Part shown: piece by piece, positions 1 through 47,433 of the stretch
Position numbering within the stretch: the first letter of the stretch is position 1
How the letters are laid out: each line of letters starts with the position of its first letter
Source: Marsupella aquatica
Lineage: Eukaryota > Plantae > Marchantiophyta
Direction: 5' to 3'
Assembly (NCBI GenBank): GCA_973895155.1
Contig: OZ316896.1
Span: forward strand, 23,471,067-23,518,499
Length of the DNA: 47,433 nt
Translations under genes and position numbers: made by a program
The notes under the pieces: generated by a model
What the model saw: the letters and a program-made list of their open reading frames with translations, nothing else
The model's database searches: none
Told to the model about the DNA's origin: nothing

Positions 1-270
1 AGGGTCACGGCTAAGGATCCAACTACCCTAGGGGAAGGGGAAGCCGAAGCCGAGGGAGTGGCTGAAGCCGAAGCCGTGAGAGTGGCTGAGGCCGAAGCCG
101 TGGGTATTGCCGAGGCCGGTGTCGAGGTTGAAGCCGAAGGTGGACCCAGTCAGGCCGAGGGAGAGTTGACTCGGTCAAGGGCAGGTAATCTGTCAGTAGG
201 CGGGCCAACGGCAGTGGCTGCGGAGGAAGTGTTGGGGGCGTCCATTGAGGATCCACCACCGGTGTCGTGA
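1..270 (+). CDS. C-terminal end of the LTR-encoded ORF (partial)
   Basis: Frame 1 matches the end of ORF 20851-24474 (...ASIEDPPPVS*). Confidence 0.8.
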   Translation, partial: RVTAKDPTTLGEGEAEAEGVAEAEAVRVAEAEAVGIAEAGVEVEAEGGPSQAEGELTRSRAGNLSVGGPTAVAAEEVLGASIEDPPPVS

Positions 271-1190
271 CGGTGCAAGGGCGCCGTTCCTTTTAGGGAG
301 GCGGGACGTGGAGGGAGGAGGCGTGAGTGGGCAGGGCGGGCGCGGATCTCCACGTTTAGGATTAGGATCAGAACCAGGAGCGGCCCTGACACTTAGCTTA
401 GTGGGATTGCGGTCCCACTGGTAGGAGCAACACTTGTGCTCCTGCCTTGCTGTACATAGGTAGATTCGGGCAAGTAGATTACTGTTAAGTAGATTAGGCT
501 TACGATGCAAAGAATGGCGGATCCACTACCAGGATAAGTACCTAGGCAGCGGGGAGCTCAGGGCCTCTTCTTTAGCAAGTTTTTAGTTTGCACCAGCCGG
601 GCTGGGATCAAGTAGTACGAGAAGCTCTCGGTTAGTCATACAGTGACCTTGTGTATATTCATGTTTCCTCATGCCTAAGAGCTGAATAGAGTTGGCCTCA
701 CGGCTTAGTTCGCAGAACTTGTGTATGAGATGTACTGTTTGTATGGCAAGTGCATGGTATGACTCAGTCAGAATGAGTCATTTTGCTATTTGTGTGTCGC
801 ATTAACTTGTGTGAAGAGTGCCCACATCAACAGAAGGAAGGAAAGTAAGCAGGGGAGTGAGAGTTGGATGTGTCGAGCTGAGAGAGGTCTTAGCGGCTTA
901 ACCAAGCCTATTGGGGATCATTCCGGCGGCGGAATCCAAACATACCTAACAAGACGGAGGGGAAGACAGGGGAAGACAGGGGAAGGCCTATATTAGGCCG
1001 GCTACGTATCTCATGACCCGATGAAGGATCTGTCCAGTATATGTGTGTAAAATGTTAATAGTAGTAGTAGAAGGTTAGCAGCGTCCCATGCCGCTAAGCC
1101 GCGGAAACGGCCTCGCCAAGCGTGAAACCCGCGGGAATCGGCTTGAGCTGGGGGGTTTCTTGGGTTTAGGGAGCCATGGGACGCACCACA
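1..1190 (+). mobile_element. 3' part of the giant Gypsy LTR (enters from outside the window), ending ...GGGACGCACCACA
   Basis: Near-identical to about 24205-25394; precise CA terminus at 1190, followed by an inverted copy of the same LTR rather than a PBS. Confidence 0.9.
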
Positions 1191-4100
1191 CCCTTGCACC
1201 GTCACGACACCGGTGGTGGATCCTCAATGGACGCCCCCAACACTTCCTCCTCAGCCACTGCCGTTGGCCCGCCTACTGACAGATTACCTGCCCTTGACTG
1301 AGTCAACTCTCCCTCGGCCTGACTGGGTCCACCTTCGGCTTCAGCCTCGACACCGGCCTCGGCAATACCCATGGCTTCGGCCTCAGCCACTCCCTCGGCT
1401 TCGGCTTCCCCTTCCCCTAGGGTAGTTGGATCCTTAGCCGTGACCCTGTCTGGGGTCGGTGCTGGGTCTACCTCCTTGATCACCACGGCCTGTGAAGTCG
1501 TATTACTCCTTGACCCTGAAGGTTTCCGCTTCTTCTTCGTTGGTGGCTCGGCAGCTGGTCCCTTCCCCTTCCCACTTAATTCTGGCACTGGTGCAGGTGG
1601 CGCGGCTTGTCCTTCGGCAATTACCACCCCTGGTAACTGGTTTGTCCCAACAGGAGATGGACCTGCTGCAGCTAAGCATTTAAATACTGCGGCTTGTTTC
1701 TTCAGCCGCTCTGTTTGGTTGTCGGCCCGCCGCTGTAGGTTCTCCATCTTCCTCGTGATTTCCTCCAACTCCTCTTGGGTTTCATCCAGGTCCTTACGTG
1801 CCCCCTCCAGCTCGTTTTTGGCCTCCTCCTGCTCCCTGTGGGCTTCCTCCAATTCCTTCTTCAAGGTAGCCTTCTCCTCCTGGGTTGCTCTTAGCTCCTT
1901 GTCGAGCTCTGCAATGATGACAGACTCCATCTGGTTCATCTTGGCGTAAGTCTGTTCGAGCATCTCGTCCTTCTCCCTTAGGTCGGCCTTGAAGTTGGCC
2001 GTCAGGGACGCAAGCTCCTGCTGCAGCGCCATAATCCCTTGATAGGATTTCCCTAACTCGACCTCCTTCTGCTCAAGGGCTCCGCGGATTTTCTCGAGCT
2101 CCCCTTTCAACGCCCATTCCTTTCTTTGGGTCTCCGCCATGGCCCGGCTGTTGGCTGTTATGTGGGCCTCCTCTGTATTCTTCAGCTCTTGCTTCCACTT
2201 CTCCCTCTCTTTGATCGTGTCGGCCAACTCTTCCTGCGTCTGAGTCAGTTTATCCTTGATATTCTGATTATCAGCCTGCGCGGCGTCCAACTGCCCCTGC
2301 ATGATGTTCAGCTCATGTCGTTTAATCCGCAGTTCATCTTGGGCTTTCTTGGCCGCCCTTAGATCTTCAATCTCGGCTTCCATCCTCCTAAGCCGCCGAA
2401 TGACCTCGTCCTTCTTGCTTCTCTCTAAAGCCACCGCTTCTTCTAATTGGTGCTTCTCCAACTGCTCCCTATGGAAAAAGGGTCCTACCTCCAACTCCTC
2501 TCCAAAGATGCCGAGCGCAAGTTCCCCACACATCTCACCATACTCCATGGCTCTATTCTTAGCGTAGGTGGAGTAAGTAGAAGTGATCGGCATCGCCCAT
2601 CGTGGCCTCTGCTCCCAAGCCGTCCTGCGGATCTCTTCAATCGTGGCTAGAGGTTTGCTTCCTTTTTCGGCTAGCCGCCTGATGTCCTCCGGCCAATCTC
2701 CTCCTGGTAAATCCTTTTCCTTAGCCAGGGCGGCCTCTTCCTCCTGCTTGATTCGCTCCTGAAATTCCTGCACCGTCTGTTTTATGCCGTCGAAGCTCGG
2801 GGGAGCAACATCTGGTGGGGGAGACTCAGGGCTACTCTGCTGGTTGGGGTCCCCTCGCACTACCCTTGGAAGTGTGGGGACAAACCGGCCACAGGTCCTT
2901 ACTCCTGGAACGTGATGGTCCGACCCATAGCCGGAATTATCATGGCTGCAGTCCTCCACTGCCTCCTCTACCTCTTGGATTTCCGGCTTCTCCCTCTCCT
3001 CTTCCTTGGTAGGAGCTTCAGGCAATTCTGCCTCAGATTCGGAGCTTGAGGTTCCCACGTACATTCGAACACCTGGCTTGGATTCCGGCCTGATTCTCTC
3101 CTTGTCTCCAGCAAAGGGGTTTTCTCTTGTGAGCTGGTGTAGGCCTACCTCTGTAGTAGTGTCCTGCATTGTTGCCGTTGCCGTTGTTGTTGCCGATGCC
3201 GATTTCTTTTCTTTCTCCAGTAGTTTCAGCAGACTCTGCATGCCTGGTTGCTGCATCGGCAAGTCTTCCTTCCTGGGCCTAAACACCTGCTCGATCGTAG
3301 GACTAACAGGTGGTTGAGGCTTCTCAGCCAACGGCCTCGGCGTTGGAGCTTCCTCGGGTGCCCTTACCTGCAGGGGAAGTACCGGGGCAAAAGTCTGACC
3401 TCTGGCATACCGGCACAACAGCGGCATGTGATAGCCAAGCCGCGACACGCTCCCCATGCCGATTACCTGCTGCTCCTCCTTTAAGATCTTCTTCAATTGG
3501 TTGAGGAGGTACCCGTTGTAGTCCCGGCTTGGGTCTGGCCTTTCTGCCAGATAGACCTGTGCCTTGCCGATCTCTGCCCTCGGCAAGTTACAATGCATGG
3601 TCACCCGCAAGAAGTCGATCATCTCTCCTATGTGCGGGTTGGTGCAGGTGTTCCGGAAGAAGCCATTCTTCGTTGATGGCCCGGGGAACGACCGGAACTC
3701 CTTGTCAGGCAAGGTCTTCCTGGTATCAACTTTGGTCTTATTGCCCATCGGCAAGCCAAACACTTCGGCAATCACCTTGGGAGTAAGATAGAAATCCTTC
3801 CCATATATCCTCGTGCAATTGGTCTCGGGTTCCCATGACCCCACGAATTCTAATAGGTCCGACTCCGGTACCTCCGGCTTCAGCCATGGTAATCTTACAA
3901 AGGCCTCCAAGCCGGATCCGGCCATGAAGCCTTGGTACTTCTTGGTCTGCATGGCCGTAAAGCATGCATCCTCCTCCCGTGCAAAATGTAGTTGCACCTC
4001 CACCGGTAGGGTTGCCGCCCAGCCCTTCCAGGTGTCATCCCTGGTTGGAATGGCCTTGATGGGATCGACCTCCTCCTCTTCGGCTTCTCCCTGCCTCCTG

Positions 4101-4916
4101 CTCTGCTGCTCGGCTGGCTTCTTTGGTGCCGCCGACCTCGTTCTTTTTGCCGGGGTGGCTTCATCGTTGACGGCTCCCTTCCTCTTCATCTCTGCTGCCG
4201 TGGAGGTTTCTCCTAGCACCGTTGCCTGGGTCCACCTTTCCGTGCTACCCTTTAATTCCCAGTGTATGTCGTTGCAGTTCTTGATGGCCTCTCGGATGCC
4301 GACGACGCTGTCCTTGCAAAACAGAAGATCGTCGAGTTGATTGGAAGTAGGCGTCCACAGGAACTCGTCCTTGATGAGTTCGCCTCCTAAGAAAGCCGTC
4401 TTCTACAGCTCCCACAATCGAGCGAGCTCCTGCCGTTCTCGAGCTGCCCTTTCTGACTCCTCGTCCTCGTAAGTCTTGATGTACTCAGTTGCCCGTTCGA
4501 ACAGGCATCCCCAGAAATGTGCCGCTTGATTGACGTTGCTCATACCCTCCTTAGGTTGATCGTCGGTATCTACTCTCTCCCCGAGTGCTTGCCTAAGCAG
4601 CTGACAGTAGTTGGCCTCCCGTAGTCGTCTGCCTAGTTCGTGCTCGCAAATGAGCCACCATCTCCTGCAAGCGCTCCTTACCCCTCTCCTCTGCCGGTCC
4701 TTCTTCCCGTTGATCCTTCCTAGCCGCCGACGCTTAACGCGCCCTAACCCTAATCGGGTTTTCACCCTCAGCCTTACCTCCGGCCTCTGCCCGGGTTCCA
4801 TGGTTGCCCCTAATTGTTTATATTTTCCTTGTTTTGTCACTATACTAAGGTGTTCCTAGGGTGCCTTCCTGCTTTACCCACTTAACCGGCCGAGTGATTC
4901 CTGTCTAGGCATCACA
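1191..4916 (-). mobile_element. Giant LTR, intact TG end at 4916, truncated at 1191
   Basis: Minus strand starts TGTGATGCCTAG at 4916 with no PPT before it; its flank is an older diverged LTR copy; near-identical to 20736-24485. Confidence 0.9.
1202..4801 (-). pseudogene. LTR-encoded coiled-coil ORF with one nonsense change (CAG>TAG at 4403-4405)
   Basis: ORF-track pieces 4403..4840 and 1202..4219 are in frame and match 20812..24474. Confidence 0.85.
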
Positions 4917-6703
4917 GAAGGACGACATGCTCAGTCAAACATACGAAAAGATGAATAAGATGGAGTTTGATGTTGTCCACGAGCTCAACAAGGAGCTAAG
5001 GGAAACCCGGTAGGAAGGGCGGCCTTGCAAAAGGAGTTGGAGGACACCCGGGGGGAGTTGGACGAGACTCAGGAGGAGTTAGAGGACATCGTGCGGAAGG
5101 TGGAAAACTTGCAGCGACGAAAGTCTAGCCGAGGAAAGGAAGTGCCCGGCTACACCAAGTAGACCCCCGGTGGCAACGACGAGGTTGCCAGGTGTGGTAC
5201 TGGCCGAAAGACTAGCCGAGGTACCCTCACCCTTGCCAAAAGTAATGAGCAAGGGGAAGATGTTGGCTGCCTTGGAAGGGAAGGACAGAAAGAAGCGAAA
5301 ACCTGTCGGGTCAGGAGTCAACACACTTCCCCAGGCCACCGTGGCCGAGGTAGAGAGCATGGCACCGGCCTTATGCGAGGTCATGGCTGTGAAGGTGGCA
5401 GTATTATAAGTCGGCCAAGATGACCAGTTGGGAGCCGCCATGACAAGAGTGGACTCAAGGTTGTCAATCATCGATAGGCATCAACCCCAACCTTGGGAAG
5501 AGGAGACAACCCGCCTTGTAGGACGAACCTATGAGGAAGACAACTACAGCGAGGAGGGGGATGTCGGCACTAACAAAGCCGATGCCGGGACTACCAATGC
5601 CGATGCCATAGTAACGGTCCCACCACTTCTGCAGGCCGGGGCGGCAGCCAAAGCCAAATTAAGACGAGGCCGGGGTTGGACCAGATAACGCCGAGGACAG
5701 GTTGACCCAATCAAGAGCATGTAATCTGTCAGAGGATGAACTTACGGCATTGGCCGCAAAAGGAGGATTAGGGGCGTCCATTGGGGATGAGCCACCACTG
5801 GCATGACGGTGGTGGAGGGTCGTCCCTTTTAGGGAGGGCAGACGTGGGGGAGGGAGGCGTGAGTGGGCAAGGCAAGCGCAAACCTCTAGAATTAAGATTA
5901 GGATCAGGACCAAGAGGCGGCCCTGACACTTAGATTAGTGGAATTGTGGATCTGTTGGTAAGAGCAACACTTGTGCTCTTGCCCCGTTGTACATAGGCAG
6001 ATTACAATTAGAATAGATTAGGCTTACGTTGCAATGAATTGGTAGGTGAGTTTCCAGGATAAATACCTGTGCAACGGGGAGTTCAGGCCTTTTTTCTTAA
6101 GCAAGTTTTTAGTGCACCAGCAAGACTGAGATCATTTAGTAAAAGAAGGTCTCGGTTAGTTATACAGTGAATTTTGTGTATATTCATGTTTCCTCATACC
6201 CATGAGCTGAATAGAGTTGGCCTTCCGGCTTAGTTCGCAGATCTTGTGTATGAGAAGTATTGTTTGTATGAGAGTTTCACCAAGTATAACTTAGTCAGTA
6301 AAAGTCATTTTTCTATTTGTGTGTCGCATCAACTTGTATGAAGATTGCCCACACCAACTATAGGAGAGAAGGGGAGTAAGAAAAGTCACAAGAAGCAGTG
6401 AGAGTTGGATGTGTCGAGCTGAGAGAGGTCTTAGCGGCTACCCAAGCCAATTGGGCATCATTCTGGGGGCGGAATCCAAACATAACTGAAGGAAGACCGA
6501 AAGGAGAGGATAAGGAGAGGCATAGAGTAAGTTGGCAACATACCTCATGACCCGATGAAGGATCTGTCCAGTATATGTGGGTAAGAAATTAGCAGCGTCT
6601 CATGCCGATGAGCCACGGAACCGAACTTGGCAAGACCAAAACCGATAGGAATCGGCTTGTTCTGGGAGGTTCTTGGGTCCAAAGGGCCATGGGACGCACC
6701 ACA
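4917..6703 (+). mobile_element. Older, diverged copy of the giant LTR (degenerate ORF 3' end plus LTR core), ending CACCACA
   Basis: Collinear similarity to about 23679-25394 (GAAGGACGA.ATGCTC..., TTTTAGGGAGGGC, GAGAGTTGGATGTGTCGAGCTGAGAGAGGTC, CCATGGGACGCACCACA) with many substitutions, indels and stops. Confidence 0.85.
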
Positions 6704-6911
6704 AGAGCCCTGGCCCTAGTCCGTGTGAACAACACAGATTCAAATCCCTTGGCCAGGCTGGCTAGGGGGCGATGGCGTATTACCTTTTCATGCAAATCCA
6801 TATAATAAAGCATGACCAGAATCTAGGATAAAGACCTCCGCTTGAGAGTGAAGCCTCTAGACCGGGGCACAACTACAGTTGGGGGTGAAATAGGAAACAA
6901 TGGGCATCACA
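6704..6911. mobile_element. Possible terminal remnant of another LTR family (ends GGGCATCACA)
   Basis: Only the terminus (reverse complement TGTGATGCC, same 9 nt as the giant LTR start) supports it; no further similarity seen. Confidence 0.3.
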
Positions 6912-8009
6912 ACACTCATCTATTTATGAGCAAACCTTGGGCATTCATACTACCCAAAAATGTTTTTTAGAAGTATCTCAGCGTGGGCATACCGCGTACA
7001 ATATGTTGCTGCGGGTTTTTCTGTGTTTTTCCCCCCGTTGCTTGTTTTTTTCAGCCACCCGTACAATATCCGTACTGAAATCCTTATTTCAATGCACGAC
7101 GCCCATAAAGCAAAGTTTTTCATACGCGAGCCCTCTGCAAAAAACAAATCGCACTGACGTGTGTAGTGAAAAAACAATGTTACTTCGTAATCGAAGACAA
7201 GGAAAAAAACACCGTTTCAAAGGCACTAGAGAATTTCTACTCCACAGATATTGTAAATTTTCATCTCAAATGAATTTACAGGATTTAATTCCAAGCACAC
7301 ACGAGAAATGTTTTTCTTCGCTCTGCACATATATTTGATGGAGCATGGGTTTTTTTGTGTCTATTGGGTGTGTGTGTTTTTCGGTGTGGGCTGCTTGTTT
7401 TTCATTACAAATATGTCGGTGTGTGTAATTTCCTCCCAATATGTTTAGTGCGTGTAATTTTTTTCCCCCCAAATAATGTTGTTGCATTTAGTTTTAAACC
7501 CCCCATGTTTCTGTGTTTTTTTGTTACATGCGGTGTTGGTAGTGTTTTTTCTTTAACGCATTCTATGCTGCCCATTTTTTTATGTGGTTTGTTTTTAGTT
7601 TTTTTTATGGGTTTATTTTCCCATGTGCTCCTCGTGTTCCGTATTTTGTGTAGGGGGCCATGTTTTTTTCTCTCTCATTGCTAGTTTATTTTGTATTTAT
7701 GGTGGATGCGTTGTTGTATATTTTCGAGGAAATTGTACAAAAAAATTCCAAACATATCCGTACATTCAACAATTCAATGTTTTCCAGTACACAGTCCAAT
7801 GCGAATGTCTTACATGGACGGGCGGCCCGTTGAAGTGGTTGGTGTAACGTCATGGGTGGTTTACATTCATGTTGTAAGGTCCTTTGCCGAAAGTGTATAC
7901 GTTTACAGCCGGTGTAAACTGTTGTAAGGCTATATAATTAGATATGTCGGTAGATATGTAAGTATATACGCAAGTAGATAAAGACATTACTTTTGGTTAT
8001 TATTCCTTA

Positions 8010-8520
8010 CTTGGTCAATGGATTACCCCATCTCCTGCAACGTTTCATTATTGCATTACCCTGTCTCTTGCGGGCTTTCGTTTCTAGAAAGCCCCCTGTC
8101 CCTTGCTGGGGTTCATTATGGGGGTTACCCTGTGTCCGTGTCTCCTCTCCAATTTCATCACTGGATTACCCTATGTCTTTCTTCAAGGTTTTTTAAATTT
8201 ATTATCCCGTTTATTATTCTATGTCTTGCCCCGGTATGAATTTTGTTTTGGAATACCATGTGTCTTGCTGGGTTTGTTTTATGGAATACCCTTGTCCCTT
8301 GCTGGTGTTCATTATGGAGCTACCCGGTGTTTGTGTCTCCTCTCCAGTTTCATCACTGGATTATCCTATGTCTTTCTTCGAGGTTTTTTTTATTATTATT
8401 CTATGTCTTGCCCCAGTATGAATTTTGGAATACCCTGTGTCTTGCTGGGTTTGTTTTATGGAATACCCCGTGTCCCTTGCGGGGTTTCATTATTGGGTTA
8501 CCCCGTCTCCTTGGAGAGGA
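8010..8520. repeat. Degenerate tandem repeat, about 180-200 bp unit, about 2.5-3 copies
   Basis: Recurring TGTCCCTTGC.GG.GTT.CATTAT and TTTCATCACTGGATTA.CCTATGTCTTTCTTC blocks. Confidence 0.75.
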
Positions 8521-8569
8521 GCAATTTCATCAGTTATCAGTGACTGATATCAGTCACCGACATTTTTTT

Positions 8570-9090
8570 GGACAATCTCAGAGACCTCTCCAAGATTGAC
8601 CCCTTTTTTTAATCAATCTCGGAGGCCTCTTCGAGATTGACGTCCTATTTTGTGTCAATCTCAGAGGCCTCTCCAAGATTGGTCAACAAAGTCTCCAAGA
8701 ATTGTTGGAATCTCAAAGAGCCTCTTCGACATGGGATCAACACTGGGTTGGAATCTCAGAGAGCCTCTCCAAGATTGGTTCAAGACTCCATTCAAATCTC
8801 CGAGAGCCTCTCCAAGATGGGATCAACACTGGGTTGGAATCTCGGAGAGCCTGGTTCAAGACTCCATTTGAATCTCGGAGAGCCTCTCCAAGATGGGATC
8901 AACACTAGGTTGGAATCTCGGAGAGCCTCTCCAAGATGGGATCAACACTAGGTTGGAATCTCGGAGAGCCTCTCCAAGATGGGATCAACACTGGGTTGGA
9001 ATCTCAGAGCCTCTTCAAGATGGGATCAACACTGGGTTAGAATCTCGGAGAGCCTCTCCGAGATGGGATCAACATCATTTGGAATCTTGA
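8570..9090. repeat. 43-bp tandem array containing palindrome TCTCGGAGAG-C-CTCTCCAAGA
   Basis: GATGGGATCAACAC recurs at 8892, 8935, 8978 (period 43). Confidence 0.9.
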
Positions 9091-9473
9091 ACATTTTATT
9101 ATTATGAAAGGATACAAAATTAGATCATTCTACCCACTAACACTAAACATGCATCTTCGAGATGCATTCACCCTGAGCGTGCTATATCTGACACCAGTTT
9201 TCTAACCTTGCTAAGTGTCAAGATTGGTTGGTGGATCTCTTGGTCGCTCTCTAGATCTCGTCCACAAATGTTTTTATAGCACCAATACAAGTGTTTGCAA
9301 GGGAAGAAGTATCTTCTAGTATCCCTCATGATGAAATTTTGACAAAAGTAAGCTGGGAACACACATATCTATACACAGTGGGCTGAATTGCGGTCACAAT
9401 GAGTGTTGGAAAGTACCACTCGTAAGCCAGTTGCATTCCCTTCTTCAATTTGAGTCATGGAAGTGAATCTCAT

Positions 9474-12400
9474 TGTAACAAGGTGATAAAGAGATAAATG
9501 ACTATTTACTCCTTAACAACTCGATTTTGTTCCCGTTAGGAGTGGATAAGATCGAAAAGACTGAATTAACACAATTTGAGAAGTTTACACCAACATTCTT
9601 AGGTTGGAGAGATTTCTAATGATCTCTTTAACATAAGTGTTTAACCACAAACTCAAGTGGGTAATCCTTAGGATTCACAGTGCAATAATAAAGACTAGAA
9701 TTAACAAAGATTGAAACTAGAGGGAGAGTAGATAGGAGTTTTCAAAGTGCAAGGGAATTGAATTTCTTACCATCGCCACTCCTTCAATAAGGATTATGGC
9801 CTAATTTAAGATTCAGAAATCAACATTTTCTATGTTTTTTTGATTTCTCGTAGCAACTCTTCTCCATCTATTGAATTTAGAAGACATGAATGTAAATCAA
9901 CCCGGGACACTTTTCTGGTCTTGTTAAGGACGGTACTCGGATACTCGAATTGGCTTACTTCTCCTACAATCCTTAAGATTGTTTGTTTAAGTTTTGTGCA
10001 AATGTCAATTTCCTCTTTGGTGAATCTTCCAAATGTATTGATCACAAATCTCATTGATCTTTCAATATCATTAAGGCACACTCTAGCATTCATTGAACAC
10101 TTCACAACAACTCAAGGGTTGCTAAAACTTCTTCCTTTTACTTAACCATGGTAAAAAGAAGGGAAGAAAAGGCATAGATTTCTCCAAAATCAAAATGGGG
10201 AAATCAAATGTATCTCTCTCCTCTCGTTGACTTTGGATTCTCCTCCTTTTGTACTAAAGGTGGAGATTATGAAAAGATATGCCTTTTCAAAACCCAAGTC
10301 TAAAGAAGTATGTAAATAAAAGTAAACTACCCTAGTAAAAAAAAATAGAGTATAGACTCCAATGGATATATCAACAAAATGCTGGAGTCTACTTACTCAT
10401 ATACTAGTCTACATAGCCATTTCTAGGTCTAAACTAATGTGGCTCCAACTCTCTAAATATAACTCTATTCTGGTCCTAGCTTTTGGGAAGGAACCTCCTC
10501 AGGGTTAGCCATAGCAAGGGGTTTTGGTCGAAGGTAAACTCCCTGCTGGCCAGTGGTAAAAGGGATGGACGGGTCAATATCCATGTTCTCCTGATGGGCA
10601 CTTGGGTCATGAGAATAAGTGTAAGAATGAGAATGGAAGTGGGTACTGGGAGTGGGGAAACCAGGAGGGTTGAGGGGTGATGAGGGGCCAGTGGAATAGA
10701 CTCCTTCATGAGGACTAGGAGAGAAAGATCTGGTAGTAAAGGGAAGAATCTCAGTATCAGCTAATAGCTCCTCTGTAGTCAAGTCACTCATCTCCCTTAA
10801 GGCTTCACAGGTCTTTGAGAGGCCTGCAAGTGCATCATCCACCTTGGCACTCACATCTACCACTAAATGGTTAATCTTGGAGAAAAGGATGAGGGTGGTG
10901 TTCTTGGCCAAATACTCATCATAAATCTGGGCCTTAAGAAGATCCAGAGAAGCTATCTTAGTCAAAGGTTCAATCAGATCCAAAGATTGAGTGATACTGA
11001 GTTGGAGAGTATGCTCAAGCTCATTCTTCTTCTTACTCCTTTCCAACTGCTGTTTGAGTTCAGATACCTTCTTTTTGAGGAACTCATTCTCCTTCTCCAA
11101 CTTCCTCTTATCTGTGGCATCACTCATGGTGGAGATCTTTTCAAGAATCTGCCCTGGTTTCACTCCTAACTTCTGAGAAATGTCAGTGATGACCTTCTCC
11201 ATCACAGTGGTCTTCTTCTTCACCTTCTGGAATGTGTCTGAGATGATCTGGAAATCAGCTAGGGTGTCTTGGGAGGCATGGTCGGGTGCATCCGGAAATT
11301 CAGCTGGGTCGACAAAGGCCGGGTCGGCAAAGTCCGGGTCGAGGTTCCGGGTCTTTCAAGGATTTTTTTCTGCTGGCTCCTCATCCTCACTGTCATCAGA
11401 GGTGGCCTGGGTGATATCTGGATCTTCCTCTCCATACTTTATGAAGTTGAACTTGGCCAATAGTAACTTCTTCTCTTCTCTGAACAAGACTCCTTCAAAG
11501 CTATATAAATGTACCAGGTAGCAGGAGAGGGGAGTAGGACCCTTATTGGACAGGTTCTGCACCAACTTCCTTATCAGATCAAAGATAAGCTTAGCCCAGT
11601 TGACTTTTCTTTCTCCCTTGTAAGCAGCAACAATGGTAGAGCCCACTCCAACAGTAACTCTTCTTGGCTTCTCAGGATACAGCAGGGGTAGCAGGAAGCT
11701 GAAGACTCGTTTCAGATCAGGATCCAAACACTTAGAAACATTGAACCCGTCCTTATTGTTGATGCTTCCTTTGAAGTAAGGAAGAATTAGATTGACAGCT
11801 CTCCCCACTGGACCTTCTCCATCATCCTCCAATACAAACACTCCTGCAACCATCATCTGAGTCCATCGCTCAGGTCGGCCTTTGGATGTATCCTTAAACT
11901 CAACCGGACACTCCTTGGATCGGATCTCTCGGATCATGTCTTCACTCTGATAACTCCAGGGGAGCTCCATCAGAGACTCACAGCCCATCTTGAGCAAAGA
12001 CTCCCTCAATTTGACCTTCTCAGCTTCACTGTCCGGAATAGCTGGCCTTAGAATTTTCATGGCAATGGGGACCTCTTTTCTCTTCGATCGTCTCACAGGG
12101 GCTTTAACCGGAGTGGGTGCAGGTGATGTTGAGGTTGAATGCCCCTTAGAAACGCGAGAAGTGGACATTCCGGCTGGATCCGTCCCTTGCTCCATAGGAT
12201 TTCTGGAAGCAACAAATCGATTTCCAATAAATGGCCTGCCTTCTCTTCGGCGAGCTCTACAATGCTGCGACTTCAAAATGTTCAATCACTTCGGTGTTGA
12301 CCAATGGTAGTGATGTCCGGGTTGACCTGGCCATGGCGTTTCTGATCAACTGACAAGCGCTTCTGGAGAAGTTGATCAAGATTCCGTCAATCACAATTCA

Positions 12401-12954
12401 GGTGCATCGAACGTGGGGCCAATATAGACGCAATCGGGCCTACAATGGGGATGTCCGGATCGACCTGGCCTCCCTTCTCACAACCGATGTATGCACGATC
12501 AGGATCTCAAACTTCCTGCCTTCACTCCCAGCGGTGTAGTAGGCATTCCCCTCACAACGAATCAGTCAGTACCCTCATATCCAGGCTCTCATCAAGAAAT
12601 GCAAGATTGGTCCTATAATCCGGACCCAAGATCCTCTACCAAAAGGGTAGAGCCTCCTCTCTCTACTGCTTAAACAGCCTAATGCGCTCGGGAGCTCAAA
12701 ACCTACTAAGTTTGGCTTTGAGAGGTGTGAGAGGCCGGATCGACTCTCCTCCCTTATATCCGGATTCTACTGTGGTTGCGCCTGTGTTTGACTTATGGTT
12801 TTAAAAACTTTGGCAATGCACAGCTATTATTCAGTAGAGTCGCGTTGTAAGATTCCTTATCTCATTATGGTTTATAGTAAAAAGTTCCGGGTCGATCCTC
12901 CTTCTCTAATATCAATCCGGGTAGACCTTAGATGGGCTTGAAAGTCTCATAACA
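9474..12954 (-). mobile_element. 3.48-kb solo-LTR-like insertion of a second family, carrying one long ORF
   Basis: Termini TGTAAC...ATAACA; flanks CTCAT / CTTCAT (imperfect 5-bp TSD); removing it rejoins the transposase frame (RLKRDLKTTM|RFTSMTQIE); no gag/pol and no terminal direct repeats seen. Confidence 0.7.
10465..12195 (-). pseudogene. About 576-codon ORF (plant-TE-type domain + coiled coil) with one in-frame TGA at 11356-11358
   Basis: ORFs 11356..12285 and 10465..11223 are in the same frame and read through NP*KTRNLDPDFADP; motifs resemble the giant-LTR ORF. Confidence 0.75.
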
Positions 12955-14489
12955 CTTCATAGTAGTCTTCAGGTCCCTCTTTAGCCTCATTTGAGATCTT
13001 AAACTTAAAAATTCTAAAATTTATGGCTAGTTAACCCTTCTTTCATAAACATCCTTATCTCACACTCATCAACTCGGATTTTGCACTCTCATCAATACGT
13101 TTCTTTGCATCTGGCGTCACAATTGATCTTCTTTGCCGTAAGCGGCCATTGCGACGGCTCAGCCTAACATCGGGCTTCAATGGATCCATCCGCTCTGGGT
13201 AACTATTCAAGTTCACAATTACATCACCGGGACTCACCATTGAATCACTAGGAATGATGGCCTGTACCACATTCAATCCATTGTCATGGAGAAAATCAAT
13301 TTCCTCTTGTGTTAGATAGGTTCCTCGAGCAATTGGGACCTTCTTCGGTAGTGGGGGCAGCCACCCAGTAACATATGCCATGAAGGATTTCTGGCAACAC
13401 TCGTTGTTTGGGCAAAACCAAAACTTTTGTGGAATGTTTGGATCCTTGTAACTGCTCCCAGCCAATAAGCACAATCCTACCACACCCAACGTTGCATGAT
13501 GAAATCCCACCTCCTTGATGTATAGACCGCATGTTGGACGTTCTATGCCTTTGAAGGCACCTCTACAAGCGGGACCACTTCCATGGTGACTGATGCGAGA
13601 CAAAAATAACATTTCTGGCATCACATTGCTCTCCTAAACTTATCTCTATTCGCCTCTATTATGCAAAGGTTCAGCAAACCGCATTGGTGGACAAACAGGG
13701 GGTGACCTTGGTATTGACCTTGTTGGGGTTGGAGGAGGTGGAACACGTGTTGCCCTTGTTGGGGGTGGAGGAGGAACACGGGTTGACTTCCTTGGGGTTG
13801 GTGGTGGAGGGACACATGTTGACCTTGTCGCACGCTGTGGTGAGCTCTCCAAAATCACCACATCTGATCCACTAGAGCCTGTAGGAGAGTCTGACAAGGT
13901 TGACAAACTGTCCACCACGTCGGGAATGGTACTTTTCAAGTTTGTATCTTGGCTTGAAATCCCCTTGAACTTCCGCTTCTTAGGTCGAGTTACTAGAATG
14001 ACATCATCGCAATGCATGGGAGTCTTCTACTATAATAGCATCAGCTAGAACCTTGCCTCGCACCGACATTTGTTGAGTTTCATAGTCACCAGGAATTGGG
14101 TCCCCCGAAGCATATTCAACCATCTCCGGTTGAGTCATCACTGTATTCAACTTTGGGAAGAAACTTTTAACATTCCCAACCATCTTGGCATCCAAAAGAC
14201 AAAGTTAAAAAAGGCTTGGGTCACGGCCCTTCCTCCCTTGGGTCGTGTAGTTGACAAGGGCACCAATTTGATTTGATGCACGGGTTGCATCCGTTATACA
14301 AGATTGCACTATTTCAATCTTGGTCGTGGAAGACCATCAGCGCATTGCGGCATGCACAGATTCTGCCCCGCTATGGTTCAACATCAATGCAGACTTAGTT
14401 CTGTCCATGTCCTACACAAAAATCAAAGAAAAGAGTATTATAAAAAATATGTACATGGCTCATCTTGTACAACATCTACAACATGTCCA

Positions 14490-14830
14490 ACGTGGTCCAT
14501 CCTGGAGAGGCTCTCCGAGATGACCCATGTGCTTACAAAAGTCGGAGAGGCTCTCTAACATGTCTAGTTTCTTGCTGGATATCTTTGAGATGACCTACGT
14601 GTTTCATCTTGGAGAGGTTCTCCGAGATGAACCATGTGTTTACAAAACAAGAGTTGTCTCTCAAACATGTTTACCTTCTCGCCCATTTGTTTCATCTTGG
14701 AGAGGCTCTCCGAGATGACCCACATCTTCCCTCTCGGAGAGGCTCTTTGAGATGACCCACATGTTCCATCTCAGAGAGGCTCTCTAACATGTCCAAGATG
14801 AATCTTCTCGAAGAGCCTCTCCAAGATGGA
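14490..14830. repeat. Intronic array of the palindromic motif CATCTTGGAGAGGCTCTCCGAGATG
   Basis: About 8 degenerate copies inside intron 14412-14856. Confidence 0.8.
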
Positions 14831-16944
14831 ATATTACTAAGAATTAATAAACTTACGAGCCGAATGAAGTTTCCCCATTGGGAGAACCGCACAATCCACC
14901 ACGAAAGCCATGTCTCGAGTGACTTGGTTTTTCCTTTGATTGCATTTCCATTTTTCCACCAATCCTTCATCTTCTCAAAAGTAAAAAATACAAGAACCAC
15001 ATTGGCAGCGTCCCTCAATGAATCCATAAGCTCCTTATGCTCAACTTGTTTGCCCTGGAAGAATGCATTTCTTTGTCATCTTCTCCACTGATTGTGCCTA
15101 GTGAAATGCATCAGATTGCTCCTTTTGAGAATTAACTCGACCGTCCCAAAATGTGTTTCGAACTGCATTCCACCCAACTGCAGCATTATCGGCAATAAAC
15201 CCGCAAAAGGTAACATTATCAAGCCCATTTGCCTTACACACTTGCTTCATGACCTTCCATGCAGTTTGCAGTGCAGCAGTATCTTCCAAAACTAGCTCGC
15301 ATACAAAAATTATGCACAGACCTCTGTATAGGTGCTCATATACATGAGCTGACATTGTGCACCATTGCTTCTTAGTCATTCGATGCATAACATCAAACAT
15401 CACCCATGAGTCTTGTAGATCTCCACCAGGCTGCATCCTTTGAATGAGATTGACTCCAGACCCTGGACCCTTTATAGTCATCTTGAAAATGTGTGGGCGC
15501 TCATCTGTATCTAGCTTCTGGTTTGGAAATAGAGTGCTATGGACAAATGAAAACGCTGTTTCTTTTTGAAGATCAAGGATGATTTGGAGGTCGAATGAGG
15601 CATGGGTATACTTGCGTATACTCTGTATCACAGATCTTACAAGTAATCAATCTGATAGGATCGCCAATGTTTCATTCAGATCCCGCGCTTCCTCAAATGT
15701 GACAATCCCAGCAACCTTGTCATCAAATATATCCCTTAGAGCTTTAATTGTGTCACTCTTGATCATAGACGATATTGCATTTGGATTCTTCTTCAATTTC
15801 TCCTCCATCAACTTATGTAAGAAAGCTTTCCGATCTTTCTTGAGAACAAATTTGGCCGGATGTGAGTGACTCCCAACATGCATAGCAACACGTGTCACGT
15901 GCTTGTAAATGTAATGGTCATGAGAGGTTGGAGTGATGTAGAACATTTTGGCTGGACACTTGGCTATACACTTAGGAGGCTGATCACAAAAGGCGCAAAT
16001 CATACTCTCTGCTGGAACTAGTTGCCCAACAAGAAATAAAACCTCATTTCTCCCACCCCTATCTCGCTACCATTATGTGGAATTGCGCTCATTGTTACTT
16101 GTAAATGCTGGACAATCTGAATGTTGACATTTCAAAGAGCCCAGGCATCTCACATTCCCAATCTTATACTTGAAGCCTCCCTTGTTCAGCTTAGGTCCAA
16201 TTTGGGCTCCTGTCTCGATGAGCTTGCTCCACAAATGGCAATCATTTTTCCGCTCCATACCCAAGAAGAAGGCACCCTTTGTGTGGATACCTGTGAATGG
16301 GGGGAGCTCAAAAATGCAATCTCCATCATACCATTCAGGTAGATTCATGACTTGTTGGGGATAATGCACTTTGAGAATGGTATGGGCAGCCTTTACACAT
16401 CGCGATGCGCCTTTCCCTTTCAACATTGCAACAACAACACTTTCAAGAAATTTGGCTTGCTCTACCTCTGCCGGCCACTCTGAAATCTTCTCTCCGTTTT
16501 GAGATTGCAAACAAACTTCAGTAAGAGGAACAGAGCACAGCTTCTGCTGAAGGACGTACAAAACTTCACTTTTCAGATGCCATATCCTTTCCTCTCCACT
16601 CTCCTTTGAGTTTGCCTCAATCAATGGTAAGATGTCGTTGGCCTCAAAGAGTGCCCACTCCCCAATCTCAACATCAAACCGACGAGCTAATTCGTTGTCT
16701 GGTGTATGCCAAACAACACCATCAGTCGCAAGCACAACAACGTCTCCATTGTCTGGAAACGTGATCCTCACACGGCCAGCCATGATAACCACTTGAAGAA
16801 AGACTAATGTTGAGCACCACGAGAGTTCAAGTGGCATCTACTGAGAGATTCCTCATTCATGTAAGGGATTTTATTGCCTTTCCGCGAACGTCAATTCAGT
16901 TTTGTTTCTCAAGACCGTAACTTAATCAGCAAACAGTATGTGAA

Positions 16945-17345
16945 AACTATTATTGATTCTTATGACTTTGTTTTGTCAGAGTACCTTATCGCCCAGACAA
17001 AGCGTAAAAATTGTTATTGACTCTTCTTTCTTTGTTGAATATGTCAAGATTGCTTTGTCAGAGTACCTTACCGCCCAGACAAAGTGTAAAAACTATTATT
17101 GACTCTTCTTTCTTTGTTGAATATTTCTGACTTTGTTTTGTCAGAGTACCTTACCGCCCAGTCCGAGCGTAAAATCTGTTATTGACTCTTCTTTCTTTGT
17201 TGAATATGTGAACATTGTTTTGTTAGAGTACCTTATTGTCCACACCGAGCGTAAAAATTGTTACAAATATTCTTCCCCCGTTTAATATGTAACAATCCTT
17301 CTTGACAACGTACCCTTGTGAGCGTGAAAACTGTTATTGACTATT
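16945..17345. repeat. About 82-bp tandem repeat, about 4.5 copies, upstream of the transposase start
   Basis: TGT(C/T)AGAGTACCTTA at 16974, 17056, 17139, 17221. Confidence 0.9.
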
Positions 17346-17399
17346 GACTTTGCGTCTAGGTAAAGCAAGTTTAGGGTGTCCATTAGGCCAACTGACAAG

Positions 17400-17687
17400 C
17401 CATCTTGCGCCAAAGTTCAGCGAGGACCATGTTAGAGAGGCTCTCCAAGATGCCATCTTGCACAGGTATGAAGCCCGGACCCATGTCAGAGAGGCTCTCT
17501 GGGATGCCATCTTGCGTAGGTATGAAGCCTCGACCCATGTTAGAGAGGCTCTCCGAGATGCCATCTTGCGTTGGAGTTCAGCAAACACCATGTTAGAGGG
17601 GCTCTCTGAGATGCCATCTTGCATAGGTATGAAGCCTCGACCCATGTTAGAGAGGCTCTCCGAGATGCCATCTTGCGCCGGAGTTCA
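17400..17687. repeat. 54-bp tandem array (left part) containing GAGAGGCTCTCCGAGATG
   Basis: CCATGT at 17427, 17481, 17535, 17588, 17642; the array resumes in register at 20283. Confidence 0.9.
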
Positions 17688-20282
17688 TGTCACCTGCTTA
17701 TCAAAATGATTTACACGACAAATATGTATTTCCTCCTACTAAAATTGTTTGTTATCGTATGACGGGAACGTGGAGGGACGCTATTAGGATTCTATTGCAT
17801 GTAGGATGAGTATGTTTATTTCCACTCCCGGAAATGTAATTTTTGATCAAGTCTACTGACTAGCCTCTCTGCTTTTGATCAAGTCCCATGGACTACACCA
17901 CACACACACTCCTATTGGTCGTTGGTGGAGTGCTGTCACCACCCCTCCTACTCACATGGTTGACCAAACCGTGCAAGGATTCCTTAGATACTTCTTGGGG
18001 AAATAACACAATCGTGAACCAGAAAAGGTAACGCCACACCAAAACTTGAGGAATCAAACCAAATCCATATCTTTTGGAAAAATGTCGTAACACATTGCAA
18101 GGACAACCCGGCCTCCTGCCGTCTCCCCAACTCCTGCCTCACTGGGGCAAGTGCTACACCTCTACCTCACTACTCTGGCTTGATTCCCTCTTCTGGCTAT
18201 GAACTAACTTTCCTAAAACCAACACTAGACTGAGTTCCCCCCTCACTACTCCGGGGCTCTTCTCTTAAATATTGAAAACAAACACACCAAAGCACCCCTC
18301 TAGGAGTCACAAAGATGGCGGCTACCCTAGCGGCGCCGCTAAAACCCTTCACAAAGAAATCTCTAACCTAAAACATGCGGCACACACATGCTCCTGAAAA
18401 CCCTAAACTAACTACGGGACCGTCGGTGCCAACCGTAATCATCCGTAGTCTCGGGGAAGTGAGGGGGCCACTCATGGTCGAAACCTCAAATATGTCCAAC
18501 TACTCCCCTGAGGGGAGCCCTGGATAGCTCTGCTCCTCCTGATCACGAATCCGTAAACGGCTCCGCAAACGGACTCCGGATGACCCAGTTATGGTCGTTT
18601 CAGTATCCCGTACCAACCAACTTCGCGGGGCCCTATCTTCCTCATTCTTGCTCCGTTTGAGGAGCGCCGCCTCTTGTTGGAATCAGCTCCGCGAGCTCTT
18701 TCCAACAAGCCCGTGAGTGCCCACTTCCCAAAAAATTTCAAAGTCAAGAGGTCGTACGACCAAGTCCGTACGGCCACCCTAGTCCTCCTCCTCCTCACTC
18801 ACGGTGCCATGGCTTGAGCCCCGTGAGTTGGTCTCCTCATCAGTCCTCCTCACTCACGGTGCCCTGGCTTGAGCCCTGTGAGTTGGTCTCCTCATCGCTC
18901 TCCATTGGAGTGGATACCACTCCGCTAAACAAGGACTCACTTGAGTCCACCACCTCCTATCCTATCTATCTACCCTGCCTACTAGCCTCAATCCTCCTGA
19001 TCGCCACCACCGGTCCATTGTAAAAGGAAGGGGCCCCTATAATTGTCGAAACTAAAATTTTCTCAGAATTCACTTCTGAAAACATATCTGAGGAGCCCTC
19101 CTCTTCCTGATCACGGCTCCGTAAACGGTGCGCAAAACGGAGGTCAAACGGCCAAGATATGATCGTTTAACTTTTCACGGGGCACTGTCTCCCTCCGTTT
19201 CGTCCGTACAACACCAGGGGGCCCCGGCTTTGCAAAACACGGTTTACGGTTTCCACATATGTGCTGCTATCTACGTACGGCCTCACAACCCCCGTATTCT
19301 CAAAAAACGAGATTTGTTGTATCTCCCCCGTCTTAGCTCCGTTTTGGCCGTGTGACACATCGTTGGATTCAGCTCGGCGAGCTCTTTCCAACAAGCCCAT
19401 AGACTCCTGATTTTGAGATGGTCGAAAATCTGATGTTCGTACAATCAGGGTCCGTACACACGTTGAAAGCAAGCACAAGAGGGAAAGGGTTTAGGGTTTA
19501 GGGTTTAGGTATGGGTGGAAACCCCACAAGTGAGAATAGAGAAAAATGGAAGGAAGAAAGTGTGAGGGCGCCTTGTACGAATATGTTCTTCTACGGAGTG
19601 CCCCTTCTACGGAGTGGTTCTTCTACGGAGTGGTTCTTCTACGGAGTGCCCCTCCACGGAGTGGGGAGGGAAAGAGAGCAAAAACCATGTGAATATCACA
19701 CAAAGGGTGAAGGGGAACACAAGTATGGGAGCCCCTTCCTTCTAAGGGCCCTCCCACCATCACTACTCCAAGATTGCCTAGTTTGTCGTTTTACGGGCGT
19801 TGAGGTCCCTCAAGATGTCACTGTTTGATATAGACCTAAAATCAACTAGAGAACCTCAGTTTCGCATGGGGCTCATTGAGGGCTTCAAAATGAATCCAAA
19901 CATGACCATGTTTGGAATAGTCTAGCACAGCAACGTCTATTTTAAGTTTCAATGTTTTTTATATTTTGGTCATTCTTCCCGTTTTGTGCCTAACGTGGAG
20001 CCTCCGACCAGCCCCCACCCCTCCAAGATGCCCACACCTTGGCTCCAAGTCCTTGGGCTGTCTTGTGGCCTCCTTGTACCCCCTCAATGGTTCCCTTGTC
20101 ATCCATCACCGCCCGACACCCCTCTCAACTCCGGCCTCTGGTTGTCGCATCCATTTATTAGAACTAACAAAAATAAAAAATTTGAAAATCCAAACACTTT
20201 TACTACACCTACTTGTCTTTCTACTTATATACGCAATTATAAGTCATCACTAAGTTACTATCGGGTTTGGGGCCCTGTCACA
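17688..20282. mobile_element. 2595-bp solo LTR (third family) with perfect 5-bp TSD
   Basis: TGTCAC...GTCACA termini; TSD GTTCA at 17683-17687 and 20283-20287; splits a 54-bp repeat unit; no convincing ORF. Confidence 0.85.
19486..19509 (+). repeat. Three plant telomere-type TTTAGGG units (telo-box-like)
   Basis: AGGGTTTAGGGTTTAGGGTTTAGG. Confidence 0.7.
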
Positions 20283-20600
20283 GTTCAGCAAACACCATGT
20301 TAGAGGGGCTCTCTGAGATCCCACCTTGCGCAGGTATGAAGCCTCGACCCATCTTAGAGAGGCTCTCCGAGATGCCATATTGCACCGGAGTTCAATAAAC
20401 ACCATGTTAGAGGGGCTCTTTGAGATGCCATCTTGCGCAGATATGAAGCCTCGACCCATGTTAGAGAGGCTCTCCGAGATGCCATCTTGCGCCGGAGTTC
20501 AGCAAACACCATGTTAGAGAGGCTCTCCGAGATGCCATCTTGCACCGGAGTTAAGCAAGGACCATGTTAGAGAGGCTCTCTGAGATACCATCTTCAGGTG
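20283..20600. repeat. 54-bp tandem array (right part)
   Basis: Same unit as 17400-17687, about 6 copies; further motif copies up to 20735. Confidence 0.9.
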
Positions 20601-20850
20601 TGTAGCAAGGATCAGGCTCAATATTTGTCAGAGAGCCAATTCAAAGTTATCACCAACACCTCCTGTCCTGATGTGTCATCTCGGAGAGGCTCTCCTAGGT
20701 CTGACCTTGTGTAATATGCCATTTTAGAGCCTCTCTGTGATGCCTAGACAGGAATCACTCGGCCGGTTAAGTGGGTAAAGCAGGAAGGCACCCTAGGAAC
20801 ACCTTAGTATAGTGACAAAACAAGGAAAATATAAACAATTAGGGGCAACC

Positions 20851-23800
20851 ATGGAACCCGGGCAGAGGCCGGAGGTAAGGCTGAGGGTGAAAACCCGATT
20901 AGGGTTAGGGCGCGTTAAGCGTCGGCGGCTAGGAAGGATCAACGGGAAGAAGGACCGGCAGAGGAGAGGGGTAAGGAGCGCTTGCAGGAGATGGTGGCTC
21001 ATTTGCGAGCACGAACTAGGCAGACGACTACGGGAGGCCAACTACTGTCAGCTGCTTAGGCAAGCACTCGGGGAGAGAGTAGATACCGACGATCAACCTA
21101 AGGAGGGTATGAGCAACGTCAATCAAGCGGCACATTTCTGGGGATGCCTGTTCGAACGGGCAACTGAGTACATCAAGACTTACGAGGACGAGGAGTCAGA
21201 AAGGGCAGCTCGAGAACGGCAGGAGCTCGCTCGATTGTGGGAGCTGCAGAAGACGGCTTTCTTAGGAGGCGAACTCATCAAGGACGAGTTCCTGTGGACG
21301 CCTACTTCCAATCAACTCGACGATCTTCTGTTTTGCAAGGACAGCGTCGTCGGCATCCGAGAGGCCATCAAGAACTGCAACGACATACACTGGGAATTAA
21401 AGGGTAGCACGGAAAGGTGGACCCAGGCAACGGTGCTAGGAGAAACCTCCACGGCAGCAGAGATGAAGAGGAAGGGAGCCGTCAACGATGAAGCCACCCC
21501 GGCAAAAAGAACGAGGTCGGCGGCACCAAAGAAGCCAGCCGAGCAGCAGAGCAGGAGGCAGGGAGAAGCCGAAGAGGAGGAGGTCGATCCCATCAAGGCC
21601 ATTCCAACCAGGGATGACACCTGGAAGGGCTGGGCGGCAACCCTACCGGTGGAGGTGCAACTACATTTTGCACGGGAGGAGGATGCATGCTTTACGGCCA
21701 TGCAGACCAAGAAGTACCAAGGCTTCATGGCCGGATCCGGCTTGGAGGCCTTTGTAAGATTACCATGGCTGAAGCCGGAGGTACCGGAGTCAGACCTATT
21801 AGAATTCGTGGGGTCATGGGAACCCGAGACCAATTGCACGAGGATATATGGGAAGGATTTCTATCTTACTCCCAAGGTGATTGCCGAAGTGTTTGGCTTG
21901 CCGATGGGCAATAAGACCAAAGTTGATACCAGGAAGACCTTGCCTGACAAGGAGTTCCGGTCGTTCCCCGGGCCATCAACGAAGAATGGCTTCTTCCGGA
22001 ACACCTGCACCAACCCGCACATAGGAGAGATGATCGACTTCTTGCGGGTGACCATGCATTGTAACTTGCCGAGGGCAGAGATCGGCAAGGCACAGGTCTA
22101 TCTGGCAGAAAGGCCAGACCCAAGCCGGGACTACAACGGGTACCTCCTCAACCAATTGAAGAAGATCTTAAAGGAGGAGCAGCAGGTAATTGGCATGGGG
22201 AGCGTGTCGCGGCTTGGCTATCACATGCCGCTGTTGTGCCGGTATGCCAGAGGTCAGACTTTTGCCCCGGTACTTCCCCTGCAGGTAAGGGCACCCGAGG
22301 AAGCTCCAACGCCGAGGCCGTTGGCTGAGAAGCCTCAACCACCTGTTAGTCCTACGATCGAGCAGGTGTTTAGGCCCAGGAAGGAAGACTTGCCGATGCA
22401 GCAACCAGGCATGCAGAGTCTGCTGAAACTACTGGAGAAAGAAAAGAAATCGGCATCGGCAACAACAACGGCAACGGCAACAATGCAGGACACTACTACA
22501 GAGGTAGGCCTACACCAGCTCACAAGAGAAAACCCCTTTGCTGGAGACAAGGAGAGAATCAGGCCGGAATCCAAGCCAGGTGTTCGAATGTACGTGGGAA
22601 CCTCAAGCTCCGAATCTGAGGCAGAATTGCCTGAAGCTCCTACCGAGGAAGAGGAGAGGGAGAAGCCGGAAATCCAAGAGGTAGAGGAGGCAGTGGAGGA
22701 CTGCAGCCATGATAATTCCGGCTATGGGTCGGACCATCACGTTCCAGGAGTAAGGACCTGTGGCCGGTTTGTCCCCACACTTCCAAGGGTAGTGCGAGGG
22801 GACCCCAACCAGCAGAGTAGCCCTGAGTCTCCCCCACCAGATGTTGCTCCCCCGAGCTTCGACGGCATAAAACAGACGGTGCAGGAATTTCAGGAGCGAA
22901 TCAAGCAGGAGGAAGAGGCCGCCCTGGCTAAGGAAAAGGATTTACCAGGAGGAGATTGGCCGGAGGACATCAGGCGGCTAGCCGAAAAAGGAAGCAAACC
23001 TCTAGCCACGATTGAAGAGATCCGCAGGACGGCTTGGGAGCAGAGGCCACGATGGGCGATGCCGATCACTTCTACTTACTCCACCTACGCTAAGAATAGA
23101 GCCATGGAGTATGGTGAGATGTGTGGGGAACTTGCGCTCGGCATCTTTGGAGAGGAGTTGGAGGTAGGACCCTTTTTCCATAGGGAGCAGTTGGAGAAGC
23201 ACCAATTAGAAGAAGCGGTGGCTTTAGAGAGAAGCAAGAAGGACGAGGTCATTCGGCGGCTTAGGAGGATGGGAGCCGAGATTGAAGATCTAAGGGCGGC
23301 CAAGAAAGCCCAAGATGAACTGCGGATTAAACGACATGAGCTGAACATCATGCAGGGGCAGTTGGACGCCGCGCAGGCTGATAATCAGAATATCAAGGAT
23401 AAACTGACTCAGACGCAGGAAGAGTTGGCCGACACGATCAAAGAAAGGGAAAAGTGGAAGCAAGAGCTGAAGAATACAGAGGAGGCCCACATAACAGCCA
23501 ACAGCCGGGCCATGGCGGAGACCCAAAGAAAGGAATGGGCGTTGAAAGGGGAGCTCGAGAAAATCCGCGGAGCCCTTGAGCAGAAGGAGGTCGAGTTAGG
23601 GAAATCCTATCAAGGGATTATGGCGCTGCAGCAGGAGCTTGCGTCCCTGACGGCCAGCTTCAAGGCCGACCTAAGGGAGAAGGACGAGATGCTCGAACAG
23701 ACTTACGCCAAGATGAACCAGATGGAGTCTGTCATCATTGCAGAGCTCGACAAGGAGCTAAGAGCAACCCAGGAGGAGAAGGCTACCTTGAAGAAGGAAT

Positions 23801-24474
23801 TGGAGGAAGCCCACAGGGAGCAGGAGGAGGCCAAAAACGAGCTGGAGGGGGCACGTAAGGACCTGGATGAAACCCAAGAGGAGTTGGAGGAAATCACGAG
23901 GAAGATGGAGAACCTACAGCGGCGGGCCGACAACCAAACAGAGCGGCTGAAGAAACAAGCCGCAGTATTTAAATGCTTAGCTGCAGCGGGTCCATCTCCT
24001 GTTGGGACAAACCAGTTACCAGGGGTGGTAATTGCCGAAGGACAAGCCGCGCCACCTGCACCAGTGCCGGAGGTAAGTGGGAAGGGGAAGGGACCAGCTG
24101 CCGAGCCACCAACGAAGAAGAAGCGGAAACCTTCAGGGTCAAGGAGTAATACGACTTCACAGGCCGTGGTGATCAAGGAGGTAGACCCAACACCGACCCC
24201 AGACAGGGTCACGGCTAGGGATCCAACTACCCTAGGGGAAGGGGAAGCCGAAGCCGTGAGAGTGGCTGAAGCCGAAGCCGTGAGAGTGGCTGAGGCCGAA
24301 GCCGTGGGTATTGCTGAGGCCGGTGTCGAGGCTGAAGCCGAAGGTGGACCCAGTCAGGCCGAGGGAGAGTTGACTCGGTCAAGGGCAGGTAATCTGTCAG
24401 TAGGCGGGCCAACGGCAGTGGCTGAGGAGGAAGTGTTGGGGGCGTCCATTGAGGATCCACCACCGGTGTCGTGA
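20851..24474 (+). CDS. Intact LTR-encoded protein, 1207 aa from the first ATG: plant-TE-type N-terminal domain, long coiled coil, NLS, acidic repeat tail; function unknown
   Basis: Open frame 20812..24474; ATG in GCAACCATGG context; E/K/Q/L heptad-rich region; PTKKKRKP; no clear transmembrane segment. Confidence 0.85.
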   Translation: MEPGQRPEVRLRVKTRLGLGRVKRRRLGRINGKKDRQRRGVRSACRRWWLICEHELGRRLREANYCQLLRQALGERVDTDDQPKEGMSNVNQAAHFWGCLFERATEYIKTYEDEESERAARERQELARLWELQKTAFLGGELIKDEFLWTPTSNQLDDLLFCKDSVVGIREAIKNCNDIHWELKGSTERWTQATVLGETSTAAEMKRKGAVNDEATPAKRTRSAAPKKPAEQQSRRQGEAEEEEVDPIKAIPTRDDTWKGWAATLPVEVQLHFAREEDACFTAMQTKKYQGFMAGSGLEAFVRLPWLKPEVPESDLLEFVGSWEPETNCTRIYGKDFYLTPKVIAEVFGLPMGNKTKVDTRKTLPDKEFRSFPGPSTKNGFFRNTCTNPHIGEMIDFLRVTMHCNLPRAEIGKAQVYLAERPDPSRDYNGYLLNQLKKILKEEQQVIGMGSVSRLGYHMPLLCRYARGQTFAPVLPLQVRAPEEAPTPRPLAEKPQPPVSPTIEQVFRPRKEDLPMQQPGMQSLLKLLEKEKKSASATTTATATMQDTTTEVGLHQLTRENPFAGDKERIRPESKPGVRMYVGTSSSESEAELPEAPTEEEEREKPEIQEVEEAVEDCSHDNSGYGSDHHVPGVRTCGRFVPTLPRVVRGDPNQQSSPESPPPDVAPPSFDGIKQTVQEFQERIKQEEEAALAKEKDLPGGDWPEDIRRLAEKGSKPLATIEEIRRTAWEQRPRWAMPITSTYSTYAKNRAMEYGEMCGELALGIFGEELEVGPFFHREQLEKHQLEEAVALERSKKDEVIRRLRRMGAEIEDLRAAKKAQDELRIKRHELNIMQGQLDAAQADNQNIKDKLTQTQEELADTIKEREKWKQELKNTEEAHITANSRAMAETQRKEWALKGELEKIRGALEQKEVELGKSYQGIMALQQELASLTASFKADLREKDEMLEQTYAKMNQMESVIIAELDKELRATQEEKATLKKELEEAHREQEEAKNELEGARKDLDETQEELEEITRKMENLQRRADNQTERLKKQAAVFKCLAAAGPSPVGTNQLPGVVIAEGQAAPPAPVPEVSGKGKGPAAEPPTKKKRKPSGSRSNTTSQAVVIKEVDPTPTPDRVTARDPTTLGEGEAEAVRVAEAEAVRVAEAEAVGIAEAGVEAEAEGGPSQAEGELTRSRAGNLSVGGPTAVAEEEVLGASIEDPPPVS

Positions 24475-24494
24475 CGGTGCAAGGGCGCCGTTCC

Positions 24495-24515
24495 TTTTAG
24501 GGAGGGCGGACGTGG
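24495..24515 (+). other. Internal relic PPT and putative ancestral LTR start (TTTT-AGGGAGGGCGGA-CGTGG)
   Basis: T-run plus purine tract about 20 nt after the ORF stop; CGTGG is one change from TGTGG, the inverse of the terminal CCACA; present in every copy that spans this point, including the relic. Confidence 0.55.
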
Positions 24516-24963
24516 AGGGAGGAGGCGTGAGTGGGCAGGGCGGGCACGGATCTCCACGTTTAGGATTAGGATCAGAACCAGGAGCGGCCCTGACACTTAG
24601 CTTAGTGGGATTGCGGTCCCACTGGTAGGAGCAACACTTGTGCTCCTGCCTTGCTGTACATAGGTAGATTCGGGCAAGTAGATTACTGTTAAGTAGATTA
24701 GGCTTACGATGCAAAGAATGGCGGATCCACTACCAGGATAAGTACCTGGGCAGCGGGGAGCTCAGGGCCTCTTCTTTAGCAAGTTTTTAGTTTGCACCAG
24801 CCGGGCTGGGATCAAGTAGTACGAGAAGCTCTCGGTTAGTCATACAGTGACCCTTGTGTATATTCATGTTTCCTCATGCCTAAGAGCTGAATAGAGTTGG
24901 CCTCACGGCTTAGTTCGCAGAACTTGTGTATGAGATGTACTGTTTGTATGGCAAGTGCATGGT

Positions 24964-24986
24964 ATGACTCAGTCAGAATGAGTCAT
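24964..24986 (+). promoter_or_regulatory. Inverted pair of GCN4/AP-1-type motifs (ATGACTCA-N7-TGAGTCAT) in the LTR
   Basis: Seen directly; present in the young LTR copies, degenerate in the relic. Confidence 0.4.
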
Positions 24987-25189
24987 TTTGCTATTTGTGT
25001 GTCGCATTAACTTGTGTGAAGAGTGCCCACATCAACAGAAGGAAGGAAAGTAAGCAGGGGAGTGAGAGTTGGATGTGTCGAGCTGAGAGAGGTCTTAGCG
25101 GCTTAACCAAGCCTATTGGGGATCATTCCGGCGGCGGAATCCAAACATACCTAACAAGACGGAGGGGAAGACAGGGGAAGACAGGGGAA

Positions 25190-25204
25190 GGCCTATATTA
25201 GGCC
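25190..25204 (+). promoter_or_regulatory. Putative LTR TATA box (GGCC-TATATTA-GGCC)
   Basis: TATA-like motif about 200 bp before the LTR end, after GA-rich repeats. Confidence 0.4.
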
Positions 25205-25394
25205 GGCTACGTATCTCATGACCCGATGAAGGATCTGTCCAGTATATGTGTGTAAAATGTTAATAGTAGTAGTAGAAGGTTAGCAGCGTCCCATGCCGCT
25301 AAGCCGCGGAAACGGCCTCGCCAAGCGTGAAACCGCGGGAATCGGCTTGAGCTGGGGGGTTTCTTGGGTTTAGGGAGCCATGGGACGCACCACA

Positions 25395-26422
25395 GTAATC
25401 TTACAAAGGCCTCCAAGCCGGATCCGGCCATGAAGCCTTGGTACTTCTTGGTCTGCATGGCCGTAAAGCATGCATCCTCCTCCCGTGCAAAATGTAGTTG
25501 CACCTCCACCGGTAGGGTTGCCGCCCAGCCCTTCCAGGTGTCATCCCTGGTTGGAATGGCCTTGATGGGATCGACCTCCTCCTCTTCGGCTTCTCCCTGC
25601 CTCCTGCTCTGCTGCTCGGCTGGCTTCTTTGGTGCCGCCGACCTCGTTCTTTTTGCCGGGGTGGCTTCATCGTTGACGGCTCCCTTCCTCTTCATCTCTG
25701 CTGCCGTGGAGGTTTCTCCTAGCACCGTTGCCTGGGTCCACCTTTCCGTGCTACCCTTTAATTCCCAGTGTATGTCGTTGCAGTTCTTGATGGCCTCTCG
25801 GATGCCGACGACGCTGTCTTTGCAAAACAGAAGATCGTCGAGTTGATTGGAAGTAGGCGTCCACAGGAACTCGTCCTTGATGAGTTCGCCTCCTAAGAAA
25901 GCCGTCTTCTGCAGCTCCCACAATCGAGCGAGCTCCTGCCGTTCTCGAGCTGCCCTTTCTGACTCCTCGTCCTCGTAAGTCTTGATGTACTCAGTTGCCC
26001 GTTCGAACAGGCATCCCCAGAAATGTGCCGCTTGATTGACGTTGCTCATACCCTCCTTAGGTTGATCGTCGGTATCTACTCTCTCCCCGAGTGCTTGCCT
26101 AAGCAGCTGACAGTAGTTGGCCTCCCGTAGTCGTCTGCCTAGTTCGTGCTCGCAAATGAGCCACCATCTCCTGCAAGCGCTCCTTACCCCTCTCCTCTGC
26201 CGGTCCTTCTTCCCGTTGATCCTTCCTAGCCGCCGACGCTTAACGCGCCCTAACCCTAATCGGGTTTTCACCCTCAGCCTTACCTCCGGCCTCTGCCCGG
26301 GTTCCATGGTTGCCCCTAATTGTTTATATTTTCCTTGTTTTGTCACTATACTAAGGTGTTCCTAGGGTGCCTTCCTGCTTTACCCACTTAACCGGCCGAG
26401 TGATTCCTGTCTAGGCATCACA
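25395..26422 (-). mobile_element. 3' LTR of left unit, first 1028 bp only, with the 5' part of the LTR ORF (ATG at 26307)
   Basis: Inverted match to 20736-21763. Confidence 0.9.
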
Positions 26423-26437
26423 TAGCTCCCCACTTAA
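26423..26437 (-). other. Polypurine tract TTAAGTGGGGAGCTA directly before TGTGATG
   Basis: Purine-rich run abutting the LTR TG end; absent before the flank-joined copies at 4916 and 20736. Confidence 0.75.
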
Positions 26438-29400
26438 TTGTGAAGCGTCCTCGCAAACAACTTCATCTTCGTCCATATAGTATTTCTTGAGGCGGTCATA
26501 ATGGATGCGAACTGGATATACCTCTCCCGTAATGTTGGCCAATTGCACGGAGCCATTGGGGAACATCATGGTTACTCTAAAGGGTCCTAACCAGCGAGTG
26601 TAAAGCTTTCCTGGAAACCTACTATACCTACTGTCATAAAGTAGCACAAGATCACCGGTATGAATACTAACTACTTTTAACCTTTTATCATACTGCTGCT
26701 TCATGATATTCTGTCTATATTCTACTCTCTCGGCTGAAATCATTCTCGCTTCCTCTAAAGCTTCTAACCTATATTCTCGCTCCTTTAGGCTCTCCTCCGC
26801 TGAGGCTCTTTCCTCAATTGTAACTTGAAATGTCGGTATCTCAAGTTGCGTGGGTACCAGGGCTTCTTGTCCAAAGGTTAAGAAGAAGGGTGTATGACCG
26901 GTAGTGGATTTATAGGCCAGATTGTAAGCAAAAACAGCAGCAAACAATTTATCATCCCAATCGAGTTTGTTCTGAGCTACTGTCTTGTTCAATATCTTTC
27001 CTATGATTCCGTTTGCTCGTTCTGTCAACCCGTTTGCCTTTGGATGGTAGGGAGTAGTAGGCCTATGTTTAACTAAATACTGCTCATTTAAACGACTAAT
27101 TATATCATTCAAAAAATGGGTTCCTCTATCACTAACTAATTCTAGGGGTGCTCCATACCTGGTGAAGATCTGCTCATACATGAATCTAGCCGTAGTAATT
27201 GCATCATCCTTCGTTGTTGGTCTGGCCTCTACCCATTTAGTTGCATAATCCGTAGCCAGGATTATGTACTTGTTCCGTCGAGGGTGGGTCAGTGGTTTCA
27301 GAGGTCCAATGTAATCAATACCCCACTTCTCGAATGGTGCCAGAGGTAGAATAGGGTGCAGTGGATGCCTGGTGGACGCCCTTGGTCCGCCCGCTCGTTG
27401 ACAAGGATCGCATTGTTTGATAAACTGATAGACATCTTTGTGCAAGGTGGGCCACCAGTAACCGGCATTTAATATCTTCTTAGACGTGGTTACTGGGGCA
27501 AAATGTCCTCCGGCCTCCTCTCCATGCATGGCCCGTAGGACTCGTTTTACCTCTCTCTTCTCCAAACACCTTTGAATCGTGCCGTTGATTCCATGCTTGT
27601 GCAGTATGCCTTTAATGCACTGATACTGTCTGACCTTCCGCACAAAGACTGTGGCTTGCTCTCGGCTTAATCCTGGCTGTAATCTGGAAGTGCTGAGAAA
27701 TTGTAAAATCTCAGGGTACCATGTACCAGCTATTTCCACAACGAATAGCTCCTCGTCGGGGAATCGATCATCGATGCAATCCGTGGCAGGTTTACCTGTG
27801 ATCCTTGAAAAGAAGTCGGCATTGGCATGTAACTTTCCTGGCTTGATCCTCAGCTCATAGTCAAACTCCTGTAATAGCAAAATCCATCTTGCTACTCTGC
27901 CTGTAAGGTCCGGCTTATTGACTAGGTACTTCAAACTTTCATGATCAGTATGAAAGATTACCTTGTACCCTAGTAAATAATGCCTAAACTTTTTACAAGA
28001 ATAAATGACTCCTAATGCTTCTCTTTCCGTGGTAGAGTAGTTCCGTTCGGCATCGGCAAGCTGACGGCTTGCGAAGTATATGGGATGGTCCCTTCCTTTC
28101 TCATCCAACTGACTTAGTACTGAGCCAATACAGAAGCCCGAGACATCTACAAAAACATGAAAATCTTTGTTCCAGTCCGGTGCTATCATGACTGGGGCCT
28201 CTACTAACATCTGCTTCAATTCTACCACCGCTGTGACTCGTTCGGGTGTGGGTTCGAAGTCTGCTCCTGCCTTGAGCATGTTGGTTAATGGTAAAGCTAG
28301 CTTGGCAAAATCCTTGATGAACCGGCGATAGTAACCAATGCATCCCAAGAAGGATCTTACATCCTTTATGTTCTTAGGTTGCATGATATCTAGCCATACT
28401 GCTAGCTTACCTTTGTCAATCTCAATGCCCTTCCTTGATACCTTGTGACCTAGTAGCACCCCCTCGGTTACTGCAAAAAAACATTTATCTGGGTGTAACT
28501 TGAGACCCACCTCCCTACATCTCATGAAGGTTTTCCTGAGGTATTTAGCATGTTTCGATGCCTTCCCGAATACTGCAAAGTCATCAATGAAGATTTCCAT
28601 GAACTTTCTCAAGTAATCATGAAAAATGTTCACCATTAATCGTTGGAACATAGCTGGTGCGTTGCAGAGTCCAAACGGCATACGATTGAAGACATAGATC
28701 CCCCATTCCGTGATGAAGGCCGTCTTGATTTGGTCTTCCTGCCGAATCCTGATTTGGTTATAACCAGAGTATCCATCCATGAATGAATATAGTTCATGAC
28801 TGGCTACCATGTCTAGTACCATATCAGTAACGGTAAAGGAAAATGGTCTTTTAATGTTGCTTCATTCAGCTTCCTGTAATCCTGACAAACCCGGATCTTG
28901 GGTTTACCATCGGGTCCAGCTTTCTTGGGAACTATCACAATTGGAGACACCCAGTCTGAATGCAGGACTGGAGTGATGAATCCAGCTTCCACTAGTTTGT
29001 CGATTTCTGTTTTGACCAGCAGGGAATACTTCGGGTTCATCCTTCGAATTGGTTGTCGAAATGATTTGGCTCCTAACATGAGATCAATTCGATGTTCCCC
29101 TAGTGTTGGATCTACGCCCTTTAGATCTTGGTGACTCCATGCAAACACATCCTGAAATTCAATCAATAAGTCACTGATCTCTTTCTCGAGCTCAGGTGCT
29201 AGGTTTCTCCCTAAGTTCAGTTCTCTTCCCTCTCCTAAGTCGAGCTTCCGATATTGCCGTGCTTGGATCATATTAATCTGCTTCTTCAAATTCGGGTCCA
29301 GTTCGGCTTCCAGTCTCTCTAATCTCATACCTCCATAAACTGGGATCTCGGCTGGACTAGCCGAGTCGGTCCCTTCCTTGGTGTCCATAGATTGTCCCCT

Positions 29401-29582
29401 TACCGGTCTATTCGGTTTTGAATTAGTGGTCGGCTCCCCTTCCTGCCTTGGCTCTGGATCGTGTCTGTTCATCTCATCCACCTCTTGCTCCTGAGAGTTA
29501 GGCCGCTGTGCTCTCTCGGCTTCTAATAGGGCCTCAATTTGTTCTGCCCTCGTAATCGGCTTGTATGCCGATCCCTTGGTAT

Positions 29583-31976
29583 TTAATTCCTTGCCGATGA
29601 TCGATGGCGTTGTGGACCCCGTCGGCTCTGCCACAACGCCTGCAGAAAATCCACTGTCCCTGCTACTGCTCCCCACTTAGCCGTTTCATCCAATTGGTCT
29701 ACATCCTTAACTTCCTCCGGAATTGCAGCTAAAAAGGTGGATTCTATTGTAAAGCAGTCCTCGACCTCTTCGTCTTCTTTTTCCAAGTCACCTTCCATTG
29801 GTTCTTGCCATAATCCGCTGGGGGGTACCTCTGGTCCAAAGACACCTTCTTCGGTTAGGTTAGTGAAGCATTCTAACCAACGTACCCATCTACTTCCCTT
29901 ATGCTTTTCCTACGGTCATCCTTAGTGTCCCAGGATACCGTGATAGAGGGGGTCCCGAAAGTGAACTGCTTTTTACCCCAATCTTCTATTACCTCGGCTA
30001 GGTACAGCCATGGCCTACCAATCAATAGCCGGAATGACGTAGGATTTACCGGCTTCATTACTACATAGTTAATGCTAAAGAAGATACCTCCTATCTCTGT
30101 CTTGATGCCGGTTAACACTCCCGTAGGAATGACCTGATATCCATTGGCCATGTTCAACACTCTTCCAGTCATCTCCGGTGTTAGACCCCACCCTTTTGCT
30201 GTTGAATCAATCATAATACATACCCCTGATCCTCCATCGATGGGTACCCGTAGTAATAATTCTCCTTGAATCATTAATGGTAATGCTGGGGCTCCTTGAT
30301 CTTCTTCTATCATTAGTACGTCGGATCTGGTTGCTACCTTGGGTAATCTCGGCTTGCCGAGAATAGCCTTCCTTAATTGCTTCCGGAAGTACGGGCTATT
30401 TTTCAATAGTTGACCTACTGTTGCCGAGACTCTAGATTCTAGTACATCTTTAGCCAGGTCATAGGGAACAATCGGCTTCTCTTCTGGTGGTGTTTCCGTC
30501 TTGGATTCGGCCAGTTTTGCCACGCTAGTCTCCACAGCTGTTGGGTCTTCCGAAGCAAACAATGCTTTTGCTCGTTTTACATCCTTGGCAATGGCTTCGG
30601 TATTCTCCAGGGTTTCTAATTCTCTTAGTTGTTCCTTAACACTAGCCGTAACAGAGGGGTAGAATAACTTAGGATGATCTCGATTGAAGTCGCTATCTTG
30701 TGAAGGATTGGTTTCACTGGTGGGCTCATGGCTTACCTGTATTGCCGGAGCCCTCCCTTCTCCTTCTGTTGATGTTGACGAAGAGTCGATCCTTTCCTCC
30801 GTAACCTTCCCTTTATTTTTGGCCAGCCCATCCCACCTTTCCTTCCTTCTGGTAGATCGAGTAGAGACCCGGTAGCAATCATGATCTAAATCCTCCTCTG
30901 AGAAGGTTGATAGGGCTTCGGCCTCATCATCAGATGGTACGAACTCTGCCTCGGCATCCTCTTGCCATCCTAGTTCGATGTGGTTGATTTGAACTCCTCC
31001 GGGGGTAGTACCTGGCGGTAAGATCTTGATCGGCAAAAGCTTATGATTTGCGGCCAGGCCTGCCAACCAAGTAGGACATTGCCCTAGCATATGACCTTCC
31101 TGTCGGCATCCCATACATAGCTGAGCTGGTTGTCCATCACCCTGTTTGCGTGCATTCGGGCATTCTCTAACAAAATGGCCAGGTTGACCACAATTATAGC
31201 ACGCCGCAAATCTTTGCACATTCGGCCTAGGAGGTACTGACGGGTTCTGAATAATCCGAGGATACATCTCTCCTGGATTGTTCCTTAACCCTGACCACAG
31301 AGATGCAGGTCTGTTGGATAGGTCTCGTGCTCCAGTCTCACTGATGCCGAAAACACTATCAGCGGCATCTCCCAAAAAGTACTCTACTTCTCCCTGACAT
31401 GGTCAGTTTCTGAAAGCGTTGCAAGAACTTCCTGAAGGATTTGTTCTCCTTGAACCGAAGTTGTCCCAACTTCAGCACTGCTAGTTCTGAAGTTCCAATG
31501 GGTCGAAACTCCTTAACAAAGAGTGTTTTGAAGATATCCCAGATGGCTTGATCTTCCACATCTAATGCTCTGTACCAAGGCCTAGCCTCACCCTTGAACA
31601 GGCCGGGAAGAATCTGCATCTTGATGGCCGATTCTCCATTTGCTGCAGCGGTTCCCTCGAAATCATCCAACCATTCGTCCGGATCCTCATCTCCTCTCCC
31701 ATGAAATGCCTTGTAATGTATGCGCGACCGCTGGCTCAATCTGGTCCCTGGCCTCTCGTCTGGCCGTGCCTCTGGTTCCCCCATGTCGGTTGGAGACTCA
31801 CTTCTCCTTACCGACTCTTCTTCTGGTATGTCTTCTTCGACGCCACTTCCAGTTTCGGAGCTACCAGCTCTTTCTGCCCCTCTCAGTCGCTGTGTATCAT
31901 GCCACCCGGCGAGCTGCTGCAGTCGAGCTCTCTCCTGTTGAATCACTCTTTCTTCCCTCGGCGTAAGGTCAGTCAT
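29583..31976 (-). pseudogene. gag: Gag-protease, left unit; 569-bp and 31-bp deletions
   Basis: Versus 39692-42685: junction at 31404/31405 lacks 41545-42113; 31 bp lost between CGTAC direct repeats near 29881. Confidence 0.9.
29593..29652 (-). promoter_or_regulatory. -1 ribosomal frameshift cassette (G_GAU_UUU + stem/pseudoknot), left unit
   Basis: Heptamer at 29646-29652 in gag phase, 5-nt spacer, stem GGCGUUGUGG/CCACAACGCC, loop GCCGA can pair with downstream UCGGC. Confidence 0.8.
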
Positions 31977-32023
31977 TACCTACGCTTCCGTTCTAACTTC
32001 ATATCTCACGGCTTAAGAAATGC

Positions 32024-32041
32024 CCCCTCCATCTAGCGCCA
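32024..32041 (-). other. Primer-binding site TGGCGCTAGATGGAGGGG (tRNA-Asn type)
   Basis: 4 T after the LTR CA end; about 17/18 match to the complement of plant tRNA-Asn(GUU) 3' end as I recall it. Confidence 0.8.
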
Positions 32042-32045
32042 AAAA

Positions 32046-35000
32046 TGTGGTGCGTCCCATGGCTCCCTAAACCCAAGAAACCCCCCAGCTCAAGCCGATT
32101 CCCGCAGGTTTCGTGCTTGGCGAGGCCGTTTCCACGGCTTAGCGGCATGGGACGCTGCTAACCTTCTACTACTACTATTAACATTTTACACACATATACT
32201 GGACAGATCCTTCATCGGGTCATGAGATACGTAGCCGGCCTAATATAGGCCTTCCCCTGTCTTCCCCTGTCTTCCCCTCCGTCTTGTTAGGTATGTTTGG
32301 ATTCCGCCGCCGGAATGATCCCCAATAGGCTTGGTTAAGCCGCTAAGACCTCTCTCAGCTCGACACATCCAACTCTCACTCCCCTGCTTACTTTCCTTCC
32401 TTCTGTTGATGTGGGCACTCTTCACACAAGTTAATGCGACACACAAATAGCAAAATGACTCATTCTGACTGAGTCATACCATGCACTTGCCATACAAACA
32501 GTACATCTCATACACAAGTTCTGCGAACTAAGCCGTGAGGCCAACTCTATTCAGCTCTTAGGCATGAGGAAACATGAATATACACAAGGGTCACTGTATG
32601 ACTAACCGAGAGCTTCTCGTACTACTTGATCCCAGCCCGGCTGGTGCAAACTAAAAACTTGCTAAAGAAGAGGCCCTGAGCTCCCCGCTGCCCAGGTACT
32701 TATCCTGGTAGTGGATCCGCCATTCTTTGCATCGTAAGCCTAATCTACTTAACAGTAATCTACTTGCCCGAATCTACCTATGTACAGCAAGGCAGGAGCA
32801 CAAGTGTTGCTCCTACCAGTGGGACCGCAATCCCACTAAGCTAAGTGTCAGGGCCGCTCCTGGTTCTGATCCTAATCCTAAACGTGGAGATCCGTGCCCG
32901 CCCTGCCCACTCACGCCTCCTCCCTCCACGTCCGCCCTCCCTAAAAGGAACGGCGCCCTTGCACCGTCACGACACCGGTGGTGGATCCTCAATGGACGCC
33001 CCCAACACTTCCTCCTCAGCCACTGCCGTTGGCCCGCCTACTGACAGATTACCTGCCCTTGACCGAGTCAACTCTCCCTCGGCCTGACTGGGTCCACCTT
33101 CGGCTTCAGCCTCGACACCGGCCTCAGCAATACCCACGGCTTCGGCCTCAGCCACTCTCACGGCTTCGGCTTCAGCCACTCTCACGGCTTCGGCTTCCCC
33201 TTCCCCTAGGGTAGTTGGATCCCTAGCCGTGACCCTGTCTGGGGTCGGTGTTGGGTCTACCTCCTTGATCACCACGGCCTGTGAAGTCGTATTACTCCTT
33301 GACCCTGAAGGTTTCCGCTTCTTCTTCGTTGGTGGCTCGGCAGCTGGTCCCTTCCCCTTCCCACTTACCTCCGGCACTGGTGCAGGTGGCGCGGCTTGTC
33401 CTTCGGCAATTACCACCCCTGGTAACTGGTTTGTCCCAACAGGAGATGGACCCGCTGCAGCTAAGCATTTAAATACTGCGGCTTGTTTCTTCAGCCGCTC
33501 TGTTTGGTTGTCGGCCCGCCGCTGTAGGTTCTCCATCTTCCTCGTGATTTCCTCCAACTCCTCTTGGGTTTCATCCAGGTCCTTACGTGCCCCCTCCAGC
33601 TCGTTTTTGGCCTCCTCCTGCTCCCTGTGGGCTTCCTCCAATTCCTTCTTCAAGGTAGCCTTCTCCTCCTGGGTTGCTCTTAGCTCCTTGTCGAGCTCTG
33701 CAATGATGACAGACTCCATCTGGTTCATCTTGGCGTAAGTCTGTTCGAGCATCTCGTCCTTCTCCCTTAGGTCGGCCTTGAAGCTGGCCGTCAGGGACGC
33801 AAGCTCCTGCTGCAGCGCCATAATCCCTTGATAGGATTTCCCTAACTCGACCTCCTTCTGCTCAAGGGCTCCGCGGATTTTCTCGAGCTCCCCTTTCAAC
33901 GCCCATTCCTTTCTTTGGGTCTCCGCCATGGCCCGGCTGTTGGCTGTTATGTGGGCCTCCTCTGTATTCTTCAGCTCTTGCTTCCACTTTTCCCTTTCTT
34001 TGATCGTGTCGGCCAACTCTTCCTGTGTCTGAGTCAGTTTATCCTTGATATTCTGATTATCAGCCTGCGCGGCGTCCAACTGCCCCTGCATGATGTTCAG
34101 CTCATGTCGTTTAATCCGCAGTTCATCTTGGGCTTTCTTGGCCGCCCTTAGATCTTCAATCTCGGCTCCCATCCTCCTAAGCCGCCGAATGACCTCGTCC
34201 TTCTTGCTTCTCTCTAAAGCCACCGCTTCTTCTAATTGGTGCTTCTCCAACTGTTCCCTATGGAAAAAGGGTCCTACCTCCAACTCCTCTCCAAAGATGC
34301 CGAGCGCAAGTTCCCCACACATCTCACCATACTCCATGGCTCTATTCTTAGCGTAGGTGGAGTAAGTAGAAGTGATCGGCATCGCCCATCGTGGCCTCTG
34401 CTCCCAAGCCGTCCTGCGGATCTCTTCAATCGTGGCTAGAGGCTTGCTTCCTTTTTCGGCTAGCCGCCTGATGTCCTCCGGCCAATCTCCTCCTGGTAAA
34501 TCCTTTTCCTTAGCCAGGGCGGCCTCTTCCTCCTGCTTGATTCGCTCCTGAAATTCCTGCACCGTCTGTTTTATGCCGTCGAAGCTCGGGGGAGCAACAT
34601 CTGGTGGGGGAGACTCAGGGCTACTCTGCTAGTTGGGGTCCCCTCGCACTACCCTTGGAAGTGTGGGGACAAACCGGCCACAGGTCCTTACTCCTGGAAC
34701 GTGATGGTCCGACCCATAGCCGGAATTATCATGGCTGCAGTCCTCCACTGCCTCCTCTACCTCTTGGATTTCCGGCTTCTCCCTCTCCTCTTCCTCGGTA
34801 GGAGCTTCAGGCAATTCTGCCTCAGATTCGGAGCTTGAGGTTCCCACGTACATTCGAACACCTGGCTTGGATTCCGGCCTGATTCTCTCCTTGTCTCCAG
34901 CAAAGGGGTTTTCTCTTGTGAGCCGGTGTCGGCCTACCTCTGTAGTAGTGTCCTGCATTGTTGCCGTTGCCGTTGTTGTTGCCGATGCCGATTTCTTTTC

Positions 35001-36705
35001 TTTCTCCAGTAGTTTCAGCAGACTCTGCATGCCTGGTTGCTGCATCGGCAAGTCTTCCTTCCTGGGCCTAAACACCTGCTCGATCGTAGGACTAACAGGT
35101 GGTTGAGGCTTCTCAGCCAACGGCCTCGGCGTTGGAGCTTCCTCGGGTGCCCTTACCTGCAGGGGAAGTACCGGGGCAAAAGTCTGACCTCTGGCATACC
35201 GGCACAACAGCGGCATGTGATAGCCAAGCCGCGACACGCTCCCCATGCCGATTACCTGCTGCTCCTCCTTTAAGATCTTCTTCAATTGGTTGAGGAGGTA
35301 CCCGTTGTAGTCCCGGCTTGGGTCTGGCCTTTCTGCCAGATAGACCTGTGCCTTGCCGATCTCTGCCCTCGGCAAGTTACAATGCATGGTCACCCGCAAG
35401 AAGTCGATCATCTCTCCTATGTGCGGGTTGGTGCAGGTGTTCCGGAAGAAGCCATTCTTCGTTGATGGCCCGGGGAACGACCGGAACTCCTTGTCAGGCA
35501 AGGTCTTCCTGGTATCAACTTTGGTCTTATTGCCCATCGGCAAGCCAAACACTTCGGCAATCACCTTGGGAGTAAGATAGAAATCCTTCCCATATATCCT
35601 CGTGCAATTGGTCTCGGGTTCCCATGACCCCACGAATTCTAATAGGTCCGACTCCGGTACCTCCGGCTTCAGCCATGGTAATCTTACAAAGGCCTCCAAG
35701 CCGGATCCGGCCATGAAGCCTTGGTACTTCTTGGTCTGCATGGCCGTAAAGCATGCATCCTCCTCCCGTGCAAAATGTAGTTGCACCTCCACCGGTAGGG
35801 TTGCCGCCCAGCCCTTCCAGGTGTCATCCCTGGTTGGAATGGCCTTGATGGGATCGACCTCCTCCTCTTTGGCTTCTCCCTGCCTCCTGCTCTGCTGCTC
35901 GGCTGGCTTCTTTGGTGCCGCCGACCTCGTTCTTTTTGCCGGGGTGGCTTCATCGTTGACGGCTCCCTTCCTCTTCATCTCTGCTGCCGTGGAGGTTTCT
36001 CCTAGCACCGTTGCCTGGGTCCACCTTTCCGTGCTACCCTTTAATTCCCAGTGTATGTCGTTGCAGTTCTTGATGGCCTCTCGGATGCCGACGACGCTGT
36101 CTTTGCAAAACAGAAGATCGTCGAGTTGATTGGAAGTAGGCGTCCACAGGAACTCGTCCTTGATGAGTTCGCCTCCTAAGAAAGCCGTCTTCTGCAGCTC
36201 CCACAATCGAGCGAGCTCCTGCCGTTCTCGAGCTGCCCTTTCTGACTCCTCGTCCTCGTAAGTCTTGATGTACTCAGTTGCCCGTTCGAACAGGCATCCC
36301 CAGAAATGTGCCGCTTGATTGACGTTGCTCATACCCTCCTTAGGTTGATCGTCGGTATCTACTCTCTCCCCGAGTGCTTGCCTAAGCAGCTGACAGTAGT
36401 TGGCCTCCCGTAGTCGTCTGCCTAGTTCGTGCTCGCAAATGAGCCACTATTTCCTGCAAGCGCTCCTTACCCCTCTCCTTTGCCGGTCCTTCTTCCCGTT
36501 GATCCTTCCTAGCCGCCGACGCTTAACGCGCCCTAACCCTAATCGGGTTTTCACCCTCAGCCTTACCTCCGGCCTCTGCCCGGGTTCCATGGTTGCCCCT
36601 AATTGTTTATATTTTCCTTGTTTTGTCACTATACTAAGGTGTTCCTAGGGTGCCTTCCTGCTTTACCCACTTAACCGGCCGAGTGATTCCTGTCTAGGCA
36701 TCACA
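32046..36705 (-). mobile_element. Shared middle LTR, 4660 bp
   Basis: Preceded by PPT (36706-36720), followed by PBS; TG...CA termini. Confidence 0.92.
32967..36590 (-). pseudogene. LTR-encoded ORF with two nonsense codons (36447, 34629)
   Basis: In-frame pieces of 60, 567 and 531 aa match the intact copy. Confidence 0.85.
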
Positions 36706-36720
36706 TAGCTCCCCACTTAA
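36706..36720 (-). other. Polypurine tract of right unit
   Basis: TTAAGTGGGGAGCTA abutting TGTGATG. Confidence 0.75.
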
Positions 36721-39691
36721 TTGTGAAGCGTCCTCGCGAACAACTTCATCTTCGTCCATATAGTATTTCTTGAGGCGGTCATGATGGATGCGAACTGGAT
36801 ATACCTCTCCCGTAATGTTGGCCAATTGCACGGAGCCATTGGGGAATATCATGGTTACTCTAAAGGGTCCTAACCAGCGAGTGTAAAGCTTTCCTGGAAA
36901 CCTACTATACCTACTGTCATAAAGTAGCACAAGGTCACCGGTATGAATACTAACTACTTTTAACCTTTTATCATACTGCTGCTTCATGATATTCTGTCTA
37001 TATTCTACTCTCTCGGCTGAAATCATTCTCGCTTCCTCTAAAGCTTCTAACCTATATTCTCGCTCCTTTAGGCTCTCCTCCGCTGAGGCTCTTTCCTCAA
37101 TTGTAACTTGAAATGTCGGTATCTCAAGTTGCGTGGGTACCAGGGCTTCTTGTCCAAAGGTTAAGAAGAAGGGTGTATGACCGGTAGTGGATTTATAGGC
37201 CAGATTGTAAGCAAAAACAGCAGCAAACAATTTATCATCCCAATCGAGTTTGTTCTGAGCTACCGTCTTGTTCAATATCTTTCCTATGATTCCGTTTACT
37301 CGTTCTGTCAACCCGTTTGCCTTTGGATGGTAGGGAGTAGTAGGCCTATGTTTAACTAAATACTGCTCATTTAAACGACTAATTATATCATTCAAAAAAT
37401 GGGTTCCTCTATCACTAACTAATTCTAGGGGTGCTCCATACCTGGTGAAGATCTGCTCATACATGAATCTAGCCGTAGTAATTGCATCATCCTTCGTTGT
37501 TGGTCTGGCCTCTACCCATTTAGTTGCATAATCCGTAGCCAGGATTATGTACTTGTTCCGTCGAGGGTGGGTCAGTGGTTTCAGAGGTCCAATGTAATCA
37601 ATACCCCACTTCTCGAATGGTGCCAGAGGTAGAATAGGGTGCAGTGGATGCCTGGTGGACGCCCTTGGTCCTCCCGCTCGTTGACAAGGATCGCATTGTT
37701 TGATAAACTGATAGACATCTTTGTGCAAGGTGGGCCACCAGTAACCGGCATTTAATATCTTTTTAGACGTGGTTACTGGGGCAAAATGTCCTCCGGCCTC
37801 CTCTCCATGCATGGCCCGTAGGACTTGTTTTACCTCTCTCTTCTCCAAACACCTTTGAATCGTGCCGTTGATTCCATGCTTGTGCAGTATGCCTTTAATG
37901 CACTGATACTGTCTGACCTTCCGCACAAAGACTGCGGCTTGCTCTCGGCTTAATCCTGGCTGTAATCTGGAAGTGCTGAGAAATTGTAAAATCTCAGGGT
38001 ACCATGTACCAGCTATTTCCACAACGAATAGCTCCTCGTCGGGGAATCGATCATCGATGCAATTCGTGGCAGGTTTACCTGTGATCCTTGAAAAGAAGTC
38101 GGCATTGGCATGTAACTTTCCTGGCTTGATCCTCAGCTCATAGTCAAACTCCTGTAATAGCAAAATCCATCTTGCTACTCTGCCTGTAAGGTCCGGCTTA
38201 TTGACTAGGTACTTCAAACTTTCATGATCAGTATGAAAGATTACCTTGTACCCTAGTAAATAATGCCTAAACTTTTTACAAGAATAAATGACTCCTAATG
38301 CTTCTCTTTCCGTGGTAGAGTAGTTCCGTTCGGCATCGGCAAGCTGACGGCTTGCGAAGTATATGGGATGGTCCCTTCCTTTCTCATCCAACTGACTTAG
38401 TACTGAGCCAATACAGAAGCCCGAGACATCTACAAAAACATGAAAATCTTTGTTCCAGTCCGGTGCTATCATGACTGGGGCCTCTACTAACATCTGCTTC
38501 AATTCTACCACCGCTGTGACTCGTTCGGGTGTGGGTTCGAAGTCTGCTCCTGCCTTGAGCATATTGGTTAATGGTAAAGCTAGCTTGGCAAAATCCTTGA
38601 TGAACCGGCGATAGTAACCAATGCATCCCAAGAAGGATCTTACATCCTTTATGTTCTTAGGTTGCATGATATCTAGCCATACTGCTAGCTTACCTTTGTC
38701 AATCTCAATGCCCTTCCTTGATACCTTGTGACCTAGTAGCACCCCCTCGGTTACTGCAAAAAAACATTTATCTGGGTGTAACTTGAGACCCACCTCCCTA
38801 CATCTCATGAAGGTTCCGTGATGAAGGCCGTCTTGATTTGGTCTTCCTGCCGAATCCTGATTTGGTTATAACCAGAGTATCCATCCATGAATGAATATAG
38901 TTCATGACTGGCTACCATGTCTAGTACCATATCAGTAAACGGTAAAGGAAAATGGTCTTTTAATGTTGCTTCATTCAGCTTCCTGTAATCCTGACAAACC
39001 CGGATCTTGGGTTTACCATCGGGTCCAGCTTTCTTGGGAACTATCACAATTGGAGACACCCAGTCTGAATGCAGGACTGGAGTGATGAATCCAGCTTCCA
39101 CTAGTTTATCGATTTCTGTTTTGACCAGCAGGGAATACTTCGGGTTCATCCTTCGAATTGGTTGTCGAAATGATTTGGCTCCTAACATGAGATCAATTCG
39201 ATGTTCCCCTAGTGTTGGATCTACGCCCTTTAGATCTTGGTGACTCCATGCAAACACATCCTGAAATTCAATCAATAAGTCACTGATCTCTTTCTCGAGC
39301 TCATGTGCTAGGTTTCTCCCTAAGTTCAGTTCTCTTCCCTCTCCTAAGTCGAGCTTCCGATATTGCCGTGCTTGGATCATATTAATCTGCTTCTTCAAAT
39401 TCGGGTCCAGTTCGGCTTCCAGTCTCTCTAATCTCATACCTCCATAAACTGGGATCTCGGCTGGACTAGCCGAGTCGGTCCCTTCCTTGGTGTCCATAGA
39501 TTGTCCCCTTACCGATCTATTCGGTTTTGAATTAGTGGTCGGCTCCCCTTCCTGCCTTGGCTCTGGATCGTGTCTGTCCATCTCATCCACCTCTTGCTCC
39601 TGAGAGTTAGGCCGCTGTGCTCTCTCAGCTTCTAATAGGGCCTCAATTTGTTCTGCCCTCGTAATCGGCTTGTATGCCGATCCCTTGGTAT

Positions 39692-42685
39692 TTAATCCCT
39701 TGCCGATGATCGATGGCGTTGTGGACCCCGTCGGCTCTGCCACAACGCCTGTAGAAAATCCACTGTCCCTGCTACTGCTCCCCACTTAGCCGTTTCATCC
39801 AATTGGTCTACATCCTTAACTTCCTCCGGAATTGCAGCTAAAAAGGTGGATTCTATTGTAAAGCAGTCCTCGACCTCTTCGTCTTCTTCTTCCAAGTCAC
39901 CTTCCATTGGTTCTTGCCATAATCCGCTGGGGGGTACCTCTGGTCCAAAGACACCTTCTTCGGTTAGGTTAGTGAAGCATTCTAACCAACGTACTTCATC
40001 GGCTGACTCCAGTCCACTATCGTACCCATCTACTTCCCTTATGCTTTTCCTACGGTCATCCTTAGTGTCCCAGGATACCGTGATAGAGGGGGTCCCGAAA
40101 GTGAACTGCTTTTTACCCCAATCTTCTATTACCTCGGCTAGGTACAGCCATGGCCTACCAATCAATAGCCGGAATGACGTAGGATTTACCGGCTTCATTA
40201 CTACATAGTTAATGCTAAAGAAGATACCTCCTATCTCTGTCTTGATGCCGGTTAACACTCCCGTCGGAATGACCTGATATCCATTGGCCATGTTCAACAC
40301 TCTTCCAGTCATCTCCGGTGTTAGACCCCACCCTTTTGCTGTTGAATCAATCATAATACATACCCCTGATCCTCCATCGATGGGTACCCGTAGTAATAAT
40401 TCTCCTTGAATCATTAATGGTAATGCTGGGGCTCCTTGATCTTCTTCTATCATTAGTACGTCGGATCTGGTTGCTACCTTGGGTAATCTCGGCTTGCCGA
40501 GAATAGCCTTCCTTAATTGCTTCCGGAAGTACGGGCTATTTTTCAATAGTTGACCTACTGTTGCCGAGACTCTAGATTCTAGTACATCTTTAGCCAGGTC
40601 ATAGGGAACAATCGGCTTCTCTTCTGGTGGTGTTTCCGTCTTGGATTCGGCCAGTTTTGCCACGCTAGTCTCCACAGCTGTTGGGTCTTCCGAAGCAAAC
40701 AATGCTTTTGCTCGTTTTACATCCTTGGCAATGGCTTCGGTATTCTCCAGGGTTTCTAATTCTCTTAGTTGTTCCTTAACACTAGCCGTAACAGAGGGGT
40801 AGAACAACTTAGGATGATCTCGATTGAAGTCGCTATCTTGTGAAGGATTGGTTTCACTGGTGGGCTCATGGCTTACCTGTATTGCCGGAGCCCTCCCTTC
40901 TCCTTCTGTTGATGTTGACGAAGAGTTGATCCTTTCCTTCGTAACCTTCCCTTTATTTTTGGCCAGCCCATCCCACCTTTCCTTCCTTCTGGTAGATCGA
41001 GTAGAGACCCGGTAGCAATCATGATCTAAATCCTCCTCTGAGAAGGTTGATAGGGCTTCGGCCTCATCATCAGATGGTACGAACTCTGCCTCGGCATCCT
41101 CTTGCCATCCTAGTTCGATGTGGTTGATTTGAACTCCTCCGGGGGTAGTACCTGGCGGTAAGATCTTGATCGGCAAAAGCTTATGATTTGCGGCCAGGCC
41201 TGCCAACCAAGTAGGACATTGCCCTAGCATATGACCTTCCTGTCGGCATCCCATACATAGCTGAGCTGGTTGTCCATCACCCTGTTTGCGTGCATTCGGG
41301 CATTCTCTAGCAAAATGGCCAGGTTGACCACAATTATAGCACGCCGCAAATCTTTGCACATTCGGCCTAGGAGGTACTGACGGGTTCTGAATAATCCGAG
41401 GATACATCTCTCCTGGATTGTTCCTTAACCCTGACCACAGAGATGCAGGTCTATTGGATAGGTCTCGTGCTCCAGTCTCACTGATGCCAAAAACACTATC
41501 AGCGGCATCTCCCAAAAAGTACTCTACTTCTCCCTGACATGGTCTGATCTCGGCCACATGCCGAACCTGATTAGTATTAAGCTTAGGACACGCATCTTTA
41601 TGGTGTCCGGTTTTATAACATAAGGCACACCATACAGAGCTATCCTCCTGTACTACCTTCTTCTTTGGTTTTACCTCTGCAATGATAGCTTTAAGTTGCT
41701 CGGTAAGGGCTACGATGTTATCTGGTGGCTTAGCCTCCATCTTGACTTTCGTCTTCCCTCTCCTTCTGCCCTTCCTTTTCCTAGTTTTTTCTTCTTCAGA
41801 ACTAGAAGATGACTCACTCTTGCTACTCCCACTATTCGAGCTTGACTTATCACTTCTAGACTTCTTGGAATGTTTTTTCTTCTTATCTTTTTTCTTATGG
41901 GGTGATCCCTCCTCTGATGAGGAACTCTCAGACTTAAGCTGTTTCTTCCGGCTTGTGATATCTGCATTAATGTATAATTGAATATCCTTAATTGCTTCGG
42001 CTAAAGTCTCCGGGTTCTCCTTCCTAATTGCAAAACTCATCTTCTGTGGCAAAGCATTCACCAACCATTGAAGTTGCATACCTTCAGATGCATTGGTCTT
42101 TGTACGTCTTACCAGTTTCTGAAAGCGTTGCAAGAACTTCCTGAAGGATTTGTTCTCCTTGAACCGAAGTTGTCCCAACTTCAGCACTGCTAGTTCTGAA
42201 GTTCCAATGGGTCGAAACTCCTTAACAAAGAGTGTTTTGAAGATATCCCAGATGGCTTGATCTTCCACATCTAATGCTCTGTACCAAGGCCTAGCCTCAC
42301 CCTTGAACAGGCCGGGAAGAATCTGCATCTTGATGGCCGATTCTCCATTTGCTGCAGCGGTTCCCTCGAAATCATCCAACCATTCGTCCGGATCCTCATC
42401 TCCTCTCCCATGAAATGCCTTGTAATGTATGCGCGACCGCTGGCTCAATCTGGTCCCTGGCCTCTCGTCTGGCCGTGCCTCTGGTTCCCCCATGTCGGTT
42501 GGAGACTCACTTCTCCTTACCGACTCTTCTTCTGGTATGTCTTCTTCGACGCCACTTCCAGTTTCGGAGCTACCAGCTCTTTCTGCCCCTCTCAGTCGCT
42601 GTGTATCATGCCACCCGGCGAGCTGCTGCAGTCGAGCTCTCTCCCGTTGAATCACTCTTTCTTCCCTCGGCGTAAGGTCAGTCAT
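39692..42685 (-). CDS. gag: Intact Gag-aspartic protease polyprotein, 997 aa
   Basis: FHGRGDEDPDEWLDDFE capsid motif; three CX2CX4HX4C knuckles; protease IDGGSGV and LLIGRPWL. Confidence 0.93.
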   Translation of the reverse strand: MTDLTPREERVIQRERARLQQLAGWHDTQRLRGAERAGSSETGSGVEEDIPEEESVRRSESPTDMGEPEARPDERPGTRLSQRSRIHYKAFHGRGDEDPDEWLDDFEGTAAANGESAIKMQILPGLFKGEARPWYRALDVEDQAIWDIFKTLFVKEFRPIGTSELAVLKLGQLRFKENKSFRKFLQRFQKLVRRTKTNASEGMQLQWLVNALPQKMSFAIRKENPETLAEAIKDIQLYINADITSRKKQLKSESSSSEEGSPHKKKDKKKKHSKKSRSDKSSSNSGSSKSESSSSSEEEKTRKRKGRRRGKTKVKMEAKPPDNIVALTEQLKAIIAEVKPKKKVVQEDSSVWCALCYKTGHHKDACPKLNTNQVRHVAEIRPCQGEVEYFLGDAADSVFGISETGARDLSNRPASLWSGLRNNPGEMYPRIIQNPSVPPRPNVQRFAACYNCGQPGHFARECPNARKQGDGQPAQLCMGCRQEGHMLGQCPTWLAGLAANHKLLPIKILPPGTTPGGVQINHIELGWQEDAEAEFVPSDDEAEALSTFSEEDLDHDCYRVSTRSTRRKERWDGLAKNKGKVTKERINSSSTSTEGEGRAPAIQVSHEPTSETNPSQDSDFNRDHPKLFYPSVTASVKEQLRELETLENTEAIAKDVKRAKALFASEDPTAVETSVAKLAESKTETPPEEKPIVPYDLAKDVLESRVSATVGQLLKNSPYFRKQLRKAILGKPRLPKVATRSDVLMIEEDQGAPALPLMIQGELLLRVPIDGGSGVCIMIDSTAKGWGLTPEMTGRVLNMANGYQVIPTGVLTGIKTEIGGIFFSINYVVMKPVNPTSFRLLIGRPWLYLAEVIEDWGKKQFTFGTPSITVSWDTKDDRRKSIREVDGYDSGLESADEVRWLECFTNLTEEGVFGPEVPPSGLWQEPMEGDLEEEDEEVEDCFTIESTFLAAIPEEVKDVDQLDETAKWGAVAGTVDFLQALWQSRRGPQRHRSSARD
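39702..39761 (-). promoter_or_regulatory. -1 ribosomal frameshift cassette, right unit
   Basis: Same heptamer (39755-39761) and stems; only the spacer differs (CUACA vs CUGCA). Confidence 0.8.
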
Positions 42686-42732
42686 TACCTACGCTTCCGT
42701 TCTAACTTCATATCTCACGGCTTAAGAAATGC

Positions 42733-42750
42733 CCCCTCCATCTAGCGCCA
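42733..42750 (-). other. Primer-binding site (tRNA-Asn type), right unit
   Basis: Identical to 32024-32041. Confidence 0.8.
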
Positions 42751-42754
42751 AAAA

Positions 42755-45700
42755 TGTGGTGCGTCCCATGGCTCCCTAAACCCAAGAAACCCCCCAGCTC
42801 AAGCCGATTCCCGCGGGTTTCACGCTTGGCGAGGCCGTTTCCGCGGCTTAGCGGCATGGGACGCTGCTAACCTTCTACTACTACTATTAACATTTTACAC
42901 ACATATACTGGACAGATCCTTCATCGGGTCATGAGATACGTAGCCGGCCTAATATAGGCCTTCCCCTGTCTTCCCCTGTCTTCCCCTCCGTCTTGTTAGG
43001 TATGTTTGGATTCCGCCGCCGGAATGATCCCCAATAGGCTTGGTTAAGCCGCTAAGACCTCTCTCAGCTCGACACATCCAACTCTCACTCCCCTGCTTAC
43101 TTTCCTTCCTTCTGTTGATGTGGGCACTCTTCACACAAGTTAATGCGACACACAAATAGCAAAATGACTCACTCTGACTGAGTCATACCATGCACTTGCC
43201 ATACAAACAGTACATCTCATACACAAGTTCTGCGAACTAAGCCGTGAGGCCAACTCTATTCAGCTCTTAGGCATGAGGAAACATGAATATACACAAGGGT
43301 CACTGTATGACTAACCGAGAGCTTCTCGTACTACTTGATCCCAGCCCGGCTGGTGCAAACTAAAAACTTGCTAAAGAAGAGGCCCTGAGCTCCCCGCTGC
43401 CCAGGTACTTATCCTGGTAGTGGATCCGCCATTCTTTGCATCATAAGCCTAATCTACTTAACAGTAATCTACTTGCCCGAATCTACCTATGTACAGCAAG
43501 GCAGGAGCACAAGTGTTGCTCCTACCAGTGGGACCGCAATCCCACTAAGCTAAGTGTCAGGGCCGCTCCTGGTTCTGATCCTAATCCTAAACGTGGAGAT
43601 CCGTGCCCGCCCTGCCCACTCACGCCTCCTCCCTCCACGTCCGCCCTCCCTAAAAGGAACGGCGCCCTTGCACCGTCACGACACCGGTGGTGGATCCTCA
43701 ATGGACGCCCCCAACACTTCCTCCTCAGCCACTGCCGTTGGCCCGCCTACTGACAGATTACCTGCCCTTGACCGAGTCAACTCTCCCTCGGCCTGACTGG
43801 GTCCACCTTCGGCTTCAGCCTCGACACCGGCCTCGGCAATACCCACGGCTTCGGCCTCAGCCACTCTCACGGCTTCGGCTTCAGCCACTCTCACGGCTTC
43901 GGCTTCCCCTTCCCCTAGGGTAGTTGGATCCCTAGCCGTGACCCTGTCTGGGGTCGGTGCTGGGTCTACCTCCTTGATCACCACGGCCTGTGAAGTCGTA
44001 TTACTCCTTGACCCTGAAGGTTTCCGCTTCTTCTTCGTTGGTGGCTCGGCAGCTGGTCCCTTCCCCTTCCCACTTACCTCCGGCACTGGTGCAGGTGGCG
44101 CGGCTTGTCCTTCGGCAATTACCACCCCTGGTAACTGGTTTGTCCCAACAGGAGATGGACCCGCTGCAGCTAAGCATTTAAATACTGCGGCTTGTTTCTT
44201 CAGCCGCTCTGTTTGGTTGTCGGCCCGCCGCTGTAGGTTCTCCATCTTCCTCGTGATTTCCTCCAACTCCTCTTGGGTTTCATCCAGGTCCTTACGTGCC
44301 CCCTCCAGCTCGTTTTTGGCCTCCTCCTGCTCCCTATGGGCTTCCTCCAATTCCTTCTTCAAGGTAGCCTTCTCCTCCTGGGTTGCTCTTAGCTCCTTGT
44401 CGAGCTCTGCAATGATGACAGACTCCATCTGGTTCATCTTGGCGTAAGTCTGTTCGAGCATCTCGTCCTTCTCCCTTAGGTCGGCCTTGAAGCTGGCCGT
44501 CAGGGACGCAAGCTCCTGCTGCAGCGCCATAATCCCTTGATAGGATTTCCCTAACTCGACCTCCTTCTGCTCAAGGGCTCCGCGGATTTTCTCGAGCTCC
44601 CCTTTCAACGCCCATTCCTTTCTTTGGGTCTCCGCCATGGCCCGGCTGTTGGCTGTTATGTGGGCCTCCTCTGTATTCTTCAGCTCTTGCTTCCACTTTT
44701 CCCTTTCTTTGATCGTGTCGGCCAACTCTTCCTGTGTCTGAGTCAGTTTATCCTTGATATTCTGATTATCAGCCTGCGCGGCGTCCAACTGCCCCTGCAT
44801 GATGTTCAGCTCATGTCGTTTAATCCGCAGTTCATCTTGGGCTTTCTTGGCCGCCCTTAGATCTTCAATCTCGGCTCCCATCCTCCTAAGCCGCCGAATG
44901 ACCTCGTCCTTCTTGCTTCTCTCTAAAGCCACCGCTTCTTCTAATTGGTGCTTCTCCAACTGTTCCCTATGGAAAAAGGGTCCTACCTCCAACTCCTCTC
45001 CAAAGATGCCGAGCGCAAGTTCCCCACACATCTCACCATACTCCATGGCTCTATTCTTAGCGTAGGTGGAGTAAGTAGAAGTGATCGGCATCGCCCATCG
45101 TGGCCTCTGCTCCCAAGCCGTCCTGCGGATCTCTTCAATCGTGGCTAGAGGCTTGCTTCCTTTTTCGGCTAGCCGCCTGATGTCCTCCGGCCAATCTCCT
45201 CCTGGTAAATCCTTTTCCTTAGCCAGGGCGGCCTCTTCCTCCTGCTTGATTCGCTCCTAAAATTCCTGCACCGTCTGTTTTATGCCATCGAAGCTCGGGG
45301 GAGCAACATCTGGTGGGGGAGACTCAGGGCTACTCTGTTGGTTGGGGTCCCCTCGCACTACCCTTGGAAGTGTGGGGACAAACCGGCCACACGTCCTTAC
45401 TCCTGGAACGTGATGGTCCGATCCATAGCCGGAATTATCATGGCTGCAGTCCTCCACTGCCTCCTCTACCTCTTGGATTTCCGGCTTCTCCCTCTCCTCT
45501 TCCTCGGTAGGAGCTTCAGGCAATTCTGCCTCAGATTCGGAGCTTGAGGTTCCCACGTACATTCGAACACCTGGCTTGGATTCCGGCCTGATTCTCTCCT
45601 TGTCTCCAGCAAAGGGGTTTTCTCTTGTGAGCCGGTGTAGGCCTACCTCTGTAGTAGTGTCCTGCATTGTTGCCGTTGCCGTTGTTGTTGCCGATGCCGA

Positions 45701-47161
45701 TTTCTTTTCTTTCTCCAGTAGTTTCAGCAGACTCTGCATGCCTGGTTGCTGCATCGGCAAGTCTTCCTTCCTGGGCCTAAACACCTGCTCGATCATAGGA
45801 CTAACAGGTGGTTGAGGCTTCTCAGCCAACGGCCTCGGCGTTGGAGCTTCCTCGGGTGCCCTTACCTGCAGGGGAAGTACCGGGGCAAAAGTCTGACCTC
45901 TGGCATACCGGCACAACAGCGGCATGTGATAGCCAAGCCGCGACACGCTCCCCATGCCGATTACCTGCTGCTCCTCCTTTAAGATCTTCTTCAATTGGTT
46001 GAGGAGGTACCCGTTGTAGTCCCGGCTTGGGTCTGGCCTTTCTGCCAGATAGACCTGTGCCTTGCCGATCTCTGCCCTCGGCAAGTTACAATGCATGGTC
46101 ACCCGCAAGAAGTCGATCATCTCTCCTATGTGCGGGTTGGTGCAGGTGTTCTGGAAGAAGCCATTCTTCGTTGATGGCCCGGGGAACGACCGGAACTCCT
46201 TGTAAGGCAAGGTCTTCCTGGTATCAACTTTGGTCTTATTGCTCATCGGCAAGCCAAACACTTCGGCAATCACCTTGGGAGTAAGATAGAAATCCTTCCC
46301 ATATATCCTCGTGCAATTGGTCTCGGGTTCCCATGACCCCACGAATTCTAATAGGTCCGACTCCGGTACCTCCGGCTTCAGCCATGGTAATCTTACAAAG
46401 GCCTCCAAGCCGGATCCGGCCATGAAGCCTTGGTACTTCTTGGTCTGCATGGCCGTAAAGCATGCATCCTCCTCCCGTGCAAAATGTAGTTGCACCTCCA
46501 CCGGTAGGGTTGCCGCCCAGCCCTTCCAGGTGTCATCCCTGGTTGGAATGGCCTTGATGGGATCGACCTCCTCCTCTTCGGCTTCTCCCTGCCTCCTGCT
46601 CTGCTGCTCGGCTGGCTTCTTTGGTGCCGCCGACCTCGTTCTTTTTGCCGGGGTGGCTTCATCGTTGACGGCTCCCTTCCTCTTCATCTCTGCTGCCGTG
46701 GAGGTTTCTCCTAGCACCGTTGCCTGGGTCCACCTTTCTGTGCTACCCTTTAATTCCCAGTGTATGTCGTTGCAGTTCTTGATGGCCTCTCGGATGCCGA
46801 CGACGCTGTCTTTGCAAAACAGAAGATCGTCGAGTTGATTGGAAGTAGGCGTCCACAGGAACTCATCCTTGATGAGTTCGCCTCCTAAGAAAGCCGTCTT
46901 CTGCAGCTCCCACAATCGAGCGAGCTCCTGCCGTTCTCGAGCTGCCCTTTCTGACTCCTCGTCCTCGTAAGTCTTGATGTACTCAGTTGCCCGTTCGAAC
47001 AGGCATCCCCAGAAATGTGCCGCTTGATTGACGTTGCTCATACCCTCCTTAGGTTGATCGTCGGTATCTACTCTCTCCCCGAGTGCTTGCCTAAGCAGCT
47101 GACAGTAGTTGGCCTCCCGTAGTCGTCTGCCTAGTTCGTGCTCGCAAATGAGCCACTATTT
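42755..47161 (-). mobile_element. 5' LTR of right unit, missing about 255 bp at the TG end
   Basis: Near-identical to 32046-36452; ends at an inversion junction. Confidence 0.9.
43676..47161 (-). pseudogene. LTR-encoded ORF, 5'-truncated, with nonsense codons (about 47156 and 45257)
   Basis: In-frame pieces of 594 and 471 aa match the intact copy. Confidence 0.85.
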
Positions 47162-47433
47162 AGGGTTAGGGCGCGTTAAGCGTCGGCGGCTAGGAAGGAT
47201 CAACGGGAAGAAGGACCGGCAGAGGAGAGGGGTAAGGAGCGCTTGCAGGAGATGGTGGCTCATTTGCGAGCACGAACTAGGCAGACGACTACGGGAGGCC
47301 AACTACTGTCAGCTGCTTAGGCAAGCACTCGGGGAGAGAGTAGATACCGACGATCAACCTAAGGAGGGTATGAGCAACCTCAATCAAGCGGCACATTTCT
47401 GGGGATGCCTGTTCGAACGGGCAACTGAGTACA
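47160..47433 (+). mobile_element. Plus-strand LTR fragment starting at LTR position about 164 (TTAGGGTTAGGG), running out of the window
   Basis: Matches 20899-21172. Confidence 0.9.

Follow-up and report, generated by a model that had tools for sequence, protein, structure and literature searches.

A likely solo LTR of Marsupella aquatica carries a gene remotely homologous to one inside an unrelated giant LTR

The stretch of Marsupella aquatica DNA analysed here (the window, 47,433 nucleotides) contains a TG..CA insertion of about 3.6 kb that interrupts a repeated, DNA-transposon-like host element. Its features are the following:

9469..9473, left target-site duplication CTCAT (empty-site joints and end inspection)
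9474..13064, minus strand, whole insertion of 3,591 bp, TG..CA, without internal direct terminal repeats, likely a solo LTR (empty-site joints, end inspection, self-BLAST and junction contigs at 9474)
9474..10464, minus strand, trailer of 991 bp, AT-rich, presumably the rest of U3, R and U5; 0 of 10 CG sites in the motif
10465..12195, minus strand, ORF of 576 codons: basic/Pro N-terminus, globular domain, acidic linker, coiled coil and low-complexity tail, no transmembrane segment
11017..11127, minus strand, predicted coiled coil (crude heptad scan and weak Pfam match)
11356..11358, minus strand, in-frame stop; another base in most of the depth of four other runs
11419..12075, minus strand, conserved domain of about 220 aa; 517 clusters at E<=0.001, Transposase_32/ATHILA-like by features
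11665..12000, minus strand, stretch aligning to the giant-LTR protein by profile methods
12196..13064, minus strand, leader of 869 bp, presumably the 5' part of U3; 7 of 31 CG sites in CCGGA/TCCGG, TATAAA-like site at 12871-12876
13065..13069, right target-site duplication CTCAT (empty-site joints and end inspection)

Contigs from four public runs (X1-X4) were placed on window positions 9100-13300, where their depth is not equivalent to copy number. In three of the four runs (X1, X2 and X4) contigs join the left flank to about 13065-13070, which corresponds to the empty site, and the fourth (X3) has a matching loose end at 9473. Because of these joints, and because contig depth is still high in the bin 12907-13047 in the four runs, the unit is delimited as 9474-13064. 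A first-pass annotation had placed the TG start at 9474, as found here, and had ended the element at 12954 with an imperfect target-site duplication. The empty-site contigs and the depth put the right end at 13064 instead, and the CTCAT duplication is perfect on both sides. The absence of gag and pol which it had also reported is consistent with Pfam, where neither half of the ORF matches a retrotransposon domain.

Self-BLAST detected no direct repeat between the two ends of the unit at word size 7. The inverted repeat at the ends consists of TGT plus a loose match only, too short to identify the unit as a TIR transposon. Variant contigs of the unit are numerous in all four runs. Among the 32 of 366 records listed, six contigs stop matching at 9474 and apparently run on into other DNA for 147-2,442 nt. 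The listed contigs placed on the unit ends display neither a PBS or PPT nor a gag-pol junction of the 3.6-kb family. The 3,591-bp unit is probably a solo LTR left by LTR-LTR recombination, a best reading suggested by the lack of an end direct repeat and the loose inverted match, but not a demonstrated one since such junctions are not displayed.

In all four runs the depth of the terminal ~60 bp (9474-9535) exceeds that of the interior several-fold, so that other elements or subfamilies, or piled junction contigs, may share the 9474 end. Depth falls several-fold in the four runs (least in X4) at 12202-12483, just upstream of the ATG; this region has many fixed differences and is read as a leader segment variable between subfamilies. 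The host element (6704-20735) includes 43-bp and 53/54-bp subterminal arrays with the common core GAGAG(C/G)CTCTCC.AGATG. Its minus-strand ORFs at 13055-16837 have no Pfam matches, and its frame from 13633 continues 33 codons beyond the empty site.

The window also includes a Ty3-type element with a giant LTR which serves as comparison:

20736..25394, plus strand, giant LTR of 4,659 bp with an ORF at 20851-24474
21739..22059, plus strand, homologous part of the giant-LTR protein, corresponding to residues 315-421 in its stop-to-stop frame (profile search)
32033..32045, minus strand, TGG-type PBS-like site after the giant LTR and before gag
36694..36722, minus strand, PPT (36706-36722) just before the giant LTR and pol stop codon (36694-36696) about 10 nt inside it

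This giant repeat qualifies as a true LTR: the purine tract precedes it, and the TGG-type PBS-like site and then gag follow. Within it the ORF begins after 115 bp and leaves a trailer of 920 bp at the 3' end, compared with one of 991 bp in the 3.6-kb unit. Since the pol stop codon sits about 10 nt within the LTR, the gene follows pol in the manner of an Athila-type 3' extra ORF, except that the PPT precedes the gene. Giant-LTR Ty3 elements form a tandem array at 26411-47159, in which the LTR at 32046-36705 is common to two gag-pol units and nested and inverted copies are 99% alike. An older giant-type LTR fragment (75% identical) lies at 4916-6703. At the window end, inside a giant-LTR copy, the region 46978-47433 carries an inverted repeat of 201 nt whose arms are 54 nt apart, either a fold-back rearrangement or an assembly artefact.

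The ORF of the 3.6-kb unit runs on the minus strand from an ATG at 12195 to a stop at 10465-10467. The first-pass annotation had described about 576 codons with a single in-frame stop. Both are present, but the stop is not the family state: most or all of the depth at this position reads another base in 4/4 runs, which suggests that the frame is open across most of the family. Of the 542 differences from the other runs, 40 are listed and 12 of these fall in the ORF, 3 synonymous and 9 non-synonymous; this particular copy is therefore probably dead or decaying. A coiled coil had likewise been predicted, and a coiled-coil-like stretch is found at residues 387-423 of P0001 by a crude heptad scan (the Pfam coiled-coil match is weak). 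The only short tandem of the unit (11306-11342) lies within the ORF. No catalytic domain was found in the protein. An env-like nature was rejected, the maximum 19-residue hydropathy being 1.13 with no transmembrane helix; a value of 1.6 is reached by 2 of the 31 long family members. A KAxL(F/Y)D motif past the coiled coil (P0001 residues 450-458; L001 1846-1866) is common to this protein, P0002 and L001, and occurs in 7 of the 31 long members.

The 517 clusters were retrieved by a library-wide search with the conserved domain. An organism name is attached to 4 of the 30 clusters looked up, in all four cases the liverwort Calypogeia fissa. Membership in the Pfam families Transposase_32 (PF20167) or ATHILA (PF03078) was rejected (11.5 bits against a cut-off of 45), and Transposase_32 is matched by one of 57 family members (E 0.005). 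Language-model features liken the domain to Transposase_32/ATHILA (Atlas 0.92, 24/30 matches, 167-170 shared features), a score which carries neither alignment nor E-value. Scans for related loci yielded only L001, a locus on another contig with a homologue of 552 codons. Its GC-rich unit begins, directly after an AT-rich flank, at a TG that precedes the ATG by about 390 bp; neither pol nor a PPT was found upstream of the ORF. This start resembles a terminal repeat and provides a second, circumstantial case of a gene near a terminal-repeat start. L001 also exhibits two TATA-like sites (GTATATAA) at 379 and 2385, located about 220 bp ahead of the ATG and about 130 bp past the stop, respectively, a pairing that suggests separate promoters for gene and element.

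The 3.6-kb unit and the giant LTR share no DNA similarity, in agreement with their earlier description as unrelated LTRs. Their two proteins do not match significantly in pairwise BLASTP (E 0.048), and three-sequence profiles are borderline (HHalign probability 6.8%). With this protein left out, a profile of two sequences failed to distinguish the giant ORF from shuffled sequences (24/1000). Local alignment of the two pre-chosen domains outscores 1000/1000 shuffles. The profile-profile alignment proposed in the first-pass annotation, carried out in HHalign with 57 sequences, gave 84.5% and E 6.9e-6 over 110 columns. With a profile of 150 family domains, from which the query was left out and whose members were chosen by likeness to this protein, the four giant-LTR frames score 16.9-19.0 bits, while the next of 279 window ORFs scores 2.5 bits and 1000 shuffles at most 6.4. 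Significance of the 17.5-bit score holds for the test of a pre-specified pair, not for a database match. Conversely, a search of 151 proteins with the giant domain retrieved the family member P0057 (E 3.5e-5). The motif-by-motif register aligned by eye (MGCESLMELPW with SGLEAFVRLPW and onward) is the one recovered by the profile methods. At the sequence level these results support a remote homology of the two ORFs that is confined to about 110 residues, half of the N-terminal domain. That they are not homologous, a chance alignment combined with shared coiled-coil composition explaining the BLASTP and three-sequence values and the lack of DNA similarity, is very improbable because the signal grew with added independent sequences, lies outside the coiled coil in one register across ~110 columns and recurs in the match to P0057.

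It had been suggested that a gene in the LTR is a lineage-wide architecture rather than a one-family accident. The arrangement is indeed more than a one-family accident, because the giant LTR contains its ORF between PPT and PBS-like site and because L001 begins as a terminal repeat would; these cases do not show a lineage-wide breadth. The layout of the giant element suggests how it could arise: if plus-strand priming shifted to a purine tract located before an accessory ORF downstream of pol, that ORF would become part of U3, and such a change could recur. Since related-looking domains are internal in the angiosperm Athila, Ogre and Retand elements, as far as the account in PMC6317226 extends, the LTR position of the gene may have arisen independently more than once. 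The literature searched contains no account of this family, nor of any bryophyte LTR with a gene in it.

The same internal position would also suit a different origin of the 3,591-bp unit, as a non-autonomous element or deletion derivative with LTR-type ends around an ORF internal in its parent, or as an integrase-mobilised DNA element with TG..CA ends. This would agree with flanking PBS/PPT or gag-pol not being seen and with the deep terminal ~60 bp, which points to an end shared by other elements. However, a two-LTR derivative about 1% from the family should retain a direct repeat detectable at word size 7, the end inverted repeat is too short for a TIR transposon, and the homologous gene in the same window lies inside a PPT/PBS-bounded LTR with a trailer of similar length. 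Such an origin is therefore improbable, and the solo LTR is retained as the preferred reading. A gene located within an LTR also outlasts LTR-LTR recombination, so that solo LTRs could stay coding units rather than inert scars.

The two families differ in their short CG-containing words. The most enriched words are CCGGA and ATCCGG in both the 3.6-kb element and L001, and GCCGA and AAGCCG in the giant LTR and its gag-pol. CG sites fall in CCGGA/TCCGG at 14/66 in the 3.6-kb element, 43/217 in L001, 27/434 in the giant family and 11/309 in the host; the corresponding values for GCCG/CGGC are 6/66, 26/217, 146/434 and 31/309. These words were picked post hoc as top k-mers, L001 and the old giant-type LTR serving as replication; in the latter, GCCG accounts for 24 of 69 CG sites and CCGGA for one of 69. 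Under synonymous-codon shuffling the effect stays in L001, the giant ORF and gag (0/500 each) and is weaker in the 3.6-kb ORF (CCGGA, 8/500). Neither plain CCGG in the 3.6-kb ORF (8 against 6.1 expected from codon shuffles, 112/500) nor GCCG in the RH-integrase frame (15 against 12.9, 148/500) is enriched, and the motif is absent from the 10 CG sites of the trailer. The enriched words are 4-6 bp long, dispersed and partly in coding DNA.

The joint reading that we favour, tentatively and at a little under even chances, is that of a likely solo LTR of a bryophyte LTR retrotransposon whose accessory gene, homologous to that of the giant LTR, would encode a nuclear motif-binding protein keeping its own family active in a VANC-like manner. 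Its parts are of unequal strength. There is about an even chance that the domain adopts a PMD/VANC-type fold, with the coiled coil mediating oligomerisation; the predicted model (pLDDT 57) matches the VANC21 fold at rank 6, tied with unrelated chains. It is rather doubtful that the sites recognised are of the CCGGA type in the 3.6-kb family and of the GCCG type in the giant family, and that the protein counteracts silencing at them. The predicted nuclear oligomeric regulator would bind the motif of its own family and, once bound, would oppose silencing of that family, as does VANC on VANDAL elements according to the part of PMC5735166 covered. Every LTR, solo LTRs included, would hold the regulator gene plus its target sites. 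The broadest version, in which bryophyte LTR retrotransposons would carry a VANC/PMD-fold, sequence-specific anti-silencing gene in U3 that co-evolves with the CG motif of the family, solo LTRs being self-contained trans-activators, is unlikely.

A possible alternative, which we would place somewhat behind the joint reading, keeps the same anatomy and explains the motifs by context-dependent methylation and CG decay, or by codon habits of the family; the protein could then be a chaperone of the particle or pre-integration complex, or serve in nuclear import or integration targeting. Since CG is strongly depleted in the 3.6-kb element (o/e 0.39), the surviving CG sites may be less-methylated contexts. 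Both motifs contain CCG, and CCG-context effects on methylation occur in mosses. The shortness of the motifs and their partial location in coding DNA are also consistent with this explanation, and import or chaperone roles have been proposed for plant extra ORFs (PMC7264820, in the part covered). However, three repeats of the same window (3.6-kb element, giant family and host) differ sharply in CCGGA (21%, 6% and 4%) and GCCG (9%, 34% and 10%), which a genome-wide bias would not give. Moreover, L001, on another contig, has the same motif as the 3.6-kb element while its 205-bp flank has it at 0 of 4 CG sites (a small sample), and the GCCG preference persists in the old giant-type LTR, which is 75% identical. 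If the VANC-like reading is true, two homologous genes in two terminal repeats, each in a family with a different enriched motif, would represent a retrotransposon anti-silencing system and provide a function for Transposase_32/ATHILA-type extra ORFs.

A protein gene within the U3 of an LTR is known from a vertebrate retrovirus: MMTV sag, which encodes a membrane superantigen. The likeness lies in a protein gene carried in the terminal repeat; the proteins are not related. Rice Retrosat2/RIRE3 (LTRs >3 kb, ORF0; PMC3485330) resemble the present families in their very long LTRs, many solo LTRs and a fast-evolving extra ORF; unlike here, ORF0 is described upstream of gag-pol and not in the LTR.

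Extra ORFs are common in plant Ty3 elements, with PMD, Transposase_28 and Athila ORF-1 as main domains, and their LTRs can reach about 5 kb (PMC6317226). Among Athila/OTA Ty3 elements, the extra ORFs in sense orientation include ATHILA ORF-1 (PF03078), Transposase_32 (PF20167), PMD (PF10536) in Ogre and Transposase_28 in Retand (PMC6317226; PMC11728184; PMC7264820). They are described as internal, lying either before gag or between pol and the 3' LTR (PMC6317226; PMC7264820; PMC11728184), and their function is a stated open question (PMC7264820; PMC12844716); all of this is given as far as the covered parts of these sources extend. The genes described here are also accessory ORFs of LTR elements, sense to gag-pol in the giant family, with basic clusters, no catalytic domain found and language-model likeness to Transposase_32/ATHILA. 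Unlike the Athila/OTA ORFs in those accounts, they lie inside the terminal repeat, as seen in the giant family and presumed for the 3.6-kb family. The giant family has its PPT upstream of the ORF, the 3.6-kb ORF lies between TG..CA ends, their sequences fall under the Pfam cut-offs and the named relatives are from a liverwort.

Within the literature covered, sequence-specific anti-silencing has been shown for DNA transposons only (e.g. PMC5735166). The VANC proteins belong to eudicot VANDAL Mu-like DNA transposons (PMC5735166; PMC13547354; 9LNK) and, in the parts of these sources covered, differ in context from the present LTR-type unit, which has neither transposase nor long TIR. VANC is directed to motifs of 8-9 bp that lie in non-coding tandem repeats (PMC5735166, same scope), whereas the candidate motifs here are 4-6 bp, dispersed and CG-containing. 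No sequence match of the family to 9LNK was found. The likeness to VANC consists of a weak fold match over 134 residues, the combination of a globular domain with a coiled coil, and the enrichment of related families for differing short motifs.

Follow-up and report, generated by a model that had tools for sequence, protein, structure and literature searches.

A 4.66-kb LTR containing an accessory gene with a predicted VANC21-like domain in a Ty3/gypsy element of the liverwort Marsupella aquatica

The long terminal repeats (LTRs) of plant retrotransposons are regarded as non-coding, and the extra ORFs of these elements have been catalogued in the internal region. In the Athila/Ogre/Retand group, where LTRs of about 5 kb are known, such ORFs are described at internal positions, either upstream of gag or in the stretch from pol to the 3' LTR, and belong to the families Athila ORF1 (PF03078), Transposase_32 (PF20167), plant mobile domain (PMD, PF10536) and Transposase_28 (PMC6317226, PMC7264820, PMC11728184). 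Retrosat2, grouped with RIRE3 and RIRE8 in grasses, shares with them LTRs longer than 3 kb and an ORF0 that is described as a separate ORF upstream of gag-pol and not as part of the LTR (PMC3485330). The sag gene of MMTV is an LTR gene, located mostly in U3, duplicated at both ends, kept in solo LTRs and served by several possible promoters (PMC4667437). VANC21, a DNA-binding protein of the kind with which certain transposons reverse their silencing, is encoded by VANDAL21, a Mutator-like DNA transposon with tandem target motifs (PDB 9lnk/9lnj; PMC5735166), and VANC is described as dicot-specific (PMC13547354). No plant gene internal to an LTR was found in the literature searched, which covered few subscription papers, and the REXdb supplements may list such elements.

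In the 47,433-bp stretch of M. aquatica DNA analysed here (the window), a 4659-bp unit with TGTG...CACA ends is identified by its junctions as the LTR of a young Ty3/gypsy element. As with MMTV sag, the LTR encloses a gene, of which each end of the element has a copy; whereas sag encodes a retroviral immune superantigen, this is a 3.6-kb ORF of a plant retrotransposon for a soluble, predicted DNA-binding protein, which would be placed in U3. The sense accessory ORF and the non-chromovirus Ty3/gypsy setting recall Athila/Ogre/Retand, as does a profile link to a Transposase_32-like ORF in the metagenome locus L006, but the gene lies here 3' of the polypurine tract (PPT), inside the LTR, and its protein has no Pfam hit. 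With Retrosat2 it has in common an LTR above 3 kb and an extra ORF. The features of the window are the following.

1..1190, plus: LTR copy A, LTR positions 3470-4659, abutting copy B at an internal position in inverted orientation
1191..4916, minus: LTR copy B, positions 1-3750, inside an older relative; stop at aa 133
4917..6703, plus: older subfamily copy, about 75% identical, with ORF tail and core, CACCACA end and unique flank
20736..25394, plus: LTR copy C, 4659 bp, TGTG...CACA, without target-site duplication (TSD)
20830..20835, plus: sole TATAAA of the LTR (position 95), candidate promoter of the Met87 product or A-rich 5' UTR
20851..24474, plus: accessory ORF within the LTR, 1207 aa when counted from Met1 and 1121 aa from Met87
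21109..21495, plus: conserved N-terminal region, aa 87-215 (homologs P0125, P0127, P0129)
21658..22275, plus: globular domain, aa 270-475, predicted VANC21/plant-mobile-domain fold
23248..23970, plus: long charged coiled-coil region, about aa 800-1040, from weak coiled-coil-type hits and composition
24475..25394, plus: non-coding core of the LTR, about 0.9 kb, containing TATA-like and UGUA-rich stretches
24487..24530, plus: purine-rich block 3' of the stop codon, kept in the older copy
within 24487..24530, plus: candidate remnants of a PPT and of an LTR start (CGTGG at 24511)
25395..26422, minus: LTR copy D, positions 1-1028, truncated where copy C ends
26423..32045, minus: internal region 1, gag-pro and RT-RH-INT, with deletions
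26426..26435, minus: PPT AAGTGGGGAG, 3 nt 5' of the LTR, with the lineage motif TT/CGCGAGGACGC ahead of it
32024..32041, minus: PBS-like TGGCGCTAG..., 4 nt 3' of the LTR
32046..36705, minus: LTR copy E, full length, between the internal regions; ORF stops at aa 48 and 654
36706..42754, minus: internal region 2, gag-pro (997 aa) and RT-RH-INT, with a 175-bp deletion
36709..36718, minus: PPT of internal region 2
42733..42750, minus: PBS-like site of internal region 2
42755..47159, minus: LTR copy F, positions 256-4659; stop codons at aa 48 and aa 681
47160..47433, plus: fold-back LTR fragment, positions 164-437

Rearrangement of the window is extensive, with a fold-back and deletions. Internal region 1 bears 569- and 31-bp deletions and a 1-bp frameshift, and neither internal region is intact.

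The LTR borders, with the ORF within them, are established by the junctions. The start TGTGATGCCTAG is found four times: at 26422(-) and 36705(-) it stands immediately 3' of AAGTGGGGAG-CTA at the pol end, and at 4916(-) and 20736(+) its flanks are unrelated, being the ORF of an older relative and a tandem-repeat region, respectively. The end GGGACGCACCACA is found five times. At 32046(-) and 42755(-) it is followed by TTTT-TGGCGCTAG, a PBS-like site which we take to be of the tRNA-Asn type; at 1190(+) and 25394(+) it abuts inverted internal LTR positions 3750 and 1028; and at 6703(+) it closes an older copy, 75% identical, whose flank is unique. The LTR lies 3' of the PPT in both pol junctions and 5' of the PBS in both gag junctions, its ends form an inverted repeat (8/10 matching), and the pol stop codon is located 12 nt within it. 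Copies D, E and F are direct repeats around two internal regions of Pfam order gag-pro-RT-RH-INT, giving a full element of about 15.5 kb (about 6.2 kb plus 2 x 4.66 kb). ORF sequence stands upstream of the non-coding 0.9-kb core in five of five copies in the window. The earlier note, made from the letters of this DNA, had described the same start base behind unrelated flanks, a start after a PPT with TGTG...CACA termini and a CACCACA end before a PBS, and a core never lacking the ORF upstream, and all of this is reproduced at the positions given above. Copy C, the only one with both flanks and itself rearranged, shows no TSD around 20736-25394 (left CTCTC, right GTAAT); it is therefore a recombined or rearranged single LTR, and its reading as a clean solo LTR was rejected.

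Contigs from all four public runs (X1, X2, X3, X6) have loose ends with mixed flanks behind the LTR 3' end: at least 5 contigs in X1 (agreement 0.58), at least 15 and at least 11 in X2 (0.41 and 0.40), at least 3 in X3 (0.62) and at least 1 in X6 (PBS). Among the loose ends listed, one X3 contig and one X6 contig carry the LTR start with a non-pol flank. The median summed depth of the ORF, a measure that does not equal copy number, was 3.5-4.2 times that of the gag/pol side in the four runs (core, 3.6-5.9 times), and 18, 18, 17 and 16 of the 18 ORF bins exceeded the highest internal bin. Depth steps were located at 32046 and 36705, not near 32930. The ORF depth is thus LTR-like rather than internal, which supports a gene lying in the LTR and present twice per element. 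The central claim of the earlier note, a 4.66-kb LTR holding an entire 1207-aa gene, is confirmed by junctions, public-contig flanks and ORF depth, which also support its count of two genes in an element of about 15.5 kb. We regard the location of the gene inside the LTR as nearly certain.

The ORF is intact in one of four long LTR copies, the other three having stops. Comparison with the older copy denoted purifying selection (dN/dS = 0.34 over 154 codons); between the young copies and copy C there were 31 synonymous, 25 nonsynonymous and 5 stop changes, which are not independent (821 synonymous and 2800 nonsynonymous sites). No membrane helix was predicted in the protein, the maximal 19-aa hydropathy (KD19) being 0.82, and an env-like protein was rejected on this ground. 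NLS-like basic patches are present. Met1 lies 115 bp from the LTR edge in an ideal context, ACCATGG, and such a strong context so close to the edge suggests that the full protein is translated from an RNA that begins upstream. The proposal that solo LTRs are protein-coding units was not sustained, since this context points upstream and no TSD-bounded solo copy was seen. TATAAA at LTR position 95, followed by a telobox-like motif, is the single instance in 4659 bp and may mark a promoter of the gene itself or the location of R. On the whole, U3 is the likely location of the gene.

To this anatomy is added here a predicted VANC21 fold for aa 270-475 of an LTR-borne gene, with a putative coiled coil after it. 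The AF2 model of aa 270-475 (pLDDT 84.6, pTM 0.83) had as best VIA match VANC21-DNA, 9lnk_A (Z 8.8, rmsd 3.9, 201/206 aligned), the second match among 48,161 chains reaching only Z 2.2; an earlier, poorer model gave Z 4.0. Foldseek also returned VANC21 (TM 0.51, E 2.8, identity 8%), all other listed rows being below 0.2, and found no match with the first low-confidence model. The domain had no Pfam hit, including DUF1985 and PMD, and PDB sequence searches gave no genuine match. From these models, aa 270-475 very likely adopt a VANC/PMD fold, and the accessory protein is predicted to belong to a plant-mobile-domain/VANC-type family, the same kind as Athila/Ogre extra ORFs, relocated into the LTR. 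The earlier note, which contrasted the position of the ORF with that of Athila/Retand extra ORFs, had not recognised this kinship of the protein. The predicted fold, the coiled coil and the transposon origin are shared with VANC21 and the MAIN/MAIL PMD-C proteins; unlike VANC21, the present protein comes from a retroelement in a liverwort host, with 8% identity and without motif arrays. No tandem target-motif array was found in the element, only a 10-bp x 2.8 repeat in the non-coding LTR, and top 8-mer counts were 7-8 versus 5-8 in 32 simulations. Function does not follow from a shared fold; the VANC21-like prediction nevertheless makes it likely that each end of the element bears an anti-silencing gene of the element's own, and we lean slightly towards an anti-silencing role of the protein.

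The pol of the element is closest to liverwort pols, and in the tree it falls in a bryophyte/metagenome clade with Calypogeia (100/99), separate from the angiosperm rows; its grouping with the L004/L011 clade has a support of only 89/82. It has the Athila-clade traits of a single RH, no additional RNase H and no chromodomain, with about 100 aa from RH to the integrase zinc domain and a pol end about 20 aa past the integrase tail. Membership in Tat/Ogre/Retand was rejected because pol is without the additional RNase H. All 80 metagenome loci were scanned by profile and motif and 11 were viewed by eye; five (L003, L004, L006, L010, L011) inform on gene position. The representative search gave 23 matches, of which P0142 was spurious and removed, and a second alignment was made without P0128, P0134, P0140 and P0141 (poor tails). 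Related elements carry homologous genes: in L006, L003 and L010 the profile matched an extra ORF located behind pol (E 6.5e-6 to 1e-3), as it did in L011 after one iteration; the L006 ORF matched Transposase_32 at E 2.5e-4, below cut-off. Searches for full-length homologs at 663-2113 aa and for profile matches at 1303-3720 aa found none, both weak negatives; the pol search of viral contigs gave no match, and the LTR-end motif had two chance phage matches in viral contigs and none in metagenomes.

We consider it reasonably probable that this is a young Athila-like Ty3/gypsy element whose LTR gene encodes a nuclear VANC21/PMD-fold protein that binds element DNA and counters silencing. Plus-strand synthesis would prime at the PPT directly behind pol, and such priming would copy all downstream sequence, gene included, to both ends. 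The gene would most likely lie in U3, the start of the genomic RNA falling within the distal 0.9 kb, and the protein would oligomerise via its coiled coil and act on chromatin like VANC. A structural or targeting factor, involved in particle assembly or in steering integration to chromatin or other copies, appears unlikely in its place. The lack of tandem motif arrays speaks for such a factor, as do the joints of the LTR end to internal LTR positions (two window junctions and at least three in X2), whose recurrence suggests self-insertion; high copy number alone, however, predicts self-insertion. Athila-domain proteins are predicted oligomers whose role is unexplained (PMC13547354), but the sole solved fold match is a DNA-bound anti-silencer, and PMD-C proteins counteract Polycomb silencing (bioRxiv 2024.09.27.615353).

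A promoter at the LTR 5' edge, with the gene in a very long R or self-promoted and each LTR, solo or not, a Met87 cassette, is a possible but rather improbable anatomy, itself compatible with an anti-silencing role. It would account for the single TATAAA with its telobox-like follower, for the homolog P0127 starting near Met87, for the UGUA-rich stretch 3' of the ORF, and for TATATA in L004 and L011, about 340-460 bp past PPT and TG and 5' of the gene. Against it, Met1 with its ideal context lies upstream of an RNA started from TATAAA, at the codon-48 stop site the majority allele of 4/4 runs keeps the frame before Met87 open, and a 4-kb R requires a very long minus strong-stop DNA. That the true LTR measures about 0.88 kb (from about 24511), behind an ordinary 3' extra ORF and with TGTGATG junctions as rearrangement or assembly breakpoints, is highly improbable. 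A purine tract with CGTGG, like the inverse of the LTR end, at 24490-24515, the rearranged window, an X2 contig in which the LTR end is joined to a site (position 3806) only 30 bp away from where the short LTR would start, and L003, which has exactly such a layout, would agree with it. It was rejected as the current border because, among the loose ends listed, two flanks from other runs stop at the very TG base that also bounds two unrelated flanks of the window, the PPT motif of the lineage is found where pol ends, PBS-gag is preceded by all 4659 bp, and the depth steps fall at 32046 and 36705.

With the gene inside the LTR, a 3.6-kb LTR gene doubles its dosage to two per element, would persist when an element recombines to a solo LTR, and would be overlooked by annotation based on LTR masking. 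For the Athila-type extra ORFs, long unexplained, the fold match would suggest a function that can be tested, and it would extend VANC-like domains to retroelements of a plant lineage that diverged early. A wider scenario, which we find quite unlikely, is that in a bryophyte Ty3/gypsy clade the LTR took in an anti-silencing gene of VANC type together with a promoter of that gene, so that solo LTRs would be stand-alone, family-wide anti-silencer cassettes, and that VANC-like systems of retroelements and DNA transposons predate dicots and have sources other than captured MAIN alone.

Related elements appear to retain this gene family, some ahead of the PPT and others behind it, and would form a natural series for LTR border shifts. 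In L004 and L011 the gene is preceded by the PPT motif and TG, whereas in L003 and L006 it lies before them (canonical); L003 has the short layout, with a 1-kb LTR and the extra ORF 3' of pol. As L003 and L006 also have a PPT-like tract directly after pol that is not their LTR start, the evidence from L004 and L011, whose LTR ends are off-contig, is suggestive only. In the present LTR, the purine block after the stop codon would probably be the ancestral PPT with the start of a ~0.9-kb LTR; its likeness to a PPT is modest, the score being reached in 3, 17 and 177 of 200 shuffles with three probes.

Six young copies or fragments of the 4659-bp unit and a short fold-back piece, 0.1–1.6% divergent, are present in the window, together with one older copy about 75% identical to the young ones. 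LTR copies on the minus strand enclose two gag-pro/RT-RH-INT regions. The LTR starts at the same TG in 4/4 cases, two behind the polypurine tract (PPT) at the pol end and two behind unrelated DNA, and ends at the same CA in 5/5 cases (two before the primer binding site (PBS), two at inverted internal LTR positions, one in unique DNA). Flanks were checked in Logan contigs of four runs that carry four species labels. Loose ends of low agreement were found behind the LTR 3′ end in 5 (X1), 26 (X2) and 3 (X3) contigs; one X6 contig runs from this end into the PBS, and the LTR 5′ end leads into non-pol DNA in one X3 and one X6 contig. Taken together, the constant borders and mixed flanks indicate that the gene does lie inside a 4.66-kb LTR, as the earlier note had claimed, and that copies with unrelated flanks share their start base. 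The copy at 20736..25394 has no target-site duplication (TSD) at its flanks; recombination of two insertions, or an assembly error, would explain it best.

A rival, shorter LTR limited to the non-coding core would start near 32930 in the minus-strand copy; among the matches listed, those near this position were limited to sequence of the older subfamily and a single joint lying 30 bp off. Summed contig depth, which serves as a pattern and not as a copy number, rises at 32046 and drops at 36705, the ORF portion reaching 3.5–4.2x the internal level, near the core's 3.6–5.9x. Values higher than 2 hint that lone LTRs are in excess.

Two junctions in the window (1190/1191 and 25394/25395) fuse the LTR end precisely to an inverted internal site in a second LTR, and X2 contigs hold three similar, same-strand joints. 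Such joints suggest frequent self-insertion or autointegration.

The ORF spans LTR positions 116–3739 and is intact in one of four long copies; two copies carry a stop at codon 48, which is the rarer allele in 4/4 runs. Against the older copy, dN/dS is 0.34 over the ORF tail (154 codons). Pfam gave weak coiled-coil-type matches alone, a representative search matched 23 proteins, and of nine domain homologs checked by name, four were Calypogeia proteins. The protein has basic NLS-like patches and a coiled coil of ~240 aa; no membrane helix was found in it. A model of aa 270–475 from 21 sequences (pLDDT 84.6) matched DNA-bound VANC21 over 201/206 residues (Z 8.8, rmsd 3.9; next chain 2.2); the Foldseek TM-score (0.51) agrees with this, the E-value (2.8) does not. 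Excerpts of published work report structural kinship among VANC, MAIN-type PMD and DUF1985 domains (PMC13547354; bioRxiv 2024.09.27.615353), and short-motif binding by VANC, which strips silencing from its own family (excerpt of PMC5735166). Unlike VANC systems, this element lacks VANC-style motif arrays.

The adjacent element (8566–20735) encodes another member of the LTR gene's domain family at 10465–12285 (minus strand; profile E 1.6e-6), in an ORF split by one stop. Its non-coding stretches contain GAGAG(G/C)CTCTC arrays with 19 exact copies, the pattern described for VANDAL/VANC. Broken ORFs at 13055–16837, which look like a Mutator-type transposase, had no relevant Pfam match.

GAGAG(G/C)CTCTC arrays of the adjacent element
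8759–9048, exact motif copies
14505–14774, exact motif copies
17435–17650, exact motif copies
20357–20684, exact motif copies

Met1 of the LTR gene has an ideal start context. Because merely 115 bp of LTR precede it, the sequence favours a transcript beginning upstream, for the 3′ LTR copy; the sole TATAAA of the LTR, at position 95, speaks for a promoter inside the LTR and a protein starting at Met87. Whether solo LTRs may act as coding units depends on which promoter location applies.

Among 80 metagenome loci found with integrase, a profile-matching gene lies behind pol in four (L003, L006, L010, L011), and L004 has, by eye, the beginning of a similar ORF. The LTR start was marked by a lineage motif, PPT and TG. 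L003, a complete collapsed element with an Athila-type PBS and a ~1-kb LTR (6572–7560), has the same GGGGAGCTA|TGTGATG at its LTR start as the element in the window. These marks stand downstream of the gene in L003 and L006, the canonical layout, and upstream of TATA box and gene in L004 and L011, as in the window element, though the LTR ends of these two loci are off-contig. A PPT-like tract also directly follows pol in L003, L005, L006 and L010. The L003 and L005 tracts align best with the block just past the window ORF stop codon (shuffles equally good, 17/200 and 3/200), L010 no better than chance. In the simplest model, the gene would lie between two purine tracts, the one with a usable integrase end setting the LTR border; with the upstream tract in use, the gene would fall within the LTR. 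The same arrangement would also arise if a template switch had linked the PPT of one family to the gene and LTR of another.

MMTV sag, a gene in a retroviral LTR persisting mostly in solo LTRs (PMC4667437, in part), is a retroviral precedent. Plant extra ORFs are placed in the internal region in the sections seen of PMC7264820, PMC6317226, PMC3485330 and PMC11728184, and those of PMC7497039, PMC7466625, PMC12885004 and PMC9985172 mention no LTR-internal gene; none was found for plants in the literature searched, whose coverage is incomplete. The gene codes for an accessory protein of a known class but has an unusual location, and it offers a specific, testable functional lead.

The nearest named pol homolog is from Calypogeia fissa (65–66% identity; 73% over tree columns, node support 100/99), which points to a liverwort or another bryophyte as the probable host. 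Since pol has no additional RNase H, the element is Athila-like rather than Tat, by criteria from part of PMC6317226. In internal region 2 (39692–39785), RT and gag-pro lie in different, overlapping frames, so that RT expression may involve a programmed frameshift or splicing; in region 1 the corresponding segment is partly deleted. At 47159/47160, LTR position 256 (minus) abuts position 164 (plus), a fold-back that is either a real inversion or an assembly artefact. Family word share is 0.6–0.8 in six runs with four species labels, the family therefore being common to several species or recently spread.

Follow-up and report, generated by a model that had tools for sequence, protein, structure and literature searches.

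What is an ORF of 1,207 codons doing inside a long terminal repeat (LTR), and what might its product do for the element that carries it? This question is raised by a locus of Marsupella aquatica (contig OZ316896.1). The whole stretch of 47,433 nt that was analysed is called the window here, and all copy counts are restricted to it. A sequence-only reading had placed the ORF in an LTR and had seen in its product a nuclear coiled-coil factor, not an envelope protein.

The ORF lies inside the LTR

The window is full of nested copies; LTR copy C lies inside a divergent relative, Z, and copy F abuts copy C. The parts of the element are as follows.

1..1190, + strand: LTR copy F, 3′ end only, cut by the window edge
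1191..4916, − strand: LTR copy C, 3′ truncated just past the ORF, which has one premature stop
4917..6703, + strand: relative Z, the coil and tail part of the ORF in decayed form, followed by non-coding LTR
20736..25394, + strand: LTR copy A, 4,659 bp, TG...CA, without an attached internal region
25395..26422, − strand: LTR copy E, just the first 1,028 bp; the stop codon of integrase falls 12 nt within it
26423..32045, − strand: internal region copy 1, with a deletion in gag, followed by RT, RNase H and integrase
32046..36705, − strand: LTR copy B, between the two internal regions; ORF with two premature stops
36706..42754, − strand: internal region copy 2, with a PBS-like motif, a gag-zinc knuckle-protease ORF, a pol ORF and a PPT-like tract
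42755..47159, − strand: LTR copy D, its 5′ part cut off at a fold-back junction; two premature stops in the ORF

Judged by its sequence, the element is a Ty3/gypsy LTR retrotransposon. It has direct terminal repeats (TG...CA), a PBS-like motif after the 5′ LTR and a PPT-like purine tract, short and imperfect, before the 3′ LTR. The Pfam matches are in the order gag, zf-CCHC, RVT_1, RT_RNaseH, Integrase_H2C2 and rve, while the protease was placed by sequence reading only, not by Pfam. The pol ORF of internal region copy 2 has a deletion in RT. The pol scan gave no Pfam match to a chromodomain. The scan detected one RNase H, in the pol ORF, and no second one there or in the remaining ORFs that it covered. 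An additional archaeal-type RNase H defines the Tat/Ogre/Retand clade (PMC6317226), and Tat clades lacking it have also been given (PMC10508981).

The 5′ end of the LTR occurs four times in the window, twice after two unrelated flanks and twice directly after the integrase gene. Since the repeat starts at the identical base after unrelated flanks, a layout in which a shorter LTR leaves the ORF to the internal region was ruled out. At the other end, the PBS-like TGGCGC motif adjoins the LTR twice, and relative Z, whose 3′ part shows about 75% identity, ends in CCACA, as the LTR does. Copy A has no target-site duplication. The LTR location and the coordinates of the ORF were borne out; the ORF fills most of copy A (20736-25394, TG/CA). 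In the element, its place in the LTR is directly after integrase and the PPT-like tract. As a side observation, the summed contig depth is higher for the LTR than for the internal region; such depth is not a copy number.

Of the four long copies of the ORF in the window, that of copy A alone is free of premature stops; the other three have them. When the LTR was shuffled 300 times, stop-free frames reached at most 325 codons, against the 1,207 observed.

Parts of the ORF product

The following parts were distinguished in copy A.

20830..21111, + strand: uncertain 5′ part, with TATAAA at 20830 and the next in-frame ATG at 21109 (M87)
20851..24474, + strand: the ORF, from ATG to stop codon, sharing its sense with gag-pol
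21466..21516, + strand: second cluster of basic residues, aa 206-222 (KRK, spacer, KRTR)
21613..22284, + strand: globular domain, aa 255-478, with a predicted VANC21-like fold at aa 276-474
22285..22860, + strand: Pro-rich, acidic linker, aa 479-670 (27 Pro, 34 D/E)
23221..23985, + strand: charged helical region, aa 791-1045 (0 Pro, 49 K/R, 57 D/E)
24109..24132, + strand: PTKKKRKP, NLS-like, aa 1087-1094
24151..24474, + strand: acidic tail, including a tandem repeat of 24 nt (24244-24322)
24475..25394, + strand: remaining, non-coding part of the LTR, carrying a TATA-like CTATATTA at 25193

The CTATATTA at 25193 is likely the promoter of the genomic RNA, and the ORF would therefore sit in U3.

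The basic N-terminus noticed earlier exists in composition (25 K/R against 11 D/E in aa 1-86), but its translation is doubtful. At aa 21-50 a codon-usage model favours a different frame, and there are donor-like sites (GTAAG) at 20875 and 20971 and acceptor-like sites ending at 20932, 20987 and 21059. This 5′ part may be 5′ UTR or introns instead of protein. The second basic cluster resembles a bipartite NLS. The linker, the PTKKKRKP motif and the acidic tail (22 D/E against 7 K/R in aa 1101-1207) are as first described, and relative Z keeps the coil and an RKKRKP in place of PTKKKRKP. As for the coiled coil of about 250 residues, the Pro-free charged region indeed spans 255 residues and is likely a coiled coil, but clear heptads are found only at about aa 975-1045, where 0.75 of the a/d positions are hydrophobic compared with 0.45-0.55 in the other three segments.

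Is the product a membrane protein of the envelope type, serving cell-to-cell spread? Its sense position after pol, the coiled coil and five N-x-S/T sequons would suit one. However, no hydrophobic segment was found, N-terminal or elsewhere; the top 19-residue hydropathy is 0.82, far under the membrane-helix level, so that on hydropathy the absence of a transmembrane helix was confirmed. In the protein family described below, a hydropathy of 1.8 is reached by none of the 28 long members and by 2 of all 150. A library of predicted viral structures gave no match with E ≤ 0.001. An envelope role is thus extremely improbable, as the sequence-only reading had held.

A remote protein family and purifying selection on the domain

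An orthologue, P0150, is 42% identical to the ORF product over aa 248-471 without a gap. The globular block appears to be a remote member of an unannotated family with 667 cluster representatives. A profile of 141 other proteins gave 14.4 bits for the domain and 11.5 bits for P0150, while the best of 2,000 shuffles reached 7.0; this moderate link spans aa 297-403 only. A profile-profile comparison gave a probability of 79.5 and an E-value of 1.5e-5, with a family collected by a profile that included the query. With a three-sequence profile, the domain ranked 4th of 1,002 by best-domain score, unseparated from shuffles, and with the untrimmed family profile it was barely apart from them (10.8 against 10.1 bits). 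Word-based homologue searches among proteins of up to 2,113 aa found 0 of 358 and 0 of 6,410 candidates; because P0150 exists, these blanks reflect low sensitivity. A metagenome scan with the ORF protein found no loci, and one with the family found two, too short to place the genes in or outside LTRs. An NLS-like cluster is present in 19 of the 28 long family members. Five basic columns conserved in the family are non-basic in the ORF protein (aa 333, 360, 390, 406 and 451), and the net charge of its domain is near zero (28 K/R, 26 D/E).

The sequence-only reading had suspected a plant mobile domain (PMD, PF10536) or a "putative plant transposon protein" domain (PF20167). PF10536 did not match the whole protein (E ≤ 1) or the domain (E ≤ 10), and it is absent among the best 25 of the 101 families matched by the 116 alignment members. 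Neither PF20167 nor PF03078 matched the ORF protein, whole or domain, so the second suggestion failed at the Pfam level; PF20167 was found in 2 of the 116 alignment members, at best with 17.2 bits against a cut-off of 45. There was also no Pfam match of the ORF protein to DUF1985 or PF04195. In a language-model search, the nearest named clusters were Athila ORF1 (PF03078) and PF20167, with 0.89 and 0.87 (147 and 141 shared features), scores below 0.9 being leads only. Another ORF in the window, at 11356-12195, has a related domain in surroundings without pol and scored 0.91 and 0.89 to those clusters.

Selection was assessed with family variants of the globular block. Among the 40 listed variants, 31 are synonymous (23-31% expected; p ≤ 2e-9; pN/pS about 0.1) and none is a stop. 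The + strand frame of the ORF is the sole open one of six across the block. Purifying selection on the globular domain is shown. The copies in the window differ from each other at 47 coding positions (20 synonymous, 23 replacement and 4 nonsense; p 0.03-0.07), which is near neutral. The stops in these young copies fit post-insertion decay, and gag-pol is broken in those copies too. Their differences are enriched at CG and CHG sites (21, 10 and 15 changes against 460, 525 and 1,563 sites; p 3e-6). Thus, the element is a methylation target.

Could the ORF be a passenger or a chance open frame without current function? The stops in most of the long copies and the near-neutral differences among them would be expected of it. 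The family-wide pN/pS and the gap-free orthologue stand against it, as does the coil, where comparison with relative Z gives 31 third-position changes against 18 and 15 at the other positions. This explanation is largely refuted by these sequence comparisons, and I regard it as highly unlikely.

A predicted VANC21-like fold

The domain was modelled with a pLDDT of 78 and a pTM of 0.75, while a single-sequence model failed (pLDDT 31). In the alignment behind the model, the identity to the query is 11-21% for 114 of the 116 rows. Because of this distant alignment and the single-sequence failure, the fold is that of the family and is carried to the ORF protein via the profile link. Among 48,161 chains, VANC21 came first with a Z of 8.1 (borderline by the tool's "common" scale), an rmsd of 3.7 Å and 188 aligned residues; the next chain had a Z of 2.8. 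VANC21 was also the sole chain with Z ≥ 2 among the 88 given by Foldseek, which itself scored it with an E-value of 1.2 and a TM of 0.46; the identity is 8-9%. Sequence searches of the PDB gave no matches for one query (A1), and for another (A2) VANC21 is absent among the best 60 of 101 matches, where only acidic or coiled-coil matches occur. The globular domain is thus predicted to have the VANC21 fold at aa 276-474.

A common fold of VANC and the PMD of MAIN/MAIL1 has been reported in two papers, including 10.1101/2024.09.27.615353. Hence, the PMD suggestion is supported at the level of fold and not at that of PF10536. VANC21 binds short motifs and demethylates its own transposon family (PMC5735166), MAIL/MAIN PMD proteins counter Polycomb silencing (10.1101/2024.09.27.615353), and coiled-coil pentamers have been modelled for VANC and the Athila domain (PMC13547354). 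A predicted fold in common with VANC21 shows no function, and the fold also serves silencing in MAIN/MAIL1 (PMC5418596). Words of 6 to 8 nt are not over-represented in 24475-25394 or 20736-21108, the count being reached in 30 of 200 shuffles in the best case; this test concerns exact words, and degenerate or sparse motifs could escape it.

A candidate anti-silencing protein

I propose that the ORF is a conserved accessory gene in the LTR of a Ty3/gypsy element, whose nuclear, oligomeric and DNA-binding product would counter the silencing of its own element. I give this reading a probability of about one half. It is the predicted VANC21-like fold that suggests a protein likely to aid the escape of the element from host silencing. 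The protein would be imported into the nucleus through its basic clusters, would associate with itself through the coil and would bind the element sequence-specifically by the VANC21-like domain. Copies of its own family would then lose repressive marks or gain transcriptional activation. The gene may have originated as an extra ORF in the env position, behind pol. A shift of plus-strand priming to a site upstream of the gene would have put it inside U3, so that it would be copied to both ends of the element in each cycle and would persist in solo LTRs. Such LTRs could act in trans as a source of the protein, perhaps by way of the TATAAA at 20830.

The same fold could belong to a nuclear factor, binding DNA or chromatin, that dampens its element (self-limitation or copy-number control) or compacts it, like MAIN/MAIL1 as first described. 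Transposon silencing is lost in MAIN and MAIL1 mutants (PMC5418596). The dosage of a gene retained in all solo LTRs would follow the copy number, as would suit feedback control. However, later MAIL1 work describes an indirect effect on transposons and an anti-Polycomb role (10.1101/2024.09.27.615353), and the sole protein with this fold found to be encoded by a transposable element and tested for function is an anti-silencer (PMC5735166). Such self-limitation is improbable.

A tether holding the integration complex at certain stretches of chromatin or DNA, in place of the absent chromodomain, would agree with the pol scan and with the dense nesting in the window, where the left flank of copy A ends in GAGCCTCTC, which occurs 22 times. 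However, the two unrelated left flanks match only in their last letters, GAGCCTCTC is too common to signify, nesting is normal for repeat-rich plant DNA, and the related domain at 11356-12195 has no pol around it. The tether is unlikely, if marginally less so than self-limitation. Targeting to the GAGCCTCTC repeat itself was unsupported (one of two flanks).

A role on the RNA or particle of the element (nuclear export, packaging, nucleic-acid chaperoning or import of the pre-integration complex) has been considered for extra ORFs in PMC7264820; the long coil, the basic clusters and the env-like position after pol agree with it. The structural match is, however, a double-stranded DNA-binding protein crystallised with DNA, and gag already has zinc knuckles. 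I consider this role about as improbable as self-limitation.

Recombination between LTRs, by which hosts usually disarm such elements, would spare a gene borne by the LTR. More tentatively, and with a distinctly lower likelihood, the VANC fold might be an old common anti-silencing module of plant transposons, including retrotransposons of lineages far from dicots, here LTR-borne with its own promoter. Any solo LTR that host recombination leaves would on that view be a gene complete in itself, sustaining the activity of the family in trans. The family of 667 representatives and its predicted fold also bear on the origin of VANC, whether by capture of a MAIN-like host gene or out of a transposon pool of greater age.

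Extra ORFs with related domains are already known in plant gypsy elements. In the literature I found no description of a plant ORF inside an LTR, of VANC-like retrotransposon proteins with this layout or of an anti-silencing protein of a plant LTR retrotransposon, although similar elements might be included in Additional files 1, 4 and 5 of PMC6317226. The ORF is thus a candidate for such an anti-silencer, with a predicted structural link to VANC21.

Comparison with known systems

VANC21 of VANDAL21, a Mutator-like DNA transposon of Arabidopsis (PDB 9LNJ/9LNK; DUF1985), resembles the ORF protein in its fold, as predicted over about 190 residues. Both are accessory proteins encoded by transposons and combine a folded domain with a coiled coil (PMC13547354). 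They differ in sequence (8-9% identity) and in the carrier, which is here a Ty3/gypsy LTR and not a VANDAL DNA transposon. The targets of VANC pile up as motif arrays, whereas none was detected in the LTR here. VANC has been reported as dicot-specific.

The extra ORFs of Athila (PF03078, PF20167) are, as here, sense ORFs after pol in Ty3/gypsy elements without a chromodomain. That of sunflower Athila 14 is predicted to be nuclear, and the Athila ORF "has no assigned function". However, the Athila ORFs sit in the internal region (PMC7264820), not in the LTR, and the PBS here is not that of Brassicaceae Athila. For the PMD (PF10536) of Ogre and MAIN/MAIL1, the VANC fold is reported to be common, while the ORF here has no PF10536 match. 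Gypsy-encoded PMD-A clades are described in PMC5418596. Ogre LTRs reach 6.5 kb, and the extra ORFs of Ogre lie in the internal region. The second RNase H of the Ogre/Tat clade (PMC6317226) is absent from this element.

The antisense ORFs of Retand/Grande (TRP28, PF04195; Smc-like coils) also combine a folded domain with a coiled coil, and for gene 23 of Grande nuclear localisation has been shown and an own promoter is described. In contrast to the present ORF, which lies in sense in an LTR of 4,659 bp and lacks a PF04195 match, they lie antisense between pol and a short LTR (315-1,194 bp). In animal retroviruses, MMTV sag, HIV nef and foamy virus bel have coding sequence in or extending into the LTR (U3), which is copied to both ends. 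These U3 genes encode unrelated proteins and are far shorter than the 3.6 kb of the ORF in the Marsupella LTR.

An Accessory Gene Nested in the LTR of a Ty3/gypsy Element

As listed below, the window holds several copies of a long LTR, one of which (copy A) contains a single open frame of 1,207 codons (the LTR ORF). The longest open frame in 300 shuffles of the LTR was 325 codons.

20736-25394 (+), LTR copy A
20851-24474 (+), LTR ORF
26423-47159 (-), Ty3/gypsy tandem: LTR, internal region, LTR, internal region, partial LTR
1191-4916, 32046-36705 and 42755-47159 (-), LTR copies C, B and D
4917-6703 (+), divergent LTR relative
1190/1191, 25394/25395 and 47159/47160, the three inversion junctions between LTR copies

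The 5′ end of the LTR falls on the identical base four times, after two unrelated flanks (20735 and 4917) and twice right after the integrase gene, whose stop codon lies 12 nt inside the LTR. A shared CCACA marks the 3′ end, and in two cases a PBS-like motif comes after it. Thus, the LTR is 4,659 bp long and the ORF begins 115 bp into it. The divergent relative, about 75% identical, has the same layout of coil, RKKRKP, ORF end, non-coding part, and CCACA. Judging by a TATA-like site at 25193, U3 seems to extend beyond the ORF. In the tandem, gag-protease and pol occupy separate, overlapping frames, and each internal-region copy has its own deletion. Since copy A lacks a target-site duplication and adjoins an inverted partial LTR, it is solo-like, yet within rearranged DNA. 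Two of the three inversion junctions coincide exactly with an LTR 3′ end, pointing to nested insertion or to recombination; the third folds back with no LTR termini at the join, and may have arisen in assembly.

Arrays of 41- to 54-bp repeats with a GAGAGCCTCTC core (22 core matches) were also found:

8566-9074, 14498-14839, 17320-17687 and 20282-20735, repeat arrays

They flank decayed transposase-like ORFs without a Pfam match (15098-16837) and look like the motif arrays at DNA-transposon ends.

Features and Selection of the LTR ORF

The order of the protein, proposed in the sequence-only reading, agrees with the residue composition: a basic start, a hydrophobic globular block (aa 255-478), a proline-rich and acidic linker, a charged proline-free stretch of 255 aa, PTKKKRKP (aa 1087-1094), and an acidic tail. 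In the charged stretch, the coil of that reading, heptads are clear only in the final 70 aa. Since the highest 19-residue hydropathy is only 0.82, the protein has no membrane helix, and none had been obvious in that reading; an envelope protein is thus unlikely. Residues 87-200 (21109-21450) resemble an extra folded, acidic, Trp-rich segment without a Pfam match.

The basic N-terminus may be a 5′ UTR or an intron, because, with gag-pol and the core of the LTR ORF as training set, a codon-usage model prefers frame +2 at aa 21-50 (0.35 vs -0.18 for the ORF frame) and, beginning at about aa 51, the ORF frame, TATAAA lies just 21 nt upstream of the first ATG, the first 210 nt contain two GTAAG donor-like and several acceptor-like sites, and M87 is the next ATG in frame. 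A telomere-like repeat, TTAGGGTTAGGG, lies at 20899-20910 in the LTR head, close to this candidate internal promoter.

Variants in aa 305-480 were taken from contigs of four public runs. Among the best-supported 40 of 65, 31 are synonymous (expected share, 23-31%), nine are replacements, most of them conservative, and none is a stop. The pN/pS of 0.09-0.13 across these family variants is far from the dN/dS near 1 that would have spoken against the sequence-only reading; the globular domain is under purifying selection. The antisense frame sharing the ORF's third positions scores 26/40, yet has six stops in that region. Among the variants listed, 13 more lie within the ORF, six of them synonymous, and four of the seven replacements are in the tail. 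The window's own copies differ in a near-neutral manner (20 synonymous, 23 replacement, 4 nonsense), with premature stops in copies B, C and D, as might a dead passenger, a reading that the low pN/pS makes unlikely. These differences fall preferentially at CG and CHG sites, which would agree with methylation-driven decay after insertion and with a plant host.

Protein Family and Predicted Fold

Direct homologue searches with the LTR ORF protein gave no match, and Pfam gave sub-threshold coiled-coil matches only. A second ORF, weakly similar to the globular domain (E 0.007), has two homologues and forms part of a further gene of this family:

11356-12195 (-), second ORF
10465-12195 (-), second family gene: domain, acidic linker, coil; one in-frame stop at 11356-11358

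This gene lies outside the retrotransposon of the LTR ORF, with no pol close by.

A profile of four sequences (the LTR ORF domain, the second ORF, and its two homologues) collected 667 representatives within E <= 0.001, and the best 150 of them went into the analysis. One representative, P0150, is 42% identical to the LTR ORF protein over aa 248-471 without gaps. A profile of 141 other family proteins with at least 110 domain residues, leaving out P0150 and the window sequences, gave the LTR ORF domain 14.4 bits over aa 297-403, while the best of 2,000 shuffles reached 7.0. The profile-profile probability was 79.5. The link to the family is moderate, and slightly circular because the query took part in collecting it. 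Among the best 150, 28 members have at least 400 aa; an NLS-like cluster is present in 19, a crude coiled-coil filter was passed by 13, and a membrane-like segment is found in none. The domain starts a median of 27 residues from the N-terminus in 76 members vs roughly 285 in the LTR ORF protein. In the language-model search, the neighbours come from Streptophyta and are clusters of PF20167 and Athila ORF1. The family core motif is probably typical of hypothetical proteins of liverwort, moss and fern.

The domain model, driven by distant rows of a 116-row alignment, has pLDDT 78 and pTM 0.75. The check by Foldseek proposed earlier yielded no match within E <= 0.001; VANC21 with DNA, the anti-silencing DNA-binding protein of the DNA transposon VANDAL21, came second (E 1.2, TM 0.46; 0.12-0.18 for the others among the matches listed). 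A full structural search of 48,161 chains placed VANC21 first, with a Z of 8.1, on its own borderline by the tool's note (rmsd 3.7 Å, 188 residues, 8-9% identity), and the next at 2.8; a separate structural comparison led to the same outcome. With this wide gap and a match spanning model residues 22-220, a VANC-like fold is predicted for the domain.

Proposed Role

The protein is encoded in the LTR, lacks a membrane segment, and is under purifying selection. It would enter the nucleus, oligomerise through its coil, bind its own element, and counter silencing, as VANC21 does for VANDAL21 (PMC5735166). What is removed may be a mark other than DNA methylation, because related MAIL/MAIN proteins oppose Polycomb silencing (10.1101/2024.09.27.615353). 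The main result against this anti-silencing reading is that the non-coding LTR parts have no over-represented short motif; several basic family columns being non-basic in the LTR ORF protein also counts against it. Rival roles are self-repression of the element, integration targeting, or a function on RNA or in the particle; the likeness to VANC21 may favour anti-silencing.

In a relative, ACCGGA occurs seven times in L001 1-594, 5′ of the family member that this sequence carries (0/200 shuffles reach seven; one of 21 region-by-length tests), a candidate target-motif cluster. CCGG-containing near-repeats 5′ of the window's second family gene were not significant.

Comparison with Known Systems

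Plant non-chromovirus elements often have extra ORFs (PMD in 57% of Ogre, Transposase_28 in 23% of Retand, Athila ORF-1 in 16% of Athila) and LTRs reaching about 5 kb (PMC6317226), nuclear localisation is predicted for a PF20167-bearing ORF of a sunflower Athila (PMC11728184), and VANC and MAIN share a common fold, with coiled-coil pentamers modelled for VANC and the Athila domain (PMC13547354). Thus, nuclear accessory ORFs broadly like this one are already known. Further comparisons are PMC12844716, PMC11963269, PMC10508981, PMC5418596, PMC5408684, 10.64898/2026.03.20.713144, PMC13317346, and PMC6431247. By the defining tests, the LTR ORF protein is a member of neither PF10536 nor PF20167, nor of VANC, although it is predicted to work like the last. 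The extra ORFs of plant non-chromovirus elements lie in the internal region according to a review (PMC7264820), whereas the LTR ORF lies in the LTR; a plant LTR holding such a gene was not found in the literature searched, whose coverage is thin for subscription journals. The LTR ORF is a genuine accessory gene, under selection and embedded in the LTR, and one domain of its product is predicted to resemble VANC21.

Follow-up and report, generated by a model that had tools for sequence, protein, structure and literature searches.

How an ORF of 1,225 codons came to lie wholly within an LTR is the question raised by this window, the 47,433-nt stretch of the Marsupella aquatica genome analyzed here. 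We consider it probable that the 21-mer TTTTAGGGAGGGCGGACGTGG (24495-24515, +), a degenerate PPT with a pseudo-terminus, is the disabled remnant of the old 3' PPT and LTR start of an Athila-like Ty3/gypsy element, the boundary having moved ~3.8 kb upstream to the PPT module at the end of pol and thereby placed the lineage's own ORF in a 4.66-kb LTR. Four observations underlie this explanation: the family now starts its LTR at the pol end, PPT-like tracts flank a homologous ORF on either side in relatives, relatives using the downstream tract have a short LTR, and the 21-mer has the position and profile of the downstream boundary but carries CG and an interrupted G-run.

Self-comparison of the window resolved a single young family, present as several copies in nested and tandem arrangement. 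The giant LTR, delimited by self-comparison and junctions, occupies 4,659 bp at 20736-25394 (+; TGTGATGC...GCACCACA) and shows 17 differences from the copy at 32046-36705 (-), which is common to two tandem internal regions. Its start, TGTGATG, abuts unrelated non-element flanks at 20736 and 4916 and also stands directly behind the pol-end purine tract at 36705 and 26422. The 5' end is therefore fixed independently of the internal region, so that the 4,659-bp LTR is real and begins, in the present family, at the upstream boundary, as a sequence-only reading of the window had supposed; the 0.88-kb piece in the tandem array, considered as the real LTR, was ruled out by the same two non-element junctions. 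Further copies lie at 42755-47159 (-), with the 5' part replaced by an inversion at 47160; at 1191-4916 (-), where the 5' end at 4916 marks insertion into a relic and the copy is cut at the equivalent of 24485; and at 1-1190 (+), the 3' part of another LTR. The relic itself, ~75% identical, comprises an LTR 3' part at 5666-6703 (+) and a further piece at 4916-5066. Among five junctions no matching flank pair was found that would mark a target-site duplication, the copies being nested and rearranged.

Members of the family have inserted three times, in opposite orientation, into LTRs like their own (1190/1191, 25394/25395, and 4916/4917), one of these self-insertions landing 10 bp upstream of the 21-mer site, and more self-joints of the LTR family occur in public contigs of the sequencing runs. 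A fold-back inversion at 47159/47160 (46978-47433), a gag deletion at 31404, and a local duplication at 28532-28813 are either real rearrangements or assembly artefacts.

The internal regions encode gag, a zinc knuckle, RT, RNase H, and integrase at 36694-42688 (-), broken by frame changes, and again at 26411-31979 (-), where gag carries a deletion and there is a local duplication. Beyond the LTR 3' end at 32046 and 42755 come four T and then the primer binding site TGGCGCTAGA (32032-32041, -; second copy 42741-42750), and the working PPT module lies at the pol end, at 36706-36741 (-) directly before the LTR start at 36705 and in a second copy at 26423-26458 (-) before the start at 26422. The element thus has TG...CA LTR ends, a primer binding site behind the 5' LTR and a PPT ahead of the 3' LTR, and the Ty3/gypsy order of gag followed by RT, RNase H, and integrase. 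Pfam detected neither a chromodomain nor an extra (archaeal-type) RNase H. Pol ends ~20 residues past the integrase C-terminal motif. The pol-end module can also be recognized, as a VREDAH-like ending of pol, in seven further proteins (P0004, P0007, P0011, P0014, P0020, P0031, and P0041). The nearest named proteins are from Calypogeia, Riccia, and Marchantia, which makes a bryophyte-grade plant the likely host; the trees contain no named REXdb references.

The extra ORF runs in sense orientation within the LTR from 20797 to 24474 (+), 1,225 codons counted stop to stop, with in-frame ATG codons at 20851 and 21109. The only TATA[AT]A match on the LTR sense strand (20830-20835, +) precedes both and hints at a promoter for the ORF at the 5' end of the LTR, judging from the motif. 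A TATA-like box lies ~95 bp inside the LTR start in the window family and also in the relative L002 (~93 bp after its position 6148); none was found in the corresponding stretch of L004, L005, or L006.

The relatives come from one metagenome scan, which returned 460, of which 80 were kept; an integrase end is present in 44 of the 80, and six of these, 50-57% identical, are the close relatives (L001-L006). They are known from metagenome contigs that are collapsed or partial and show neither paired LTRs nor target-site duplications, and only three of the six reach beyond the ORF (L003, L005, and L006). Viral contigs and prokaryote genomes held no related loci.

Each of the six close relatives has a long sense ORF behind pol, five matching one profile strongly and L001 weakly. 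The N-terminal domain of the window ORF is homologous to these post-pol ORFs (profile-profile probability 97.5%, E 7e-12, 169 columns), and its C-terminal half is coiled-coil-like. Identity to the relatives' ORFs is ~20%, the closest by pairwise search being that of L006 (22%). The ORF is therefore the lineage's own extra gene, and the gene capture of the sequence-only reading is not supported if a foreign gene is meant. One relative's ORF matched Pfam Transposase_32 weakly and under the cut-off. No match to ORF residues 100-520 came from a word-based search of 6,095 candidate proteins, and a full-library protein search returned 23 proteins matching the ORF, listed without genomic context. Elsewhere in the window, two adjacent ORFs of another element (10465-12285, -; 309 and 296 codons with one stop between) were observed, the first of which aligns with the extra-ORF family of L002-L005; no pol or LTR was identified nearby.

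The same relatives show where LTR boundaries can fall. L005, a collapsed whole element, reads pol, a PPT without TG, the ORF, a PPT followed by TGTGATG, a 990-bp LTR, and the primer binding site. L006 has a PPT with TG on both sides of the ORF, and L003 has no second module in the 218 bp past its ORF. In the more distant L025, L028, L030, and L039 (37-39% identity in integrase), pol is followed by a homologous or equivalent ORF and then by a PPT with TG. An ancestor ordered pol, extra ORF, PPT, and short LTR had been proposed from the window alone, and L005, L006, L025, L028, L030, and L039 support it, with an LTR of roughly 1 kb. The view that the pol-end PPT was new does not hold, as a G-rich PPT-like tract ends 14-89 bp from the pol stop in all six close relatives, ORF-internal L005 and L006 included; TG follows it in five, AG in L005. 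In L002 the pol-end start is an exact 8/8 inverse of the LTR 3' end, which suggests that L002 too carries its ORF in the LTR.

The pol-end tract common to the sister families L004 (2300-2333) and L005 (3740-3778) is followed by TG in the former and AG in the latter, possibly a recent toggle; the L004 contig ends inside the ORF.

The 21-mer lies where these layouts place a downstream boundary. It consists of a U-tract (24495-24498), a purine-rich part (24499-24510), and CGTGG (24511-24515), the TTTT...CGTGG arrangement already described just past the ORF stop; it starts 21 bp past the TGA, and its boundary at 24511 is 37 bp past the stop, compared with distances of 124 (L005), 66 (L006), 59 (L025), 41 (L028), and 30 bp (L030) in the relatives. 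A search allowing up to three mismatches found five matches in the window, at 24495 (+), 32926-32946 (-), 43635-43655 (-), 291-311 (+, two mismatches inside the purine run), and 5827-5847, the relic copy that the earlier reading had also seen (one mismatch, with CG). These five belong to one family and are not independent; CG stands at the boundary in every one (four young copies and the relic), TG was looked for at this exact site and occurs in 0/5, and no insertion junction begins at the boundary in any of them. In public contigs from four runs no loose end at 24511 was present among 24 of 1,731 listed, and the true start at 20736 appeared as one in a single piece only. The site pattern with C or T allowed had no match in the viral contigs or prokaryote genomes, collections without any relative.

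CGTGG, the near-inverse of terminal CCACA, is by itself chance-level: the LTR has 24 occurrences of xGTGG, and the match to the inverted LTR 3' end is 5/8 bases at the 21-mer against 7/8 at the real 5' end. The site is identical to the relic at 20 of 21 positions in an alignment that is 75.7% identical overall, and 9.3% of 21-column windows in that alignment are equally conserved. Retention of CG in the relic was considered as a special feature and rejected, 22 of 41 CpG being kept between LTR and relic. The relic's ORF end lies upstream of its site, so that the relic is silent on which boundary it used.

Resemblance to a PPT was assessed with matrices built from the relatives' PPT/LTR starts (4-9 sequences, boundaries placed by eye, L028 and L030 being near copies). 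L003, whose tract is a near copy of that of L002, was left out of the matrices; L073 and L079, which have paired 0.63-kb LTRs, are degenerate, and lack an integrase end, were left out of both matrices and trees. The site ranks 1-3 of ~4,630 LTR positions in six of eight settings, and 53 and 58 in the two shortest (last 14 nt only); the true pol-end PPT, as a control, ranks 1-3 of ~10,690 positions. Leaving out one element at a time gave ranks of 1-4 in 23 of 24 runs and 24 in the other, a further 12 settings gave 1-4 in 11, and the relic site ranks 1-2 of ~1,000 in 12/12. When only the four distant post-ORF PPTs make up the matrix, the best boundary falls exactly at 24511 (rank 1 of 4,640) and the relic site ranks 1 of 1,019. 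The scores are weaker than those of the true PPT under 10 of 12 matrices, or equal to lower overall, and weak over the core 14 nt. Local dinucleotide shuffles reach the site's score in 0.4-17.6% of trials (at most 5% in eight of 12 settings, above 5% in four). By pairwise alignment two of nine relative tracts, both from L005, match the LTR best at the site and seven do not, and 8 and 12 of 200 shuffles score as high as these two.

The non-coding LTR has no nucleotide homology to any relative, and orthology of the site therefore rests on position and motif. The site occupies the expected position of the boundary, and the relatives' matrices score it as a PPT/LTR start, as the sequence-only reading would have it; we regard this as moderate evidence, consistent with a 21-mer that resembles the lineage's PPT module.

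A second PPT-like match at 24540-24574 resembles the L006 post-ORF tract. Although the match ending at 24574 is top in four of eight matrix settings, it was rejected as a candidate because the sequence is less conserved in the relic and no TG follows.

The same bases sit in a G-rich island (24487-24547, +), whose six GGG runs span 46 nt. The boundary shift could then be real and the 21-mer not its remnant; it might be a G-rich 3'UTR or promoter element, possibly a G-quadruplex, resembling a PPT since both are G-rich behind a run of T. From the sequence we judge this unlikely. It would suit the six clustered runs, the G4Hunter-like score of 1.6 (fourth highest in the LTR) and of 1.96 at the same place in the relic (highest there), the continuation of the conserved island past the supposed boundary to ~24547, and the frequency of xGTGG in the LTR; enrichment of plant LTRs in quadruplex motifs is described in the accessible part of PMC5838962. 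A strict quadruplex pattern (loops up to 12 nt) matches the relic and not the young copy, and diverged subfamilies in public contigs (runs X1, X2, and X3) break off on both sides of the island, at 24487 and 24547 among the ends listed. A G-rich element does not account for local-composition shuffles reaching the site's score in at most 5% of trials in eight of 12 settings, for independent distant PPTs that set the boundary exactly at 24511, or for a distance from the ORF stop that agrees with the relatives; moreover, the three LTR windows with higher G4 scores are absent among the top PPT-matrix matches listed.

The origin of the module now in use bears on another possibility. The window's working pol-end module shares 87% identity over 45 nt with the L005 module behind the ORF, and its nearest counterparts are the post-ORF modules of L005 and L006 rather than their pol-end tracts; a module of its type lies at the pol end in L001, L002, and L003. 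A template switch could have joined the pol, PPT, and LTR start of an ORF-less or other element to the ORF, PPT, and LTR 3' end of a second one, leaving the site as the donor's PPT, and an ORF only ~20% identical to its counterparts would agree with that. We hold such recombination to be very unlikely, given that a long post-pol ORF is present in 6/6 close relatives, that pol-end tracts already occur in relatives with an internal ORF, and that the 80 loci kept yielded no close relative lacking the ORF.

In the boundary shift that we favor, a pre-existing pol-end tract would have acquired the canonical module and TG, by duplication or conversion, or kept them, while the downstream tract decayed. 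On the standard model of reverse transcription, where the LTR begins depends on which primer gives rise to the transferred strong-stop DNA, and integrase requires TG at that point. Under that model short-LTR and giant-LTR forms would be made from the same genomic RNA, and the two layouts would differ only in which plus-strand primer gives the transferred strong-stop DNA with a TG end. The downstream primer, copying only 0.88 kb, should win strand transfer and leave a CG terminus, which integrase would not be expected to join. Since as the winning primer it would produce unintegrable ends, we predict that the old tract has fallen largely silent. Far-upstream primers are described in the accessible text of PMC2829016 as losing kinetically to the downstream PPT, and spare PPTs there as lacking an attachment site. 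It follows that, for the shift to occur, the downstream tract would have had to give up both priming and TG, in agreement with the interrupted G-run and contrary to a live second primer.

Such a live primer, selected to speed plus-strand synthesis over the long U3 while CG blocks integration of short products, has in our estimate little probability. The 20/21 identity with a 75% relic and the clean, unused tract without TG in L005 would favor it, as would extra PPTs reported in Athila4/Calypso, Sireviruses, Ty1, and HIV-1 (PMC2829016, in its available passages) and in EVADE (PMC7197481, likewise). These known extra tracts, however, lie upstream of the used one, whereas a downstream primer should win the transfer, at the expense of genomes; the G-run is also interrupted and in one young copy carries two changes. 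The suggestion of the sequence-only reading that the old tract may still prime is accordingly doubtful on mechanistic grounds.

Direction and age were read from trees. In a careful 790-column tree, from which L025 and L023 were dropped for broken frames, the group that includes the window has L006 as its sister (100/99), with L028, L030, and L039 further out, which makes an internal ORF the parsimonious ancestral state. A single origin of the upstream boundary has support of 95 in a quick integrase tree against 68/67 in the careful one. The upstream shift seems to be common to L002 and L003 and may therefore be old. This tells against a remnant, since a shift of the age implied by 53% pol identity should have left time for a neutral fossil to vanish; the 21-mer may have been retained for a second role, as a G-quadruplex or 3'UTR element. 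The gain from the shift would be a copy of the ORF in both LTRs and in every solo LTR.

A broader reading, which we put forward tentatively and do not expect to hold in full, is that a PPT module stands on each side of the extra gene across a whole bryophyte-type gypsy clade, so that the LTR start toggles by a few base changes with the genomic RNA unaltered, producing gene-carrying multi-kilobase LTRs in one step and more than once, the unused module being kept by selection in either state. If this were true, solo LTRs would be self-contained expression cassettes.

Among known systems, Athila4, Calypso, and Bagy2 likewise combine a pol lacking a chromodomain with an extra sense ORF after it, and Athila-type elements have an extra PPT in the 3' linker (PMC2829016 and PMC7264820, as far as their accessible text goes). 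The Athila type is defined by an extra ORF between pol and the 3' PPT; here the used PPT is at the pol end, the ORF lies downstream of it and wholly inside the LTR, and the spare tract follows further downstream in the LTR. Phygy and moss Tat-like elements resemble the window element as bryophyte-type non-chromoviruses without an extra RNase H, with pol taking up the internal region as far as the PPT (available parts of PMC6317226 and PMC4408406). Phygy is described, in the accessible text of PMC6317226, as 7.7-10 kb long, without an extra ORF and with an NCGN target preference, a description that sets the present element apart, with an expected span of ~15.4 kb, its ORF in the LTR, and junction flanks without a CG core. 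The multiple PPTs of Sireviruses and the central PPTs of Ty1, HIV-1, and EVADE are, in the available text of the sources given above for them, also spare PPTs without a correct attachment site, lying upstream of the used PPT and well conserved, in contrast to the downstream and degenerate tract of the window.

In the available portions of the literature, the extra ORFs of plant elements lie within the internal region and spare PPTs precede the used one (PMC6317226, PMC7264820, PMC2829016, PMC7197481, PMC1142308, PMC4408406, PMC5838962, PMC3485330, and PMC12885004); LTRs of up to ~5 kb are noted in non-chromoviruses with no cause given in those portions. No description of a PPT shift bringing an ORF into an LTR was found in the literature searched, which lay mostly outside subscription journals. 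The growth of LTRs to several kilobases and the whole genes inside them are usually described rather than explained. A whole protein gene in a retroviral LTR is known from sag of MMTV, a short ORF. The window element differs from this case in its 1,225-codon ORF, its relatives in which the ORF is still internal, as in the ancestor, and a candidate old boundary that can still be seen. With both states in living relatives and that candidate in view, a route through the plus-strand primer and attachment site becomes testable. Surveys for extra ORFs confined to the internal region will miss those in bryophyte LTRs, which multiply with every solo LTR.

The rest of the window includes broken transposase-like ORFs at 13055-16837 (-), three of which were scanned with no Pfam match at E 0.01; they sit between GGAGAGGCTCTCCGAGAT-type repeat arrays (~8660-9090, 14460-14830, 16960-17690, and 20280-20600). 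Public contigs matching 20500-25394 number 15,910 in run X1 and 28,557 in run X2, many at 80-95% identity. The LTR family is very abundant in organisms A and B, where it forms diverged subfamilies; A>G and G>A differences dominate.
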